A DNA stretch of 64,000 nt, taken from positions 1,721-65,720 of the forward strand of contig DASVDR010000046.1 of the NCBI GenBank assembly GCA_036381015.1, read 5' to 3'. Within the stretch, counting starts at the first letter, position 1; each line of letters begins with the position of its first letter. Below the pieces are notes generated by a model that had not been told where the DNA came from, did not search any database, and saw only the letters and a list, made by a program, of their open reading frames with translations. Positions 1 through 64,000 of this stretch are shown piece after piece. The position numbers and the translations under genes were made by a program. Source of the stretch: Gammaproteobacteria bacterium (lineage in GTDB: Bacteria; Pseudomonadota; Gammaproteobacteria; Steroidobacterales; Rariloculaceae).

Positions 1-7
1 CCTCGGG

Positions 8-2161
8 GTGCTCTACGCGCTGCCCGCGATCGGCGGGGTCTATGCCGCGTGGGCGGAATCGGGCTCCGCCGGGATCGCGCTGCGCGCCGGCGTCGCGGCC
101 GTTTGCCTGCTGCCGCCCACGATGCTGATGGGCGCGACGTTGCCTGCGGTCTCGCGGGCCGTCGGACTCACGCCTCGCGGCGTTGCGCGTATCGGCGTGC
201 TTTACGGCGCGAATCTCGCGGGGGCGGTAGCGGGCAGCCTGCTCGCGGGGTTCTACCTGCTCCGCGTTCACGACGTCGCCGTCGCGACGCTCGTTGCGGC
301 CGGCCTCAATCTCTCGATCGCCGCCGGCAGCCTGCTGCTCGCCCGCGCGATGCGCCGGCCCGAAAGCATCGCGGCGGGACCGGCCGGTCGCGCCGCGCCG
401 GTCGGCGCCGGTGCCTCCGCGGGGGGCGGCACCCGCGTGCACGTCGCGATCGCGCTGTCGGGGATGGCCGCGCTCTCGGCCGAGGTCGTCTGGACGCGCC
501 ATCTCTCGCTCGTGCTCGGCGCCACGGTCTATGCGTTCGCGCTGATACTCGCCGTCTTTCTCGCCGCGCTCGGTCTCGGCAGCGCCGCCGGCGCGGCGCT
601 CTCGCGCCGGCTGCCCGCAAGCGCGGCGTTCGCGGGCTGCCAGCTTCTGCTGTGCGCGGCCGTCGCGTGGGCCGGCTACGCCCTCGCGCGCTCGCTGCCT
701 TACTGGCCGCTCGACGTGACGCTGCCGGCAACGTCCGCCGTGATGCTCCAGCTCGATCTCGTTCGCGCCGCATTCGCGACCTTCCCTGCGGCGCTGCTTT
801 GGGGCGCAAGCTTTCCGCTCGCGCTCGCGGCCGCGGCGCCCACGGCGCCGGACCCGGCGCGGGGCGTCGGACGCCTGTACGCGGCCAATACGCTCGGCGG
901 GATCGTCGGCGCGCTTGCGACGAGCTTCGTCCTCGTCGTCGCAATCGGAAGCCAGGCCACGCAGCAGGTGCTGATCGCGCTCTCCGCGGCCGCGGCCCTG
1001 CTCGTGCTCGCCCCGTGGCGCGATGGGGCGATGCGCGCGGGCGCCGCGGCGCTGACCGTCGCCGCCGCGGCCGCCGTTCTCGCGCGGACGGTGCCGCTGT
1101 TGCCTCCACAGCTCGTCGCGTACGGCCGCTTCATGCCGACACGCGCGGCCGACATCGACGTCGTGTACGCGCGCGAAGGGCTTACGGCTTCGGTGGCCGT
1201 CTCGAAGGAGCCGGGCGGCCATCTGACGTACCACGCCGCCGGCAAGGCCCAGGCGTCGACCTACCCGCAGGACATGCGGCTGCAGCGCATGCTCGGTCAT
1301 CTCACGACGCTGATTCCGGAGGATCCCGAGTCCTTTCTCGTGATCGGGCTCGGCGCCGGCGTCACGGCCGGCGCCGTGAGCATCGACCCCGCCGCGAAGC
1401 GCGTCGTCGTGGCGGAAATCGAGCCGCTCGCCCGGCAGGTCGCCGGGCGGTATTTTCGAGCGCAGAACTTCGGCGTCGTCGACAACCCCAAGGTCGAGAT
1501 CGTCGTCGACGACGGCCGGCACTTCCTCGCGACGACCGCCGAGACCTTCGACGGCATCACGTCCGACCCGCTCGACCCGTGGGCGAAAGGCGCGGCTTCG
1601 CTGTATACGGTCGAGTTCTGGCGGCTCGTCAAAGCGCGCCTGAGGCCGGGCGGCGTCGTCACGGTCTTCGTGCAGCTTTACGAGACCACCGAGGAAGCGG
1701 TCAGGAGCGAGCTGGCGACGTTCTTCGAGGTGTTCCCGAACGGCGCCGTGTTCGCGAACACGGTGCAAGGCTCCGGGTACGACGCCGTCCTCGTGGGCTT
1801 CGCCGGCGACCCGGTCGTCGACGTCGACCGGCTGCATGCGCGTCTCTCGCGGCCGGAGTACGCGCGGGTTGCGCGCTCGCTGGAAGAGGTCGGCTTCCCG
1901 ACGGCCGTCGACCTGCTCGCCACGTACGCGGGGCGCCGGTCGGATCTCGCCGCGTGGCTCGAAGGCGCAGCCGTCAACCGCGACCGAAACCTGCGGCTGC
2001 AATACCTCGCCGCCGACGGCTTGAACCTCTACCGCGCGAACGCGATCTTCGCGAGCATGACCGCCGGCGGTGTGGAGTTCCCGGAGGATCTCTTCACCGG
2101 GTCCCGGACCCGGCTCGCGCCGCTGCACTCGGTGCTCCGCGCGCGCGACGGGCGGTTTTGA
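8..2161 (+). CDS. Fused polytopic membrane domain + spermidine synthase-like (aminopropyltransferase-fold) protein; true 5' end may lie outside the window
   Basis: 717-aa ORF beginning at the window edge (GTG at 8). The N-terminal ~380 aa are helix-rich and hydrophobic (LPPTMLMGATLPAV, GALATSFVLVVAIG). The C-terminal part carries class-I methyltransferase/spermidine-synthase-type motifs FLVIGLGAGVTAGAV and DGITSDPLDPW. Confidence 0.75.
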   Translation: MLYALPAIGGVYAAWAESGSAGIALRAGVAAVCLLPPTMLMGATLPAVSRAVGLTPRGVARIGVLYGANLAGAVAGSLLAGFYLLRVHDVAVATLVAAGLNLSIAAGSLLLARAMRRPESIAAGPAGRAAPVGAGASAGGGTRVHVAIALSGMAALSAEVVWTRHLSLVLGATVYAFALILAVFLAALGLGSAAGAALSRRLPASAAFAGCQLLLCAAVAWAGYALARSLPYWPLDVTLPATSAVMLQLDLVRAAFATFPAALLWGASFPLALAAAAPTAPDPARGVGRLYAANTLGGIVGALATSFVLVVAIGSQATQQVLIALSAAAALLVLAPWRDGAMRAGAAALTVAAAAAVLARTVPLLPPQLVAYGRFMPTRAADIDVVYAREGLTASVAVSKEPGGHLTYHAAGKAQASTYPQDMRLQRMLGHLTTLIPEDPESFLVIGLGAGVTAGAVSIDPAAKRVVVAEIEPLARQVAGRYFRAQNFGVVDNPKVEIVVDDGRHFLATTAETFDGITSDPLDPWAKGAASLYTVEFWRLVKARLRPGGVVTVFVQLYETTEEAVRSELATFFEVFPNGAVFANTVQGSGYDAVLVGFAGDPVVDVDRLHARLSRPEYARVARSLEEVGFPTAVDLLATYAGRRSDLAAWLEGAAVNRDRNLRLQYLAADGLNLYRANAIFASMTAGGVEFPEDLFTGSRTRLAPLHSVLRARDGRF

Positions 2162-2180
2162 ACCGACTTTCCCGGTCGTG

Positions 2181-3197
2181 CTATGCGCGAGCCACGGACA
2201 CGAACCTTTCGTCGCCGCGGTACGGTGTAAAGCGTTTGCGGTACTCGCGCGGCGTCACGCCGATGGTCCTCATGAACGCGCCGCGCATCTGTTCCTCGTT
2301 TCTGAATCCGCAGCGCTTGGCGATGGACCCGAGCTTCTCGTCGGAGTGTTCCAGTAAGCGCCGCGCGGCGTCGACGCGAATGGCTTCGACGGCCTTGGCC
2401 GGCGTGCGGTTGCGCTTCGCCGCGTACACGCGTGCGAAGTTTCTCGGACTCATGTGGACTCGCTCGGCGAGTGCCTCGACGCTCAGATTCGCAGTAAGGT
2501 TCTCGGCGATCCACTGCTCGAGATCGGTGAACTCGTCCGATGCCGATTCGACTTGAGCGGCCAACAGCGCGCTGTACTGCGACTGCCCGCCCGCGCGTTT
2601 CAAGTACACGACGAGCACGCGCGCCACGTCCAAGGAAAGCTGCCGCCCGAGATCCTCTTCGATCAGCGCCAGCGCCAGGTCGATGCCCGTGGTCATTCCC
2701 GCCGACGACCACACTTGGCCGTCGCGCACGAAGATGGCATCCGGTTCCACGGTGACCGTCGGATAGCGCTCCGCCAGGAGCCCGCACTGGAGCCAGTGAG
2801 TGGCCGCGCGGCGGCCGTCGAGCAGCCCGGCTGCGGCCAACAAGAAGCTGCCGACGCAGACCGAGCAGATCCGCGAACAGTCGCTCGCTCGCTCACGTAC
2901 CCAGTCGATGAGCGCCCGGTCGCGCGTGACGTCGTCGATTAGAAAGCCGCCAGGCACGATCAGCGTGTCGATGGGCGTGCCTTCGAGCGCATCGATCGGC
3001 CGCGTGACGAGCTCCACGGCGTCCGACGTCATTACCGGACCTCCGCAAGAAGAGACCACCACACATTCGTAGGGCGGAGCGCCGCGGCCGCGCGTGGACA
3101 ACGCGCTTGCGAGGCGGAACGCTTCCAAGGGGCCGGCAAGGTCGAGCAGCGAGACCCCGTGGTAAGCGGCGATGACGATGCGGCGTGGGGACGTCAC
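2181..3197 (-). CDS. GlxA-family transcriptional regulator (DJ-1/PfpI-like domain + AraC-type HTH)
   Basis: 338-aa ORF. DJ-1/PfpI-like N-terminus (IVIAAYHGVSLLDLAGPLEAF; CSVCVGSFLLAAAGLLDGRRAATHW). AraC HTH C-terminus (SVEALAERVHMSPRNFARVY ... GFRNEEQMRGAFMRTIGVTPREYRKRF). GTG start preceded by GGGAGA. Confidence 0.85.
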   Translation of the reverse strand: MTSPRRIVIAAYHGVSLLDLAGPLEAFRLASALSTRGRGAPPYECVVVSSCGGPVMTSDAVELVTRPIDALEGTPIDTLIVPGGFLIDDVTRDRALIDWVRERASDCSRICSVCVGSFLLAAAGLLDGRRAATHWLQCGLLAERYPTVTVEPDAIFVRDGQVWSSAGMTTGIDLALALIEEDLGRQLSLDVARVLVVYLKRAGGQSQYSALLAAQVESASDEFTDLEQWIAENLTANLSVEALAERVHMSPRNFARVYAAKRNRTPAKAVEAIRVDAARRLLEHSDEKLGSIAKRCGFRNEEQMRGAFMRTIGVTPREYRKRFTPYRGDERFVSVARA

Positions 3198-3300
3198 TGT
3201 CTCCCGGCAGGATTTCCCCTTTTTATGTCATTGCGCTTGGGGACCTGTCAACGGCAGCATACCTTCGTCGAGGACTCCACGATCCAGGGACACGACGAAA

Positions 3301-3801
3301 ATGAGAAGCACGGCCCTTGTCGCCGAGGAGCAGTTCGCCTCCGGCGAAACGCATGTCTCGACCACGGCCCTCGTGGAGCCGAGCGGCGACGATCGAGCCG
3401 ACGTTGCCGGCGCGGTCGGTGTTGCCGGCGTCGACTACTTGAGCATCTACACGCCCGAGCTGCGACGTTCCGTCGAGCTCTATTCGCGCGTCTTCGGGTT
3501 TTGCGTGGTCGGCGCCTCACACGACCGCGCCGGACGATCGGTGCTGATGGCAGCCGGACGGTTGTATCTCGCCATCCGCGAGCGGCCGCGGGGCGAATTC
3601 GACTCGACGGGGGCGCTCGGCTGGAGCTTCGTCGTCGACGATCTCGACCGGGCGCGTGCGATCACCTGGGATCTCGGCATCGTGCCGATTCGCGACGGAA
3701 CGCACGAGCCGCAGTGCGATTCTCCGTGGCGCCGGCGCCGCTCGTTCGTCATCCGCGATCCGGACGGTAACGAGATCGAAGTCGTCGAGCGGGCAGGCTG
3801 A
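3301..3801 (+). CDS. VOC (glyoxalase/bleomycin-resistance/dioxygenase) family protein
   Basis: Motifs VDYLSIYTPELRRSVELYSRVFGF and SFVIRDPDGNEIEVVE. The ORF-track start (3172) overlaps the divergent GlxA gene, so I use the ATG at 3301. Start uncertain. Confidence 0.7.
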   Translation: MRSTALVAEEQFASGETHVSTTALVEPSGDDRADVAGAVGVAGVDYLSIYTPELRRSVELYSRVFGFCVVGASHDRAGRSVLMAAGRLYLAIRERPRGEFDSTGALGWSFVVDDLDRARAITWDLGIVPIRDGTHEPQCDSPWRRRRSFVIRDPDGNEIEVVERAG

Positions 3802-3851
3802 TGCGGCGGCCGCAATCGCGTTGGACTTTCACTCCACCTTGCGCGGGCGCG

Positions 3852-4244
3852 TCATGCGTACGTGTCGCCTTCGAACTCGATCAGGCAAAAGCCGTGGCCG
3901 AACGGATCGGAGAAGGTGATGCACTTCGACCCTCGCCATTCGAGACAGCCGCTCTCTCGAGTGGCGCCCGCACGCGTCGCGCGCTCTGCGGCCTGACTTA
4001 GATCGTCGACGACGATGTCGAAGTGCACGGGCGTCCAATGACGCGTATAGCCGCGCCGGTCCGCAACGTGTTGGGACGGTGTGGATCCGGCGGGCTTCTC
4101 GAGCAGGTATATCAATGCGGCGCCGTTCTTGAGCTCAGCCACGTCGTCGTCGAGTCGGCGCGTGAGCTCGAAGCCGAGCGCCGCCGTATAGAATTCGATC
4201 GCAGGCACGAGCTCCGGGACATCGACATTTACGATCATTCGCAT
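3852..4244 (-). CDS. VOC/glyoxalase family protein
   Basis: 130-aa ORF. VDVPELVPAIEFYTAALGFEL at the N-terminus and DPFGHGFCLIEF near the C-terminus are typical VOC beta-alpha-beta-beta-beta module signatures. Confidence 0.75.
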   Translation of the reverse strand: MRMIVNVDVPELVPAIEFYTAALGFELTRRLDDDVAELKNGAALIYLLEKPAGSTPSQHVADRRGYTRHWTPVHFDIVVDDLSQAAERATRAGATRESGCLEWRGSKCITFSDPFGHGFCLIEFEGDTYA

Positions 4245-4291
4245 GAATCACCTCCTGCCCTTACGGCGTAAGCCGAGCAGCACCGCGGCGC

Positions 4292-5110
4292 TCAACGGCG
4301 TGCCGTCGCCGTCTCCTCCAGAAACGCTCGCAGAGCGGCGATGTACTGCCGCTCGCTGCGAATATGCGCCTCGTTATGCGTACCGGCGAGCTCGACGAGC
4401 GCGCGCCCGTCCCGTGCCGCGGCGAAGATCGCTTCGGCATGATGAAACGGTGTGATCTCGTCGTCACGGCTGTGCACGACGAGGACCGGACACTCGGCTT
4501 CCGCGACGAAGCGCCGGGTTGGATAGTCGAAGCGGCTGAGCCAGCGGGCCGGAAGCCACGGGTAAAGCTCCGCGGCGAGATCCGGGATGGAGGTAAACGC
4601 CGACTCGACGATCAGCGCACCCGGCGATGTGCGTGCCGCGAGGTAAGCCGCGATCGCGCCGCCGAGCGAGCGGCCGAAGATGACGATGTCGGACGGCGGA
4701 ACCTCGCGGGTCTCGGTGAGGTACCGCCACGCCGCGTCGGCGTCGCGATACGTGCCGTGCTCTGAGGGGCGTCCCTCGCTTGCGCCGTACCCGCGATAAT
4801 CGATGATCAGCACGGAAAGGCCCAGGCCGTGAAAGACGTCGATCGATTCCAGGCGGTGAGAGATATTGCCCGCATTGCCGTGAAGGAAAAGCAGCACCCG
4901 GTCGCCGCCCGATACGAACCAGCCGTGTAACGCGACGCCGTCGGCCGTGCGCAGGATCACGTCCTCGTAAGCAAGCCCGATATCGTGCGGTGTCCTGAGA
5001 ATGGCGCGGCTCGGCACTTCGGGGAGGTAGACCAACCGATGCTGCAGAAAGAAGATGCCGGCGACGATCAGCGCGTAGCCGGCCACCAGGGCGACGAAAA
5101 TCTTCAGCAT
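4292..5110 (-). CDS. Alpha/beta hydrolase with N-terminal membrane anchor (BEM46/ABHD13-like)
   Basis: 272-aa ORF. TM helix MLKIFVALVAGYALIVAGIFFL, oxyanion-type LFLHGNAGN, nucleophile elbow GRSLGG, and late acidic/His residues (HSRDDEI ... GTHNE). Confidence 0.85.
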   Translation of the reverse strand: MLKIFVALVAGYALIVAGIFFLQHRLVYLPEVPSRAILRTPHDIGLAYEDVILRTADGVALHGWFVSGGDRVLLFLHGNAGNISHRLESIDVFHGLGLSVLIIDYRGYGASEGRPSEHGTYRDADAAWRYLTETREVPPSDIVIFGRSLGGAIAAYLAARTSPGALIVESAFTSIPDLAAELYPWLPARWLSRFDYPTRRFVAEAECPVLVVHSRDDEITPFHHAEAIFAAARDGRALVELAGTHNEAHIRSERQYIAALRAFLEETATARR

Positions 5111-5660
5111 CGATGTCGACTCCCCGACGCGCGGCTACCTGCCGGCGTCGTTCATTATGCAGAGGCACACGGATATGCGGTGGGCCTCGAGGTCACGGGG
5201 TCGCCGCGAGACTAACGCGTAATCGACACCGTGTCGGCCCTCCGTCCGTCGAGAGCACTCGCAGCTGTCCCCGCCTTCCGCGCTAGACGCCGTCGAGCGC
5301 GAGCAGGTGCTCTGCCGGTCATCAATTCTGGTGATTACGGCCGGCGCTGGAGTCTCTACCCTCCCCTCGACGATTTCCAAAACCAAACTGGAGGAGGCTC
5401 ATGAAAAAGACGCGTGGCAAGCTCGCCGCCGCATGGCTGTTGCCGATCACCGCTCCCGCCGCCGCTATGGCCGACCACACCCACCACGCCTACGACGCGG
5501 GATGCCAGCGGCGGCGAGCGAGCGCTTCGTCAATATTGGTGATCGCCGTCGACAACGATCACAGGGACGAGACATTTGCCCTACGTTCCCCGGCGCGAAG
5601 GAAGCAGAACCGCGCTAAATTACGTGCGACGCCGTCTTGCAGACAACATCCGAGGGCTCG

Positions 5661-6773
5661 ATGACCGCTCAGCTATTCACCCCGTTTCATATCGCTCGGC
5701 TCGAGCTTGCCAACCGCATCGTCATCGCACCGATGTGCCAGTACTCGGCCAAGGACGGCTGCATGACGGACTGGCATGTCATCCACCTGGGTCATCTGGC
5801 GCTCTCCGGAGCCGCTCTCCTCACGATCGAAGCGACCGCCGTGACGCCCGAAGGCAGGATCACGTATGGGGACGTCGGCTTGTACTCCGATGCTTGTGAG
5901 GCCGCGATGCGTCGTACGCTCGACGCCGTGCGTCGTTGGTCGGACATGCCGATCGCGATACAGCTCGCGCACGCGGGCCGCAAGGCATCGACGGAAGTCC
6001 CTTGGAAAGGCGGTGCACAGCTGCCCGCGGACCATCCCAACGGCTGGCGCACCGAGGCGCCGTCGGCAATCCCTTACCGCCCGAACGAGGCCGCACCGGC
6101 CGCGCTCGATCGCGACGGCCTCGGGCGGGTGCGCGAGGCGTTCGCGGACGCGGCGCGGCGCGCCGTGCGGATCGGCCTCGACGCCGTTCAGCTTCATGCC
6201 GCACACGGCTATCTTCTTCACCAGTTCTTGTCGCCGCTCTCGAATCGGCGCGACGATGAGTACGGCGGCTCGCTCGAAAATCGCATGCGCTTTCCGCTCG
6301 AAGTCTTCGATGCGGTGCGTGCGGCTGTTCCGCCCGATCTCCCGGTCAGCGTTCGAGTGTCCGGAACGGACTGGGCGCCGGGCGGGTGGGATATCGGTCA
6401 AACCGTAGAGTTCGCGCGCGCGCTCGAGGCTCGCGGTTGCAACGGAATCCATGTCTCGAGCGGCGGCTTGACGCCGGATCAGCAGATTCCTGTCGGGCCG
6501 GGCTATCAGGTGCCGCTCGCCCGAGCGGTCAAGGCGGCGGTGAAAATTCCGGTTGTCGCGGTGGGCTTGATCGTCGACTTCGATCACGCGGAATCCATCC
6601 TGGTCGCCGGCGATGCAGACCTGATCGCGCTCGCCCGTGCGATGCTCTACGACCCGCGCTGGCCGTGGCACGCCGCCGCCCACTTCGGCGCAAGCGTGAA
6701 GGCGCCGAAGCAGTACCTGCGCTCGCAGCCGTCGCGCTATCGGAACTTGTTCGACTACCGCGCGAATGACTGA
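5661..6773 (+). CDS. NADH:flavin oxidoreductase, Old Yellow Enzyme family
   Basis: FTPFHIARLELANRIVIAPMCQY, HAAHGYLLHQFLSP and RVSGTDW are OYE hallmarks. ATG at 5661 is preceded by GAGGG; an alternative start lies at 5637. Confidence 0.9.
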   Translation: MTAQLFTPFHIARLELANRIVIAPMCQYSAKDGCMTDWHVIHLGHLALSGAALLTIEATAVTPEGRITYGDVGLYSDACEAAMRRTLDAVRRWSDMPIAIQLAHAGRKASTEVPWKGGAQLPADHPNGWRTEAPSAIPYRPNEAAPAALDRDGLGRVREAFADAARRAVRIGLDAVQLHAAHGYLLHQFLSPLSNRRDDEYGGSLENRMRFPLEVFDAVRAAVPPDLPVSVRVSGTDWAPGGWDIGQTVEFARALEARGCNGIHVSSGGLTPDQQIPVGPGYQVPLARAVKAAVKIPVVAVGLIVDFDHAESILVAGDADLIALARAMLYDPRWPWHAAAHFGASVKAPKQYLRSQPSRYRNLFDYRAND

Positions 6774-6997
6774 TCCCTCCGCCGCCATGCATCGCAAACT
6801 GCCGAGACGGAGCTGCAGTCGGACTGCGCTCGAGCCAAGAGCCTGAGGAAACGGAGCCCGAGTAATCTCGGCGCGGCACACCTAGGCCAACCGTTCCCGT
6901 CCCGCCCCCGGGAATATGCTTCTGCGCATTTCGTCTGGCAGCCTGCCAAACCGAGGCGTAGGCTCTTTCGCGAAGACCTTTTACACGGGAGAGCATC

Positions 6998-7651
6998 ATG
7001 GCAAGCATCGTCGATCAGTATCTGAAGAATAACGAGCAGTACGCCAAGGGCGAGGCATTGCACGATGCCAAGCATCCCGGTAAGCAGAAGATACAACCGG
7101 CCAAGCGGCTTGCCGTAGTTGCATGCATGGACGCCCGTATCGACGTCGAGGATCTGCTTGGTCTACAGACCGGCGATGCGCACATCATTCGCAACGCGGG
7201 CGGGGTCATCAATGAGGACGCGATTCGCAACCTCATCATCTCCCATCACCTGCTCGACACGAAGGAATTCGTGCTGATCCACCATACCCGCTGCGGCATG
7301 CTCGCGTTCACCGATGACCTCCTGAAGGCCGGCCTCGAGGGCGACGCATCAGCCGAGAAGCTGCTCGCACAGGCGACCGGACGCAAGTTCGTGAGCTGCG
7401 GTAGATCCGCATCGACGCCTGAGGCCTTCCACGCTTTTCGCGGCGGCCCGCATCCGCTCGACGCTGACGACGAGCATGCGCGGGAACGTTTGCAGTGGGA
7501 CGTGCGACGCGGAATCTCGGCGGTTCTGAACCACCCATGGCTTCCGACGAGCGGGCCGGACGCGATCTCCGTTCGCGGCTTTGTCTACGACGTCGACACC
7601 GGCAAGCTCGAGGAAGTCAGCTACCCCGGGCCAACGGGGCCATCGGAGTGA
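6998..7651 (+). CDS. Beta-class carbonic anhydrase-like protein
   Basis: Zn-ligand and catalytic motifs CMDARID ... HHTRCGM. RBS GGGAGAG lies upstream of the ATG. Confidence 0.85.
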
Positions 7652-7694
7652 CAGGCGAATCATGACGGACGATAGAAAGCGCCCGGCGCCTCCT

Positions 7695-7720
7695 TAATCG
7701 AGGGCTCGAATCGAGGGCTC
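7695..7720. repeat. Tandem direct repeat, 13 bp x 2 (AATCGAGGGCTCG / AATCGAGGGCTCT)
   Basis: Read directly from the sequence. The 12-bp core AATCGAGGGCTC is perfectly duplicated head-to-tail in the intergenic region. Confidence 0.85.
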
Positions 7721-7985
7721 TGCCGAAAACGCGGCTGCAAGGCCCGCGCGGCGCCGAGTCGGCTCTCGGCGAAGGGTCGAACCGCCTGATTAAGTCCCGG
7801 GCCCGGGAACGAATATCCGCGGGCGCAGTCTCTTGCAGTCGGGGACGCCCGCGGAACAGCAGGGGGGATAGCGGCCTAATGTCGTTTCAGCATCTCGGCG
7901 CATCCGATTGCGCCGACTCGCCTCTTTTCCCGCGCCCCAGCGTTACCGACCCGCGATCGCACGACTTACCTCGAGGAACGAAGCC

Positions 7986-8498
7986 ATGCTCGAAAAATTC
8001 CGCACACCACGCATCTTCGCACTCCTAGCCGTGCTCGTTGCCGCCCCCGCCGCTGCGCAGGATCTGAAGATCGGCTATGTGAACTTCGAGTTGCTCGTGC
8101 GGGAGTCACCCCAGTACGAGCAGTCCGCGGCGACGCTGCGGACGGAGGCCGCCCGCATCGAGAGCGAGATCATGACGATGCAGCAACGGCTCGACGAGGC
8201 GCGGCAGCGATTGGAGCGGGATGCTTCCGTGCTGAGCCAGCAGGAACGGGCCGACCTCGAGCGGGAGGTCCGCGACCTCGCGCGGGACGTGCAGCGCGCC
8301 ATCGAGGAGGGCCGGCAGGACTTGAGCATCCGCGAGAACGAGGAGCTCGACAGGATTGGTCGGCTGGTGCTCGAGGCCATTCAAGCGTACGGGCGAAGCG
8401 AGAGCTACGATCTGATACTCCGCGCGGCCGCCTACGTCGACGAGGACCTCGACGTCACCGACGCGATCCTCGAGACCCTACGGGAGGACGAAGACTAG
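7986..8498 (+). CDS. OmpH/Skp-family periplasmic chaperone-like protein
   Basis: Signal peptide MLEKFRTPRIFALLAVLVAAPAAAQD, then KIGYVNFELL and a long Glu/Arg/Gln-rich coiled-coil body. ATG at 7986 is preceded by GAGGAA. Confidence 0.75.
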   Translation: MLEKFRTPRIFALLAVLVAAPAAAQDLKIGYVNFELLVRESPQYEQSAATLRTEAARIESEIMTMQQRLDEARQRLERDASVLSQQERADLEREVRDLARDVQRAIEEGRQDLSIRENEELDRIGRLVLEAIQAYGRSESYDLILRAAAYVDEDLDVTDAILETLREDED

Positions 8499-8634
8499 GC
8501 CGATCAGCACCGCCCGCGCGCAGAGCATCGCGAGCCCGAGGAACCACCTCGATACCGCGGCCGCCGGGCTGGCGGGCCCGGCCGGCGCCGGGACCCGCCC
8601 CTGGAGCCGGATGATGTCCGCTGCCGCCCGCGGA

Positions 8635-9789
8635 TCAAACGGCGTACAACGGGTGTACCGGCGCCCCACCGAGTCGTACTCGGCCGGCGTCCTCGAGCCA
8701 CAGCGCCTGGCCCACGATGTGCCGGCGCATCGCGTGCATGTCGCGATGCGCGCGCTCGAGCGGGCACGACGTGTACAGCGAGCTGATGCCGCCTGCTGCG
8801 TACATCGTGTCGACGGCCGTCTCGGCGGCGTCGGCGGCATGTAGGCTCGCGCCCCACAACGACGTGATCCCGTCGATCGCGGGCGGCCCGCCGGCGACCG
8901 CCGTGCGCCACAACTGCGACGCGCACGCGTGCAGGTACGTGCGCGCCGCCTCGAGGGCAGCGCTTTGCCGCGCGATGTCGGCGAGCAGCGACGGCCGCTC
9001 CCGGAGCGGAGCGCCTTCGGGCGGCCTTTTCGTGCTCGTGAGCTCGATGAGCGTGTCGACGGCGGACTGTGCGATGCCGAGCGCTTGCGCGCCGTACGCC
9101 GCCGCCATCGAGCAGATGATCGGAACCCGACCGAGGGCCCCGTCGAGTGTGCTTGGCTCCGCAACGAACAACGTAAGCTCCTGCGGCACGCGCACGTTCT
9201 TTGCAACCACGTCTTGGCTTCCGGTGCCGCGCAATCCGCAGGTTTTCCAGGTGTCGAGGACCTCGCAGTCGTCGCGCCGCAGGAATGCAAAGCGCAGCTC
9301 CGGCGTGTCCGGTTCGATCATGCGCGGCTCGCCGTTCTCTTCGACTACGCAGAGCAGCAGGATCCACTCCGCGAGCTCGCAGCCGGAGACGATTTCCCAG
9401 CGTCCGCTCACTCGATACCCGTCGGCGATCGCCGCGGCGCGCCCCGTCGGGCGCGTGGAGCAGGCGTAGAGCCAGCGCGGGTCCTCGAACACCGCCGCGC
9501 GCGCGTCGCTCGAGAGAAACCGCCCGAAGAAGCACGGCAGCGAATTGTTCCACGCCACCCACGCCACCGACGCATCGGCATACGCGAGCGTCTCGTAGAC
9601 GTCGAGCGCCGCGTCGAGCGGCAGCGCCGCGCCCGCGAGCTCTTTCGCTAGCGCGAGCCGGCACAACCCGCCGTCGCGGAGCCGCTCGACGATCGGTGCC
9701 GCGATATTTCGGGCCGCGTCCGTTTCGTCGCGTAGGCTTTGGATCAACGGCGACAACTCTCGGGCGGCGGCGAGCGCTGCGGTTTCCAT
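8635..9789 (-). CDS. Acyl-CoA dehydrogenase-fold protein (probably a flavin-dependent monooxygenase/hydroxylase type)
   Basis: 384-aa product starting METAALAAARELSPLI with GGAGGA RBS. Middle beta-domain motif YRVSGRWEIVSGCELAEW and TCGLRGTGSQDVV, plus a C-terminal helical domain. The ORF-track N-terminal extension to 9906 was rejected. Confidence 0.8.
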   Translation of the reverse strand: METAALAAARELSPLIQSLRDETDAARNIAAPIVERLRDGGLCRLALAKELAGAALPLDAALDVYETLAYADASVAWVAWNNSLPCFFGRFLSSDARAAVFEDPRWLYACSTRPTGRAAAIADGYRVSGRWEIVSGCELAEWILLLCVVEENGEPRMIEPDTPELRFAFLRRDDCEVLDTWKTCGLRGTGSQDVVAKNVRVPQELTLFVAEPSTLDGALGRVPIICSMAAAYGAQALGIAQSAVDTLIELTSTKRPPEGAPLRERPSLLADIARQSAALEAARTYLHACASQLWRTAVAGGPPAIDGITSLWGASLHAADAAETAVDTMYAAGGISSLYTSCPLERAHRDMHAMRRHIVGQALWLEDAGRVRLGGAPVHPLYAV

Positions 9790-9954
9790 GGCGTTCCTCC
9801 TCGCGGTCGGTCGGTGCGAGGCGCCAACATAGCGAGGCGCCCGGCCGACGCGCTTCGGAGAAACCACCCAAACGAAGGGGGGCGGACGTTGGGTGATTTC
9901 ACCCACGCCGGCAGGGGACCGACGCGGGGTCGCGAGCGCTGGACGCGTCGTGCT

Positions 9955-11601
9955 TTACACGAGTCGATGCCGAAACGCGTACGCGGTGGCCGCCGCGCGC
10001 GACGGCACGCCGAGCTTCGCGAAGATGTTGCTGACGTGGCGATCCACTGTCTTCTCGCTGAGCGCGAGCTCGGCCGCGATCTGCCGGTTCGTGCGCCCCG
10101 TCGCGACGAGCCGCAGCACCTCGAGCTCGCGCGGCGTGAGACCGCCCGCGGCGTCGCGCGGCCCATGAGGACGCGCGCGCAAGGCATCGGCGTGCGCGAG
10201 ATCCGGCCGCGCCTCGAGACGCTCGAACGCCGCCCGCGCCGACTCGAGCTCGAGCGCGGCGCCGTCCTCGTCGCCGAGCGCGCGACAGGCGAGCGCGATC
10301 GACACACGTGCTCGCGCCGCGAGATACGGCGCGCCGAGCTCCTGCCAAAGGCCGAGCGCGCGGCGCAGCGACGCGAGCGCCGCGTACGCGTCACTTTCGA
10401 CGAGCTCGATCTCGCCGCGCATGTGCGCCGCCGTTGCGGCGATGAGCTCCGTGTCGAAGCGGGCCGCGATGCCGGCGAGCTCGTCGCCGGCCGCGCGTGC
10501 GGCGGCAACGTCGCCGGTCGCGATCATGATCTCGACGTAGGCCGGCAAGACTTTGACGCGCTCGAGCGGCTCCTGCGTCGCGCCGACGACACGCCTGATC
10601 GCCGCAGCCGCCATCCGCGCTCGCCCTTGCGCGAGCCGCAGCAACGCGAGCCCCGGCTGCGGCTCGTAGCCGTAGCGGCTCGCGTCGCGGTAGGCGTCCT
10701 CGGCCTCGCGGAGCTCGCCCCGCAGGCGATGGATCTCTGCCATCTCGTAGAACGCCGTCGCGGTCGAGCGAGCATCACGCTCGGGATCCCGACGCGTCGC
10801 GCGCTCGGCCTCGGCGAGCGCCTCGCACCACGCGCCCTGAAGCCGCAGAACCTCGGCTCGATGCACGAGACAGGACGCCGAGAACGCGACCATCTCCGGT
10901 TGCTGCCCGCACCACTCCGCGAGCGCAGACGTCCATTCGCGAGCGCGGCCGGCCGCGCAGATTTCCCGGCAAGCCTCGATCACCGCGCAATACATCAGTC
11001 CCGTCACGATCGGTGAGTGCGCCTGCGTCGTGACCGCGAGCATCACCTCGTCGAGCCGCGCGAGGCCGCGCGCGACGTCGCCTTGCCGCAGCAGGATACG
11101 CCCCTGGTCGAGCCGCGAGCACGTCAAGAGCTCGACGTCGGCGAATTGCTCGGCGATCGCGGCGATCTCGTCCGCGAGCGCCGCGGCCTTGTCGAGCTCG
11201 CCGCCGCGGACCGCCTGCTCCACGGCGGGCAACAGCAGGTAGCCGCGCTCGGCGCACGCGCGAGCCTCCGACTCCACGAGACGCTCGGCGCGCGCGAACC
11301 AGCCGTTAGCGCGACCGCCTTCGCCGCGAAAGAGCAGCCGCAGGCCGAGCCAGAATGCGCAGCGCACGCTCTGTAGGCGTCGGCCCTGATTCAGATGCGC
11401 GTGATGGGCGCGCTCGAGCGCGGCGAGATAGTCATCGTCGCGGCCGGCGAGATACGCAGCCTGGGCGAATCGCTCGAGATCCTCCGCGCAGAGCTCACAG
11501 GCGCGGTCCGCGCTCTGGAAGGCGTTGAAGGCGAGCGCCCACGCCCGCCGCTCGTGATGCCGGCGGGCTTGCTCGAGGTCGGAGGCGGGTGCGGCCTCCA
11601 T
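9955..11601 (-). CDS. LuxR-family transcriptional regulator with large N-terminal helical-repeat (TPR-like) domain
   Basis: C-terminal LuxR HTH LTPRELEVLRLVATGRTNRQIAAELALSEKTVDRHVSNIFAKLGV. The N-terminal ~480 aa are Ala/Leu/Arg-rich helical repeats with no Walker motif seen. Start taken at MEAAPASDLE (ATG 11601). Confidence 0.8.
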   Translation of the reverse strand: MEAAPASDLEQARRHHERRAWALAFNAFQSADRACELCAEDLERFAQAAYLAGRDDDYLAALERAHHAHLNQGRRLQSVRCAFWLGLRLLFRGEGGRANGWFARAERLVESEARACAERGYLLLPAVEQAVRGGELDKAAALADEIAAIAEQFADVELLTCSRLDQGRILLRQGDVARGLARLDEVMLAVTTQAHSPIVTGLMYCAVIEACREICAAGRAREWTSALAEWCGQQPEMVAFSASCLVHRAEVLRLQGAWCEALAEAERATRRDPERDARSTATAFYEMAEIHRLRGELREAEDAYRDASRYGYEPQPGLALLRLAQGRARMAAAAIRRVVGATQEPLERVKVLPAYVEIMIATGDVAAARAAGDELAGIAARFDTELIAATAAHMRGEIELVESDAYAALASLRRALGLWQELGAPYLAARARVSIALACRALGDEDGAALELESARAAFERLEARPDLAHADALRARPHGPRDAAGGLTPRELEVLRLVATGRTNRQIAAELALSEKTVDRHVSNIFAKLGVPSRAAATAYAFRHRLV

Positions 11602-11688
11602 AAGCAGATCCTTTCGATGCGGTCGCCAACTCGTGTATAGCTTCCTGCGCTCCGGAAAACAACTTGGAGCGGAGGGACTGAATCCTCG

Positions 11689-12246
11689 ATGATCCATTCG
11701 CTCGATGGAATCGAGCGCCCAGTCGTAGACCGCACCGGCCAGATGGAGCTACCGATGAGAAACGAGCCCTCCAGCCCACTCTTCACCCTTTCTCCGTCAT
11801 TGCGGAAGGTGGTCCTGACGGCCCACATCGCCGTCTCTGTCGGACTCCTCGGCGACTCGGCCGGATATCTCGCAGTGGCCATCCGAGCGGCGGCGGCCGG
11901 CGACCCGACGGTCGCCGAAGTTTCGTACCAAACGCTCCGGATGTTCGCTTTCATGTTCGGTATTCCGCTCAGCTTCGCTGCATTGTTGACGGGGCTGCTG
12001 CTGGGCGTCGGTACCAGGTGGGGCGTGTTGCGATACCCATGGGTGATCGCCAAACTCCTTTTGATCGTCTCCGTTATTGCCGTCGGGGCGCTGGTACTCA
12101 AAGGCGGGATGGACGCGATGCTGACCGGACGCGGCGGGGCCGAGGGACGGTTGATCGCTGGGGCGGCCTACGACGTCGTCGCGCTCATGGTCGCCACTGC
12201 GCTCGCGGTGTTCAAGCCGGGGAAACGATTGGCGCAGAAGCAATGA
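11689..12246 (+). CDS. Integral membrane protein, about 4 TM helices, family not recognised
   Basis: Hydrophobic segments VVLTAHIAVSVGLLG, FAFMFGIPLSFAALLTGLLLGV, PWVIAKLLLIVSVIAVGALVL, AAYDVVALMVATALAVF. Start ambiguous (11689, 11743 or 11755). Confidence 0.55.
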   Translation: MIHSLDGIERPVVDRTGQMELPMRNEPSSPLFTLSPSLRKVVLTAHIAVSVGLLGDSAGYLAVAIRAAAAGDPTVAEVSYQTLRMFAFMFGIPLSFAALLTGLLLGVGTRWGVLRYPWVIAKLLLIVSVIAVGALVLKGGMDAMLTGRGGAEGRLIAGAAYDVVALMVATALAVFKPGKRLAQKQ

Positions 12247-12359
12247 TCGGCCGCGCTCGGACGCAAATTCAGATACCCGGCGGCGATCGCATTGGCAAGC
12301 CGCGCGGTAAGCTCGCCATAACAGTGAGTGGATAATGCGCCGGTTGACGATACGGCAAA

Positions 12360-13352
12360 ATGAAGGTTCTGATCACAGGCAGCGCGGGGCATCTCGGGGA
12401 AGCGCTCGTCCGGACGCTACGAGAGGCGGGCCACGACCCGATCGGGCTCGACATTCAGCCCTCGCCGTTCACGAGCGTCGTCGGGTCGTTCACGGACCCC
12501 GAGGTAGCGGACGACGCGATTCGAGGCGTGGAGGCGGTGCTTCACGCCGCGGCGCTCCACAAGCCGCACGTTGTGACGCACAGCCGGCGAGAGTTCGTCG
12601 ACACGAACGTCATTGGAACGCTCAACCTGCTCGAAGCCGGCGTCGCTCACGGGCTGAAGGCGTTCGTCTATACGAGCACGACGAGCGTCTTCGGCCGCGC
12701 GCTCACGCCCGCCGCCGGCGAGCCGACAGCCTGGATAACGGAGGACGTCGTACCGCTCCCGAAGAACATCTACGGCGTCACGAAGAAGGCGGCGGAAGAT
12801 CTGTGCGAGCTTTTTCACCGCAAGCACGGGTTGCCTTGTGTCATATTGCGAACGTCGCGCTTCTTCCCTGACGAGGACGACCAGGCCGCGATACGAAACG
12901 CGTACGACGACCGAAACGTCAAGGCCAACGAGTACCTTTACCGGCGTATCGACCTCGAAGACGTCGTTTCGGCTCACCTGCGCGCGCTCGAGCGCGCAAC
13001 CTCCCTCGGATTCGGCTGCTACATCGTCAGCGCGACGACGCCGTTCGTTCCGGACGACGCGGCGCAGCTCAGAACGGATGCGCCCGCCGTGCTCAAGCGG
13101 CTGTTCCCATCGTACGAAGCGGAGTACGAACGCCGAGGCTGGAGGATGTTCCGGAGCATCGATCGCATCTACTCGAACACGCGAGCGCGGCGCGAGCTCG
13201 AATGGGAGCCTCGCTGGAGCTTCGCGTACGTTCTCGAACGGCTGCGAGCGGATGAAGACATCGCGAGCGCGCTCGCGCGGACCGTCGGCTTCAAGGGCTA
13301 CCATGCCGGGAAGTTTGCCGGACGGATGTATCCAACCGATCCCGCCGAATGA
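12360..13352 (+). CDS. NAD-dependent epimerase/dehydratase family protein (extended SDR)
   Basis: Rossmann motif MKVLITGSAGHLGEAL, YTSTTSVFG, and catalytic YGVTKKAAE (YxxxK). Confidence 0.9.
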   Translation: MKVLITGSAGHLGEALVRTLREAGHDPIGLDIQPSPFTSVVGSFTDPEVADDAIRGVEAVLHAAALHKPHVVTHSRREFVDTNVIGTLNLLEAGVAHGLKAFVYTSTTSVFGRALTPAAGEPTAWITEDVVPLPKNIYGVTKKAAEDLCELFHRKHGLPCVILRTSRFFPDEDDQAAIRNAYDDRNVKANEYLYRRIDLEDVVSAHLRALERATSLGFGCYIVSATTPFVPDDAAQLRTDAPAVLKRLFPSYEAEYERRGWRMFRSIDRIYSNTRARRELEWEPRWSFAYVLERLRADEDIASALARTVGFKGYHAGKFAGRMYPTDPAE

Positions 13353-13583
13353 GCGCTCTCGCACTCGGCCTCGAGCTCGGACGTCTGACGACGCGACGAG
13401 TAAAATCGGCGGACCGGGCCGGGGGTCCGGAGCCGGCGTTCCTCGCGATACTCACGAGCCGCCCGGCGGCCGACTACAAGGGCATCACGCCACCGTGGAA
13501 CGATTGGCGTACAGTGCAGGAGCAGTGCCGGTCCGTAGCCAGGGCCTTGCTCGAGACCTAACGACTCACCAGGGGGACGAACG

Positions 13584-14678
13584 ATGACGAATTCTACGCA
13601 AGCCATGAAGCGGCTAAATGTGGTTGCGCTCGCTGCGGCGTCGCTGCTCGTAGCAGCGCTCGGCGCCGTCGCCACGGCGGCCTTCGCGCAGGAGGAGTCG
13701 GCGACGGATGCCGCGGCGCGGGCGGCCGAAGCCGTCGGGTGGGTGATCGGGGAAGGCCGGCGCGACAGCCGGGAATGGGCCGCCGAGAAACAGCGGCTCC
13801 AGCAGCTCGGTGAGCGGTTCGATTCCGCCGAAGCCCTCTATCGACACTTCAGGGAAGAAGCGGGCAACATCACGCCGCTCACCTATCGGGATCTCCTCGA
13901 GCACGCGGAGCTCTACGATTGGCGCGGGATATGGACCCGGGCCAGCGGCGGTCTTCAGTACGACCCCGACGTGCGGCCCGGTGAAGAGAACACGGCGCAG
14001 CTTACGCCGGCGGGGCAGGCGGCCGTGGCGGCCAAGATCCGGCAGCTTTCGACGACGGGCGGCGAGTACGATCCGATCAGCGATTGCCGCCCGCCGGGCG
14101 TGCCGCGCTGGCTGACGGAGCCTTTCTTGAGGGAATTCACGGTCGCGCCGCATCAAACCTGGCTGATCAACGAGATGGTCAACGATATCCGGCGCGTGTA
14201 TACCGACGGCCGCGAGCACACGGCGCCCGAGGACGCCTATCCTTCCTGGAACGGCGACTCGGTCGGCTTCTGGGACGACGGCACGCTGATCTTCTCGACG
14301 AAGTACCTGATGGAAGGCCAGTATCAACGCGGGACGATGCCGAATTATTCCTTCGAGGTGGAGACGGTCGAGCGCTGGCGCAGGACCGGGGAGGACCTGA
14401 TCGAGGCGGACGTTTGGGTGTACGACCCGGTCAATCTGGCCGAGCCGTGGTATACGAGGCAGGCTTACACGCGGCTTTCGAACGAAGACGGCTTCCTCCG
14501 CATCCGTTATTGGGATTGCCGCGAGAATCCGAACAACGACATCATCGTCACCGACGACGGGACCAGCCAATTTCCCGATTTCACATTCGTCGACGACGAC
14601 GCGGAGGTCAGCGACGACCCGAACGTCACGGCCCGGGGCAGCGATTTGAATACGGAAGCGCCGGCGAGCGTCGAGTGA
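13584..14678 (+). CDS. Exported protein, 'P-domain' paralog 1 (uncharacterised family, see findings)
   Basis: Signal peptide (MKRLNVVALAAASLLVAALGAVATAAFAQE). The C-terminal ~230 aa align by eye with four other ORFs in the window (DPISDCRPPGVPRW; RRVYTDGREHTAPEDAYPSWNGDSVGFWDDGTLIFST; VYDPVNLAEPWY; second Cys in YWDCRENP). Confidence 0.7.
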   Translation: MTNSTQAMKRLNVVALAAASLLVAALGAVATAAFAQEESATDAAARAAEAVGWVIGEGRRDSREWAAEKQRLQQLGERFDSAEALYRHFREEAGNITPLTYRDLLEHAELYDWRGIWTRASGGLQYDPDVRPGEENTAQLTPAGQAAVAAKIRQLSTTGGEYDPISDCRPPGVPRWLTEPFLREFTVAPHQTWLINEMVNDIRRVYTDGREHTAPEDAYPSWNGDSVGFWDDGTLIFSTKYLMEGQYQRGTMPNYSFEVETVERWRRTGEDLIEADVWVYDPVNLAEPWYTRQAYTRLSNEDGFLRIRYWDCRENPNNDIIVTDDGTSQFPDFTFVDDDAEVSDDPNVTARGSDLNTEAPASVE

Positions 14679-15009
14679 CTCGAAGGATTCCTCGCGTGCG
14701 CGCTCGCTCGTCGAGGGCCGCGGGCTTCCACCCGCGCACGACGAGCGCAGCGAGCCGGGCGTCAAGGACGGCGGTTCGGGCCGAGTCACTCGTCCCGCAA
14801 TCCCGCAATCGGGACGACGTGCCCGCCTCCGGGACGACGCGGTTGCCCTGAAGGACGGACAAAAGCGGAGCGGCGCCCTCCAGTCAACACCTTACGCGCC
14901 GGTCGGCCGGGTGGCACGCCCGTTGCTCGGACGCCGTATCGATCGGTGAGAGCCGACGTTCGCCCACAAGAGTTGCAGCGCCGATCGGGCGCCTGACGAG
15001 GTTGCGGTC

Positions 15010-17529
15010 ATGGCCATGAATCCTTTCCGACCGACGGCGCGGGTGCGCGCGATCATCCGCGCCGGATCGGCGTCCGACGCCGACGGCGAGCGCCGCGACA
15101 CGCGCGGCGCGGGCTGGTTCGATGCGGTGATGCGAGACCTCGTATACGCCTGCCGCTCGCTGCGCAGCGCGCCGCTCGTGGCCCTTACGGTCGTGACGAC
15201 GGTCGGGCTCGGCCTCGGGCTCGTGGCCGCCGTGTTCACGATCTTCAACGCGGTGATCTTTCGCGTGGACGAGGTGCGCAATCCGCAGGAGCTGTTCGCG
15301 GTGACGCGCCAGGCCCCGGCCGACTCAGCACCCGAGAAATTCACTCGCGAGCAGTACGAAGCGCTCCTCCGCGAGACGGACGCGTTCGTCGATGCGTTCG
15401 CGCTCGGCCCCGAAGTCGATCGAATCATCGACGGTCAGAGGATCGAGGGGCAGCTGGTCTCGGGAAACTTCTTTCAGGTCCTCGGCGTGAGCGCCGCCCG
15501 TGGACGCACTCTCGTCCCGGCGGACGACGAGACGGGCAACGATCACGTGATCGTTCTCAGCGGTCGCGCGTGGTCGCGGTACTTTGCGAGCGATCCCGGC
15601 GTTCTGAACCGCACGATCGACGTGAATGGCGTGCCGTTTCAGATCGTCGGCGTGATGCCGGAAGGCTTTCGGGGACTCGCGTTCGCGCCGCCGGACTTCT
15701 GGGCGCCGCTCTCGCTCCTCGGCGAGCTCCGGCCCAACAGCGACTCCGGCGAGCCCACCCTCGGCATCGTCGGGCGGCTCGCGCCCGGTCTGACCCGCGG
15801 CCAGGCGCTTGCGCAGCTCGTCGCGTGGGACGTGCGCCGGGCCGTGGAGACTTCCGGCGAGCGGCCGGACGCGAACCTCGTGCTCGAGCCGCGGCAGGGC
15901 ACGGTGCCGCTCTCGGCCGAGGCGATCGTGCTGTTCATGCCGCTCTTCTTCGCGTTCGGTCTGATCCTCATGATCGGCTGCGCGAACGTCGCCAACCTGC
16001 TGCTCGCCCGAGCCGTCGCCCGCCGGCGCGAAATCGGCATTCGCCTTGCAATCGGCGCCACGCGGCGCCGGATCATTGCGCAATTGCTCACCGAGAGCCT
16101 GCTGCTCGCGCTCGTGTCCGCCGCGCTCGGCTTCGGCGTTTCACGGCTGGTCCTCGAAGCCGTCGTCTACTACGTCACGACCGCCTGGGCGAATCTCGGC
16201 GACATTCGCCTCGTCGTGCCGCCGGCGGACTGGCGCGTCGCGCTGTTCCTCGTGATCGCCGCCCTTGCATCGACCCTGTTCTTCGCGCTCGCGCCCGCAC
16301 TTCAAGCCACGCGCTTCGATCTCGTGCGGCCGATGCATGGCGAGGCCGCCGCGGGCGAAGGCAGACCCGGCCGCGCTCGAAACGCGCTCGTCGCTCTCCA
16401 GGTGACCGGATCCGTGCTGCTCTTCGTCACCGCGGCGGTCTTCCTGCGCAGCAGCTGGGTAGCGGCGTCGCTGGACCCCGGTATCCGCACGACCGACACC
16501 GTGTTCGTGAACGTCGCGAGCGAGCGGCGGGGCGCGATGCTCGACGCGGTGAGGAGCGAGCCGTCCGTTGCGTCGGTTGCCGCCGCGACGCCGTTCTCGC
16601 TGAGCGCTGCGGCGCAGGGCGCAGTCGTCAAGCCGAACGCCGCGTACCGGTTCGTGTCGCCGAATTACTTCGAGGTCCTCGGCATCGAAATCGCGCGAGG
16701 ACGCGGCTTCGCGCCGACGGAGACGAGCTCGGCCGCCGCGGTCGCCGTGGTTTCGGAAAGCGCCGCGGAACAGCTATGGCCGGGTCTCGACGCGATCGGA
16801 CAACTCCTGCGGCTCGACCCCGGCCCGGAACAAGACGCGGCGGAACGGGAAGACGCGCCGCTTCTCCCGCGCACGGCCGTCGTCGTCGGCGTCGCGCGCG
16901 ACGTGCCGGGCTTTCGGCTCGCCGGCCAGAGCGTGTTGGCGGGACCCGATGTCTACCTGCCGATCGCCGCCGAGGCTGCCGGAACCTCGCTTGCGTTGCG
17001 CGTGCGCGGCAATCCGTCCGAGGTGAGCCGCCGGCTCCTCGCACGGCTAGAGACCGTGGAGGCCGGCGCGGCCGAGATCATCCCGCTGCGCGAGCTCTCG
17101 CGTATGGAAGCCGAGCTTCTCGCGATTCCGTTCTGGATCACGTTCGCGCTCGGCGCGCTCGCGCTCTTTTTGACCTTGTCGGGACTCTTCAGCGTGCTTT
17201 CGTATCTCGTCGAGCGACGCAGGCGGGAGATCGGCGTGCGGATGGCGCTCGGGGCGACGCGGCGAGGCATCGGTGCGCTCGTGTTGGCGCAAACGGCTCG
17301 GCCCGTCGCGGTCGGGCTGCTCCTCGGCAGCAGCTTCCCGGCCGCGGTCGGCGCCGCGCTGCTGGCGACGCCCCTCGCCGAGCAGATCGGGCAGACGGTG
17401 CGTCTCTTGGATCCGCTGGCCTACGCTGCCGGCTTGCTGTGCGTCGTCACGGCATGCGCCTTTGCGGCGCTCGTCCCGGTGCTGCGCGCGGGACGCGTCG
17501 ATCCGATCGCGGCGCTGAGGCAGGATTGA
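15010..17529 (+). CDS. Duplicated FtsX/MacB-type ABC transporter permease (ADOP-like architecture), no adjacent ATPase
   Basis: 839-aa ORF. DLVYACRSLRSAPLVALTVVTTVGLGLG N-terminal TM followed by a large periplasmic domain. Two FtsX modules are present (REIGIRLAIGATRRRI and REIGVRMALGATRRGI). Confidence 0.85.
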   Translation: MAMNPFRPTARVRAIIRAGSASDADGERRDTRGAGWFDAVMRDLVYACRSLRSAPLVALTVVTTVGLGLGLVAAVFTIFNAVIFRVDEVRNPQELFAVTRQAPADSAPEKFTREQYEALLRETDAFVDAFALGPEVDRIIDGQRIEGQLVSGNFFQVLGVSAARGRTLVPADDETGNDHVIVLSGRAWSRYFASDPGVLNRTIDVNGVPFQIVGVMPEGFRGLAFAPPDFWAPLSLLGELRPNSDSGEPTLGIVGRLAPGLTRGQALAQLVAWDVRRAVETSGERPDANLVLEPRQGTVPLSAEAIVLFMPLFFAFGLILMIGCANVANLLLARAVARRREIGIRLAIGATRRRIIAQLLTESLLLALVSAALGFGVSRLVLEAVVYYVTTAWANLGDIRLVVPPADWRVALFLVIAALASTLFFALAPALQATRFDLVRPMHGEAAAGEGRPGRARNALVALQVTGSVLLFVTAAVFLRSSWVAASLDPGIRTTDTVFVNVASERRGAMLDAVRSEPSVASVAAATPFSLSAAAQGAVVKPNAAYRFVSPNYFEVLGIEIARGRGFAPTETSSAAAVAVVSESAAEQLWPGLDAIGQLLRLDPGPEQDAAEREDAPLLPRTAVVVGVARDVPGFRLAGQSVLAGPDVYLPIAAEAAGTSLALRVRGNPSEVSRRLLARLETVEAGAAEIIPLRELSRMEAELLAIPFWITFALGALALFLTLSGLFSVLSYLVERRRREIGVRMALGATRRGIGALVLAQTARPVAVGLLLGSSFPAAVGAALLATPLAEQIGQTVRLLDPLAYAAGLLCVVTACAFAALVPVLRAGRVDPIAALRQD

Positions 17530-17577
17530 GGATACCGGCGAGGCAGCTCGCCTCGCGCGCGGAAATGCAGACACGGG

Positions 17578-18564
17578 TCAGAATGCGCGGACCGGGCGCA
17601 CGACCACCGTGGCAAGGGATTTCGACACCAGCACCGCTCCGCCGCCCCCGGCGAAGTCGATCGCTACGGCGGAGTTCTCGTCAAGCTCGGTGGAGCTCGC
17701 GTAGGACATCACGGCGAAGCCGTGCTCGTCGCGGAAGTTCGTGTGCGTCGCGAGGTTGTCGTGCATCGCCTCGAGCTCGTCCCGAGAAGGCAGGAACCAG
17801 TCGTCGTACCCGTTGATCTCGGCCGCGGCCGCAATCCGGGCCGGCGCGCTGCATCCCGGGTCGGCCAGAATCGCAGTGTTGTCGGAACCCGCGCCGATTG
17901 CGGCCGCTGTCGCGCCGACGAGCGTGCCAGCGCAGCCCCACGTTTCCCAGGGATCGGGTTCGCCGGCATTCCACTGCCGGGGCGCGGCCTCGAGGTATCG
18001 CCATCCGCCCGCGTCGTCGCCCTTGTCGTAGAACACGATGCCGCCGGCCGGGCCCCTGTCGCCAATCGAATAGACCTTTCGCACCAGGCGCACGTACGCG
18101 CCCGCTTCGTGCTTGAAAGGCAGCGCCGCGCCGATGTCGAAGCGAACGACCCACGCGAGCCCCGGCAGGCCGGCGTACGGCGTGCCGGTCCAGACCGCGC
18201 TCGAGCCGGCCGGGAAAACCATCGTGTTCAGCGACGGCCCGGCGCGGCAGAATTCGACGAGGCTCGCGAGCTCGGCCCGGTTCGGCAGCCGCCAGTCCTG
18301 ATAACCGGCGAGCGCGGCCGTGGCCGCCGCCTGCAACGCCTGATCCCACGGCATCACGGTCGGTGTGCCGGCACAAAGCTCGCCACTCTGGCCGATCAGA
18401 CAGCGGCTCCACATCAACCGCGTGCGTTCGTGCGTGACGGTGCCGTCGCCGTGGATCTCGAACTCGTCTAACGGCGTCGTCACCGGGATCTGCGCGTTGT
18501 CGCAAAAGTCGGCTGCGCCGGCGGCGGCGGGTAGAAGCAAGGAAAGGATCCATCCGTAACGCAT
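17578..18564 (-). CDS. Secreted protein with two DUF1566 (Lcl C-terminal)-like modules
   Basis: Signal peptide MRYGWILSLLLPAAAGAAD. Family-typical motifs LMWSRC ... WRLPNRAELASLV and WFLPSRDELEAM. ATG at 18564, with a GTG one codon upstream. Confidence 0.8.
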   Translation of the reverse strand: MRYGWILSLLLPAAAGAADFCDNAQIPVTTPLDEFEIHGDGTVTHERTRLMWSRCLIGQSGELCAGTPTVMPWDQALQAAATAALAGYQDWRLPNRAELASLVEFCRAGPSLNTMVFPAGSSAVWTGTPYAGLPGLAWVVRFDIGAALPFKHEAGAYVRLVRKVYSIGDRGPAGGIVFYDKGDDAGGWRYLEAAPRQWNAGEPDPWETWGCAGTLVGATAAAIGAGSDNTAILADPGCSAPARIAAAAEINGYDDWFLPSRDELEAMHDNLATHTNFRDEHGFAVMSYASSTELDENSAVAIDFAGGGGAVLVSKSLATVVVRPVRAF

Positions 18565-18583
18565 CACGATCGGCCTCCGGCGC

Positions 18584-19714
18584 TCAGTCGTCGGCGCGCA
18601 CCAGCCGCACGTGCGCGGCGTAATTTTTCGCGGGGTTCACCAGCTGGCCGTCCGTGAAGTCGATGCTCCACGCGATATTGGCGTCCGGCGCGAAAGCCGT
18701 AGCGGTCCAGTAGAGCGGGTCGCTCGAAGGCACGTCCGGGAAGTAGTCGATGTCGACGGCCGGCGAGACCCGGCCATGGTGCACGATCGACGCGAGCTCG
18801 GCCGCAGTCGGCATGCGCCAGTCGTCGAACCCGCAGAGTCCTTCGTCGTTCACGGCGTCCACATAGGCTTGCGTGTCGCATGCGGAGCCGCTGCAGACGC
18901 CGCCGTTCGGAACACCCGCCTGGCCGCCGTTGCGCTCGGCATCCGGCAAGTACCACGAGTACGTGTGGCCGCGATGGCGCGCCGTGCCGGGCGCGTCCGG
19001 CCGGATCTCCCAGAGCAGGCCCGTCACATGATCGAGCGTGCAGGCCCAATCGGCCTCGTTCGAGCCGAGCGCCGCATCGGGCGGCAGCGCGATGCCCGCG
19101 TGGGACACCTTCGTGAAGTCGAAACCGGCCGCGCCCGCCCCTTGCTTGCTCAGAGCACCGCGGCGGGCGGCCGCGTCGCGGCCCCAGTCGCCGTCTTGGC
19201 CCGGGTAGCTCGGATGCGGGCAGTCGAGCGCGAGATCGACGGCGTCGGCGCACCGGTCGAAACCGGAGTCGTTCAGCATGCCGGATGCGGCGTTCGCGAT
19301 CCTGTCCGGCAACGTCACCGCTTTCGTCGCGCTCGGCACGCCTTCTTCGCCGTCCGCAAAGGCGGTCACGATGAAGTAGTACGTCGCGCCGTGCGTCAAG
19401 CCCGTGACGGTGTGCGGGCTCGAGACGTTCTGAAGCCACACGCCGCCTTCGTAGGCCGCGTAGTCGTCCGGCGTGAGATCCGGGTCCTCGGCGTAATAGA
19501 TGTGATGACCCTCGGCGTTCGGCACCTCGCTCCAGACGACCGTCACGCTGCCGTGGCCGGCGGTCAGCGTCACGTCTTCCGGTGCCGCGAGCTCGGGCTC
19601 GTTCGGGGACTCGCCCGGGTCCGTGGGCGAATTCCCGCTCGGCGCCCCTCCGCTGCCGCCTCCGCCGCAGCCGGCGAGACTCGCCGCGGCGAGCCCGAGC
19701 CAGAGCTTGCGCAC
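18584..19714 (-). CDS. Lipoprotein with FN3-like domain + DUF1566-like domain
   Basis: Lipobox LAAASLAGC after a GTG at 19714 (the ORF track extends to 19828). FN3-like segment APEDVTLTAGHGSVTVVWSEVPNAEGHHIYY ... ATYYFIVTAF. DUF1566-type LLWEI ... WRMPTAAELASIV. Confidence 0.75.
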   Translation of the reverse strand: MRKLWLGLAAASLAGCGGGGSGGAPSGNSPTDPGESPNEPELAAPEDVTLTAGHGSVTVVWSEVPNAEGHHIYYAEDPDLTPDDYAAYEGGVWLQNVSSPHTVTGLTHGATYYFIVTAFADGEEGVPSATKAVTLPDRIANAASGMLNDSGFDRCADAVDLALDCPHPSYPGQDGDWGRDAAARRGALSKQGAGAAGFDFTKVSHAGIALPPDAALGSNEADWACTLDHVTGLLWEIRPDAPGTARHRGHTYSWYLPDAERNGGQAGVPNGGVCSGSACDTQAYVDAVNDEGLCGFDDWRMPTAAELASIVHHGRVSPAVDIDYFPDVPSSDPLYWTATAFAPDANIAWSIDFTDGQLVNPAKNYAAHVRLVRADD

Positions 19715-19905
19715 GGTATGGCTCCCCGACGGAACCGCTGCCGTCACGCCGCCTCCTTGCAGTGCCTTTTCGCAGGTTCGCGCGCGGGCAGCGATCGGCC
19801 CGCGCATGGCCAGTGACAGTAGGCGCAAGCGGTGCTGCGCGCGACGAAACGAGTCACACGCCTTGCACGAAAATCCGCATTCGTGGCCGGGCTGTCGCGG
19901 CCCCT

Positions 19906-19931
19906 ATTGCGTCCATGATCGTGGACGCAAT
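19906..19931. repeat. Perfect 10-bp inverted repeat with 6-nt spacer (ATTGCGTCCA-TGATCG-TGGACGCAAT)
   Basis: Read directly. Lies in the AT-richer divergent intergenic region between the FN3/DUF1566 lipoprotein gene and hipB. Confidence 0.8.
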
Positions 19932-19998
19932 CAATGTTTACGTTCACGATGGAGGACATATGTCCAAGCGGCGCGCTGTTCGGCGGTGCGCTTTTTTC

Positions 19999-20026
19999 TT
20001 GCCTGTTATGTCCGCTATCGTATACA
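19999..20026 (+). promoter_or_regulatory. Candidate sigma70-type promoter for hipB (TTGCCT - 16 nt - TATACA)
   Basis: -35-like TTGCCT (19999-20004) and -10-like TATACA (20021-20026), about 25 nt upstream of the hipB ATG. Pattern match only. Confidence 0.3.
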
Positions 20027-20050
20027 TTAAAAGCGTTAACGTTTGTTTTC

Positions 20051-20398
20051 ATGAACATTACGAGCCGAAAAGCTGATTACGCCCTTCCGCTTCCGGTCCG
20101 ACGGGCGCTGCGCAAGCTGGGCCAGGATGTGCGTCAGGCGCGGCTGCGCCGGCGCCTGCCCGCGGCTGTCGTCGCGGAACGGGCGTCGATCAGCCGCACG
20201 ACGCTGTTCAAGCTGGAAAAAGGCGAGCCCGGCGTCTCCATCGGCATTGTCGCGACCGTGCTGTTCGTGCTCGGGCTGGGAGAGCGGCTGAGCGAGCTCG
20301 CCGATGTCAGGCACGATGAGCACGGTCTTGCCCTCGAAGAAGAGCGGCTGCCCCAGCGCATCCGGCGACGACGGCGCACACCGGCGGAAACGGCCTGA
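20051..20398 (+). CDS. hipB: XRE-family HTH protein, HipB-like antitoxin
   Basis: HTH ERASISRTTLFKLEKGEPGVSIGIVATVLFVLGL. The stop overlaps the ATG of a HipA N-terminal-like ORF (TGATG). ATG at 20051 chosen; the ORF track starts at 19934. Confidence 0.8.
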   Translation: MNITSRKADYALPLPVRRALRKLGQDVRQARLRRRLPAAVVAERASISRTTLFKLEKGEPGVSIGIVATVLFVLGLGERLSELADVRHDEHGLALEEERLPQRIRRRRRTPAETA

Positions 20399-20840
20399 TG
20401 GATCGGGAAACTTTCGTCCATGCCGATCTCGACGGCCGGCCGCACCTCGTGGGCCGGCTCTACACTCGCCTGCGCAACGGCCGCGAAAGCGCGACCTTCG
20501 AATACGACGACAGCTGGCTGAGCCACCCGGAACGGTTTGCGCTCGAGCCGGCCCTGAAGCTGGGGCCCGGCCCTTTTCATACGGCTACCGACAGCCGCGT
20601 ATCTTGAGCACGGCGATCGACGAGGAGGATCAGACGGCCTCGCTCGCGCTGGCACTGTCCGTCGCCGAATATTTCGATCTCGAGCAGCGCCAAGCACAGG
20701 AGATTGCCGGAGAAGTCGCCGCGGCGACCGCGCAGTGGCGCGCGGAAGCGCAGCGCTTCGGTCTGACGCGCGCACAGTGCGACCGTATGGAATCGGCATT
20801 CGTGCACACGGATCTCGAGACCGCACTCTCCTTTGCCTAG
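20398..20840 (+). pseudogene. hipA: Decayed hipA-like toxin gene (N-terminal ~65 aa and C-terminal ~80 aa in different frames; kinase core missing)
   Basis: Frame 1 (20398-20607) reads HLVGRLYTRLRNGRESATFEYDDSWLSHPERFALEPALKLGP, a HipA N-terminal coupling-domain pattern, then stops. Another frame (to 20840) reads ASLALALSVAEYFDLEQRQAQEIAGEVAAATAQWRAEAQRFGLTRAQCDRMESAF, a HipA extreme C-terminus pattern. Total length is about 440 nt against roughly 1.3 kb for intact hipA genes. Confidence 0.65.
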
Positions 20841-21043
20841 GGGCACCCTGAAGCCTTCACGAAACGCTCGTCTTCCGGAAGACCGGCGCGAGTGTCGCGG
20901 ACCGGACAGATGCAAAGGTATTCTATGAGCTAGCATATTCCCAAAAGCGATCGATAGAGCAGGGGCTGGGACGCGCTTGCGGAGCCGCTCATTCGATAGA
21001 GCTCATTTCGATAAGAACAAGTCAACGTGTCTGGGAGGCATCC

Positions 21044-23947
21044 ATGACACCTCGATTCCACCGTCTCTCCCTCGAGGAGTTCGCCGCCCTGCTCGCATGC
21101 TTTCCGTTTTCTCGCCGTATCAACGCCGTCCACCTGCATCATACCTGGCGGCCGAACCATGCCCAGTTCCGCGGTCACGACACCATCGTGGCCATGTGGA
21201 GGTATCACACGCAGGAGAAGGGCTGGAGTGACATCGCCCAACACGTCACGATCGATCCCGAAGGGATGATCTGGACCGGGCGCAACTGGAATCGCCCGCC
21301 GGCCAGCGCATCCGGGCAGAACGGCAATGCGTCCTTTGGGCCGTTCATGATCGAGACAGTGGGCGACTTCGATGCTGGACGAGACCGCTTCGAGGGTTGT
21401 CAGCGCGACACGGTGTTGAAGGTGATCGCGCTTGTGCAGAAGCGCTTCGAGCTCAAGGCAAGCTCACTGCGGTTCCACTGTCAAATGTCGTCGAAAACGT
21501 GCCCGGGGAGCGCGATCGACTATGACGAGGTCGTAAACGCAGCTCAGGAGCTTCTCGAGAGCGGCATCGACATCGCACCGACGGCGCCCCCGGACGCTTT
21601 GCCTTTCCCGAGGTCGGCCTTGGCGCTGGCCGACGTCCAGACCGATCTCATGAACCGGGGCGCGGCTCGCGCCGACGATCCGGCGCACGCCGAGCCCGAG
21701 GAGGAGGCCGGCTCGCCGTTCGCCTACACCTCCGGGCTGCCGGGGCCGAAGCCCGAGATCCTCGCGCGGGAGCGCAAACTCTCGCCGGCTGAGCTTGCCG
21801 ATTTGCGGCCCCATGTCATCAACTTGCGGCAGGGCGTCTTCTCGCACGATGGCGCGATAACGTGCTCGAAGGCCGACGTCGACGCCATCTTCGAGGAGCA
21901 CCTGCCGCGCCGACTGGCCGCACAACCCGACGGCAAGCCGCTGCCCATCGTGTTCTACGCCCACGGTGGCCTGGTCTCGGAGTCTTCCGCGCTGAATCTC
22001 GCGCAGCAGCACGTGACGTGGTGGCTCGCTAACGGCGTCTACCCGATCTACTTCGTCTGGGAAACGGGGCTGTTCGAGACGGTGGGTCAGCTTCTCGAGC
22101 GCACTAGGGTACGCACTCGCGCCGCTGCCCGAGATCTCTGGGATTACACGACGGATCCTCTCGTCGAAATCGCCGTCCGCGCGCTTTACGGCCCCATGAT
22201 TTGGGGTGGTATGAAACGCAGCGCAGAGCGCGCGTCGGCCGACGCGGGCGGTGCGCGGTATACCGCCGGGAAGCTTGCGGAGTTCTGCAAGAGCAACGGC
22301 GGGGCCGTGGAGCTGCACGCCGTCGGCCACAGCGCGGGCTCGATCTTCCATGCGCACTTCCTGCCGGTCGCGCTCGAAGCCTGCTCTCTGCCGTTCAAGA
22401 CGCTCCATCTCCTCGCGCCGGCGGCGCGAGTCGACCTCTTTCTCGATCGGCTAGCGCCGCTCATGGGCAAGCCCAACGGTATCGGCGAAACGACCTTGTT
22501 CACGATGCGTGAGGATTTCGAGCGCGCCGATCGGTGCACGCCGATCTACCGCAAGTCGCTGCTGTATCTCGTGAGCCGGGCGCTCGAGGACGAGCCGAAG
22601 GCGCCGATCTTGGGGCTCGAGGAGTGCTTGCGAGCGAACGCCGAGTTGCGTCGACGTTTCGGGCTCGGCAGGCACGGCGACGACGGCGACGTCGTGTGGT
22701 CGCTTTCGGCGAGCGACGACGGACGCAGCGCGTCGCGGTCGACGACCCATGGGGGTTTCGACAACGACCCCGCCACGATGAACAGCGTCGCCCGGCGCGT
22801 ACTGAACAAGGGCGATACGGAGCGGCTCGAGCGCGCCTTCCCCGAGGTGGACGGCCGGCGCGCGCTGGCAGCAGACGACTGGAGCGATGCCGTGGACTGG
22901 CCCGAAGGCCTCGAGTTCGTTTCGCCCCCGGTTCGGTCGCGTCCGTCGCTTGCCGGCGCGACGATCGGCGTGACGACGTCGGCTCCTGCGCAGACCCGCC
23001 CCGTGGTCGCACCTGCGATCGGGCGCCGGCTCGCCGTATGCGTCGGCATCGACGCGTATGCGAGCAGCCCGCTCGCCGGCTGCGTCGCTGATGCGCGACT
23101 GTGGGCGCGAACGCTGACGGATCTGGGGTTCGACGCGCCGACGGTGCTCGTCAACGAAGTCGCGACGCGCAGCGGGATCCTCGACGCCCTCGCGCGGGCC
23201 CTGGCCTCGAGCCAGGCAGGCGACGTCGTCGTGTTTCAATATTCCGGCCACGGCACGCAGGTGCCGGATGTCGACAACGACGAGGCGGCGGGCGATTCGC
23301 CGGGCCTCGACGAGGCGCTGTGTCCGTTCGACATGGACGCGGGCGCATTCCTCATCGACGACGATCTTGCGGAAGTGCTCGCCGAGGCACCGGCCGGAGT
23401 CAACGTGACGCTCTTCATCGATTGCTGCCATAGCGGAACGATCTCGCGGCTCGGCGTCGGGGCGCCGAGCAGCGGGGCGCGCGGCGACGCGCGGTTCCGA
23501 TATATCACGCCGTCGCCTGAAGCGCTCGAAGCGCACCGCCGGTTCCGGTTGCGGCTCGGCGGGGCGCGGCACCGTCGACGAGGACCGGAGACGATGCGCG
23601 AGGTGCTGTTCTCGGCGTGCCTCTCGCACGAGGTGGCGTGGGAAAGTGCGGGCCAAGGGGAGTTCACGCTCCGGGCCACGCGTGAGCTCGCCGCAGGCAT
23701 CGAGGGGCTCTCGAATGAAGCGTTTCTCGAGCGCGTGCGTCGCGCTTTCGGAGCGCAGCCGCGTCAGCATCCCGAGCTCGACTGTGCGCCGCAGCGGCGC
23801 AGCGGCCCCCTCCTCGGGGCAGAGTCGGCGCTGACCAGCGTCACGGTGAGCGACTTGGGCACGTACTGCGGCAAGCCGGTACAGAACAGGACGAGATCGC
23901 GGATCCCGGCGCTGTTGCGTGAGATTGCCGGCGAGCTCGACGGCTAG
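21044..23947 (+). CDS. Three-enzyme fusion protein: Amidase_2 (PGRP/AmpD/T7-lysozyme-type N-acetylmuramoyl-L-alanine amidase) + GxSxG alpha/beta-hydrolase-like domain + caspase-like peptidase C14 domain
   Basis: 967 aa, strong RBS GGGAGG 5 nt before the ATG, no signal peptide or TM. aa 25-160: HLHHT ... FHCQMSSKTCPG (Zn-ligand pattern H, H, C). aa ~295-530: PIVFYAHGGL ... AVGHSAGS (nucleophile elbow, S430). aa ~660-925: RLAVCVGIDAY ... FQYSGHGTQ (H736) ... LFIDCCHSGT (C795). Confidence 0.85.
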   Translation: MTPRFHRLSLEEFAALLACFPFSRRINAVHLHHTWRPNHAQFRGHDTIVAMWRYHTQEKGWSDIAQHVTIDPEGMIWTGRNWNRPPASASGQNGNASFGPFMIETVGDFDAGRDRFEGCQRDTVLKVIALVQKRFELKASSLRFHCQMSSKTCPGSAIDYDEVVNAAQELLESGIDIAPTAPPDALPFPRSALALADVQTDLMNRGAARADDPAHAEPEEEAGSPFAYTSGLPGPKPEILARERKLSPAELADLRPHVINLRQGVFSHDGAITCSKADVDAIFEEHLPRRLAAQPDGKPLPIVFYAHGGLVSESSALNLAQQHVTWWLANGVYPIYFVWETGLFETVGQLLERTRVRTRAAARDLWDYTTDPLVEIAVRALYGPMIWGGMKRSAERASADAGGARYTAGKLAEFCKSNGGAVELHAVGHSAGSIFHAHFLPVALEACSLPFKTLHLLAPAARVDLFLDRLAPLMGKPNGIGETTLFTMREDFERADRCTPIYRKSLLYLVSRALEDEPKAPILGLEECLRANAELRRRFGLGRHGDDGDVVWSLSASDDGRSASRSTTHGGFDNDPATMNSVARRVLNKGDTERLERAFPEVDGRRALAADDWSDAVDWPEGLEFVSPPVRSRPSLAGATIGVTTSAPAQTRPVVAPAIGRRLAVCVGIDAYASSPLAGCVADARLWARTLTDLGFDAPTVLVNEVATRSGILDALARALASSQAGDVVVFQYSGHGTQVPDVDNDEAAGDSPGLDEALCPFDMDAGAFLIDDDLAEVLAEAPAGVNVTLFIDCCHSGTISRLGVGAPSSGARGDARFRYITPSPEALEAHRRFRLRLGGARHRRRGPETMREVLFSACLSHEVAWESAGQGEFTLRATRELAAGIEGLSNEAFLERVRRAFGAQPRQHPELDCAPQRRSGPLLGAESALTSVTVSDLGTYCGKPVQNRTRSRIPALLREIAGELDG

Positions 23948-23961
23948 CAGGCGGCCGAGGC

Positions 23962-26007
23962 ATGGCGGCGCGCGACGACGCGAAGTCACCGTCGACGCCG
24001 GGCGCGAGCGCGGCCGTTGCGCAAAGCAGCATTATCCAGTCGCGCGCAATGGACCGAGAAGCGGACGCGGGGCTCGAAGGCGACGGCACGCGCGGGGCGG
24101 GCGCAGATTCGGCAGCGGACGCCGGCCTCGGCTCCCGGGCACGAGACGACTCGCCGCGAGGCCCAGCGGGGCTGTCGGCCGGTGCGCGGGGCAACACTTG
24201 GCAGCTGGGCCCGCGCATCTATCGTGCGGTGGAAACGCATCCTTACGAGCGCCGGTCCACGGATCCGATCTATCGGCCCCTGAGAATCTTCTCGCTGGAT
24301 CCCGCCACCTCTCGGCTCGAAGGCGCCGTGGCGCTCCTCAACGTGCCTTACGAGCCGCTCGACCCAGGGCCCCGCGGTGTCCTGCTGGAGGTCGATCCGA
24401 CCGACGGCGCAATAGGCGTGCGGTATCGTTCGGCCAACCTCGATGACCCGGACGTCTTGATACGTGACGGCTACGATCCGTCCACCTCCGATCCTCGGTT
24501 CCATCAGCAGATGGTATACGCGGTCGGCTCATTGACGTACGCGGCATTCAGGTCGGCTCTGGGCCGCGACATCGCCTGGGGATTCGATGGCGACGGCCGC
24601 GCCGGACGACCCACTCGCCTCACGTTGCGTCCGCACGGCTGCATCGAGCGCAACGCGTATTACGACAAGGCCGATGGGTCGATCTCTTTCGGTTACTTCC
24701 GGGCCGATCGCGTCGTGGCAGGTCGCAACCTGCCGGGCGGTTTCGTGTTCACCTGCCTGTCGCACGACATCATCGCACACGAGATGACACACGCGTTGCT
24801 CGACGGGTTGCGCGCACACTTCGCCTATCCCAGCGGTCCGGACGTCCTCGCCTTTCACGAGGCCTTCGCGGATCTCGTGGCAATCTTCCAGCATTTCAGC
24901 TACAAGGAAGTGCTCCATGCGGCCATTCGACGCACGCGCGGTGACCTGCGCAAGTCACAGCTACTAACGGCGCTTGCCACCCAGTTCGGCCATACGACGG
25001 GCTCGAGCCAGCCGTTGCGCACGGCTATCGACGTGCAGGGTCTCGACGGAAAGCCGCTGCAATACGGCGAAGCCACCGAGCCGCATGCGCGAGGCGCGGT
25101 GCTGACGAGCGCCGTCTTCGACGCGTTCACGACGGTGTTCGATCGCAAAGTGGAACGCTATGTGCGCCTCGCGACGGGCGGCTCCGGCGTGTTGCCCGAA
25201 GGCGAAATTCACCCGGACCTTAGCGCCGTGCTGGCCGAGGAGGCCGCGAAGCTCGCAAGCCAGTTCCTCTCGATCTGCATCCGGGCCATCGACTATTGCC
25301 CCGCAGTCGATCTCGAGTTCGGCGAATTCTTGCGCGCCGTGATAACCGCCGACAAGGATCTCGTGCCGAACGACCCGTGGGGGTACCGCGAAGCCTGGAT
25401 AGATGCTTTCCGGCGGCGTGCGATTTATCCGCCGCGCACTCTCAGCCTGTCCGAGGATGCGTTGCTATGGCGACCGACGCGCGTCCCGATTGGCAGGCAA
25501 GAGGAGCTCAGCTTCTCGGCGCTGCGTTTCGCGGGCGATCCCGGCCGCGTCGCCGGGCGGCCGGAGCTCGAGCGCCAGGCAGACGCCCTCGGTCGCCTCG
25601 TTTGCGACCCGAGGTATATGGGCGAGTTCGGTTTCTGCCGGAACGGCCACCCGGCACTCGGCCGCGATACGGTCGATCCGCCCTGCATCGAATCCGTCCG
25701 CACGTTGCGCCGGGTCGGTCCGGACGGGCAGATCGTCTTCGACCTCATTGGCGAGGTTACGCAACGGCGCAGAGTAGGCGGGAGCAGGCGAAAGGCGTTT
25801 GACTTTTACGGGGGCGCCACCGTGATTCTGGATCCCCATGGGTCCATTCGCTATGTCGTCTCCAAGAGCGTGTTGAATGCCGAGCGGATCGACCGCCAGC
25901 GAGCATTTATCAGGAGCGGAGTCGGCAAGCGGTTTTGGAGCGACGAGGGCGGAGCGTACGTGGCGCGGGGAAACGCGTTGCGCTTGCTGCATGCGCTTGA
26001 ACGTTGA
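23962..26007 (+). CDS. Thermolysin-like (gluzincin, HExxH + E) zinc metallopeptidase, cytoplasmic-looking, with low-complexity N-terminus
   Basis: 681 aa, starting 15 nt after the upstream stop. DIIAHEMTHALLDG (H273, E274, H277), then AFHEAFADLVA 23 residues later (E300; compare thermolysin-family NEAxSD). No signal peptide. The first ~75 aa are Ala/Gly/Asp/Arg-rich, and the true start may be internal. Confidence 0.75.
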   Translation: MAARDDAKSPSTPGASAAVAQSSIIQSRAMDREADAGLEGDGTRGAGADSAADAGLGSRARDDSPRGPAGLSAGARGNTWQLGPRIYRAVETHPYERRSTDPIYRPLRIFSLDPATSRLEGAVALLNVPYEPLDPGPRGVLLEVDPTDGAIGVRYRSANLDDPDVLIRDGYDPSTSDPRFHQQMVYAVGSLTYAAFRSALGRDIAWGFDGDGRAGRPTRLTLRPHGCIERNAYYDKADGSISFGYFRADRVVAGRNLPGGFVFTCLSHDIIAHEMTHALLDGLRAHFAYPSGPDVLAFHEAFADLVAIFQHFSYKEVLHAAIRRTRGDLRKSQLLTALATQFGHTTGSSQPLRTAIDVQGLDGKPLQYGEATEPHARGAVLTSAVFDAFTTVFDRKVERYVRLATGGSGVLPEGEIHPDLSAVLAEEAAKLASQFLSICIRAIDYCPAVDLEFGEFLRAVITADKDLVPNDPWGYREAWIDAFRRRAIYPPRTLSLSEDALLWRPTRVPIGRQEELSFSALRFAGDPGRVAGRPELERQADALGRLVCDPRYMGEFGFCRNGHPALGRDTVDPPCIESVRTLRRVGPDGQIVFDLIGEVTQRRRVGGSRRKAFDFYGGATVILDPHGSIRYVVSKSVLNAERIDRQRAFIRSGVGKRFWSDEGGAYVARGNALRLLHALER

Positions 26008-26042
26008 ACGCCGCCAGGCGGCGCAGTAGCAGTACTCCGGCG

Positions 26043-27302
26043 CTATCGGACCGACGCGATCGTCTGAAACACCCCGGTCGACAGCGAATCGTACTCGTGC
26101 TCGAGCACGGTGATGCGATCGCGCCCCTCCCGCTTCGCCGCGTAGAGCGCCTGATCGGCGAGCTGCAGCGCGCCCTGCGGGCTGCGGCGCGGCCTCGGAC
26201 GGACGATCGCCACGCCGATGCTCACGGAGACGATACCCGACACGGAGCCGGGGTGATCGATCGCGAGGGCCCGGACGGCGCCGTGCAGCCGTTCCGCGAG
26301 CTCTTCGGCCTGCTCCCGCGTTGCATCGTAGAGAATCACCGCAAGCTCCTCGCCGCCGTAGCGCGCCGCGATGTCGAACGGGCGCTTCCCGAGCCGGTTC
26401 ACGATCGCGGCGATGCGCTTCAGCACCTGGTCGCCCGCCTGATGACCGTAGCAGTCGTTGTAGTGCTTGAACCCGTCGACGTCGACCATCAGGATCGCGA
26501 GGGTCTTCGAATCGCGCAGCGCCTGCTGCCACACGCGCGCGAGATGCTCGTCGAAGGCACGCCGGTTCTTCAGCCCCGTGAGGCCGTCGCGGGCGGCCAT
26601 CTCGCCGAGCAGCGACTGCTCGAGGAACTGGCTGCGCGCGGCCCGCTCGTGCGCGAAGCCCGCGATTGCCGACATGACGATATTGACGACGAAATGACTG
26701 CCGAACGGCAGCATCGCGACGATGTTCCCCGCGTAATACCAGCCGCCGATCAGCAGACCGCCGGCACCGACGAGGTTCACGACGATCGCTTGCCGGAACA
26801 GCAGGCCGCTGAAGAAGTACGCTGCGAAGGTATCGGTGACGAGCGGCGCGAGGTACTCCGGATGCGCGGCGAGGATCTCGCCGCTGCACGCGAACGTCCA
26901 CGTGCCGTGGCACACGGCGACGAGCGGGAAAGCGACGCGCGGATAGAAGCGCTCGAACCACGGCGTCCACGCGATCAGCACGAGCATGCTCCGGCTGGCC
27001 GTGTTCAGGACGATCATGAAGAGCAGCATGTTCGTATCCGCCCTGCTCCATGCGTCCGCCAACGGGCCGGTGGCGTCGCCCGCGCGCAGCGCGAGCAGCA
27101 GCGGCAGGATCGAGAACAGCAGCACGGCGAGGACCGTGGAGTGCCACGCGCGAATGCGCCCGCGCGCGTGGTACAGGTGCTCCTGAGCGAACTCGCGCTC
27201 CACGGCCGGCGCAAAGCGCAGCCGGCCGAAGCGCACGCGCCGCTCCCGGGCGTACGGCGAGCCCGGCACGGCGTCGAGATCGATCTCGCGACGGTTGCCC
27301 AC
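26043..27302 (-). CDS. Membrane-bound diguanylate cyclase (multi-TM N-terminal domain + GGDEF domain with I-site)
   Basis: GGDEF domain LTGLKNRRAFDEHL ... MVDVDGFKHYNDCYGHQAGD ... RPFDIAARYGGEELAVIL (RxxD five residues before GGEEL). About 6 hydrophobic helices lie upstream. Start uncertain: GTG at 27302 proposed, and the ORF-track extension to 27905 was rejected. Confidence 0.85.
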   Translation of the reverse strand: MGNRREIDLDAVPGSPYARERRVRFGRLRFAPAVEREFAQEHLYHARGRIRAWHSTVLAVLLFSILPLLLALRAGDATGPLADAWSRADTNMLLFMIVLNTASRSMLVLIAWTPWFERFYPRVAFPLVAVCHGTWTFACSGEILAAHPEYLAPLVTDTFAAYFFSGLLFRQAIVVNLVGAGGLLIGGWYYAGNIVAMLPFGSHFVVNIVMSAIAGFAHERAARSQFLEQSLLGEMAARDGLTGLKNRRAFDEHLARVWQQALRDSKTLAILMVDVDGFKHYNDCYGHQAGDQVLKRIAAIVNRLGKRPFDIAARYGGEELAVILYDATREQAEELAERLHGAVRALAIDHPGSVSGIVSVSIGVAIVRPRPRRSPQGALQLADQALYAAKREGRDRITVLEHEYDSLSTGVFQTIASVR

Positions 27303-27376
27303 CGGGCGAATGTACGCGGCCCCCGCCGCGGTTGCTGCGACGCGGCCCACGAAACGGTCGGGGGGCGGCTCGGGGG

Positions 27377-28258
27377 CTACGGGGGCGGCGGTGCCGTGCG
27401 GCAGGGCCGCGGGTTCCAGCCCGCGCCGTCCGGCTCGAGCTTGAACTGCGTGCTCGTGTAAAACGGCTCCGTGAGGTACCGCGGGTCCTCGACGATCGTC
27501 ACGACGAGCAGCCACGTGTCGCCGCTCGGATGCCGAGGCAGCCGGTGAAAGTACTCCGTGATCGTGGCCTCCTCGCTGTACGGCACGCCGTTCTTGCGCA
27601 GGTACCCCGCGCGAAAGCCGGTGGTCACGACCTTCAACGACCCGCCGATGCCGAGCGAGCCCGGGAGCGGGGGCCCGCCGCGCTGCCCGAGGCCGCCGCC
27701 GCCCGGCGCGATCGGGCCGGCATTGTTGCCGATCTGAGCCCTCTGCGGCGCGTCCCCGCGGCCGCCGGGCGGCCGTTCCCATTCGGCGATCGAGTGCCCT
27801 TGCCACGTCTTCTCGGAAGCGGGGCGGACGTTCGGATCGAAATGCAGAATCCTCGTCTGCATCCCGGCGTCGAAGTCGATCCGCAGCGTCGCGTCGTCTT
27901 CCCACGTGATGTGCAGCCGGCCGGGCTGGCGCATGATGCCGCCGATGCCGAAGGCCTTGCAGGCGAGCCCCGCCGCGTTGTCGGCCTCCAGATCCCAGGC
28001 GTCGGCGACGCGCCGACCCTCGTCGTTCAAGGGCACGCTTTCGTAGTCGCCCTTGCGGGGCGTTGCCATGCGGTGGCGCCAGTCCTCGCTGACGACCGAG
28101 ACCCAGTACCCGGTCAGATCGATCGGCGCGCTCGCGCGCGCGGACGCGGGCCCCGGACCGCCCCGTTGCGCCGACGCCGGAGCGGCCGCCGCAAGCGCCG
28201 CGGCAAGCAGCACGGCGCCGGCCGCGCGCTCGAGCCGTTTCGCGAGCGGGCCGCTCAT
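27377..28258 (-). CDS. Exported protein, 'P-domain' paralog 4, with Gly-rich insert
   Basis: Signal peptide MSGPLAKRLERAAGAVLLAAALAAAAPASAQ. IDLTGYW ... VPLNDEGRR ... LACKAFGIGG ... VEDPRYLTEPFY ... RPC. The ATG overlaps the stop of the upstream MBL gene (ATGA). Confidence 0.7.
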   Translation of the reverse strand: MSGPLAKRLERAAGAVLLAAALAAAAPASAQRGGPGPASARASAPIDLTGYWVSVVSEDWRHRMATPRKGDYESVPLNDEGRRVADAWDLEADNAAGLACKAFGIGGIMRQPGRLHITWEDDATLRIDFDAGMQTRILHFDPNVRPASEKTWQGHSIAEWERPPGGRGDAPQRAQIGNNAGPIAPGGGGLGQRGGPPLPGSLGIGGSLKVVTTGFRAGYLRKNGVPYSEEATITEYFHRLPRHPSGDTWLLVVTIVEDPRYLTEPFYTSTQFKLEPDGAGWNPRPCRTAPPPP

Positions 28259-29229
28259 TGCGTCGCGCTCCTTCGATTCACGAGATCGCGGTACACCGCC
28301 TCCACGAACGCCTCCGTGGTCCAGCCGTTGTCGGGATGCCCGTAGCGCGGGTCGTAGTCGAGCGTCGGCTTCGCCGCGAGCACCTCGTCGAGACCCGCGC
28401 CCTGCTCCACCAGGCTCTGCACGCGGTCGCGGATGATCTGCACCATGTCGCGATACTCGACGACGTCCGCCTCGTCGCCGACGCGGCCGTGCCCCGGGAT
28501 CACGTAAGTGCCGCCCTCCTGAAGGTAGGCCGGCACGGCGATGTCGAGCATCGTGTTCAAGCCCTGAATGAAGCCGTCGATGCCGCCGCCCGCCTCGAGG
28601 TCCACGACCGGGTAGTGAGTGGTCACGAACAGATCGCCGGCGACGAGCACGTCGGAGCCGCGGAAATAGACGATCACGTCGCCGTCGGTGTGGGCCGCGG
28701 GCACGTGGTACAGAAAGATCGCCTCGCCGTTGAAGTAGAAGTCGCGCCGCGGCTCGAAGAACGTGTTCAGCGGCAACTCCGTGATCGGACGCCCGGCGTC
28801 CGACATCCGCGCGAGCACACGCTCGTGCGCGATGATCGCGGCCGGATTGCCGTTCACGGTCATTCCCGCCTGCGATAGGGCCTCGTTGCCGCCGGTATGG
28901 TCGGCGTGAGCATGCGTGTTGACGATCCAGCGGATCGGCTTGTCCGACAGGCGGCGAATCGCCGCGAGCACGTCGTCGCGCCTTTCCGAGAGGCCCGTAT
29001 CGACGACGAGCACCCCTTCGTCGCCGGTCTGCACGGCGATGTTCGCGCCGGCGCCGACGAGCATGTGCACGTTGCCTTGCACGTGGAAGATCTCGATCGG
29101 GTGCTCTTGAGCGCTCGCGGCGTGAGCGGCAAGAAGCCACGCCGCGAGCACCGCCGCCGAACGCCGCGCCGGAATGATCGGCGCCTTTCCAGAGGCCGTG
29201 GACGGCGTTCGTGGCCGCTCGAGCCGCAT
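28255..29229 (-). CDS. Exported metallo-beta-lactamase-fold hydrolase
   Basis: HxHxDH motif VNTHAHADHTGGNEAL, later HTDGD and PGHG. N-terminal signal RRSAAVLAAWLLAAHAASAQE. Confidence 0.85.
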   Translation of the reverse strand: MRLERPRTPSTASGKAPIIPARRSAAVLAAWLLAAHAASAQEHPIEIFHVQGNVHMLVGAGANIAVQTGDEGVLVVDTGLSERRDDVLAAIRRLSDKPIRWIVNTHAHADHTGGNEALSQAGMTVNGNPAAIIAHERVLARMSDAGRPITELPLNTFFEPRRDFYFNGEAIFLYHVPAAHTDGDVIVYFRGSDVLVAGDLFVTTHYPVVDLEAGGGIDGFIQGLNTMLDIAVPAYLQEGGTYVIPGHGRVGDEADVVEYRDMVQIIRDRVQSLVEQGAGLDEVLAAKPTLDYDPRYGHPDNGWTTEAFVEAVYRDLVNRRSATQ

Positions 29230-29232
29230 CCG

Positions 29233-30102
29233 CTATCTCGACTCGCGGATCATCGCTTCGACCTTCGGCATGTACTCGGGGTACGTCGCCTCAGCCCCGG
29301 CGAAAACCGCTTCGAACGGCAACCCGAACTTGTTCGCGAAGTCCCGAATGAACGGATTCTCGCCGGGCAGGTAGTGCGGAACCTCGTTCTTCGGCTGCGG
29401 CACTTCCATCGCGTACTCGCAGTTGTAGAGCCAGTTGCGGTTGCCGCGCTCCATCCGCACGAACTCCTCGCTCGTGATATACGGCTCCGTGAGATAGACC
29501 GGGTCCGTGACGATGGTCACGTGGGTGAGCAGGTCACCGTGGCGGATGTAGTGCTCGACCATCGTCGTGAGGTCGCTGCTCGGGATGCCGCTCCGGCGGT
29601 AGAACTCCTTCTTGATGTGCGTCGTCGTCACCGTGAGGATGTCGCCGTCCCACTGCCCGGTGGAGAACCCCATGAACGTATGCGGCGCGTATTCGGGGGG
29701 ATGCGGGCGGCCGTCCATCCAGATCGTCCGCCACTGCATGTACGTTCCGAGGTACTGGCGATAGGCGACGATCTCCTGCGTCGCCGGGTCCTTCTCCTCC
29801 CAGATGCGGAACTGGAGCGGGCCGCGATAGATGTGCGGCGCGTTGTAGGGCTGGCATTGATGCTCGAGCAGCGCGACGCGCGTGACGTCGAACGCCTGCG
29901 CGTAGCGCCGCGCGGCGTCGTTGAGCGGCACGCCGGTGAAGTCGCCCTGCACGTCGCCCGGGATGCGGTCCGTCCAGTCCTCGTGGTACTTGCCGGTCCA
30001 CTCGCCCGCAAGGGCGAGCTGCGCCGCCGCGGGTGCGGACGCGAGAAGCAGCAGCGCGGCGGCGCCTGCCGCGCGGGCGCTGCGCGCCCAGCTGGAAGGC
30101 AT
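29233..30102 (-). CDS. Exported protein, 'P-domain' paralog 2
   Basis: Signal peptide MPSSWARSARAAGAAALLLLASAPAAAQ. GEWTGKY ... VPLNDAARR ... HQCQPYNAP ... WMDGRPHPPEYAPHTFMGFSTGQWDGDILTVTTTH ... VTDPVYLTEPY ... LYNCEY. The ATG at 30102 lies 1 nt after the upstream stop; the ORF track uses TTG at 30111. Confidence 0.75.
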   Translation of the reverse strand: MPSSWARSARAAGAAALLLLASAPAAAQLALAGEWTGKYHEDWTDRIPGDVQGDFTGVPLNDAARRYAQAFDVTRVALLEHQCQPYNAPHIYRGPLQFRIWEEKDPATQEIVAYRQYLGTYMQWRTIWMDGRPHPPEYAPHTFMGFSTGQWDGDILTVTTTHIKKEFYRRSGIPSSDLTTMVEHYIRHGDLLTHVTIVTDPVYLTEPYITSEEFVRMERGNRNWLYNCEYAMEVPQPKNEVPHYLPGENPFIRDFANKFGLPFEAVFAGAEATYPEYMPKVEAMIRESR

Positions 30103-30103
30103 G

Positions 30104-30499
30104 CTAGTCAAACGTCTCGCCGGGCCGCCGGCCCCAGTCGAAGCCGTCGGAGTTGCGCCGCAGGTAGCGCATGCGAATGCGGTAGTCGGAGGGATCGCGG
30201 CCGGGATTGCCCGTGATCGTGACGATGTCGCCCGGCCGAAGCGTCTGGCTCGTGACGCCTTGATTGGACAGCTGCCCCGCGCCGCCCCACTCGACGGCCC
30301 AGCGGTGGAGCTCGCCGTTCTCGTCCGGCGCTTCGACGTGCACGAACGAGTGCGGGTTGCGGAACAGGAACTGGAGCAGCTTGCCCTCGATCTGGATCGT
30401 CCGGTCCTCGAAGTACGTTGCCGCGAACGAGTGGTGCGCCTGGGCCACGCTTGCGCCGAGCGCCGTCAAGATGATCAGAAGGACCGATCTCGAAATCAT
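30104..30499 (-). CDS. Small exported 'H-domain' protein (resembles DUF6152 from memory): signal peptide then HH..., NPH motif
   Basis: 131 aa. MISRSVLLIILTALGASVAQA|HHSFAATYFEDRTIQIEGKLLQFLFRNPHSFVHV ... GDIVTITG. Homologous by eye to three other segments in the window. Confidence 0.75.
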   Translation of the reverse strand: MISRSVLLIILTALGASVAQAHHSFAATYFEDRTIQIEGKLLQFLFRNPHSFVHVEAPDENGELHRWAVEWGGAGQLSNQGVTSQTLRPGDIVTITGNPGRDPSDYRIRMRYLRRNSDGFDWGRRPGETFD

Positions 30500-30641
30500 G
30501 GGCCTGCTCCCCGCGCCCCGGCGGCCCCGCGGCGCGGGGCAGACGCCGGTGTTTTTGGTTTCGGATGATTCTACTACATCGACTCCGCGATCGTCCTGCG
30601 CCCGCGGCGAGCGGCGCGTATCGATATTCGCGGGCGGCGCG

Positions 30642-31841
30642 CTAGATTTCGCGGGCGGCGCGCTCGGCGGTCTCGGCCTGCGCGCCGCCGAATGCGTCCG
30701 CCGCGGCGATCACCGCGGCGATCGCTTCACGCTCCTCGGCGGCAAGGCGCGGGCTCCAGATGTCGCAGATCAAGATCACACGCGGCTCGTCGCTGTCGTT
30801 CCACGCCTCGTGCTCGATCGTGTCGTCGAAGACCCACGCCTCGCCGACCCGCCATTCGCGCGTCTCGCCTCCGACGCGAAAGCCGCAACGGCCGGGCACG
30901 ATCAGCGGCAAATGCACGACCAGCCGGAAGTTCGCGACGCCGGTATGCGGCGGAATGCGCGTTTTCGGCTGCAACACGGAGAAGAGCGCCGAAGGGGAGC
31001 GCTCCTGCACGTGCGGCTGCGGCAGCATTTCGAGGACGCCGGCCGTGGCAGGCGCGCGGCGCAGCCGCTCCTCGATCGGCCGCCCGCGGTCGAAGAAGTG
31101 GAACGCGCTCCACCGCGGCGAGTGATTCAGCTCGCGCCATTGGTCGAGCGGGAGATGATCGTCGTACTGAATGTAGGGCTCGAAACCTTGCGCGTCCTCG
31201 CGCAGGATCGCCTCGAGCTCCGCCCGGATACCGTCGCCGGCGGCTTCGAGCTCCGCGAGCCACGGAAACTCGTCCCGATCGTAGAACTCGATCGCGGGCA
31301 GCCCGGGATAGAAATAGTCCGTCGGCTCCTGCCGGTATCGTTTGCGCAGGCGCAAGGCCATGTCGATGAAGGCATCGACGCGCCGGCGCCCGGCGGGCGC
31401 GCAGCGCGCCCGGGCCTCGGCCGTCTCCGCGCGAATGAAGTCGCCGAGCTCGCGCGTATGCTTCGCATGGAAGGCCCGCGCGTGCTCGAGCGCGGCGCAG
31501 GTGGCGGAATCGAGGTGCGACTCCGGCGGGGCGTTCGCGAGGGCCGCGCCGTACGCGGCCGCCGCAGCCCGGTGCCTGCCCTCCCGCTCGAGCAGCGAGC
31601 CGTTCATCAGCAGGGCGTGAAAGTTGCGCGGGTCGAGCCTCAAGACCTCGCGCAACGCGGCGAATGCCCCGCGGAGGTCATCGAGCTGCCGGCAGGCGCC
31701 GGCGAGGTTCAGCCACGCAGCAATGCTCCGCGGATCGATCTCGAGACTTTGCGACCAGAGGGCCCTGGCCGTCGCGTAGTCGCGGGCCCCCATCGCGCGC
31801 CGGGCGCGCGCGAGCAGCCCGGGTAGGTCAGCGTTCGCCAT
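30642..31841 (-). CDS. TPR-repeat + aspartyl/asparaginyl beta-hydroxylase-like 2OG-Fe(II) oxygenase
   Basis: N-terminal TPRs (ARALWSQSLEIDPRSIAAWLNLAGACRQL ...). C-terminal AspH/LpxO-type cupin: YFYPGLPAIEFYDRDEFPW ... IPPHTGVANFRLVVHLPL ... WVFDDTIEHEAWN. Start taken at MANADLPG (31841). Confidence 0.85.
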   Translation of the reverse strand: MANADLPGLLARARRAMGARDYATARALWSQSLEIDPRSIAAWLNLAGACRQLDDLRGAFAALREVLRLDPRNFHALLMNGSLLEREGRHRAAAAAYGAALANAPPESHLDSATCAALEHARAFHAKHTRELGDFIRAETAEARARCAPAGRRRVDAFIDMALRLRKRYRQEPTDYFYPGLPAIEFYDRDEFPWLAELEAAGDGIRAELEAILREDAQGFEPYIQYDDHLPLDQWRELNHSPRWSAFHFFDRGRPIEERLRRAPATAGVLEMLPQPHVQERSPSALFSVLQPKTRIPPHTGVANFRLVVHLPLIVPGRCGFRVGGETREWRVGEAWVFDDTIEHEAWNDSDEPRVILICDIWSPRLAAEEREAIAAVIAAADAFGGAQAETAERAAREI

Positions 31842-32059
31842 CCACTCACCGCGCAAAGCGGGCCTCGGCCTGCACAGGATACAACCCCGATCGGCACTCG
31901 GCACGGCCGCCGGTGCCCGGACGCTCCCGGGCCCGCGGCCGCCTCTCGACGGCCCGGGCCGACTGAACTATGGTTAACTGGGGGCGGCGCGGTGCGCCCT
32001 CCCCTTCCCGATGCGGGTAGAATCAAGCGTATCGATGGGCTCAACCAGGGGGACGTCTC

Positions 32060-33151
32060 ATGCTTCGGATCGCGCTGGCGGGCATTGCCGCCGTCACGTG
32101 CCTGTTCGCGGCCGTATCGGCCGTCGCTCATCACTCCGTCGCGGCGGAGTTCGACACGGACCGCCAAGGCGAGCTCCGCGGCGAGATCACGCAGGTATGG
32201 TTCACGAACCCTCACGTGCGCTATCGGCTGCACGTCACGAACGCGGACGGCAGCACCGAGGACTGGGAGCTTCAGGCCGGCAACGTCACGAATCTGCGGC
32301 GCGTCAACTGGAATGCCGATTCGATCCGCGTCGGTGACGTCGTCACCGTCAGCGGCCAGCTCGGCCGCCGCGGAGCGAAGAAGCTGCTGATCCGGGATCT
32401 CGAGACCGCCGACGGCCGGCACTTCCCGCCGCGCAGCAACGCCGAGCGGCGTCCCGACCGGAACGCGGTGAACGCGAGCGCCGACAAGGATTACACGTAC
32501 TCGGCCGCGGCTGACGACTATCCGATCGACATCACGGGCGGCTGGCGCAACAGCTACAAGTGGCACGTGACGGTCGACGATCTCGAGCCGAAACCGATTC
32601 CGTTCACGGCCGAAGGCCGTCGCATATTCGAGGCCACGGAGCCGTGGCACGACCCGTCCCTGCGCTGCGTCGCGCCGGGCCTGCCGCGCATCTTCGGTGC
32701 GCCGTACAACATGGATATCGTCGACGCCGGCACGCACTACCTGATGGTCTACATCGAGCACAACACGCCGCGCCGCGTTTGGATGGACGGCCGCACGCCG
32801 CCCGAAGACACGCCGCCGACGCCGATGGGCTTCTCGGTCGGCCACTGGGAAGGCGACGAGCTCGTGATCGAGACCACGCACCTGAGCGCGGGGTGGCTCG
32901 ACGGCTCCGGGCTGCCGATGTCCGGCGACGGAACGCGGATCGTCGAGCGGTACACGTTCAGCGACGACCGGCTCACGATGGACCGGGTGATGACGATCTA
33001 CGACCCGTATTACACGGAGCCGCTCGTGCGCCGCAGAGCGTCCGCGCGCGACGACGAGCTCGACCTCACCGAGCAGGCCCCGTGCGACCCGGACAGCTAC
33101 TACCGCGACCTGGCCGCCGCCGGCAGGCTCGACGCGCACTTCTCGCGCTGA
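32060..33151 (+). CDS. Exported fusion protein: H-domain (aa 1-~137) + P-domain paralog 3 (aa ~150-363)
   Basis: MLRIALAGIAAVTCLFAAVSAVA|HHSVAAEFDTDRQGELRGEITQVWFTNPHVRY ... GDVVTVSG. Then DITGGW ... FTAEGRR ... LRCVAPGLPRIF ... WMDGRTPPEDTPPTPMGFSVGHWEGDELVIETTH ... IYDPYYTEPL ... APCDPD. RBS AGGGGGA. Confidence 0.8.
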   Translation: MLRIALAGIAAVTCLFAAVSAVAHHSVAAEFDTDRQGELRGEITQVWFTNPHVRYRLHVTNADGSTEDWELQAGNVTNLRRVNWNADSIRVGDVVTVSGQLGRRGAKKLLIRDLETADGRHFPPRSNAERRPDRNAVNASADKDYTYSAAADDYPIDITGGWRNSYKWHVTVDDLEPKPIPFTAEGRRIFEATEPWHDPSLRCVAPGLPRIFGAPYNMDIVDAGTHYLMVYIEHNTPRRVWMDGRTPPEDTPPTPMGFSVGHWEGDELVIETTHLSAGWLDGSGLPMSGDGTRIVERYTFSDDRLTMDRVMTIYDPYYTEPLVRRRASARDDELDLTEQAPCDPDSYYRDLAAAGRLDAHFSR

Positions 33152-33173
33152 CGCCGGCGCACGGAGAACGACG

Positions 33174-33599
33174 ATGAAGCAGGTCGTGGTCAGCGGCGTC
33201 GTGGCCGCCGTCGTGAGCTTTCTCGTGCTCGAGATCGGCGAGCGAACCCGCGACGAGCCGATCGACGAGGACGTCCTCGCCGAGCACCTCGCGGCCCATC
33301 CGCTGATCGCCGAGCGCCTCGACGGCCCGTCGCTGACCTACACGGATGAGCTCATCCAGGACGGCTGGGTGAACGGCGCGCGCGCGCCGGGCGCCGAGCA
33401 CAAGCCGCTCGCGCCGGCGGAGAGCTCGATTTGCTACCTCACGAAAGTCCAAATCAAGGGCATCCAGGGGCCGGAGGACTCGAGCTCGTGCAGCATCGGC
33501 ATCGATGACTTCACGGGCTATTGGCAGGTCACGGCCGCGGTCGAGGAAGGGAGCCGGTCGGAGGTGCGGTGCAACGCCCGTTGCCTGGTCTGGGAATAA
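33174..33599 (+). CDS. Small membrane-anchored, Cys-containing hypothetical protein
   Basis: 141 aa. N-terminal TM VVVSGVVAAVVSFLVLEI, four Cys in the C-terminal half (SSICYL, SSSCSIG, VRCNARC). RBS GGAGAA. Sits between two H-domain genes. No family recognised. Confidence 0.5.
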   Translation: MKQVVVSGVVAAVVSFLVLEIGERTRDEPIDEDVLAEHLAAHPLIAERLDGPSLTYTDELIQDGWVNGARAPGAEHKPLAPAESSICYLTKVQIKGIQGPEDSSSCSIGIDDFTGYWQVTAAVEEGSRSEVRCNARCLVWE

Positions 33600-33617
33600 G
33601 TCGAGGAGCCGAACGAC

Positions 33618-34208
33618 GTGAACACGCACACTGCGAAGAGAGGCGCGCGGCTCGCGCCGCGGGTGCTCGGCGTCTTGCTGCTCGCCGCGGCCGCGGCTGA
33701 AGCTCATCACGACAGCCAGGCCGAGTTCGGCCCGTTCGGGTCGCCGACCATCTACGTCGAAGGCCGCATCGTCCGGATCAACTGGGCGAATCCGCACATC
33801 AGCATCGATATGGAAACCACCGGCGGGGAGCTGCCGGCGGGGCAGAAATGGCGCATCGTCAGCCATCCGATCCGCATCATGGAGGAGTACGGCTTCAAGC
33901 GCGAAGATTTCGAGGTCGGCGACACGCTGAAGCTTCTCGCTTGGACGCACGTCCGGGGCCAGCCGCTGATCTGGCCGCGTGCAATTCAGGTCAACGACGG
34001 GCCGCTGCGCTCGAACCTGCGCTTCACGGACATGATCGACATTGCGAACGGCGTGTTCGAATCGCTGCACATCCAGCCCGCGGCGAACCTGAACGGGTCT
34101 CCGGCCGGGCGCGCCGGCCCCGAGACCGTCAGTAAGCTCGAGGCGATGGGGCTCCTCGACGAGCAGGGGCGCATGATCTGGCCGCCGCCGGACACGGCGG
34201 CGAATTGA
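33618..34208 (+). CDS. Exported 'H-domain' protein with C-terminal extension
   Basis: 196 aa, GTG start with GAGGAG RBS. ...VLGVLLLAAAAAEA|HHDSQAEFGPFGSPTIYVEGRIVRINWANPHISIDM ... VGDTLKLLAW. Confidence 0.7.
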   Translation: MNTHTAKRGARLAPRVLGVLLLAAAAAEAHHDSQAEFGPFGSPTIYVEGRIVRINWANPHISIDMETTGGELPAGQKWRIVSHPIRIMEEYGFKREDFEVGDTLKLLAWTHVRGQPLIWPRAIQVNDGPLRSNLRFTDMIDIANGVFESLHIQPAANLNGSPAGRAGPETVSKLEAMGLLDEQGRMIWPPPDTAAN

Positions 34209-34413
34209 GGCCGCAACCGCCCGAACGACCTCCTTGATCCGACACGAGCGCCGGCGCTCTTGATTCGATAGAGAAAAACGGCGCGCGCCGGGCACCGGGA
34301 TCGTTGCCGGCCGCGGCTCCCGTCGCAGCGCGCGTGCTTCTTTTTTCCGCGGCGGTACAATCGGTCCAACGGAGCCCGGCCCCTTCCTCAGCGGGCCTCC
34401 CGCCGAGTGCCCG

Positions 34414-36744
34414 ATGACCGATTCCGAGAACAAGGAGCGCGGACCGCGCTCCGGCCCGGACGAGCCGGTCTTCCGACAGCTGGTCGAGACCGTACGCGAC
34501 TATGGGATCTTCATGCTCGATCCCACGGGCCGCGTGGTCACGTGGAACGAAGGCGCGCGGAGGATCAAGGGCTACACCGCCGAGGACATCATCGGCTCGC
34601 ATTTTTCACGCTTCTATCCGCAGGAAGCGATCGACCGGGGCTGGCCGGATTACGAGCTGGCGCGGGCGGCCGCCGACGGCCGCTTCGAGGACGAGTCGTG
34701 GCGCGTCCGCAAGGACGGCACGCTGTTCTGGGCGAACGTCGTGATCACCGCCCTGCACGATGCGGACGGCAACCTCATCGGCTTCTCGAAGGTCACGCGC
34801 GACCTCAGTGAGCGACGCCGGCGCGAGGAGGCCCTCCGACAAAGCGAGGAGCGCTTCCGCGCCCTCGTCGAGGGCGTCAGGGACTACGCGATCTTCATGC
34901 TCGACCCTCAGGGATTCGTCACGACATGGACCGTCGGGGCGAAGGAGCTGCAGGGGTACGAGGCCGAGGAGATCGTCGGCGCCCATTTCTCGCGCTTCTA
35001 CCCGCCCGACGCGATCAAGCGCGGTTGGCCGGAGCGAGAGCTGCGCGCGGCCACGATGGAAGGGCGTTTCGAGGACGAAGGCTGGCGCATCCGCAAGGAC
35101 GGGTCGCGCTTCTGGGCCAACGTGCTGATCACTGCGCTGCGTGACGAGCGCACGGGCGCCCTGATCGGGTTCTCGAAGATCACGCGCGATCTGACCGAGC
35201 GCCGGCGCCAGGAGCAGGCGCTCGCGCAAAGCGAGGAACGCTTTCGGCTGCTCGTCGATGGCGTCGCCGACTACGCGATCGTGATGCTCGACCCGAAGGG
35301 GCTCGTGAGCAGCTGGAACGGCGGCGCCGAGAAGCTGACCGCTTATACCGCCCAGGAGATCCTCGGCAGGCACTTCTCGCATTTCTATACGTCCGAGGAG
35401 GTTGCCGAGCACAAGCCGTGGATGCACCTAGCCCGCGCGATGGCAACCGGACGCGTCACGGACGAAGGCTGGCGGGCCCGCAAGAACGGCTCGCTGTTCT
35501 GGGCGAGCAGCATCACCACGGCGCTGCACGATGCCGACGGGCGGCCGTACGGTTTCGCGCAAGTCATGCAGGATCTCACGCACAGGCGGCACGCCGAGGC
35601 GTTGGCGGATCGGGCCCAGCGGATGCACGAGTTCATCGCGATGCTCGCGCACGAGCTGCGCAACCCGCTCGCGCCGATCCGCAACGCCGTGGAGCTGATG
35701 GCGAAGAAGGGGCTTCCGGACCCCACGCTCGAGTCGATGCGGCAGACCATAGAGCGGCAGAGCGCCCACCTCACGCGCATCATCGACGAGCTCCTCGACG
35801 TGAACCGCATCGCGCGCGGCAAGTTCACGATCGCGAAGGAGAATCTCGATGTCAAGGAGGTTCTCGCCCGCGCTGTCGAGACGAGCCGCCCGCTGATCGA
35901 CTCGCAAGGCCACCGCCTGCACGTCGAGATCTCGCCGGATTCGCTTCATGTGCAAGGCGACTCGGTGCGCTTGACGCAGGCGATGGTGAACCTTTTGAAC
36001 AACGCAGCGAAATACACGCCGGCCGGCGGCCAAATTTGGCTCACGGCCGAGGCGCACGCCGCCGATGTCGAGGTTCGCGTGCGCGATAGCGGCCGCGGCA
36101 TCTCCGCCGAGGACATCGAGCGGATATTCGATCTGTTCGCGCAGATCGATCCGAACAGCACCGAAGGGCGAGGCGGGCTCGGCGTCGGCCTCGCACTCGT
36201 CCGCCGAGTCGTCGAGCTGCACGCGGGCAGCGTGAAGGCGAGGAGCGGCGGCCCCGGACGGGGCAGCGAGTTCATCGTGCGCCTGCCGCTATCCGTGCAG
36301 CGGCTGAAGGGCGTTCCGGACGTGAAGGCGCCGGACTTGGCGGCCAGCGTGCCGACGCTGCGCGTGCTCGTCGTCGACGACAACCGCGATGCGGCCGACA
36401 GCCTGCGGCTGCTGCTCGAAGCGATGGGGCAGGTCGCGTACGCCGTCTACGACGGGCGTCTCGCGCTCGCCGCGGTCGAGAGATTCCAGCCGGACATCGT
36501 GCTGCTCGACATCGGGATGCCGCACATGAACGGCTACGACGTCGCCGATCAAATCAAATCCGCGTCGTTCGATCATGCTCCCGTGCTCGCCGCGGTCACG
36601 GGCTTTGGGCAGGAAACCGACAAGCGCCGCGCGCGCGACACCGGGTTCGAGCATCATTTCGTGAAGCCGGTGGACGCGAAGGCATTGCAGACGCTCCTCC
36701 AAGGCGTCGCCGACGCGCGGCAGCGGAGCCGCGATCGATCCTGA
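34414..36744 (+). CDS. Hybrid sensor histidine kinase: 3 tandem PAS domains + HisKA + HATPase_c + receiver
   Basis: Three ~128-aa repeats, each with DY(G/A)I(F/V)MLDP ... HFS(R/H)FY ... EGWR.RK.GS.FWA ... GF(S/A)K(V/I). H-box MLAHELRNPLAPI, N-box LLNNAAKYTP, G-boxes RDSGRGI and GGLGVGLAL. Receiver LRVLVVDDNRD ... LLDIGMPHMNGYD ... FVKP. Confidence 0.9.
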   Translation: MTDSENKERGPRSGPDEPVFRQLVETVRDYGIFMLDPTGRVVTWNEGARRIKGYTAEDIIGSHFSRFYPQEAIDRGWPDYELARAAADGRFEDESWRVRKDGTLFWANVVITALHDADGNLIGFSKVTRDLSERRRREEALRQSEERFRALVEGVRDYAIFMLDPQGFVTTWTVGAKELQGYEAEEIVGAHFSRFYPPDAIKRGWPERELRAATMEGRFEDEGWRIRKDGSRFWANVLITALRDERTGALIGFSKITRDLTERRRQEQALAQSEERFRLLVDGVADYAIVMLDPKGLVSSWNGGAEKLTAYTAQEILGRHFSHFYTSEEVAEHKPWMHLARAMATGRVTDEGWRARKNGSLFWASSITTALHDADGRPYGFAQVMQDLTHRRHAEALADRAQRMHEFIAMLAHELRNPLAPIRNAVELMAKKGLPDPTLESMRQTIERQSAHLTRIIDELLDVNRIARGKFTIAKENLDVKEVLARAVETSRPLIDSQGHRLHVEISPDSLHVQGDSVRLTQAMVNLLNNAAKYTPAGGQIWLTAEAHAADVEVRVRDSGRGISAEDIERIFDLFAQIDPNSTEGRGGLGVGLALVRRVVELHAGSVKARSGGPGRGSEFIVRLPLSVQRLKGVPDVKAPDLAASVPTLRVLVVDDNRDAADSLRLLLEAMGQVAYAVYDGRLALAAVERFQPDIVLLDIGMPHMNGYDVADQIKSASFDHAPVLAAVTGFGQETDKRRARDTGFEHHFVKPVDAKALQTLLQGVADARQRSRDRS

Positions 36745-36807
36745 CGGGCGCCGGGAGAGTCCCCGGAGCCCGGCCTCGTCGCGTGCGTCCCGGGCGCCGC
36801 AAGACGA

Positions 36808-39516
36808 TCACGCGCGGCCCGTGCGCTGCACCGCCGTCCGGGCGCCGCCGAACAGCCGGCCGATCGTCGCGACGAGCTCCTCGGGCCGCGCGGGCTTCGC
36901 GACGTGCGCCTGAAAGCCTGCGACGAGCGCTTGCACCCGGTCCTCCGAGCGCGCGTAACCGGTGAGCGCGATGGCGGGCATGCGCTCCGCCAGCGGCAAG
37001 CGATGCTCGGCCTCGAGCGCGCGCACGCGCCGCAGCACCGAGTAGCCGTCCGAGTCCGGCAGCCCGATGTCGCAGATCATCACGTCCGGCCACGCCTGCC
37101 GCGGGCGAACGCGCAGCGACGCGAGGGCGCCGCCGCCCGTATCGAAGGATTCGATCTGCGCGCCGCGCGTCTGCAGAAGCTCGCCGAGCGTGACGCGCGC
37201 GTCCTCGTCGTCGTCGACGATCAGCACCCGGCGGCCGGTGAGAGAGACCGCGGCCGCGGCGAGCTCCGACGCGGACGGCTCGGGCACCCAGGGCTCGACG
37301 GCCACCGCCCGGACCGGCAGCGCGGCCGTGTACGTCGTCCCCGCCGGCCCATGCTCGACGAGCAGGCGGCCCTGGTGCTCGGCGACGATCTCCGAGAGCT
37401 CGCGCAAATCGAAGCGCAGCAGCTCGCCCCGCTCCCGCGGACTGGCGGGCTCCTGGACGACGGTTCGAGGCGCGGGGTCGGACGCCGTGTCGCTGACCTT
37501 CAGCAAGACCTCGTTCCCGGAGCGCTCGAGGCTGACCTCCATGCGGGCGCCCGGCTCGCTGACGTGGATCGAGCGCGCGAGCAAGCCCCACACGACGTCC
37601 TGCAACGCGATCGGGTTCCCGGTCACGAGGCCGACGTCGAGGCCGAGCGTCGTGTAGAGGTTGATGCCCTTCGCGTCGATGTCGGGGCGAACGCCGTGGA
37701 TCGCGCCGGTGATCACGGTCGCGAGATTCACCGGCCGCAGGCCGGCGCGACGCTCGCTGCGGCGCAATGCCCGCTCCTGCTCCTGCAACGACCACATCTG
37801 CGCGTACAGGCCGTTCCGCTCGAGCAGCTCGTCGTGGCGCCCGCGCTCGACGATGCGCCCGGCTTCGAGCACGAGGATCTCGTCGGCGTCGACGACCGTC
37901 GACAGCCGATGGGCGATGACCAGCGTCGTGCGCCGCTTCGCGAGCCGGTCCAGCGCCGTCTGGATGGCACGCTCGGAACGCATATCGAGCGCGGATGTCG
38001 CCTCGTCGAGCAGCAGAATCGGCGGATTCTTCAGGATTGCGCGGGCGATCGCGATGCGCTGCTTCTCGCCGCCCGAAAGCTTGAGCCCGCGCTCGCCGAC
38101 GACGGTGTCGTACTGCTCCGGCAGCGCGCTGATGAAGTCGTGCACGTTGGCCGCCTTCGCGGCCGCAACGATCTCTTCGGGCGTGGCGCCGATGCGGCCG
38201 TACGCGATGTTGTAGGCGATCGTTTCGTTGAAGAGGTTCGTGTCCTGCGGCACGATGCCGATGGCCGCTCGCACGGTTTCCGGCGCCAGCTCGCCGATGT
38301 CCTGCCCGTCGATGCAGATACGTCCGTGCCAGGGATCGTAGAAGCGCAGCAGCAGCCGCGCGAGCGTGGACTTGCCCGAGCCGCTGCCGCCGACGACGGC
38401 AACAGTGGTGCCGGGCGCGATGCGGAGGTCGACGTCCCACAGCACCTGCCGGTTCGGCTCGTAACCGAAGCTCACCTTCTCGAAGCGCACCTCCGCGCCG
38501 CGGACCTCGAGCGCGGAAAGCTTGCCGTCTTCCTCGACCTCGGGGCGCTGGCGAAGCAGCTCGAACAAGCGCTCCGCCTTGACCATGGCGTCGCTCGCCT
38601 CGCGAAAAACGAAGCCCAGGGAGTTGAGCGGCAGGCAGACCTGTATCACGTAGGCGTTCACGAGCACGAGATCGCCGACCGTCATGTCGCCCGCGAAGAC
38701 GCCCTGGCCGGCGAGCAGCATCACGGACGCGATCCCGAGGGCGATGATCCCGCTCTGCCCCACGTGCAGCAGAGTCAACGCACGCTGGTTGCCGACGCCC
38801 GCCTCGATCCAGTCGTCCATGATCGCCCGGAAGCGCTGGGCCTCGAATTTTTCGTTCGTGTAGAACTTCACCGTGTCGTAGTTCAGCACGCTGTCGACGA
38901 GGCGGCTATGCGCATTCGAGTCGAGCTCGTTCACGCGACGCTGACGGATCGCCCGGCGCCGCGTGAACACGACGCTGAAGACCGCGTAGAGGATGAAGGT
39001 TGCCGTGATGATCAGCGCGAAACCGAGCGCGTAGCCGGCCGTCAGGATGGCGACGATGATGCCGATCTCGACGACCGTCGGCACGATCGTGAAGAGCGCG
39101 ACGCCGAGCAGAAAGCCGATCGCCGACGTGCCCCGCTCCACGTCCCGGGTGAGCGCGCCGGTGGCGCGGTTCGCGTGGAAGCGGGCGCCGAGCGCGTGCA
39201 GGTGGCGGAAGACGCGCAGCGTGTAGTCCGCGACGACGCTTTGCGAGACGCGCACGAAGATCACGTCGCGAAGCTCGTTGAACAGCGTCGTCGAGAAGCG
39301 GACGAGCGCGTACCCGACGAGCAGACCCACCGGAAGCGCGACGAGCGCCTCGGGACGGCTCAGCAGGTCGACGACGCGCTTCAGGACGAACGGCACCGAG
39401 ACGGCGGCGATCTTCGCGACGATCAGGAGCGCGAGCGCGGCGAGGACGCGCCCGCGAAAGCCGCACGCCTTCGCGGCGAGCGTGAGGAGCACCTTTTCTT
39501 CGGATGCGGGCTTCAC
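36808..39516 (-). CDS. ABC exporter (Atm1/HMT-like TMD+NBD) fused to a degenerate HATPase_c-like domain and a receiver domain
   Basis: 902 aa. TMD aa 1-~320. NBD with Walker A GGSGSGKST, signature LSGGEKQR, Walker B ILLLDEATSALD, H-loop IAHRL. aa ~595-735 have a kinase catalytic-domain-like layout but altered N/G boxes (WGLLARSIH, SDTASD). aa 762-888 form a receiver (RVLIVDDDED ... ICDIGLPDSDGY ... HVAKP). GTG start, uncertain. Confidence 0.85.
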   Translation of the reverse strand: MKPASEEKVLLTLAAKACGFRGRVLAALALLIVAKIAAVSVPFVLKRVVDLLSRPEALVALPVGLLVGYALVRFSTTLFNELRDVIFVRVSQSVVADYTLRVFRHLHALGARFHANRATGALTRDVERGTSAIGFLLGVALFTIVPTVVEIGIIVAILTAGYALGFALIITATFILYAVFSVVFTRRRAIRQRRVNELDSNAHSRLVDSVLNYDTVKFYTNEKFEAQRFRAIMDDWIEAGVGNQRALTLLHVGQSGIIALGIASVMLLAGQGVFAGDMTVGDLVLVNAYVIQVCLPLNSLGFVFREASDAMVKAERLFELLRQRPEVEEDGKLSALEVRGAEVRFEKVSFGYEPNRQVLWDVDLRIAPGTTVAVVGGSGSGKSTLARLLLRFYDPWHGRICIDGQDIGELAPETVRAAIGIVPQDTNLFNETIAYNIAYGRIGATPEEIVAAAKAANVHDFISALPEQYDTVVGERGLKLSGGEKQRIAIARAILKNPPILLLDEATSALDMRSERAIQTALDRLAKRRTTLVIAHRLSTVVDADEILVLEAGRIVERGRHDELLERNGLYAQMWSLQEQERALRRSERRAGLRPVNLATVITGAIHGVRPDIDAKGINLYTTLGLDVGLVTGNPIALQDVVWGLLARSIHVSEPGARMEVSLERSGNEVLLKVSDTASDPAPRTVVQEPASPRERGELLRFDLRELSEIVAEHQGRLLVEHGPAGTTYTAALPVRAVAVEPWVPEPSASELAAAAVSLTGRRVLIVDDDEDARVTLGELLQTRGAQIESFDTGGGALASLRVRPRQAWPDVMICDIGLPDSDGYSVLRRVRALEAEHRLPLAERMPAIALTGYARSEDRVQALVAGFQAHVAKPARPEELVATIGRLFGGARTAVQRTGRA

Positions 39517-39796
39517 GATCGAGCCGGGACGCGCACGGCGGGAGGCGCGAGCTCACCCGCCTCGGCGTCGCCGGCGCCCCTTCCCTGCGCGCTCGAAGCG
39601 CGTCCGACGAAACCGCCGACCGGCAAATCTGGATGTGTGACGACAAAAGGACCGGGCGCAGCACATATCGTGCCAGCGCCTCGTGCCAGCACCGCCCGCC
39701 GCACGCCGTTCCGTGACGCGGGCGGGCTCGCGCGTCACGATACTCGTGCGGCCACGAGCTTTGCAAATGTACGCGCCCGGCGCCAGGCCCCCGGGG

Positions 39797-40591
39797 TCAA
39801 CCGCACGTGCGGCTCGCGTTCCAGGCGAAGAAGCGCGCGTTCGATTGCTCGAAGAGCCGGACCGCTTTGTCGATGTCCCAGGCGCGCTCGCGCAGCGTCT
39901 CCGGGTCCCACTCGCTTCTCTGCACCGCGAAGAAGTCGCCGCCGTAGATGTGGATCGCTCCGGTCGGCTTCGCGATCGGATTCGCGACCGAGTGGATCAC
40001 GTCGCGCGGAAGCGGAACGGCCCGTCCCGGTGCTATCGCTTCGGCTGCTACCGCCTCCACGGTGCCCGGCGCGCGCCGCCAGAAGATGTTGTCCTCGCGG
40101 CCGGTATAGATGCCGATCAGGCTCCACATGTTGTGCTCGTGCGGCATCAGCTGCATCAGCGGCGCCCAGACGATGTCGAGCACCGTGAGCGTTGGGGAAC
40201 GATAGAGCGTGCGGATGCCGCCTTTCTCCGGCTCGCCGAGGCCGCGGAGCACCGCGGTGGGCTCCGCGATCGCACGGGCCAGCACCTCGCGGACCGCGGC
40301 CTGCGGATCCGATTCCTCGTTCGCGCGCCGGCACTCGTCGACGAACGCGTCGACATCGAACCGCGACGCGCGGCGGCGCGACGGGCCGCCGGGCGCGGGC
40401 GGCGACGGGGATGCGGCGTCCCCGCCGCGTTCCTCGACTCGGACATCCGTCTCCGGCTGCTGCGCACGCGCGATCCCGCTCGTCACCGCGGCCGCGGCGA
40501 GCAGCGCCGCGCGGCGCGACAGCGTCGGACCGGTGGCTTCTTCCGGCGCAAAGCCGGGTTGCTCTCGGCTCATCACATCCCCCTTGCGCAT
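39797..40591 (-). CDS. Tat-signal-bearing cupin-like protein (double-stranded beta-helix, cysteine-dioxygenase-like metal site pattern)
   Basis: SRRAALLAAAAVTSGIARA twin-Arg-like signal. LMPHEHNMWSLIGIYTG ... VIHSVANP ... AIHIYGGDF resembles predicted metal-dependent cupins. Start at 40591 or 40573. Confidence 0.65.
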   Translation of the reverse strand: MRKGDVMSREQPGFAPEEATGPTLSRRAALLAAAAVTSGIARAQQPETDVRVEERGGDAASPSPPAPGGPSRRRASRFDVDAFVDECRRANEESDPQAAVREVLARAIAEPTAVLRGLGEPEKGGIRTLYRSPTLTVLDIVWAPLMQLMPHEHNMWSLIGIYTGREDNIFWRRAPGTVEAVAAEAIAPGRAVPLPRDVIHSVANPIAKPTGAIHIYGGDFFAVQRSEWDPETLRERAWDIDKAVRLFEQSNARFFAWNASRTCG

Positions 40592-40705
40592 CCGACGTCT
40601 CCGGCATGGGCTTCCGGTTCGATTCTCCTCGCGGCCGCGGCCCTATCCAGTCCGAAATCTGGACCTTGCCGGGGGCCCCGGAGCCGCCGCATCATCCGGA
40701 CAGCA

Positions 40706-41389
40706 ATGCGACAAGAGTACGGACAGTTCTGTCCGGTAGCGCTGGCCTCGGAGGTGCTGGCGGAGCGTTGGACGCTGCTCGTGGTCCGCGAGCTGCTGGC
40801 CGGCACGCACCGTTTCAACGAAATCCGGCGCGGCGTTCCGCGCATGTCCGCGACCCTGTTGAAGCAACGCCTCCGGGCGCTCGAGCGCGCCGGCGTCGTC
40901 GAGCGGCACGCGTCCTCGGCCGGGCGCGGCTTCGACTACCGTTTGACGCGCGCCGGGCACGACCTGCAGCCGGTGGTCGCGTCGATCGGCGAGTGGGGTC
41001 AGCGATGGGCGCGCGAGATTCGGCCCGACGATCTCGACCCCGGCTGGCTCGTCTGGAACATCCATCGGCGTCTGAACACGGCAGCCATGCCGGCCGGCCG
41101 CACCGTGATCGAGATCGAGCTCGTCGACGCGCCGCGTAGCGAGCGGCGGTTTTGGCTCGTTCACGAGGACGGCAATGTCGACGTGTGCCTCAAGGATCCG
41201 GGCTTCGAGGTCGACGTGACCGTATCGACGACCGTGCGCGTGCTCGCGGAGGTGTGGCGCGGCGTGCGCGCGATCGGCGACGAGCTCCGAGCCGGCCGGC
41301 TGCGCATCGCCGGATCGCCGCGGCATTGCCGGGCGTTCCCGAGATGGCTGCTGCTGAGCGCCTACGCGTCGATCAAGCGGGAGCGGTGA
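40706..41389 (+). CDS. HxlR-family transcriptional regulator with C-terminal extension
   Basis: YGQFCPVALASEVLAERWTLLVVRELLAGTHRFNEIRRGVPRMSATLLKQRLRALERAGVV is a textbook HxlR winged helix. Only the last 227 aa of the 568-aa track ORF are credible. Confidence 0.85.
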   Translation: MRQEYGQFCPVALASEVLAERWTLLVVRELLAGTHRFNEIRRGVPRMSATLLKQRLRALERAGVVERHASSAGRGFDYRLTRAGHDLQPVVASIGEWGQRWAREIRPDDLDPGWLVWNIHRRLNTAAMPAGRTVIEIELVDAPRSERRFWLVHEDGNVDVCLKDPGFEVDVTVSTTVRVLAEVWRGVRAIGDELRAGRLRIAGSPRHCRAFPRWLLLSAYASIKRER

Positions 41390-41391
41390 CG

Positions 41392-42285
41392 ATGAGCGAG
41401 ACGATTGCGGTCGTGGCGACCGGCGAGATGGGCAGCGCCGTCGGCGCCGCTCTCCGGCGCCGCGGCCACCGCGTCGTTACGGACCTCACCGGCCGGAGCG
41501 CGCAGAGCCGGGCGCTCGCGGCCCAGGCCGGCATCGAGGACCTCGGCTCGCTGTCCGCGCTCGTCACGGCCGCCGACGTGTTTCTGTCGATCCTGCCGCC
41601 GGCGTCGGCGTTCGAGCTCGCGCGGCGCACGGCCGACGCGATGCGCCAGGAGAACGCGCGGCCGACTTTCGTCGATTGCAACGCGGTCGCGCCTGCGACG
41701 GTCGCCCGGATCGCGGCGCTCTTCGCTGAGCTCGGCGCACCATTCCTCGACGCCGGCATCGTCGGGCCGGCTCCGCGCGCGGACACGCGCCGGCCCACGC
41801 GTTGCTACGTGTCCGGCGCAGAGCGTGAGAAGCTCCTCGCGCTCGACGTCCCGGAGCTCGCGTTCGTCGACTTGGGGCCCGACGTCGGCCGGGCTTCGGC
41901 CATGAAGATGTGCTACGCGGCGCTCAACAAAGGGATCGACGCGCTGTGCGCGGCGGCCGCGCTCGCCGCGGAGCGGCACGTCGTGCGCGCCGAGCTGATC
42001 CGCGAGATCGGCGCGAGCCAGCCGGACGCCGCGGAGCGAATGACGCGAAGGGTCCCCTACCTCGCCGCGACCGCCGAGCGCTACGCCGGGGAGATGCGCG
42101 AGATCGCGGCCACGTTCGCCGCCGCCGGAGTGCCCTCGGGCTTTCACGAGGCCGCCGAGCAGCTGTATCGGGCGCTGGCGCGCACGCCGCTAGCGGCCGA
42201 GACGCGCCTCACCGCCCCGCCGAACCGCTCGCTCGACGAGGCGCTCACCGTGTTTCTCGCGGCGTTCGCGGACGGGAAGCGCTGA
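41392..42285 (+). CDS. NAD(P)-dependent oxidoreductase (6-phosphogluconate/beta-hydroxyacid dehydrogenase-like Rossmann domain)
   Basis: IAVVATGEMGSAVGAALRRRGHRV dinucleotide-binding motif. The ATG lies 2 nt after the HxlR stop. Only the distal part of the track ORF 41152-42285 is used. Confidence 0.75.
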   Translation: MSETIAVVATGEMGSAVGAALRRRGHRVVTDLTGRSAQSRALAAQAGIEDLGSLSALVTAADVFLSILPPASAFELARRTADAMRQENARPTFVDCNAVAPATVARIAALFAELGAPFLDAGIVGPAPRADTRRPTRCYVSGAEREKLLALDVPELAFVDLGPDVGRASAMKMCYAALNKGIDALCAAAALAAERHVVRAELIREIGASQPDAAERMTRRVPYLAATAERYAGEMREIAATFAAAGVPSGFHEAAEQLYRALARTPLAAETRLTAPPNRSLDEALTVFLAAFADGKR

Positions 42286-42351
42286 CCGGCACGGCGGCTC
42301 GCTGGCAGCGATCTTGCATCCCGGCGGGAGAAGAAGCCCGAGGAGGCACCC

Positions 42352-42636
42352 ATGGCCATCGACATCACGCGCGACATGGACAAGCTCATGACCGAGGTGG
42401 ACGACATCCGCAAGGATCTGAAGACGCTGAGCCGCTCGCTCCGCGATCTCGGCGCGGACAAGGGCCAGGCCGCGCTCGCGAAGGTGGAGCACTTCGGCGA
42501 GCGGGCGCGGAAACGCGCCGCGCAAACCGAGGAACGGATCGAGCGCGAAATCGAGGACCGGCCCTTCGTGGCGCTGCTCACGGCTTTCGGCATCGGCTTT
42601 CTGGTCGCGAAGCTCCTCGACTCCTCGGGGCGCTAG
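42352..42636 (+). CDS. DUF883/ElaB(YqjD)-like tail-anchored small protein
   Basis: 94 aa. Charged helical body and a C-terminal TM RPFVALLTAFGIGFLVAKLL. RBS GAGGAGG. Confidence 0.7.
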   Translation: MAIDITRDMDKLMTEVDDIRKDLKTLSRSLRDLGADKGQAALAKVEHFGERARKRAAQTEERIEREIEDRPFVALLTAFGIGFLVAKLLDSSGR

Positions 42637-43751
42637 CTCGTCCCGCCCCAGACTTCGCTCGCGACCTCGACGACGAGCCCGAGCTTGCGCTTCTCAGCGT
42701 CCTCGCTGATGCGGTTGCCTTCCGAGACGCTCGCAAAGCCGCACTGCGGGGACAGGCACAGTTGCTCGAGCGGCACGTACTTGGACGCCTCGTCGATGCG
42801 ACGCTTGATCTCGTCCTTGTCCTCGAGCTCGCTCCGCTTCGTGGAGACGAGGCCGAGAACGACTCTCTTGTCCTTCGGGACGAACCGAAGCGGCGCGAAG
42901 TCGCCCGAGCGCTCGTCGTCGTACTCGAGTAAGAAGCCGTCGACGTCCATCTCGTTGAAGATGATTTCGGCTACCGGTTCGTAACCGCCTTCGGCGAACC
43001 AGCGGCTCTTCGCGTTGCCGCGGCAGAGGTGGACGCACACGGCCATGTCGCTCGGCCGGCCGCGGATCGATTCGTTGATCAGCCGCGCATAGTCTTCCGG
43101 CAGCGCTTCCACGTCCTCGCCGCGCTCACGCGCTTGCGCGCGCATCTTCTCGTCGCAAAGGTAAGCGAGGTTCGTGTCGTCGAGCTGCAAGTACCGGCAG
43201 CCCGCCTGCGCGAGATCGGCGACCTCCTCGCGATACACCCGCGCGAGATCCGCGAAGAACTCCTCCATCTCCGGGTAGGCGCGCTTGTCGATTGCTTCCC
43301 GGCCGCCGCGGAAGTGCGTCATCGTCGGTGAAGGAATCGTCTGCTGCGCCGTTCGCTTCGTCAGGCTGCGCAGAAAGCGGAAGTGCTCGATCTCGATGCC
43401 GCCGGGTGGACGCCGCAGCGTCCCGGTGACGATCGCCACGAATGGCGCCTCGTGCCGACCGGAGCCGTCTCCGCCCGGCTCGAACAGCTGCTTGAACTCG
43501 ACATTCTCGAGCTTCGAGAGAAAGTCGCCATGGAACGTCTCGCGGCGAAATTCGCCGTCGGTGATCGATTCGAGCCCGAGGGCTTCCTGCATGTTCACGA
43601 CCTCGCGGATGCACTCGTCCTCGTGCGCTCTCAGAGCGTCGTGATGGACTTTTCCGGCTTTGACGCGCTCGCGCAGCTCGAGCAGGCTTCGGGGACGCAG
43701 CAAGCTTCCGACGTGATCGGCGCGAAAGGGGGCGCGACTGGTAGATGACAT
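42633..43751 (-). CDS. Cobalamin-independent methionine synthase (MetE C-terminal domain)-like methyltransferase
   Basis: 372 aa from MSSTSRAPFRADHVGSLLRP (RBS AGGAG). DGEFRR, Zn-site-like VHLCRGN and LSPQCGFAS. The track extension to 43940 was rejected. Confidence 0.85.
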   Translation of the reverse strand: MSSTSRAPFRADHVGSLLRPRSLLELRERVKAGKVHHDALRAHEDECIREVVNMQEALGLESITDGEFRRETFHGDFLSKLENVEFKQLFEPGGDGSGRHEAPFVAIVTGTLRRPPGGIEIEHFRFLRSLTKRTAQQTIPSPTMTHFRGGREAIDKRAYPEMEEFFADLARVYREEVADLAQAGCRYLQLDDTNLAYLCDEKMRAQARERGEDVEALPEDYARLINESIRGRPSDMAVCVHLCRGNAKSRWFAEGGYEPVAEIIFNEMDVDGFLLEYDDERSGDFAPLRFVPKDKRVVLGLVSTKRSELEDKDEIKRRIDEASKYVPLEQLCLSPQCGFASVSEGNRISEDAEKRKLGLVVEVASEVWGGTS

Positions 43752-44147
43752 CCTTTTCGTCTCCTCTTTGATGGATTGCGCACGGTCGATGGATGCGCGT
43801 GGGCGCACGGCACGCGGCCGACGGGCCGAAGCGATCGTGGATCGCGAGTGCCGTGACTCGAGGAGGGCCGGTCGACTTGTGCGCGTTATGCTACCGAAAA
43901 AGCCGACGCGTGACAGGCGAGCGCCTTGCAATTTGTGCACATCGCTCCGGGTTTCGCGCGTTCGGCGGCGTCGACGTGCCTGCCGGTATGCCGGTCAGCG
44001 CGCTCAACGAGCGGAGCACCTCGCTCGCCGTTTCGCGGCCCAGGAGGCGGTCTCGGCCGGCATGATGCCTGGCAGCGCGCCGAAAGGGCGCCTATCCCGT
44101 TCTCAGAACGGACGACCGGAAGTCATCGAAGCCGCTCCCCGCCGGCA

Positions 44148-44753
44148 TCAGGCCGGCCAGTGCACCCGCGCGAAGGCCATCGTCCAATTCGTCTGCCACG
44201 TCCTGCCGCCGTCTTGCGAGAAGGACTGAGCCCATTGCGGGTTCTCGGCCGCGGGAGTCCACGTGTGACGCACGAGAACCGATCCGCCGCGGAAGGGCCA
44301 GCGGCCGACGAACTCGCCGACGCCTGCATGGAAGCGACCGCGAAGCGGAGGCTGCATCGTCCCGTCCGCCGACAAGACGTGGATGAGCCAACGATCGGCG
44401 TCGCGATCGAGCACGTGCAGCATTCCGAGCCGCTCGCCATCCTCGGCCTCGATCTCCGCGAGGACTCCGAGCCCGTTCAGCAGCGGCCGGCACGTGTGCA
44501 CGGTCTCGAACGCCGCCCAAGGGCCGGCATCCGCGAGGGATTCCGTCCGCCGGCGGTTGCCGACGACCCAGCAGCCGTGCAGGAAATCGAAGTCGTGAGC
44601 CGATGCGGGCACATGCGGCACCGGCGAGGGCCCATCGCTGCGGAACACCGGCTTCGTGAGACCCGCACCTCGGGCCGCACGCTCGTGCACGCGCGAAGGG
44701 TGCCTTCTGGAACGCGGCTCGGCGTCGAGCTCGATCGAGTTGCCCTGCGACAT
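44148..44753 (-). CDS. Hypothetical protein
   Basis: 201-aa ORF with balanced, non-repetitive composition (FDFLHGCWVVGNRRR, LGMLHVLDRDADRWLIHVL, WTMAFARVHW). No family recognised. Confidence 0.45.
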   Translation of the reverse strand: MSQGNSIELDAEPRSRRHPSRVHERAARGAGLTKPVFRSDGPSPVPHVPASAHDFDFLHGCWVVGNRRRTESLADAGPWAAFETVHTCRPLLNGLGVLAEIEAEDGERLGMLHVLDRDADRWLIHVLSADGTMQPPLRGRFHAGVGEFVGRWPFRGGSVLVRHTWTPAAENPQWAQSFSQDGGRTWQTNWTMAFARVHWPA

Positions 44754-44908
44754 GATTGCTCCGGCCGATGTGGGGAACCAGGAAGCCGAGAGTGTCCACG
44801 AGGGCGCCCGCAGCCGCTATAGCGATTTTGTGATCTTTTTGTGACCGTTTTCTGACGCGGGCCACGGAGCGAATGAAATCGCCGCGGCACACGCGACAAA
44901 GCGCCGGC

Positions 44909-46117
44909 TCAATCCCAAAAGATCAGGAAGTCCCACCACGGCTTCCCCTCGGCCGCGGTGCTTCTGTAGGTGCGATCCTCACACTCGGTCGTGCCGTGGT
45001 ACGGCAGGTCGGAGAGCAGCACGGTGTCGGAGCCCGTGTACTGACCCTCGAAATAAAGCGGGTCCTCGGCCACGTACTCGCGCCGCAACGCCATCGTCTC
45101 CGGATCGAGCGTGAAGCGCTCGACGACGTGCAGCGCCGCGCTGTGCGGCACGCGGCCGTCCGCCGAGAGGATCCCGGGCTCGAACCCGACGGTGTCGACG
45201 ATCAGCACGTCGTTCTCCCATCGGCCGATCGAGTGCCCGGCCAAGCTCGGCTCCACGTCCTCCGGATGCGCTTCCATGTCGAGATGAATCGTGCGCTCGA
45301 TACCCATCGAGCCGTAAAGCATCCGAATCTCGCTCTCGGTCTGGATGATGCGGTTGACGTCCATTTCGAACGTCCAATCGAAAAGGATGTTCGTCGGCTC
45401 GCAGCGCAGGCGCGGGTTGTCCGTCGAGGACAGGTCGAGGCCGTCGATCGCGGCGTGGCCGGCCTCGGTCAGCGGCATCGCGCTAGGCCGCTCGTTCCAA
45501 TACGTCTCGACCGGGTCTTCCTCGAACGACAGCGGGGTGCCGCGAGCCCCCGGGAAGCCGGGCCCGCCGCCGGGCACCTGGCCGGGCTCGAGCTCGTCCG
45601 CGATGCTGATCGGCACGAGCGTGCCGACCTGTCCGCGCGGGTCGCTCATCACGCGCTGCTCGGCGGCCCAGTCCCCGGCGACGTTCGGGTCGCCGTTCGG
45701 CAGACGAAGGGGCCGGGCGGCCGGGACGATCCGCTCGGGCTCTTCGAGCTGGCCGTAGCGGTCGACGCTCCGGCCGTCGGGAAAGTACGCCGTCGCGAGA
45801 TAGCAGGTCGTCGGGTCCCGACGGTCCGGCGAGCCGAGGATGCGGATCGGCATTCCGGCCGGGAACATCGCTTCCGACCAGCCCGAGCGGCGCAGCACCG
45901 TGGCTCCGCGCATCTCGCAGCGCCACGGCACGACCTGACCGTCGTCGCCCGTCACGTCGAGATAGAGCCACGAGTGCGGGTTGATGAACTCGACGCCGGT
46001 GACGACGCCCTCGAGCTCGATGTCCCGGTTCAGATCGAAGTTCGCGATGCCGTGATGACCGTGCGCGGCGCCGGCCCAAGCGAGCGCCGCGAGCGCCGGC
46101 AAGCGTGTGCCCTTCAT
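44909..46117 (-). CDS. Exported fusion protein: H-domain + P-domain paralog 5
   Basis: 402 aa. MKGTRLPALAALAWAGAAHG|HHGIANFDLNRDIELEGVVTGVEFINPHSWLYL ... then VAGDW ... PLTEAGHAAI ... LRCEPTNILFDW ... HLDMEAHPEDVEPSLAGHSIGRWENDVLIVDTV ... AEDPLYFEGQY ... TECED. The rest of the 924-aa track ORF is antisense read-through. Confidence 0.8.
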   Translation of the reverse strand: MKGTRLPALAALAWAGAAHGHHGIANFDLNRDIELEGVVTGVEFINPHSWLYLDVTGDDGQVVPWRCEMRGATVLRRSGWSEAMFPAGMPIRILGSPDRRDPTTCYLATAYFPDGRSVDRYGQLEEPERIVPAARPLRLPNGDPNVAGDWAAEQRVMSDPRGQVGTLVPISIADELEPGQVPGGGPGFPGARGTPLSFEEDPVETYWNERPSAMPLTEAGHAAIDGLDLSSTDNPRLRCEPTNILFDWTFEMDVNRIIQTESEIRMLYGSMGIERTIHLDMEAHPEDVEPSLAGHSIGRWENDVLIVDTVGFEPGILSADGRVPHSAALHVVERFTLDPETMALRREYVAEDPLYFEGQYTGSDTVLLSDLPYHGTTECEDRTYRSTAAEGKPWWDFLIFWD

Positions 46118-46345
46118 CTTCGTTTCTCCGTGGCGGGCCCGGGGCAGCGGGGTCTCCCGGCCCCGCCCTCCGGCGTCAGTGTAGCCCCGGCACGGCGGGC
46201 CGTGGCACAGTTCGTGCCGTCGCCGATCCCCGTCGTGCCGCAGGGGGCCGCCCTGTCGTCGGGTCGCGACAATTTCGCTACAGATTCGCGGCCGGTTTTC
46301 GGGAATGCTGCGGCCGAACCGGTCCGAGGGAGGTGACCCGACAGA

Positions 46346-47161
46346 ATGCGTTACGGCCATGGATTCCCGGCGGCGGCAGCCGCCGTCGTGCTCTCGGCGG
46401 CACCCCCGCTCGCTTGCGCGGACGACGGCTCGGAGAAGGAGTCGCCCTGGGAGATCGGCATCGCGCTCGGCTACGGCGAACGCACCAACCCGCTCATTCA
46501 GTCGGACGACATCGACATCCTCGTGGACATCGACATCGCCTGGTTCGGCGAGCGCTGGTTCTTCGACAACGGAGACGTGGGCCTCACCCTGCGCAATGAC
46601 GAGCGCTTCACGCTGAACGTAATCGGCCGCATCAATAGCGACCGTCTGTTCTTCAGCAAGACCGACACGGAGCATGTCTCCGTATTCAACTTCGGCGAAA
46701 GTACGCTCGAGCCCATAGAGGTACCGGATCGAGACTACGCGTTCGAGGTCGGTCTCGAGCTTCTCACCGACGGCGAGTGGGGCTACCTGCAGCTCGCCGC
46801 CCACCACGACGTCAGCGACCGGCACCACGGCTACGAGCTGTATGCCGACTACGGCCGCCGCTTCCGCCGGCAGCGCTGGTCCTTCGAGCCGTCCTTCGGC
46901 TTCAGCTGGAAGAGCAAGGATCTGAACGACTACTACTGGGGCGTGCGCGTGGACGAGGCGAACTCTCGCTTGCAAGTCTACCGTCCCGACGCGGGCCTCA
47001 ATGCCCACGCGCGGGTCGCCGCGAGCTACCAGCTCGACCGACATTGGACGTTCCAGGCCGCGGCCGAGTACGAGCGCCTGAACGACGAGGCGGCGGACAG
47101 CCCGCTCGTCGCGGACCGCTCCGTGCGCAGCGCCTTCGCCGGCTTCAGCTATCACTTCTAG
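46346..47161 (+). CDS. MipA/OmpV-family outer-membrane protein
   Basis: Signal peptide AAAAVVLSAAPPLACADD. Alternating beta-strand pattern and a terminal aromatic residue (AFAGFSYHF). WEIGIALGYGERTNP is typical of MipA. Confidence 0.85.
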   Translation: MRYGHGFPAAAAAVVLSAAPPLACADDGSEKESPWEIGIALGYGERTNPLIQSDDIDILVDIDIAWFGERWFFDNGDVGLTLRNDERFTLNVIGRINSDRLFFSKTDTEHVSVFNFGESTLEPIEVPDRDYAFEVGLELLTDGEWGYLQLAAHHDVSDRHHGYELYADYGRRFRRQRWSFEPSFGFSWKSKDLNDYYWGVRVDEANSRLQVYRPDAGLNAHARVAASYQLDRHWTFQAAAEYERLNDEAADSPLVADRSVRSAFAGFSYHF

Positions 47162-47229
47162 ACGATAAAGGCGCACGTCGAGACCCGGCCGTGCGGCGGC
47201 CTCGGCTTGATCGGTCGAGAGGCGCTGCG

Positions 47230-48522
47230 CTAGGCGGCCTCCGTTTCGCGCCTCGGCCAGGACACGACGATGCGGGCGCCGCCGAGCTCCGACCGCTCGG
47301 CGCGCGCCGTGCCGCCGTGCAACGCCGCGATGCGGGCGACGATGGCAAGGCCCAAGCCGTAGCCGCCGGTGCCGCGGCTGCGGCTGTCGTCGATGCGGGC
47401 GAACGCCTTGAAGACGGCGTCGCGCTGCTCCTCCGGGATGCCCGGGCCGTCGTCCTCGACCGCGAGGACGTGGTTCTTCGCGTCGCTCGTGAAACCGATG
47501 CGCACGCGGTGCACCGCGTAACGGCAAGCGTTGACGAGCAGGTTCGAGAGCGCAAGATCCATCATCCTCGGGTCCATGTACACGGCGCCGGTCGGCGCGT
47601 CGTGCTCGACGCGCTGCCCCTCGCGCAGCAGGCATTTGCCCGCGGCCTGCTCCACGAGCTCGCCGATCGGCGTGAGCTGCCACCTCACCTCGGTGTCGGG
47701 ATGGTCGAGGCGCGCGAACTCGAGCATCGCGCCGATCAGCCGGTCGATCTCGTGCACGTCCTCGCCGATCGACTCGAGCTCGGCGGCGATCGGCGCCTTC
47801 TGCGCGATCACCGCCATCGCGAACTTGATACGCGCGAGCGGTGTGCGGATCTCGTGCGACAGCGCGCTCGTCAAGTCCTTCTGTCCTTGTATCAATGCAC
47901 GGATGCGCGCCGCCATCTCGTCGAAGCTTCCGGCGAGCTCCTCGAGCGTGCCGGCCTTGTCGCGCGTGACCATCGGCTGGCGATAATCCGCGGCGAAGTC
48001 ACGCGCCGCCGTCGTGAGAAGATCCACATCGCGAATCAGCGGCCATAGCCAGATCCCGACGAGCACGAATATCGAGAGATAGAACAGGTGCGGAACCAAG
48101 CTCATGAGCCGGCTCTGCGGCGAGTCGGCGGGAAGAGGGCCGATCTGGAGGGCCGCACCGAGCGTTGCGGACGGCCGGAAGAACGTCGAGCGTCCCTTCT
48201 CGTCGAAAAGCTCCTGCGTGCCTTCCGGCGTCTCACCGACGTGCACGACCGCGTCGAGCGGCAGCAGTCTGACGGGGAAGCCGAGCTCGCGCTCGAGCTC
48301 CTCGACCACGGCGGGCCGCTCCTCGGCCGCAGCCTCGGCGAGCCGGCGCTCGATGAGCTTCAGGTTGCCTTCGACCCAGCCCGTCGTCGTCGGCGCGCGC
48401 GCCTCCTGCAAACGGCCGAAGCCGTAGTCGAAGAGCGCCGCGGTGGCGACGAGCCCGCCGACGATCACGATGTACGTGCGGAACAGCAGCCGGCCGTGCC
48501 GGCGCGGCGAGAGCAGCCCCAT
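47230..48522 (-). CDS. Two-component sensor histidine kinase (2 TM + HAMP + HisKA + HATPase_c)
   Basis: H-box LSHEIRTPLARI, N-box LVNACRYA, G-boxes EDDGPGIP and GGYGLGLAIV. Confidence 0.9.
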   Translation of the reverse strand: MGLLSPRRHGRLLFRTYIVIVGGLVATAALFDYGFGRLQEARAPTTTGWVEGNLKLIERRLAEAAAEERPAVVEELERELGFPVRLLPLDAVVHVGETPEGTQELFDEKGRSTFFRPSATLGAALQIGPLPADSPQSRLMSLVPHLFYLSIFVLVGIWLWPLIRDVDLLTTAARDFAADYRQPMVTRDKAGTLEELAGSFDEMAARIRALIQGQKDLTSALSHEIRTPLARIKFAMAVIAQKAPIAAELESIGEDVHEIDRLIGAMLEFARLDHPDTEVRWQLTPIGELVEQAAGKCLLREGQRVEHDAPTGAVYMDPRMMDLALSNLLVNACRYAVHRVRIGFTSDAKNHVLAVEDDGPGIPEEQRDAVFKAFARIDDSRSRGTGGYGLGLAIVARIAALHGGTARAERSELGGARIVVSWPRRETEAA

Positions 48523-48529
48523 AGGCCGA

Positions 48530-49237
48530 TCACCAGGCGTCAGGCACCAGCAAATACCCCTTGCCCCACACGGTGCGGATGCGCTTCGGCGCGAGCCCGT
48601 CGTCGCCGAGCTTCTTGCGCAGCCTGGAAATGCGGCCGTCGATCGACCGATCGAGGCCGTCGTAGTCGATGCCGCGCACCTGCTTGAAGAGCTCGTCGCG
48701 GCTGAGAATCGTGCCGGCCGATCGTGCGAGCACGCGAAGCAGCTCGAATTCCTGCGTCGTCAGAGCGATCTCGCGGCCCTCGAGCCACACGCGGTGAGAC
48801 GCCTCGCTCACGCGCAGGCTCCCGAGCACGATGTCGCCCGGCACGCCGTCCGCCGCCTGCCCGTTGTCGGCACGGCGCAGCAGCGCGCGGATACGGGCGA
48901 GCAGCACCATCGGCTCGGCCGGCTTCGCGACGTAGTCGTCGGCGCCCGCCTCGAGGCCGATGACTTGATCGATGTCGGCGTCCTTCGCCGTCAGCATCAG
49001 GATCGGACCCTTGAACGTCTGACGCAGCTCCCGGCAGATCGTCAGCCCGTCCTTGCCGGGCAGCATCAGGTCGAGCAGCACGAGCCGCGGGCGCGCCTCG
49101 TGAAACCGCGCCACGGCCGCCGCGCCGTTCGACTCGACGGTGACCGCGAGGCCGTTCTGACGCAAGTACCGGCTCGTGAGCTCGGCGAGGCGCGCATCGT
49201 CCTCCACGAGCAGCACGTCCACGGGCTCGTTGCTCAT
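48530..49237 (-). CDS. OmpR-family response regulator
   Basis: VLLVEDDARL ... LLDLMLPGKDG ... winged helix LTTQEFELLRVLA ... VWGKGY. The ATG at 49237 overlaps the upstream stop (ATGA). Confidence 0.9.
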   Translation of the reverse strand: MSNEPVDVLLVEDDARLAELTSRYLRQNGLAVTVESNGAAAVARFHEARPRLVLLDLMLPGKDGLTICRELRQTFKGPILMLTAKDADIDQVIGLEAGADDYVAKPAEPMVLLARIRALLRRADNGQAADGVPGDIVLGSLRVSEASHRVWLEGREIALTTQEFELLRVLARSAGTILSRDELFKQVRGIDYDGLDRSIDGRISRLRKKLGDDGLAPKRIRTVWGKGYLLVPDAW

Positions 49238-49668
49238 AGGATGTCCCATACATGGCGGCGCCGCCGGTTGCGCCGGCGGTCGTCCGAATCGGTCGTCATC
49301 ACCTCGAGCGTGGCCTCCGCGAGGCGCACCTCGGATCCGCCTTCGGTCAGCCAGTACCTGATGGTTTCAGTGAGCACACGCTCTTCCACGAACATTCCCG
49401 ACGCCGCGAGCGCCCAGCAGCGAAGAGGTCCGTCCGCGACATCGCTGTGCAGGCAGTACGCTCCGGCGTCGTCGCTGTGCCAAGACACCAGGATAGAGAT
49501 CGCGCAGCCGTCTTCACGCCGGTCCGTGATGCACAGCACGGGCTTGACGGTCAGCGCGACCCGGCCCTCCGCGGCATACGCAGCGGCACCGAAACCGGCG
49601 ACCGCCACGAGGAATGCGCCGAACGCCCAACCGACCGCGGCGCCGCAATCATCGCAGACGCGCAGCAC
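49234..49668 (-). CDS. Small exported Cys-containing protein (DUF3019-like, from memory)
   Basis: The distal part of the track ORF reads ...AFGAFLVAVAGFGAAAYAAEGRVALTVKPVLCITDRREDGCAISILVSWHSDDAGAYCLHSDVADGPLRCW. Its stop is coupled to the response-regulator ATG. A GTG at 49668 is proposed as the start (uncertain). Confidence 0.55.
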   Translation of the reverse strand: MLRVCDDCGAAVGWAFGAFLVAVAGFGAAAYAAEGRVALTVKPVLCITDRREDGCAISILVSWHSDDAGAYCLHSDVADGPLRCWALAASGMFVEERVLTETIRYWLTEGGSEVRLAEATLEVMTTDSDDRRRNRRRRHVWDIL

Positions 49669-50031
49669 ACGCTTCGCGCAAATCTGTATCGACTTTGTGA
49701 GCAACTGTGACCGGACGGCAGACCATTCCAGTTTGCCGCCGTCGCGGCCCGCGGCCGGCGAGTGCGGCACGGACCGCGTTCGCGCGAATTGTTGCGCAGC
49801 CCCGGCTGCATGGCAACGGCCGTTCGTCGCTCGGCCGCGCGGCGCGTGCGGCGAACGGCTTCGACAAATCGCACAAACAATGCACACAGAGTCCGCGCGC
49901 GCGGGCGACTAGGCTGCGCGCACCTGGCGCACCGCACGACTTCGACGGTCGCGAAAAGGGACTTTCGCGGTCTGTCGATCGGGCGGCGCGCCAGGCGACT
50001 AGTCGCGGGCAAGACGCCCGAGGAGGACAAG

Positions 50032-51177
50032 GTGGACCGGAGAAGAAGAAAAGCGGTATCGGCGGCACTGACCGGAACCGGCATCGCGGTCGTCATCGTC
50101 GCGGCGATCGCCGGAATCAAGGCGCTTCAGATCGCGGCGATCGGCGAGGCGTTCGCCACGCAAGTCGCCCCGCCCACGCCGGTCAACAGCGTCGACGTGG
50201 AGCGGCGGCCGTGGCAACGGCAGGTGTCGTCCGTGGGGTCGGTGGTCGCGGTGCAGGGCACGGAGGTCAGCACCGAAGCCGACGGCGTCGTGCGCGAGAT
50301 TTTGTTCGAGCCGGGATCGGAGGTCCAAGCCGGCGACGCGCTCGTGAGGCTCGACGACGAGATCGAGCAGAGCCAGCTCCGCGCCGCGGAGGCGGCAGCC
50401 CACCTCGCGCTCCTGACGTTCGAGCGGGCGAAGCGGCTGATCGCGGAGAACGCGATCTCGCGCTCCGAGCTCGAGTCGGCCGAAGCCGCCTGGAAGCAGG
50501 CGAACGCGGAAGTGGACAACCTCCGCGCGGTGATCGCGAAGAAGGTCGTGCGGGCGCCGTTCGCGGGCAAGCTCGGCATCCGCCGCGTGAGCATCGGGGA
50601 TTTCCTGACGAAAGGAACGCCGGTCGTGTCGTTGCAGTCCCTCGACCCGGTGTTCGTCGAGTTTTCCGTGCCGCAACGGCGGCTCGGCGAGCTCGCGGCG
50701 GGCCAGCGGGTCGTCGCGACGGTCGATGCCTATGCCGACGAACGGTTCACCGGAGAGATCACGGCGATCGAGCCGCAGGTGGATCGCGCGACCCGCAACG
50801 TCCGCGTCCAGGCGACGTTCCCGAACGGCGACCGGCGGCTGCGGCCCGGCATGTTCGTGTCAGTGGACGTGCTGCTCGAGCGCGCCGATCCCGTGCTCGT
50901 GATTCCGGCGACCGCGGTCGTGCACGCGCCGCACGGCGACTCCGTGTTCGTGATCGAGCCGGCCGAGTCGGCCGGCGGCGACGGGCTGGTCGTGACCGAG
51001 CGTCCGGTGCAGCTCGGCGCACGCCGCGGCGATTTCGTGGTCGTCGAGAGCGGCGTCGCGGAGCACGAGCGGATCGTCGCGACCGGCGTCTTCAAGCTGA
51101 GCGCCGGCATGCCCGTCGTCGTCGATAACGGGCTTCGGCCCGAGTTCGCGCTCTCGCCGAGCCCCGGCAACGGCTGA
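50032..51177 (+). CDS. RND efflux periplasmic adaptor (membrane fusion protein)
   Basis: GTG at 50032 with AGGAGG 8 nt upstream. TM anchor, then lipoyl/hairpin/beta-barrel pattern (VQAGDALVRLDD ... coiled coil ... VVRAPFAGKLGIRRVSIGDFL). Confidence 0.85.
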   Translation: MDRRRRKAVSAALTGTGIAVVIVAAIAGIKALQIAAIGEAFATQVAPPTPVNSVDVERRPWQRQVSSVGSVVAVQGTEVSTEADGVVREILFEPGSEVQAGDALVRLDDEIEQSQLRAAEAAAHLALLTFERAKRLIAENAISRSELESAEAAWKQANAEVDNLRAVIAKKVVRAPFAGKLGIRRVSIGDFLTKGTPVVSLQSLDPVFVEFSVPQRRLGELAAGQRVVATVDAYADERFTGEITAIEPQVDRATRNVRVQATFPNGDRRLRPGMFVSVDVLLERADPVLVIPATAVVHAPHGDSVFVIEPAESAGGDGLVVTERPVQLGARRGDFVVVESGVAEHERIVATGVFKLSAGMPVVVDNGLRPEFALSPSPGNG

Positions 51178-51227
51178 CAAAGGCGGGGCCGAAGCCGGGC
51201 AATGAAACGAATGAAGGAGCTGCGCCC

Positions 51228-54200
51228 ATGAAGAGCTTCACCGACGCCTTCGTCGGCCGGCCGGTGCTCGCGATCGTCGTGAGCGCCGTGATCGTGATCG
51301 CGGGCCTGAACGCGTGGTCGTCGCTGAGCGTGCGCCAATATCCGCGCAGCGACAACGCGGTCGTGAACATCTCTACCGTGTACGTCGGCGCCAGCGCGGA
51401 GGTCGTGCGCGGTTTCGTCACGAGCGCGATCGAGCGCGCGATCGCGTCGGTCGACGGCATCGAGTACGTCGAGTCGAAGAGCCTGCTCGGCCTCTCGCTC
51501 GTGAGCGCACGGCTGAAGCTCAACTACGACCCGACCAAGGCCCTCGTCGACATCACGGCGAAGGTGAACCAAGTGCGCAACGAGCTGCCCGCGGAAGCCG
51601 AGATTCCGTCGATCAGCGTGCAAAGCGCGGACTCGGACTTCGCGGCGGCCTACCTGAGCTTCTCGTCGAGCACGCGCTCGCAGAGCGAGATCACCGATTA
51701 TCTCGTGCGCAGCGTGCAGCCGCGGCTCGCGGCGCTCACCGGCGTTCAGGACGTGCAAATTTTCGGCGCGCGGACCTATGCGATGCGCGTGTGGCTCGAT
51801 CCGGACCGCATGGCGGCCTTCGACGTGAGCCCGGCGGACGTGCGCGCGGCGCTCGCGGCCAACAACTATCTCGCCGCGGTCGGCAGCACGAAGGGCGCAC
51901 TGGTCCAGGTCAACCTGACGGCGAACACCGATCTGCACACGGCCGAGGAGTTTCGACGGCTCGTGATCCGGCGGGAGAACGGTGCGCTCGTGCGGCTCGG
52001 GGACGTCGCGGAGGTCGAGCTCGGCGCCGAGGACTACGACACGCGCGTGACGATGAACGGCCAGTCCGCGGTGTTCGTCGGCATCCTGACGCTCCCGACC
52101 GCCAACACGATCGAGGTGATCGATCGGGTCCGGTCCGAGCTCGCGGAGATTCGCCGCGACCTGCCGAGCGGCATCGAGGCCGACATCGCGTACGACGCAT
52201 CCGAGTACATCGAGAACGCGATCAGCGAGGTCGAAGGCACGCTCGTCGACACGCTCATGATCGTCGTGCTCGTGATCTTCCTGTTTCTGGGGTCTATGCG
52301 GTCTGTGCTGGTGCCGCTGGTCGCGATTCCCGTCTCGCTGATCGGCGGCGTTTTTCTCATGCAGGTCTTCGGCTTTACGCTGAACCTGCTCACGCTTCTC
52401 GCGATCGTGCTCGCGGTCGGCCTCGTCGTCGACGACGCGATCGTGATGGTCGAGAACGTCGAGCGGCACATCCGGCAGGGACTCGCTCCGCTGGAGGCGG
52501 CGCGGCGCGGCGCGCGCGAGCTGGCCGCCCCGATCGTTTCGATGACGATCACGCTCGCGGCGGTTTACACGCCGATCGGGCTGCAAGGCGGCCTCACGGG
52601 CGCGCTCTTCCGGGAGTTCGCGTTGACGCTTGCGGGCGCGGTCGCGATCTCGGGGATCGTCGCGCTCACGCTGTCGCCGATGATGGCGGCGAAGCTCCTG
52701 CGCTCCGATCGCGAGCGGCAGAGCTTCGCCGGCTGGGGCGCCTTCACCTTCGATCGGCTGCGGGACGCGTATGGCGGCGCCCTCGACCGCACGCTGCGAT
52801 CGCGGCCGGCGGTTTACGCCGTGTGGGCCGTGCTGAGCCTGCTCGCGGTGCCGATGTACATGCTCTCGCCGAAGGAGCTCGCGCCGCTCGAGGACCAAGG
52901 CTTCGTGTTCGGCATCATTCAGAACCAGGCGAACGCGTCCGCCGATCAGAAGGCGCACTACGGACGCGCGGTCGAGCAGGTGTTTCTCGACGCGCCGGAG
53001 CGCGATCTCACGTTCCAGCTGCTGCTGTCGCCGACCGACCCGATGAGCGTCGCGCAAGGCGTGGGCGGCTTCGGCGGCATGGTGCTGAAGCCATGGAGCG
53101 AGCGCGAGCGCAGCGTCGCCGAGATCCTGCCGGAGATCCAGGCGCGACTCGCGGCGATTCCCGGCCTGCAGGTGTATGCCGGCCGCCCGCCGGCGCTGCC
53201 CGGCGGCAGCAACTACCCGGTCGAGATGGTCATCACGTCGACGGCCGAGCCCGAGGAGATGCTCGAGTTCGCGCTCGAGCTTCGGCGGAGAGCCGCGGAG
53301 AGCGGCGTCTTCTACTATCCGCCGGAAATCGATTTGAAGTACGACCAGCCGCAGACCGAGATCGTGATCGACTATGACAAAGCGGCGGCGCTCGGTCTGA
53401 GCAACGCGCAGATCGGCGCGGATCTCGCGGCCGCGCTCGGCGGGAACTACGTCAACCGCTTCAACATCGACGGGCGCGCGTACAAGGTCATTCCGCAGAT
53501 CGAGCGCGCGGAGCGTCTGACGCCGGAGCAGCTGCAGAACATTTTCGTGACCGGACCGCAAGGCGAGCTCGTGCCGCTCGCGACGATCGCGACGCTCCGG
53601 GATACGACCGTGCCGCGGTCGCTGAACCGCTTCCAGCAGCTGAATGCGATCAAGCTTTCGGGCATGACCGCGCAGATCGATGCGGGCCTCAAAGTCCTGG
53701 AGGCCGCGGCGAAGGAGATTCTGCCGCCGGGCTACACGGTCGACTACACCGGCGAATCGCGGCAGCTGCGCACGGAGGGCGGCAAATTCTTACCGGCGCT
53801 CGGGCTCGCGGTCCTCGCGATCTTTCTCGTGCTCGCGGTGCAATTCAACTCGTTCCGGGATCCGCTCGTGATCCTGCTCGGGTCCGTGCCGCTCGCGATG
53901 TTCGGCGCGCTGATCTTCACCGTCCTGAAGATGCCCGACATCGGTCTGCCCTACTTCACGGACGGCTGGACGACGACGATGAACATCTACGCGCAGGTCG
54001 GGCTCGTCACGCTCGTCGGCCTGGTCGCGAAGAACGGCATCCTGATCGTCGAGTTCGCGAACAAGATGCAGGTGCTCGGAAAGAGCAAGCTCGAAGCCGT
54101 GAGAGAGGCGGCGATCACGCGTCTGCGCCCGGTGCTGATGACGTCGGTCGCTACCGTGGCGGGCCATTTCCCGCTCACGCTGGTCGACGGCCCCGGTGCC

Positions 54201-54356
54201 GCGGCGCGGAACTCCATCGGGCTCGTGCTCGTCGGCGGCATGACGATCGGCACGATCTTCACGCTGTTCGTCGTCCCCGCGCTCTACGTGCTGCTCGCCA
54301 AGGAGCACCGCGAGGTCCGCACGCCGGCCCCCGCTCTGGCCGGCGCAAACGCCTGA
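51228..54356 (+). CDS. RND efflux transporter permease (AcrB/MdtB/HAE1-like)
   Basis: 1042 aa. MKSFTDAFVGRPVLAIVVSAVIVIAG, conserved TM4 LAVGLVVDDAIVMVENVERH, 12-TM duplicated architecture. Confidence 0.95.
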   Translation: MKSFTDAFVGRPVLAIVVSAVIVIAGLNAWSSLSVRQYPRSDNAVVNISTVYVGASAEVVRGFVTSAIERAIASVDGIEYVESKSLLGLSLVSARLKLNYDPTKALVDITAKVNQVRNELPAEAEIPSISVQSADSDFAAAYLSFSSSTRSQSEITDYLVRSVQPRLAALTGVQDVQIFGARTYAMRVWLDPDRMAAFDVSPADVRAALAANNYLAAVGSTKGALVQVNLTANTDLHTAEEFRRLVIRRENGALVRLGDVAEVELGAEDYDTRVTMNGQSAVFVGILTLPTANTIEVIDRVRSELAEIRRDLPSGIEADIAYDASEYIENAISEVEGTLVDTLMIVVLVIFLFLGSMRSVLVPLVAIPVSLIGGVFLMQVFGFTLNLLTLLAIVLAVGLVVDDAIVMVENVERHIRQGLAPLEAARRGARELAAPIVSMTITLAAVYTPIGLQGGLTGALFREFALTLAGAVAISGIVALTLSPMMAAKLLRSDRERQSFAGWGAFTFDRLRDAYGGALDRTLRSRPAVYAVWAVLSLLAVPMYMLSPKELAPLEDQGFVFGIIQNQANASADQKAHYGRAVEQVFLDAPERDLTFQLLLSPTDPMSVAQGVGGFGGMVLKPWSERERSVAEILPEIQARLAAIPGLQVYAGRPPALPGGSNYPVEMVITSTAEPEEMLEFALELRRRAAESGVFYYPPEIDLKYDQPQTEIVIDYDKAAALGLSNAQIGADLAAALGGNYVNRFNIDGRAYKVIPQIERAERLTPEQLQNIFVTGPQGELVPLATIATLRDTTVPRSLNRFQQLNAIKLSGMTAQIDAGLKVLEAAAKEILPPGYTVDYTGESRQLRTEGGKFLPALGLAVLAIFLVLAVQFNSFRDPLVILLGSVPLAMFGALIFTVLKMPDIGLPYFTDGWTTTMNIYAQVGLVTLVGLVAKNGILIVEFANKMQVLGKSKLEAVREAAITRLRPVLMTSVATVAGHFPLTLVDGPGAAARNSIGLVLVGGMTIGTIFTLFVVPALYVLLAKEHREVRTPAPALAGANA

Positions 54357-54379
54357 AAAAAGGCGTCTCCGCAAGAAAG

Positions 54380-54416
54380 GGTGTCTGACACTGAAAAAAG
54401 TGTCAGACACCTTTTT
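54380..54416 (+). terminator. Rho-independent terminator after the RND gene
   Basis: Perfect 13-bp stem GGTGTCTGACACT / AGTGTCAGACACC, loop GAAAAA, followed by TTTTT. Begins 24 nt after the stop codon. Confidence 0.75.
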
Positions 54417-54418
54417 CG

Positions 54419-54445
54419 GAAAAATCGTGTCTGACACGATTTTTC
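54419..54445. repeat. 27-nt perfect palindrome GAAAAATCGTGTC-T-GACACGATTTTTC sharing the GTGTCTGACAC core of the terminator
   Basis: Read directly. This is the third copy of the 11-mer GTGTC(T/A)GACAC within 57 bp. Confidence 0.8.
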
Positions 54446-54493
54446 CTGCGCCCGGTCACGGTGGAATTCGGTGCGCGGGCCTAGAGTGGCGCC

Positions 54494-55132
54494 ATGGGGT
54501 TTCCACGGCATCTGGCCGCCGCGCTGCTCGTCCTGCTTGCGGCCTGCGGCGAGCCTCCGCGCTACGACCCGCTGCCGGCCGGTGCGGTCGTGCTCGCGTT
54601 CGGCGACAGCGTCACGTACGGCACGGGCGCCGGGCGGGGCGAAAGCTACCCCTCGGTCCTCGCCGACCTCACCGGGTGGCAGATCGTGAACGCGGGAATC
54701 CCCGGTGACACGGCCCAAGAAGCCGCCGAGCGGATCTCGGGCGCGCTCCGGGAGGCGCGTCCGGCCGTTGCGATCATCGAGCTCGGCGGCAACGATTTCC
54801 TTCAGCGCCGCCCGGCGAGCGGCGTCAAGGAAGATCTTCGCGCGATCGTCACCGCCGTGCGCGATACCGGGGCGATACCGGTGCTGATCAGCGTGCCGGA
54901 GCTCTCGCTCTTCGGCGCCGTCACCGGCCGGCTCGGCGACTCGCCGATCTACGCCGCGCTCGCCGACGAGGAAAACGTGCTGCTGGTCGACGAGGTGTTC
55001 GCCGACGTCCTCTCCGACGCCGCGCTCCGCTCGGACCGCATCCATCCGAACGCCGCCGGCTACCGCATCATGGCCGAGCGAATCGCGTCAGACCTCGCCC
55101 GCGCGGGCTTGCTCGCAGGCTTCAGCGAGTAG
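54494..55132 (+). CDS. SGNH/GDSL-family arylesterase/lipase-like lipoprotein (TesA-like)
   Basis: Lipobox LLAAC. Block I AFGDSVTYG, block III GGNDF, block V DRIHPN. Confidence 0.85.
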   Translation: MGFPRHLAAALLVLLAACGEPPRYDPLPAGAVVLAFGDSVTYGTGAGRGESYPSVLADLTGWQIVNAGIPGDTAQEAAERISGALREARPAVAIIELGGNDFLQRRPASGVKEDLRAIVTAVRDTGAIPVLISVPELSLFGAVTGRLGDSPIYAALADEENVLLVDEVFADVLSDAALRSDRIHPNAAGYRIMAERIASDLARAGLLAGFSE

Positions 55133-55323
55133 CGCCGAGCGCAACCACGCCGCGCATTCCCTTTTTCGCCTCTTCAGCCCTCATTCGCCCCTGCCCTGCG
55201 CCCGGCTGCAGGAGCCCACCGTGCCGGGAGCCGGCTTTCAGAGTCCGCCGATCGCTTCGGGACCTTCCGATGGCACGACCTTTGCGTCAGTCGGGAGAGG
55301 GTCGATGACACGAGGAGTTTGGC

Positions 55324-56775
55324 ATGAGCGGAAAATCAAAGGCTTATGCAACAGCATTCGCCGCCGCGATCGCGCTCGGCTGCGGCGTCGTTCATGGTCA
55401 GCAGAGCGAAAGCGAAAACGAGGACACAACGGCGACGCGCGAGGCGGACGACGAGAGCCGGACTGCCGAGCGCCTCGACGACATCGTTCGAATGGCGGAA
55501 GAGGCGATCGAGGAGCTGCGCGAGCGTAATCCGACCGCGGCGCGCGAAATGGAGCAGGCTTACGGCTACGCGGTCTTCGACACGACGCAGGGCGGGCTCA
55601 TTCTCACCGGCGCCGGCGGCACGGGCGTGGCCAGGCCTTTCGCGGGCGGGGATGTCACGTTCATGCGCGTCGGCGCGGCCGGAGTCGGCATCGGAGTCGG
55701 ATTTCAGAACTACAGGCTGGTGCTGCTGATCGCCGACGAGCAAACCTACCGCGACTTCGTCTCGGGGCTGTGGGACGGAAATCTCTCCGCGCACGCGGTC
55801 GCCGGGGACGAGGGCGTTGCGGCCGTCGAGCAGTTTCTCGGCGGCATTCGTGCGTATCGCTTGACCGACGGCGGGCTCATGGCTCAGGTGGACGCGATCG
55901 GCCAGCGGTTCTGGCCGGCCGATGCGTTGAACGATGCGGCGGAGCTGCGGGAGCTGCGCGCTGCGGCCGGACGCGCACCGCCCGAGGAAAGCGAAACGGT
56001 ACAGGTCGCCGAAGCGGAGCCCGAGACCGAAACGGAGCCCTTTGCCGAGTCGGAAACCGAACCCTCCGCGGAGGCGGAAGCCGAAGCCGAGGCAGCGGCC
56101 GTGGAGACCGGAGAGCCGCATCCCGAGCGGCTCGACGAGCTCGCGGCGGAGCACGAGGATCTCGGCACGTTCATCGCCGCGGTGCAGGCCGCCGGGATGG
56201 CGGATGCGCTCACGGGCGACGTGCCCTACACGCTCCTCGCGCCGACGAACGAGGCGTTCGAGTCCACGTCCGGAATGACGCGCGAAGAATTGCTTGCGCC
56301 CGAGAACCGCGCGGAGCTCGTGCGGCTGCTGCGCGCCCACATCATCGCCGACGATATGGATCGGCAAATGGCGGAGAATCTTTCCGAGGCCAGAACGATC
56401 GACGGCGGCACCGTACCGGTGGACATGGAGGGCGAGCGGTTTTCGATCGGCGATGCGACGGTGGTCGAACCGGACATCGAAAGCGGCAATCTCAGGGTGC
56501 AGGTGATCGACGAGGTGCTCGGCCGCGGTCGTACGCAAGTCGCGGCAGCACCGGAGAACGAAATCGAGCCCGACTCGGAGTCGGAACCGGAGGACGCGGA
56601 GGAGGCCCCGGGGAGCACCGAGCCGCAGGACGTCGCGGAGCCGCAGGACGTCGCGGAGCCGCAGGACGTCGCGGAGCCGCAGGATGCCGCGGAGCCGCAG
56701 GACGAGGAAGCCGAGCCGGTCGACTCCTCGGACGGGGCCGGCGCGGCGCCGCCCGGAAGCAGCGGGTTGCGTTGA
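55324..56775 (+). CDS. Exported multidomain protein: Gly-rich beta domain + acidic linker + FAS1 (fasciclin) domain + acidic tandem-repeat tail
   Basis: Signal/lipobox-like AAAIALGCGVVHG. FAS1 motifs TFIAAVQAAGMADAL ... YTLLAPTNEAF ... HIIADDM ... LRVQVIDEVL. Acidic linker ETETEPFAESETEPSAEAEAEAEA. C-terminal (EPQDVA)n. Confidence 0.8.
   Translation: MSGKSKAYATAFAAAIALGCGVVHGQQSESENEDTTATREADDESRTAERLDDIVRMAEEAIEELRERNPTAAREMEQAYGYAVFDTTQGGLILTGAGGTGVARPFAGGDVTFMRVGAAGVGIGVGFQNYRLVLLIADEQTYRDFVSGLWDGNLSAHAVAGDEGVAAVEQFLGGIRAYRLTDGGLMAQVDAIGQRFWPADALNDAAELRELRAAAGRAPPEESETVQVAEAEPETETEPFAESETEPSAEAEAEAEAAAVETGEPHPERLDELAAEHEDLGTFIAAVQAAGMADALTGDVPYTLLAPTNEAFESTSGMTREELLAPENRAELVRLLRAHIIADDMDRQMAENLSEARTIDGGTVPVDMEGERFSIGDATVVEPDIESGNLRVQVIDEVLGRGRTQVAAAPENEIEPDSESEPEDAEEAPGSTEPQDVAEPQDVAEPQDVAEPQDAAEPQDEEAEPVDSSDGAGAAPPGSSGLR
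56620..56706 (+). repeat. In-frame 18-bp tandem repeat (GAGCCGCAGGACGTCGCG, about 4.8 copies) encoding EPQDVA repeats
   Basis: Three identical units (56620-56673), one unit with two substitutions, and one partial unit. Lies inside the CDS 55324-56775. Confidence 0.9.
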
Positions 56776-56910
56776 CGGCTGAGCCCTCGATCGCGCGCGG
56801 GGACGTACCGGGGACGCCCGAGACCGGCAACGATGTGGCAGCGGCCGTCAGGCTGATCAGCGCCCGCCCCCGCCCGTCCGGATGGACGGGCGGAGAGCGG
56901 ACACGACGCC

Positions 56911-58338
56911 TCAGTTCTCGAGCTCCACCTCCTCGGCGGTGATGGCACCGTTGCTCGGCGTGCCGTCGACCTCGACGAGCCGGCCGTCGGCCTCGCCGAA
57001 GAACGCCGCCGCGTCGATCGGCGCATCGTCCACGTCGCGGAACCGGGTGGCGCCGCTCGTCAGTATCGTGACGCCGAGGATCACGAGGTTCGGCTGGGTC
57101 ACGGAATCCACGAATCCGCGCAGCTCGACCTCGTCCTCGGGATCCTCCCGCTCGAGCAGTGTCGCAACGACGCCTGCGCCGTCCTCGAACCCGCGCACTT
57201 CCACGTAGTCGCCGACCGCCACGTCGGCGAGCGTGAACGGCTCGACGTCGGCGTTGCTCTGGTCCTCCATTCGCGTGAATGCGTCGACCCGGACGTCGAC
57301 GCCGAGCACCGTCAGGGTGTCGGTGCCGACGTCCTCCACCGTCGCCGTGATCCGGATGAAGTTGGACAGCTTCAGCTCGACCTCGTCGGCGACGACGACG
57401 CCTTCCTGGTTCAGCTCGCCTTCGACCTCGACCTTGCGGTTCAAGCCGAGATCCGCGCTCGAGCCGTTCTCGAACCTCGTCCCGGCGTCCGTCGTCACGG
57501 GAACGCCTTCGACATCGAAGTCCGAGGCCGACACGAACCGCGTGATGAAGCCCTCGATCTCGACGCGGTCGCCGGCATCGCCGGGCAGGCCGTCATCCTT
57601 CCGCTCGACGCGCGTCGCGAGCAGCTCGCCGTCCGGACCGAGCGCCGTGCCCTTCGCCTCGACGAGCTGCCCGTTCTCCGGTCCGCCGGCGGGGAAGTCC
57701 TGGAGCATCGCCGCGCCGTAGTCGACGACGAGATCGCCGATCCGGAACGTGAGCGCCGCGGTGTCGAGAGCGCTGACGGTGCCCGTGACTTCGAGCTCGC
57801 CGCCGGGCGCCTTCGGCTCGATGCGCGTGGCGCTGGTGCTATCGTCGGCGAGGATGAAGCCCGCGACCTCGACGATGTCGCCCGTCTCGAGGCCCTCGAG
57901 GGACGCGGGCGTGATGCGGTCGTCGAAAGACGTATCGGCATCGACGCGCACGAGCCGGCCGAGGACCACGAGCGTGCCGGCCGCGAGATCGATCTCGCCG
58001 ATCGGGCCCTCGACCACGTCGTCGAACACGACGCTCGATGCAGTGCCGGTCGTCCCGTCCTCGCTCAACGTGCCTTCGACGACCACGACGTCGCCGACGG
58101 CGAGATCGGCTTGCGTGCCCGCGACGCCGTCGACGAGGATCGACGCGCGGTCGGTCTCGAAGTGCACGCCGTTCACGACGATGCTGCCGAAGCCGGTGAT
58201 CGTGCCCCGCGACACGACGTCCGCCGCTCCAGGCGCGCCGCCCGCGTCGATTCCTGCAATCTCTCCGCCGTCACCACCGCCGCCGCATGCGGCGAGGAAT
58301 GCGCCCGCAAGCGCGGCGGCCGTTCCGATACGTTTCAT
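56911..58338 (-). CDS. Lipoprotein made of repeated DUF5666-like beta modules
   Basis: Lipobox FLAAC followed by a Gly-rich linker. At least six repeats of the pattern GD.VEV.G....DG...A..VE (GDVVVVEGTLSEDG, GDIVEVAGFILADD, GQLVEAKGTALGPDG, RKVEVEGELNQEG, GDYVEVRGFEDGAG, GRLVEVDGTPSNG). Confidence 0.8.
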   Translation of the reverse strand: MKRIGTAAALAGAFLAACGGGGDGGEIAGIDAGGAPGAADVVSRGTITGFGSIVVNGVHFETDRASILVDGVAGTQADLAVGDVVVVEGTLSEDGTTGTASSVVFDDVVEGPIGEIDLAAGTLVVLGRLVRVDADTSFDDRITPASLEGLETGDIVEVAGFILADDSTSATRIEPKAPGGELEVTGTVSALDTAALTFRIGDLVVDYGAAMLQDFPAGGPENGQLVEAKGTALGPDGELLATRVERKDDGLPGDAGDRVEIEGFITRFVSASDFDVEGVPVTTDAGTRFENGSSADLGLNRKVEVEGELNQEGVVVADEVELKLSNFIRITATVEDVGTDTLTVLGVDVRVDAFTRMEDQSNADVEPFTLADVAVGDYVEVRGFEDGAGVVATLLEREDPEDEVELRGFVDSVTQPNLVILGVTILTSGATRFRDVDDAPIDAAAFFGEADGRLVEVDGTPSNGAITAEEVELEN

Positions 58339-59153
58339 GGGATTTTCCTCTGATCGGTGTCGTCCTGAATCCAGTAGACGCCGAGGCCTAGCCGAATGCC
58401 GGGTCCGTCGTCTGCCGAGTGCTCGTGCGCCGTAAGCCAGGCGTCGACCCGCTCGAGAAACGCCTGCGCCTCAGCTTCGATGAACTTGCGAAACTCGGCA
58501 ACGGCGCTCGCCGGCATGTGCGTGTTGGTCGCGCGCCGCTCGAAGCGGGCGGGCTCGCCGTTGCGCGGATGCAGATTGTGCTCGACGGTGCGCGCGAGAT
58601 CGGCGAGCACGCTGCCGGAGCGCAAGACTCGCTCGGGATCCGTCGCGACCGGCAAGTAGTAACGGGTTCGCGCCACCACCCGGCCGTCCGGCAGCTCCTC
58701 GACGGCGCCGACATGGCGCAGCTCCTTCAGCATCGTGGTGGCGGGGACGTCGGCCGCATAGCGCGCGCACAGCCGTTCGAACGACGCGCCCTCGCCGGCG
58801 AGTGGCAGTGGCCGCGGTGCGCCCGCGCCGTCGGAGAACTCTTCGTTCTGGTACCAGCCGGACAGCACCCGCGTCGCGTGATTCATGCGCCCGAAGGTCT
58901 CCGATTCGTCCTGCGGAGGACGTTCGCGAAGCCGCCTTACCTCGCGCCGGGTGAGCCCGGTCAGGATCGCCACACGAGAGACGTTCGTCGGCCGACCTCG
59001 GATACCGAAGCTCTCGGTCGCAACCTCGACATAGGTCGACTTGCCGACGGCGGCGAGCTCCTTCCAGTCGATGCCGTCCCGCAGCAGGATGCGGGCCACG
59101 GGCCGGAAGAGCAGACGAAAGGCCGCTAGGGCCGGGTTCTTCTTGCATTCCAT
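58335..59153 (-). CDS. Cytoplasmic HTH-containing protein (DUF6502-like, from memory)
   Basis: 272 aa. HTH-like TNVSRVAILTGLTRREVRRL. The stop overlaps the ATG of the downstream lipoprotein gene (4-nt overlap). Confidence 0.6.
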   Translation of the reverse strand: MECKKNPALAAFRLLFRPVARILLRDGIDWKELAAVGKSTYVEVATESFGIRGRPTNVSRVAILTGLTRREVRRLRERPPQDESETFGRMNHATRVLSGWYQNEEFSDGAGAPRPLPLAGEGASFERLCARYAADVPATTMLKELRHVGAVEELPDGRVVARTRYYLPVATDPERVLRSGSVLADLARTVEHNLHPRNGEPARFERRATNTHMPASAVAEFRKFIEAEAQAFLERVDAWLTAHEHSADDGPGIRLGLGVYWIQDDTDQRKIP

Positions 59154-59177
59154 ATATGGGATGTTTTATCCCATATA
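59153..59177. promoter_or_regulatory. Perfect 10-bp inverted repeat TATATGGGAT-GTTTT-ATCCCATATA abutting the start codon of the 58335-59153 gene
   Basis: Read directly. AT-rich palindrome in the divergent region shared with the TraR/DksA-like gene, operator-like in form. Confidence 0.4.
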
Positions 59178-59307
59178 CGGCCTCAAGCGTCAAGGCGGGC
59201 ATCGGCTTTGCACGCGCCGACCGAGCCGCGGAGGCGGGCGCGTGCTTGCGTTTCGCTGACCAACGCGGTGCGATATCGGTGAACGGAGTCCCGGGAGCGG
59301 AGACGGC

Positions 59308-59574
59308 ATGGCAAAGGGGTGGGCGAACGAGGATGCGGCGCTCGAGCAGATCGATGCGACCGTCGAGGACGGCGTGAGCCGCGCGCGGAGCCGCCTCCCC
59401 CAGGGGCCGGGTCTTTCGCACTGCGGGGACTGCGGGGCCGAGATTCCGGAGGCACGGCGCAAGGCGGTTCCCGGCGTGCGCCTTTGCGTACCGTGCCAGG
59501 AAGCGCGCGATCGGACGGACGTCCCGTTCAGCGGCTACAACCGCCGCGGCAGCAAGGACAGCCAGCTTCGGTGA
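59308..59574 (+). CDS. TraR/DksA-family C4-type zinc-finger protein
   Basis: 88 aa. CGDCGAEIPEARRKAVPGVRLCVPCQ (CxxC-17-CxxC). Confidence 0.8.
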   Translation: MAKGWANEDAALEQIDATVEDGVSRARSRLPQGPGLSHCGDCGAEIPEARRKAVPGVRLCVPCQEARDRTDVPFSGYNRRGSKDSQLR

Positions 59575-59694
59575 GCGGAGCTCCGAGCGGCCGCCCGTAG
59601 GTTTGCGAAAGGCGGGCCGCGCCGATCGCGGACACCCCGACCGGCACGGGCCGGTGGCGCTTCGATATCGGTACAACAGGTCGAGGGCTTTCCG

Positions 59695-60090
59695 ATGGCG
59701 ATCGAGCTGAACCACACCATCGTTCCCGCGCGCGACCCGCGCGCTTCGGCCGAGTTCCTCGCCGAGATCCTGGGCCTCGATCCTCCGGTGCGCTTCGGCC
59801 CGTTCTGGGCCGTCGCGCTTCACAACGGCGTCACGCTCGATTACCAGCGCTCCGACGAGCAGATTCCGATCGAGCATTACGCTTTTCTCGTCGGCGAAAG
59901 CGAATTCGACTCGATCTTCGCACGCATCCGGGCGCGGGGACTCACGTATTGGGCGGACCCGGCGCATATGCGTGCATTCGAGATCAACCGAAACGACGGC
60001 GGCCGGGGCGTGTACTGGAACGATCCGGACGGGCACTACTTGGAAATCATCACGCGCCCTTACGGGAGCGGCGGCGCGGGCCCGGAATGA
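59695..60090 (+). CDS. VOC (glyoxalase/bleomycin resistance) family protein
   Basis: LNHTIVPARDPRASAEFLAEILGL ... HYAFLVGESEFD ... YWNDPDGHYLEII. Confidence 0.85.
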   Translation: MAIELNHTIVPARDPRASAEFLAEILGLDPPVRFGPFWAVALHNGVTLDYQRSDEQIPIEHYAFLVGESEFDSIFARIRARGLTYWADPAHMRAFEINRNDGGRGVYWNDPDGHYLEIITRPYGSGGAGPE

Positions 60091-60164
60091 TCTGGCGGCA
60101 GCGCCTTTCGGCGCGGCGAATCGAGGACGGGAGGCTCCGTCCCGCGACTCGCGACGTCACCGAG

Positions 60165-62315
60165 TCACCAAATGTGCACGCGCTGCTCGGGCGGGAGGTA
60201 AAGCGCGTCACCCGGCTCGACGTCGAAAGCGTCGTACCACGCATCCTGGTTGCGCACCACGCCGTTGACGCGGAACTCGGCCGGTGAGTGCGGATCCGAC
60301 GTGAGGCGCGAGATCAGCGCGTCCTCGCGAATCTTGCTCCGCCACACCTGCGCCCACGCGAGGAAAAAGCGCTGGTCTCCGGTGAGACCGTCGATGACCG
60401 GCGCCTCCTCGCCGCCGAGGGCGAAATGATAGGCACGGTAGGCGATGGAGAGCCCGCCCACATCGCCGATGTTCTCGCCGAGGGTGAAGCGCCCGTCGAT
60501 GAAGTGACCCGTCACGGGCTCGTAGCCCGCGTACTGCTCGGCCAGCATCGCGGTCATCTCGTCGAACGCCGCGCGCACCGTGTCCGTCCACCAGTTGCGC
60601 TGCACGCCGCGGTAGTCGAACTTCGAGCCCTGGTCATCGAATCCGTGCCCCATCTCGTGGCCGATCACGCCGCCGATCGCGCCGTAGTTGACGGCGAGAT
60701 CCGCATTGGGATCGAAGAACGGCGCCTGCAGGATCGCCGCGGGAAACACGATCTCGTTGAAAGACGCGTTGTAGTACGCGTTCACCGTCTGCGGCGTCAT
60801 CCCCCACTCTTCACGGTCGGTGGGACGCCCCAGGCGGTCGATCAAGTCCTGATAGAAGAAGTCGTGGACATTGCGGGCGTTGCCGAACAGGTCGTCTGCG
60901 GTTATCTCGATCGAGGACAGATCCTTCCAGACGTCGGGATAGCCGATCTTCGGCCGGAAGGATTCGAGCTTCATCATGGCCTCGCGCTTCGTGGCCTCGT
61001 CCATCCAGTCGTTTTCCTCGATGCTCTGCGCGAGAGCACGCCGCAGATTCTCGACCAGCTCTTCCATCTGCCGCTTCGAGGACTCCGGGAAGTAGCGCTC
61101 GACGTAGACGCGGCCCAAGGCTTCGCCGAGGCTGTTGATCGCACCCACCAGCGCCACTCCCCTCTCCCATCGTTCCCGCTGCTCGGGAGTCCCGTTCAGC
61201 ACGGTGCCGTAGAAGCGGAAGCGCTCGGCGTCGATCTCCTCCGAGAGCAGAGCCGCATGGTTCGCGATCAGCGTGTAGGCGAGGTACGCCTTCCAGTCGT
61301 CGATCGAGACCTCGTCCACGAGGTCGATCGTCGGCTGCATGGCGCTCGGGTAGTTGACGTTCAGATCGGTGAGCCCCTGGATGCCGGCGGCCGCAAAATA
61401 CGCATCCCAGTCGAAGCCCGGATACGCCGCCTTGAAGTCGTCGTACGACATCGGGTTATGGGTCAGATCGCGGTTCCGGCGCTGATCCCGCGGCCACATG
61501 ATCTCGGCGATGCGTGTTTCGACGGCCAGCACCGAACGGGCCATCGCCTCCGTATCCGCAAAGCCGGCGAAGCCGAGCATCCGGGAGATGTGCCGGACGT
61601 ATTCGTCCCGCACCTCGACGAAGCGGGGCGCGTCCTCGAGGTAGTAGTCGCGGTCGGGCAGGCTGATGCCGGTGACGAGCAGGCTCAGCTGATGGCGGTC
61701 GGGATTCACACGGTCCGCATCCACGTCGAAGCCGAACGGCGTGCCGGTCCCCTCGCGGCGCGCGCGGCCGAACGCCTGCACGAGCTCCGCCCGGCTCGAG
61801 ATCGCCTCGATCGCGGCGAGCTGCCCCTCGAGCGGCCGAAAGCCGAGCGCGTTGAGCGTGTCGACGTTCATGTAGCTCGAGTAGTAGTCCGCGATCTTCT
61901 GCTCGAACGACCCCGCCGGCGGCGTCTCCGCCACGAGATCCTCGATGATGCGCCGCACGCGCTCGTCGACGCGGTCGCTCAATCGATCGAAGACACCGTA
62001 GCGGCTCTTGTCGGCGGGGATTTCGAATTCGGCCAGCCAGCTGCCGTTCGCGTAGCGGAAGAAGTTATCGCCGGGATCGACGGACAGGTCGCGGCTCGAC
62101 AGGTCGATCCCCCAGGCGCCGAGCTCCGCGGAGGTCGACGCCGAGGCGGCGTCGGGTTCCGGAACAGGAGCCGCCGTGACCGCGGCCGGCTCGGCCGCCG
62201 CTTGCGGGTCGGACGAATCGCATCCGGTCAGCGCGAGCACGAGCGCCGCGCAGAGCGCCGGCGATACGCCGCCCGCGGTTCCGCCGCAACCCCGGTCGGT
62301 GCTCCGCGTCATCAT
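60165..62315 (-). CDS. M13-family zinc metallopeptidase lipoprotein (PepO/endothelin-converting-enzyme-like)
   Basis: Lipobox LALTGC. VIGHEMGHGFDDQG (HExxH), GENIGDVGG (ExxxD). Start at MMTRSTD (62315). Confidence 0.9.
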   Translation of the reverse strand: MMTRSTDRGCGGTAGGVSPALCAALVLALTGCDSSDPQAAAEPAAVTAAPVPEPDAASASTSAELGAWGIDLSSRDLSVDPGDNFFRYANGSWLAEFEIPADKSRYGVFDRLSDRVDERVRRIIEDLVAETPPAGSFEQKIADYYSSYMNVDTLNALGFRPLEGQLAAIEAISSRAELVQAFGRARREGTGTPFGFDVDADRVNPDRHQLSLLVTGISLPDRDYYLEDAPRFVEVRDEYVRHISRMLGFAGFADTEAMARSVLAVETRIAEIMWPRDQRRNRDLTHNPMSYDDFKAAYPGFDWDAYFAAAGIQGLTDLNVNYPSAMQPTIDLVDEVSIDDWKAYLAYTLIANHAALLSEEIDAERFRFYGTVLNGTPEQRERWERGVALVGAINSLGEALGRVYVERYFPESSKRQMEELVENLRRALAQSIEENDWMDEATKREAMMKLESFRPKIGYPDVWKDLSSIEITADDLFGNARNVHDFFYQDLIDRLGRPTDREEWGMTPQTVNAYYNASFNEIVFPAAILQAPFFDPNADLAVNYGAIGGVIGHEMGHGFDDQGSKFDYRGVQRNWWTDTVRAAFDEMTAMLAEQYAGYEPVTGHFIDGRFTLGENIGDVGGLSIAYRAYHFALGGEEAPVIDGLTGDQRFFLAWAQVWRSKIREDALISRLTSDPHSPAEFRVNGVVRNQDAWYDAFDVEPGDALYLPPEQRVHIW

Positions 62316-62583
62316 CGTCTCCCCTGTTCGACTGTCGCGCGGGGAGTGTAGCGTCTCTGCGCGCCGCTTCTCCACTGCGCGGCCCCAGCGCAGGCGGCCG
62401 TGGGTCGCGGCGCGGGCGACGGCGGGACGGGCGCGGGGCAAGCGCCGGGACGGGGCGCCGGCAAGCAACGGCACGGGCACGGGCGAGCGCTGGGACGGGC
62501 GCGGGCCGACGGGACCCGCCGGGGGTCGCGGCCGGGCGAGCCGCCCGGCCGCGGTAGCCGCTCGCCGCGGCGATCGGCCGCGA

Positions 62584-63027
62584 CTAGTCCGGAATCTCGG
62601 CCTCGACGAGCTTCGCGAGCAGGGTCAGCGACTCCTGCCATCCCAGGTAGCACGCCTCGGCGGGAATCACGTCGGGTACGCCGTCCTGAACGATCGTGAG
62701 CTCGGTGCCGACCGACACTTTCCTGAGATCGATCGTGACCTGAATCTCCCCGGGCAGATTCGGATCTTCGAACTGGTCCGTGTAGCGGATGCGTTCGCCC
62801 GGCGTCAGCTCGAGCAAGCGGCCGCCGAAGGCATGGCTCTTGCCCGTCGTGAAGTTCGTGAACGACATCCTGTACGTGCCGCCGACCTTGGCATCCATGT
62901 GATGAACCTTCGCCGTGAAGCCGTTCGGCGGCAGCCATTTGACCATCGCGTCCGGATCGAGGAACGCTCGGTATACGCGCTCCGGCGCGGCCCGAAGAAC
63001 GCGGTGCAGACGGATCGTGCTCGGCAT
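62584..63027 (-). CDS. SRPBCC-superfamily (AHSA1/Aha1-like) protein
   Basis: 147 aa. LHRVLRAAPERVYRAFLDPDAMVKWLPPNGF ... GGTYRMSF ... ERIRYTDQFEDP. RBS AGGAGAG. Confidence 0.85.
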   Translation of the reverse strand: MPSTIRLHRVLRAAPERVYRAFLDPDAMVKWLPPNGFTAKVHHMDAKVGGTYRMSFTNFTTGKSHAFGGRLLELTPGERIRYTDQFEDPNLPGEIQVTIDLRKVSVGTELTIVQDGVPDVIPAEACYLGWQESLTLLAKLVEAEIPD

Positions 63028-63136
63028 GGTCGTCTCTCCTGGTGGTGGTTCGTTGGATAGTCGACCGGCGCCGAAGCGATTCGACATCCTCGCTGTTGCT
63101 GCGCCTGCCGCCGTCGCGGGGTCCCGAGCGCCGTCC

Positions 63137-64000
63137 TCACCACCGCTCCGGAGACGCACGCTCCCAGTCGCGGGCGAAAGAGGCCGGCACGCGGCTGCCG
63201 AGGAGCGCGCCCGGCTCGAGAAACTCGAAAGTTTCCGCGTAGCTTCGCGCCTGCCGGCCGTCGTGGCGGAAAATCAGCTCCGGAGACAGCCGCTCCGGCG
63301 CAGCCACGCCCATCGTGCCGAGAAGCTCGAGGAAGCTCGCGATCGTCGCGGCGTGGTAGCGGGCCACGCGCTGCCGCTTGTCCGTCACGTCGAGCGCCTC
63401 GTAGCGCGCGGGATTCTGCGTTGCGATGCCGACGGGGCATTGGTTCGTGTTGCAGCGCAGCGATTGAATACAGCCGAGCGCGAACATCATCGCACGCGCG
63501 CTGTTGCAAGCGTCGGCCCCGAGCGCGAGCTTGACGATCATGTCGAAGCCGCTCGCGACTTTTCCGCTCGCGATGATCCGCACGCGCTCGCGCAGGCCCG
63601 CGCCGACCAGCGCGTTACGCACGAAGACGAGCGCCTCGGTCAGCGGGAGCGCGAAATGGTTCGACAGCTCCGGCGGCGCGGCGCCCGTGCCGCCCTCGGC
63701 GCCGTCGACCGTGATGAAGTCCGGCGTGACGCCGGTCTCGAGCATCGCTTTGACCAGCGACAGGAACTCGCGGCGGCGTCCGATCGCGAGCTTCACGCCG
63801 ACCGGCTTGTCGCCGGAGAGCTCGCGCAGCCGAACGACGAAGTCCAGCAATCCCCGCGGCCCGTCGAACGCGGTGTGCGCGGGCGGCGAGATGCAATCCT
63901 CGCCGAGCGCGACGTGCCGGGCGGCGGCGATCTCGGGCGTGACCTTCACGGCGGGCAGGATGCCGCCGTGGCCCGGTTTCGCACCCTGCGACAGCTTCAC
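63137..64000 (-). CDS. FMN-binding glutamate synthase (GltB FMN-domain)-family protein; N-terminus lies beyond the window end
   Basis: KLSQGAKPGHGGILP, ITVDGAEGGTGAAP, IIASGKV and a C-terminal CNTNQCPVGIATQ are typical of the family. The ORF runs off the 3' edge of the window. Confidence 0.85.
   Translation of the reverse strand: MKLSQGAKPGHGGILPAVKVTPEIAAARHVALGEDCISPPAHTAFDGPRGLLDFVVRLRELSGDKPVGVKLAIGRRREFLSLVKAMLETGVTPDFITVDGAEGGTGAAPPELSNHFALPLTEALVFVRNALVGAGLRERVRIIASGKVASGFDMIVKLALGADACNSARAMMFALGCIQSLRCNTNQCPVGIATQNPARYEALDVTDKRQRVARYHAATIASFLELLGTMGVAAPERLSPELIFRHDGRQARSYAETFEFLEPGALLGSRVPASFARDWERASPERW

Follow-up and report, generated by a model that had tools for sequence, protein, structure and literature searches.

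An amidase–hydrolase–metacaspase fusion paired with a thermolysin-like protease, a possible bacterial conflict module

Results

Organization of the locus

The window (the whole stretch of DNA that was analysed, 64,000 nucleotides, 68% GC) contains two adjacent genes whose products carry four enzyme-like domains between them. Gene 1 encodes an N-terminal Amidase_2/PGRP-type domain, a middle α/β-hydrolase domain and a metacaspase-like Peptidase_C14 domain in one polypeptide, and gene 2 encodes a thermolysin-fold zinc metalloprotease (Table 1). A Shine-Dalgarno sequence (GGGAGG) locates 7 nt upstream of the ATG of gene 1, and its GC3 of 0.82 is usual for genes of this window. The AlphaFold2 model of gene 1 consists of three confident blocks with disordered linkers between them. 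A hydropathy scan found no signal peptide or transmembrane segment in either protein. The maximal Kyte-Doolittle value of any 19-residue window is not above 1.5 for gene 1 and not above 1.3 for the partner, which supports that both proteins are cytoplasmic.

The first-pass annotation of gene 1 had proposed an Amidase_2 domain with three zinc ligands, an α/β hydrolase with the nucleophile elbow G-H-S430-A-G and a C14 protease with the dyad H736/C795, without any signal peptide or transmembrane segment. The hydropathy scan agrees with the last point, and all three domain assignments were right: the amidase and C14 domains were recovered by Pfam, and the hydrolase was confirmed by its motifs together with AlphaFold2 and Foldseek. 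All of the residue numbers were also correct when rechecked.

Table 1. Features of the two-gene locus, with positions in the window.
Feature	Residues	Position (nt)	Strand	Basis
Gene 1: Amidase_2/PGRP + α/β hydrolase + metacaspase-like C14, cytoplasmic	967 aa	21044..23947	+	ORF, GC3, Shine-Dalgarno, Pfam, homologs, AF2
N-terminal Amidase_2/PGRP-type domain	1-175	21044..21568	+	PF01510, PGRP-LB/T7 lysozyme profile alignment, invariant columns, BFVD
Disordered linker 1	176-244	21569..21775	+	pLDDT <50 at aa 181-188 and 207-242
Conserved acidic motif DPADAEPxE in linker 1	211-221	21674-21706	+	alignment
Middle α/β-hydrolase (lipase-like) domain	245-600	21776..22843	+	invariant motifs, AF2 topology, BFVD matches
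Disordered linker 2	601-657	22844..23014	+	pLDDT <50 at aa 603-657
Conserved motif WxxQVDWPExL in linker 2	613-623	about 22880-22912	+	alignment
Metacaspase-like Peptidase_C14 domain	658-928	23015..23827	+	Pfam, PDB profile matches, Foldseek, invariant residues
C-terminal tail: disordered stretch, then conserved amphipathic helix (LLRxxAxxL)	helix 949-966	23828..23944	+	AF2, alignment
Gene 2: thermolysin-fold (M4-like) zinc metalloprotease	681 aa	23962..26007	+	14 nt after gene 1; linkage, invariants, AF2, Foldseek
Conserved N-terminal peptide of partner, [PA]STPxA[ST]AAxAQ[ST]R type		23992..24027	+	about 22 of 30 aligned partners, variable linker next
Gene 2 HEMTH	273-277	24778-24792	+	invariant residues
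Gene 2 third zinc ligand region HEAFADL	299-305	24856-24876	+	invariant residues

The N-terminal amidase-like domain

Pfam Amidase_2 (PF01510) matches residues 24–155 of gene 1 (E 1.4e-8, 35.5 bits against a cut-off of 26), and the family profile matched PGRP-LB, PGRP-SA and T7 lysozyme in the PDB with E-values of 1e-7 to 1e-6. The zinc ligands are H32, H145 and C153, which align with H42, H152 and C160 of PGRP-LB and are invariant in 28 homologs. Foldseek against BFVD also matched phage amidases (TM 0.74). With the PGRP/T7 lysozyme/AmpD family (PF01510), the domain shares its fold and an H-H-C zinc site, and the Lys two residues ahead of the Cys is placed as in T7 lysozyme (K151, corresponding to T7 K128).

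In contrast to PGRPs and T7 lysozyme, the domain shares its chain with two further enzymes and has an invariant Gln in place of the catalytic Tyr. This Gln66, in the motif DIAQH, occupies the position of Y78 in PGRP-LB and Y46 in T7 lysozyme, a replacement overlooked in the first-pass annotation. The Tyr is needed for the amidase activity of both T7 lysozyme and PGRP-LB. K151 is conserved in the domain and so is E104, which we take to be at the general-base position of AmpD (E116); therefore, amidase activity is still possible despite Gln66. The DIAQH subtype is also present in a stand-alone Bacillus plasmid protein.

The middle hydrolase domain and the linkers

No Pfam family matched the middle domain at E ≤ 10. 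Its AlphaFold2 model is confident and has the strand and helix order of an α/β hydrolase, with strand 422–429 preceding the nucleophile elbow and helix 432–446 following it. The invariant residues comprise the oxyanion motif AHGGL (306–310), the nucleophile elbow G428-H-S430-A-G432, D496 and H569, so that S430, D496 and H569 stand in Ser-acid-His order. These motifs persist in relatives that share only about 33% identity and are joined to other proteases. Foldseek against BFVD matched herpesvirus and adenovirus lipases and DUF676 (probability 0.94–0.98) and a PGAP1-like protein (0.54), with modest E-values of 2e-3 to 2e-2. A homolog fused to a C1 protease gave a weak DUF900 match (E 0.004), and hhalign of the domain with a DUF7379/LCAT-like set gave a probability of 9.6%. 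A disordered Arg-rich loop (residues 353–369) lies within the domain.

The middle domain was found in 2305 representative clusters. In other proteins its fusion partner is a C14, CHAT, S41 or C1 protease, and the domains at the N-terminus vary. It is a mobile module, a point missed when gene 1 was first annotated. The linkers on its two sides contain conserved residues: E217 is invariant amid the otherwise variable sequence of linker 1, and W613 and P620 are nearly invariant in linker 2.

The caspase-like domain

Pfam Peptidase_C14 (PF00656) matches residues 661–915 above its cut-off (E 1.2e-28), and the catalytic dyad H736/C795 is invariant in the homolog alignment. The domain profile matched metacaspases in the PDB. 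The top PDB matches of the model by Foldseek were GSU0716 (PDB 3bij, TM 0.80), metacaspase 4, Yca1, MALT1 and caspases. The C14 fold, the His-Cys dyad and an acidic segment are common to gene 1 and the prokaryotic metacaspases/orthocaspases (MEROPS C14B), of which GSU0716 is the nearest structure. In the acidic segment (DxDxxD…DEAxCPxD), D742, D746, D756, E757 and D763 are invariant. It lies where metacaspases carry the S1/Ca2+ site and, by this analogy, a preference for Arg/Lys at P1 and a dependence on Ca2+ are putative properties of the domain. A disordered Arg-containing loop (residues 797–813) follows the catalytic Cys.

The thermolysin-like partner

In 62 of the 74 informative loci, the partner gene follows gene 1 directly and in the same orientation, which indicates a two-gene operon. 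The gap between the two genes has a median of 6 nt, and nine of the starts are overlapping. That the downstream gene is a conserved thermolysin-like partner had escaped the first-pass annotation.

H273, E274, H277, E300 and D304 are invariant among the partner homologs. The AlphaFold2 model (pLDDT 84.6, pTM 0.85) matched thermolysin (1kei, 4tnl, 5fxn) and aureolysin (7skl) by Foldseek with a probability of 1.0 and a TM of 0.60, and its C-terminal domain is β-rich. The HExxH motif with a downstream Glu and the two-lobed fold are common to gene 2 and the thermolysin-like metallopeptidases (MEROPS M4: thermolysin, aureolysin). Some homologs are named "peptidase M4" by NCBI. However, gene 2 had no match to Pfam or NCBIfam, M4 models included, and its profile reached a neutral protease in the PDB at an E-value of only 0.89. 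Unlike M4 enzymes, the protein is cytoplasmic and has no signal peptide or FTP/PepSY propeptide. The family is about 620 aa long and differs from thermolysin-like M4 also by its extra C-terminal β domain and conserved N-terminal peptide. This peptide is enclosed in a disordered leader (residues 1–73, pLDDT <50) and is a candidate docking or cleavage site.

Distribution and neighbourhoods

More than 120 full-length homologs of gene 1 were found at about 50% identity. Relatives of about 50% identity occur in about 280 species from more than 10 phyla (among 185,579 species genomes), and the distribution is patchy. The flanking genes are unrelated from locus to locus, with 94 Pfam families in 107 neighbours. 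The parts of the module recombine. At one locus (L083), an Amidase_2-C14 gene is followed by a DUF7379-middle domain-C14 gene and then by the thermolysin-like partner, and at two others (L011 and L072) the M4-like partner is absent and a CHAT protease and an α/β hydrolase are present instead.

The neighbours are heterogeneous and mostly ordinary genes, few of which match defence models. Some loci adjoin transposases, toxin-antitoxin genes, STAND/WD40 genes or other caspases, and some adjoin CRISPR, MADS, DrmC, Lamassu or Avs-like genes. In the window, the neighbourhood is ordinary chromosomal, with signalling and transport genes and a decayed hipBA. In PADLOC-DB v2, gene 1 matched only the generic "caspase" model PDLC02987 and gene 2 had no match; neither protein belongs to a system defined there.

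Discussion

Proposed function and mechanism

A role in conflict or defence can reasonably be inferred for the gene pair. With a probability of about 0.5, the two genes form a mobile cytoplasmic protease-effector conflict module, most likely one for abortive infection or anti-phage cell death. The domain identities with their invariant catalytic residues, the linkage of the two genes, the patchy spread, the unrelated flanks, the recombining parts, the mobile-element and defence neighbours of some loci and the precedent of caspase and α/β-hydrolase modules (PMC12642450) were counted for this reading. The lack of a PADLOC system, the mostly ordinary neighbours, those in the window included, and an Arg-rich loop consensus without an evident R↓G were counted against it.

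Pairs of a caspase-like protease and an α/β-hydrolase zymogen act as protease-activated anti-phage death effectors (Evans et al. 2025, bioRxiv, PMC12642450). In the Lysobacter capsici pair LcCaspase/LcHydrolase, the caspase cuts after Arg, and the hydrolase has two conserved R↓G cleavage sites (PMC12642450). As in gene 1, a caspase-fold protease is tied genetically to a lipase-like α/β hydrolase, the two systems being likened by fold. Modules of this type also share with the gene 1 family many different N-terminal domains, horizontal transfer and a cytoplasmic location. In contrast to them, gene 1 has the hydrolase and the caspase in one chain and an Amidase_2/PGRP domain at the "sensor" position, and its obligate neighbour is a second, thermolysin-like protease. 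The family consensus of loop 353–369 shows no evident R↓G motif. By analogy, the two genes are best read as a variant of the protease-gated caspase and α/β-hydrolase modules.

In the following scheme, we infer what would trigger such a module, in which order it would be cleaved and on which substrates it would act. Both proteins would be produced in a latent form. A trigger would then turn on the metacaspase, and the best candidate for the sensor is the N-terminal amidase-like domain, which may respond to muropeptides or cell-wall damage, in line with the hypothesis of the first-pass annotation that an AmpD-like sensor may control the effectors; alternatively, Ca2+ entry could be the trigger, as for metacaspases. 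The metacaspase would cut behind Arg or Lys at conserved sites. Candidates in gene 1 are the loop after its catalytic Cys, the Arg-rich hydrolase loop and the motifs of the linkers; in the partner, the candidate is the "AQSR" leader. Cleavage would free the hydrolase together with the metalloprotease, and perhaps also the amidase, and the freed enzymes would kill or arrest the cell. The presence of conserved short motifs within disordered linkers and the partner leader was also counted in favour of the proposal. The amidase domain keeps its zinc site, Lys151 and Glu104, and could therefore act as an effector instead of a sensor.

In a more specific form of the proposal, the PGRP-fold domain would sense peptidoglycan fragments in the cytosol, released as a phage, lysin or antibiotic breaks through the wall, and would directly switch on the caspase and through it the thermolysin-like protease and the lipase-like effector. 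We regard this form as unlikely. In Drosophila, PGRP-LC/LE, IMD and Dredd make up a PGRP-to-caspase signalling route that is coupled via adaptor proteins. Gene 1 also couples a PGRP fold to a caspase fold, by fusion rather than by adaptors; this is a resemblance only and no sign of common descent. If the sensor proposal is true, gene 1 would be a bacterial analogue, in a single polypeptide, of the PGRP-to-caspase axis of animal innate immunity, and cell-wall damage would be a new class of trigger for bacterial abortive infection.

Alternative explanations

The same latent machinery could serve stress-triggered or developmental cell death or autolysis, with envelope damage, starvation or population cues instead of phage, which is rather unlikely. 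Metacaspases are classically activated by Ca2+ or stress, and many of the loci have no defence neighbours. An autolysis or programmed cell death role for amidase-metacaspase fusions was suggested, as speculation, by Asplund-Samuelsson et al. (PMC3501461), and Evans et al. allowed that protease-effector modules may serve stress responses too (PMC12642450). However, patchy horizontal spread and a fast-changing architecture are more typical of conflict systems, and the module is not linked to developmental or cell-wall operons.

It is quite unlikely that the pair is a multi-enzyme toxin delivered against bacteria or eukaryotes by a contractile injection system, a T6SS or lysis, with the caspase domain for autoprocessing. 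In Azotobacter chroococcum, the pair lies immediately upstream of an eCIS/PVC-like cluster that includes sheath, tube, Pvc16 and AAA genes, and the set of amidase, lipase and protease resembles toxin arsenals. In contrast, no eCIS sheath or tube homolog was found within ±10 kb in the 80 other loci, the proteins have no signal peptide, and no PAAR, VgrG, secretion adaptor or conserved small immunity gene was found near the module in the neighbourhood survey. What is conserved next to gene 1 is a 620-aa protease rather than an immunity protein, and the gene 1 protease is a metacaspase (C14) rather than a C80 CPD. The suggestion of the first-pass annotation that gene 1 is a T6SS-like multi-effector with a MARTX-CPD-like domain thus received little support.

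A housekeeping function, in which AmpD-like recycling of muropeptides in the cytoplasm is coupled to peptide or lipid turnover, is very unlikely. It would suit a cytoplasmic Amidase_2 domain with an intact zinc site and AmpD-like Glu/Lys, and some loci are amid ordinary genes. However, the module is carried by only about 280 of the 185,579 species genomes, genes of the ampG, nagZ, ldcA and mpl type were not linked to it in the neighbourhood survey, and a metacaspase fusion paired with a thermolysin-like protease is without precedent in recycling pathways.

A prophage or phage lysis cassette with an endolysin-type amidase, which had been named at the outset as a setting that would count against a defence role, is close to refuted: Amidase_2 is common in endolysins and phage amidases match structurally in BFVD, but tblastn of 50,697 phage records gave only a single caspase fragment, from a jumbo phage, and no homolog of full length, and the neighbourhood survey found no conserved holin or phage structural genes nearby.

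Significance and relation to earlier surveys

If the gene pair is a defence or death system, it would be a widespread and strongly conserved addition to the protease-gated effectors, with hundreds of species and thousands of metagenomic homologs. New among them would be the PGRP-type domain at the sensor position, the union of a hydrolase with its own caspase in one chain and the obligate second protease of thermolysin type, and this combination would imply a true proteolytic cascade. The system would also be a tractable one in which to ask whether fragments of a bacterium's own cell wall serve it as a danger signal, and would define a new α/β-hydrolase family that has no Pfam model and travels with proteases. 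If it does not act in defence, it is still a conserved, uncharacterised enzyme pair.

The three-way fusion had been taken at first pass for a system not yet described, which holds only in part. Fusions of Amidase_2 and metacaspase domains were catalogued in 2012 by Asplund-Samuelsson et al. (PMC3501461), without a function. That survey covered Pfam-visible domains only, and the middle hydrolase and the conserved partner were not noted in it. The Polaromonas naphthalenivorans CJ2 protein of the 2012 list is a full-length homolog of gene 1 (P0105, 49% identical). The two-gene module of this strain is set amid housekeeping genes, with a comEC-like gene upstream and parC/parE downstream.

Gene 1 and its thermolysin-like partner

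Gene 1, whose product is 967 amino acids long, is a real ORF. Its codon-position GC contents (0.69/0.51/0.82) match those of real genes in this window of ~68% GC, and a Shine-Dalgarno sequence (GGGAGG) lies 7 nt upstream of the ATG. More than 120 full-length homologs with ~50% identity were retrieved from 5.8 billion proteins, and "caspase family protein" was the most informative name among them. The amidase zinc ligands, AHGGL, GHSAG, D496, H569 and the H736/C795 dyad are invariant in an alignment of 28 homologs. The AlphaFold2 model (mean pLDDT 78.5) consists of confident globular blocks at residues 1–175, ~245–600 and ~660–925, which are connected by disordered linkers. The first-pass annotation had described gene 1 as a candidate three-enzyme conflict or defence protein, and the motifs and residue numbers on which it relied were all found to be correct.

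The finding widens to a two-gene system, since a partner that had not been noticed in the first pass, gene 2, starts 14 nt past the stop of gene 1. No match to gene 2 was obtained with Pfam or NCBIfam. AlphaFold2 predicted it with very high confidence (pLDDT 84.6, pTM 0.85), the model matches thermolysin and aureolysin with a Foldseek probability of 1.0, and some of its homologs carry the NCBI name "peptidase M4". Invariant residues are found in an HExxH motif (H273, E274, H277) and, further along the chain, in HEAFADL (E300, D304). The protein opens with a disordered leader of ~70 residues, and the first residues of this leader form a conserved peptide, [PA]STPxA[ST]AAxAQ[ST]R, in ~22 of 30 gene 2 sequences. 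Among 80 loci from GTDB species genomes, 74 had enough downstream sequence to be judged, and gene 2 lies directly downstream of gene 1 on the same strand in 62 of these; the median gap is 6 nt, and the starts overlap in nine cases. All-against-all ORF clustering of 81 loci gave only gene 1, gene 2 and shadow ORFs, and no third conserved gene.

Coordinates of the gene pair, its surroundings and the loci compared
Sequence	Position	Strand	Feature
Window	17578-19828	-	Two tandem Lcl_C-domain genes
Window	19934-20840	+	hipB-like HTH gene and hipA remnants
Window	20001-22000		GC dip
Window	21044-23947	+	Gene 1
Window	23962-26007	+	Gene 2, 681 aa
Window	36808-39552	-	914-aa ABC exporter/receiver ORF
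L011, Azospirillum canadense	10001-16461		Locus with CHAT-like extension
L072, Hymenobacter fastidiosus	10001-16261		Locus with α/β-hydrolase+CHAT protein
L081, Sinorhizobium sp. B11 megaplasmid	6170-8128		Papain-like domain fused to middle domain
L082, Ideonella dechloratans megaplasmid	6008-8206		Papain-like domain fused to middle domain
L083, JGI soil metagenome Ga0132258_10005926	4163-11803		System split into three genes
L085, Azotobacter chroococcum CP011835.1	15365-22868		eCIS-like cluster downstream of the gene pair
L088, ENA contig_581	1690-22856		Gene pair in conflict-rich island
L089, Bacillus cereus C1L plasmid pC1L1	3962-4501		Stand-alone amidase-like protein

The three domains of gene 1

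Pfam matched Amidase_2 at residues 24–155 (E 1.4e-8, above cut-off) and Peptidase_C14 at residues 661–915 (E 1.2e-28), which bears out both assignments of the first-pass annotation. The family profile of the N-terminal domain aligns with PGRP-LB, PGRP-SA and T7 lysozyme (E ~1e-7). In this alignment H32, H145 and C153 correspond to H42, H152 and C160 of PGRP-LB, and K151, two residues ahead of the Cys, takes the same place as K128 of T7 lysozyme. In contrast, the catalytic Tyr of PGRP-LB (Y78) and T7 lysozyme (Y46) is replaced by an invariant Gln66; the PGRP-LB Y78F mutant is among the PDB matches of the profile. An invariant E104 (MIE104TVG) is located at what we take to be the general-base position of AmpD (GIE116LEG). 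The domain may still be an enzyme, and sequence cannot tell such a role from that of a sensor. In Bacillus cereus (L089) a stand-alone protein of 179 aa, named "peptidoglycan recognition family protein", is 39% identical to this domain and shares the unusual DIAQH, in which Gln takes the place of Tyr. Genes for S8 peptidases, and for an M4 peptidase and its inhibitor emfourin, lie within a few kb of it, possibly by coincidence.

The C-terminal domain is of the metacaspase type. Its profile matches include Mca1, MCA2, metacaspase-4 and metacaspase-9, its top structural match is GSU0716 (TM 0.80), and an acidic DxDxxD…DEAxCPxD segment is invariant in the homolog alignment. NCBIfam gave only a sub-threshold caspase_w_EACC1 match for the gene pair.

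For the middle domain, as for gene 2, Pfam gave no match at E<=10, and the middle domain has no sequence relative in the PDB. The AlphaFold2 model presents a strand ending in HGG, a strand-GHSAG-helix unit, more strand-helix units and then D496 and H569, and both HGG and Ser-Asp-His are invariant in relatives as distant as ~33% identity. When the whole gene 1 model was compared with BFVD by Foldseek, viral lipases, a phospholipase-like protein and DUF676 were matched at probabilities of 0.94–0.98 and a PGAP1-like protein at 0.54, the E-values of these hydrolase matches being 2e-3 to 2e-2 with the whole model as query; metacaspases and phage amidases were returned as well. The order of secondary structure, the invariant residues and the BFVD matches together point to an α/β hydrolase, in line with the GxSxG hydrolase proposed in the first pass. 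A weak DUF900 match was seen in one homolog. No relationship with the DUF7379/LCAT-like α/β hydrolases of the variant loci was found by hhalign, and no R-G motif is evident in the family consensus of the Arg-rich disordered loop (residues 353–369).

Modularity of the hydrolase domain

The middle domain (MD) alone was found in 2305 clusters in a search of 1.84 billion representative proteins. Its architectures include DUF7379–MD–C14, C11+CHAT–MD–C14, DUF7363+CHAT–MD–C14, MD–C14, MD–S41, MD–CHAT and, on rhizobial and Ideonella megaplasmids, C1 (papain)–MD. The two megaplasmid fusions (L081, L082) are annotated "C1 family peptidase", and their MD is ~33% identical with the triad intact. Neither has a thermolysin-like neighbour; a hypothetical gene upstream of the Sinorhizobium fusion was compared with gene 2 and ruled out as a homolog. 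In a soil metagenome (L083) successive genes encode an Amidase_2–C14 protein without the middle domain (597 aa), a DUF7379–MD–C14 protein (1287 aa) and a thermolysin-like partner that is 54% identical to gene 2 of the window. That the same parts are fused at some loci and split at others is classic evidence that they function together, and it shows that the core logic of the system lies in the coupling of a hydrolase to a protease.

The partner protease appears to be swapped at two loci without the M4-like gene. At L011 a CHAT-like C-terminal extension is followed by an LCAT-like hydrolase gene, and at L072 an α/β-hydrolase+CHAT protein is encoded downstream; both hydrolases are of the LCAT/DUF676/DUF7379-like α/β type. 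The Azospirillum protein P0051 (1657 aa) was ruled out as a gene 1–gene 2 fusion, its extra C-terminus being CHAT-like. One Thermomicrobiales MAG has two gene 1 copies on two contigs. Downstream of one copy, no more than part of a partner-like ORF was found (54% identity over 215 aligned residues). The adjoining ORF has a DDE transposase domain of the IS240 type, and an IS element may have interrupted the partner gene.

Proposed mechanism and alternatives

Evans et al. (2025 preprint) described a protease-effector defence module made of a caspase-like protease and a neighbouring α/β-hydrolase, in which the hydrolase zymogen is cut by the caspase after two Arg and, once cleaved, is lethal to the cell; a wide variety of sensors are found fused to modules of this kind (PMC12642450). 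The gene 1/gene 2 family fits this logic. It differs in having hydrolase and caspase in one chain, a domain of the PGRP type in the usual sensor position and a thermolysin-like second protease as its obligate partner. PADLOC assigned only its generic caspase model to the pair. The first-pass annotation had not recognised the three-way fusion as a described system. This holds for function, as no functional study of the amidase–hydrolase–metacaspase architecture was found in the literature, but the combination of Amidase_2 with a metacaspase had been catalogued, without a function, in 2012: Asplund-Samuelsson et al. listed four such proteins, the Polaromonas CJ2 homolog among them, for which a role in autolysis or PCD was speculated (PMC3501461). 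This is a large family with strong conservation, and its PGRP-caspase parallel is attractive.

We favour, with a probability of about 0.5, a latent, cytoplasmic death or defence module gated by proteolysis. A trigger, either a ligand on the amidase-like domain or Ca2+ entry, would activate the metacaspase, which would then cut at conserved basic sites. Cleavage is predicted to follow Arg or Lys. Candidate sites in gene 1 lie in the post-Cys loop of the metacaspase at residues 797–819, in the loop of the hydrolase and in the linkers with their conserved motifs (DPADAEPxE, WxxQVDWPExL), and in gene 2 at the AQSR leader. Cleavage would unleash the lipase-like hydrolase and the thermolysin-like protease. 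The same machinery might serve a non-phage PCD or stress module, to which we give a small but real chance. A delivered multi-enzyme toxin is quite improbable; in a hydrophobicity scan neither protein had a segment that would qualify as a TM helix or signal peptide, and the absence of export signals claimed earlier thus stands.

Of 185,579 species genomes, 280 were confirmed to carry relatives; they come from Pseudomonadota, Acidobacteriota, Nitrospirota, Armatimonadota, Chloroflexota and Bacteroidota as well as Chlorobiota, Gemmatimonadota, Verrucomicrobiota, Methylomirabilota, Binatia and Cyanobacteria. Culturable carriers include Pseudomonas fluorescens PS723, Azotobacter chroococcum and Polaromonas CJ2. 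The immediate neighbours at ~70 loci belong to 94 different Pfam families, each seen at most three times. A few match defence models (MADS mad2/mad6, DrmC, LmuA, Avs1a, DRT reverse transcriptase, PD-T4-6), and a few are PIN toxins or transposases. The defence interpretation of the first pass is supported in part: the protease-effector logic fits, but the neighbours are mostly varied and few match defence models. A defence role is what we infer for the pair.

At L088 the pair lies in a conflict-rich island. Two further caspase proteins are encoded there, one of them with FGE-sulfatase, along with an nSTAND1-WD40 protein of 1597 aa, a DDE transposase, ParB and Cas6/RAMP (type III CRISPR) genes. 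In Azotobacter (L085) an eCIS-like cluster (Phage_sheath_1, T4 gp19 tube, Pvc16_N, AAA) is located ~650 nt downstream on the same strand; a general eCIS link was ruled out, as 0 of 80 other loci show such a cluster. In Polaromonas CJ2 the two-gene module sits amid housekeeping genes, with a comEC-like gene upstream and parC/parE downstream. A housekeeping role is very unlikely, and the neighbours showed no connection with operons for cell-wall recycling. A phage lysis cassette is extremely improbable, because phage records contain no full-length gene 1 homolog; of the two settings that the first pass had named as counter-evidence, prophage lysis and cell-wall recycling, the former is thereby excluded and neither was seen.

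Surroundings of the gene pair in the window

Directly upstream of the module is a hipB-like gene (HTH_31; NCBIfam couple_hipB/Y4mF, sub-threshold), followed by two short out-of-frame ORFs (Couple_hipA E 0.0055), which resemble what is left of the N- and C-terminal parts of a hipA toxin after decay. Neither the HTH gene nor the toxin-antitoxin remnant is conserved at other loci. The GC dip (0.639 versus ~0.68–0.70 in the flanks) takes in the hipBA remnant and the beginning of gene 1, together with the intergenic region, and is compatible with horizontally acquired DNA. A convergent GGDEF gene follows gene 2, the remaining genes of the window are ordinary signalling and transport genes, and the window contains no tRNA. 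The two Lcl_C genes (Legionella collagen-like C-terminal domain), one of which also has fn3, run divergently from the hipB-like gene. The 914-aa ORF, an unusual fusion of transporter and signalling parts, joins an ABC exporter (ABC_membrane and ABC_tran) to a receiver domain and to a HATPase_c match that is weak and falls below the cut-off.
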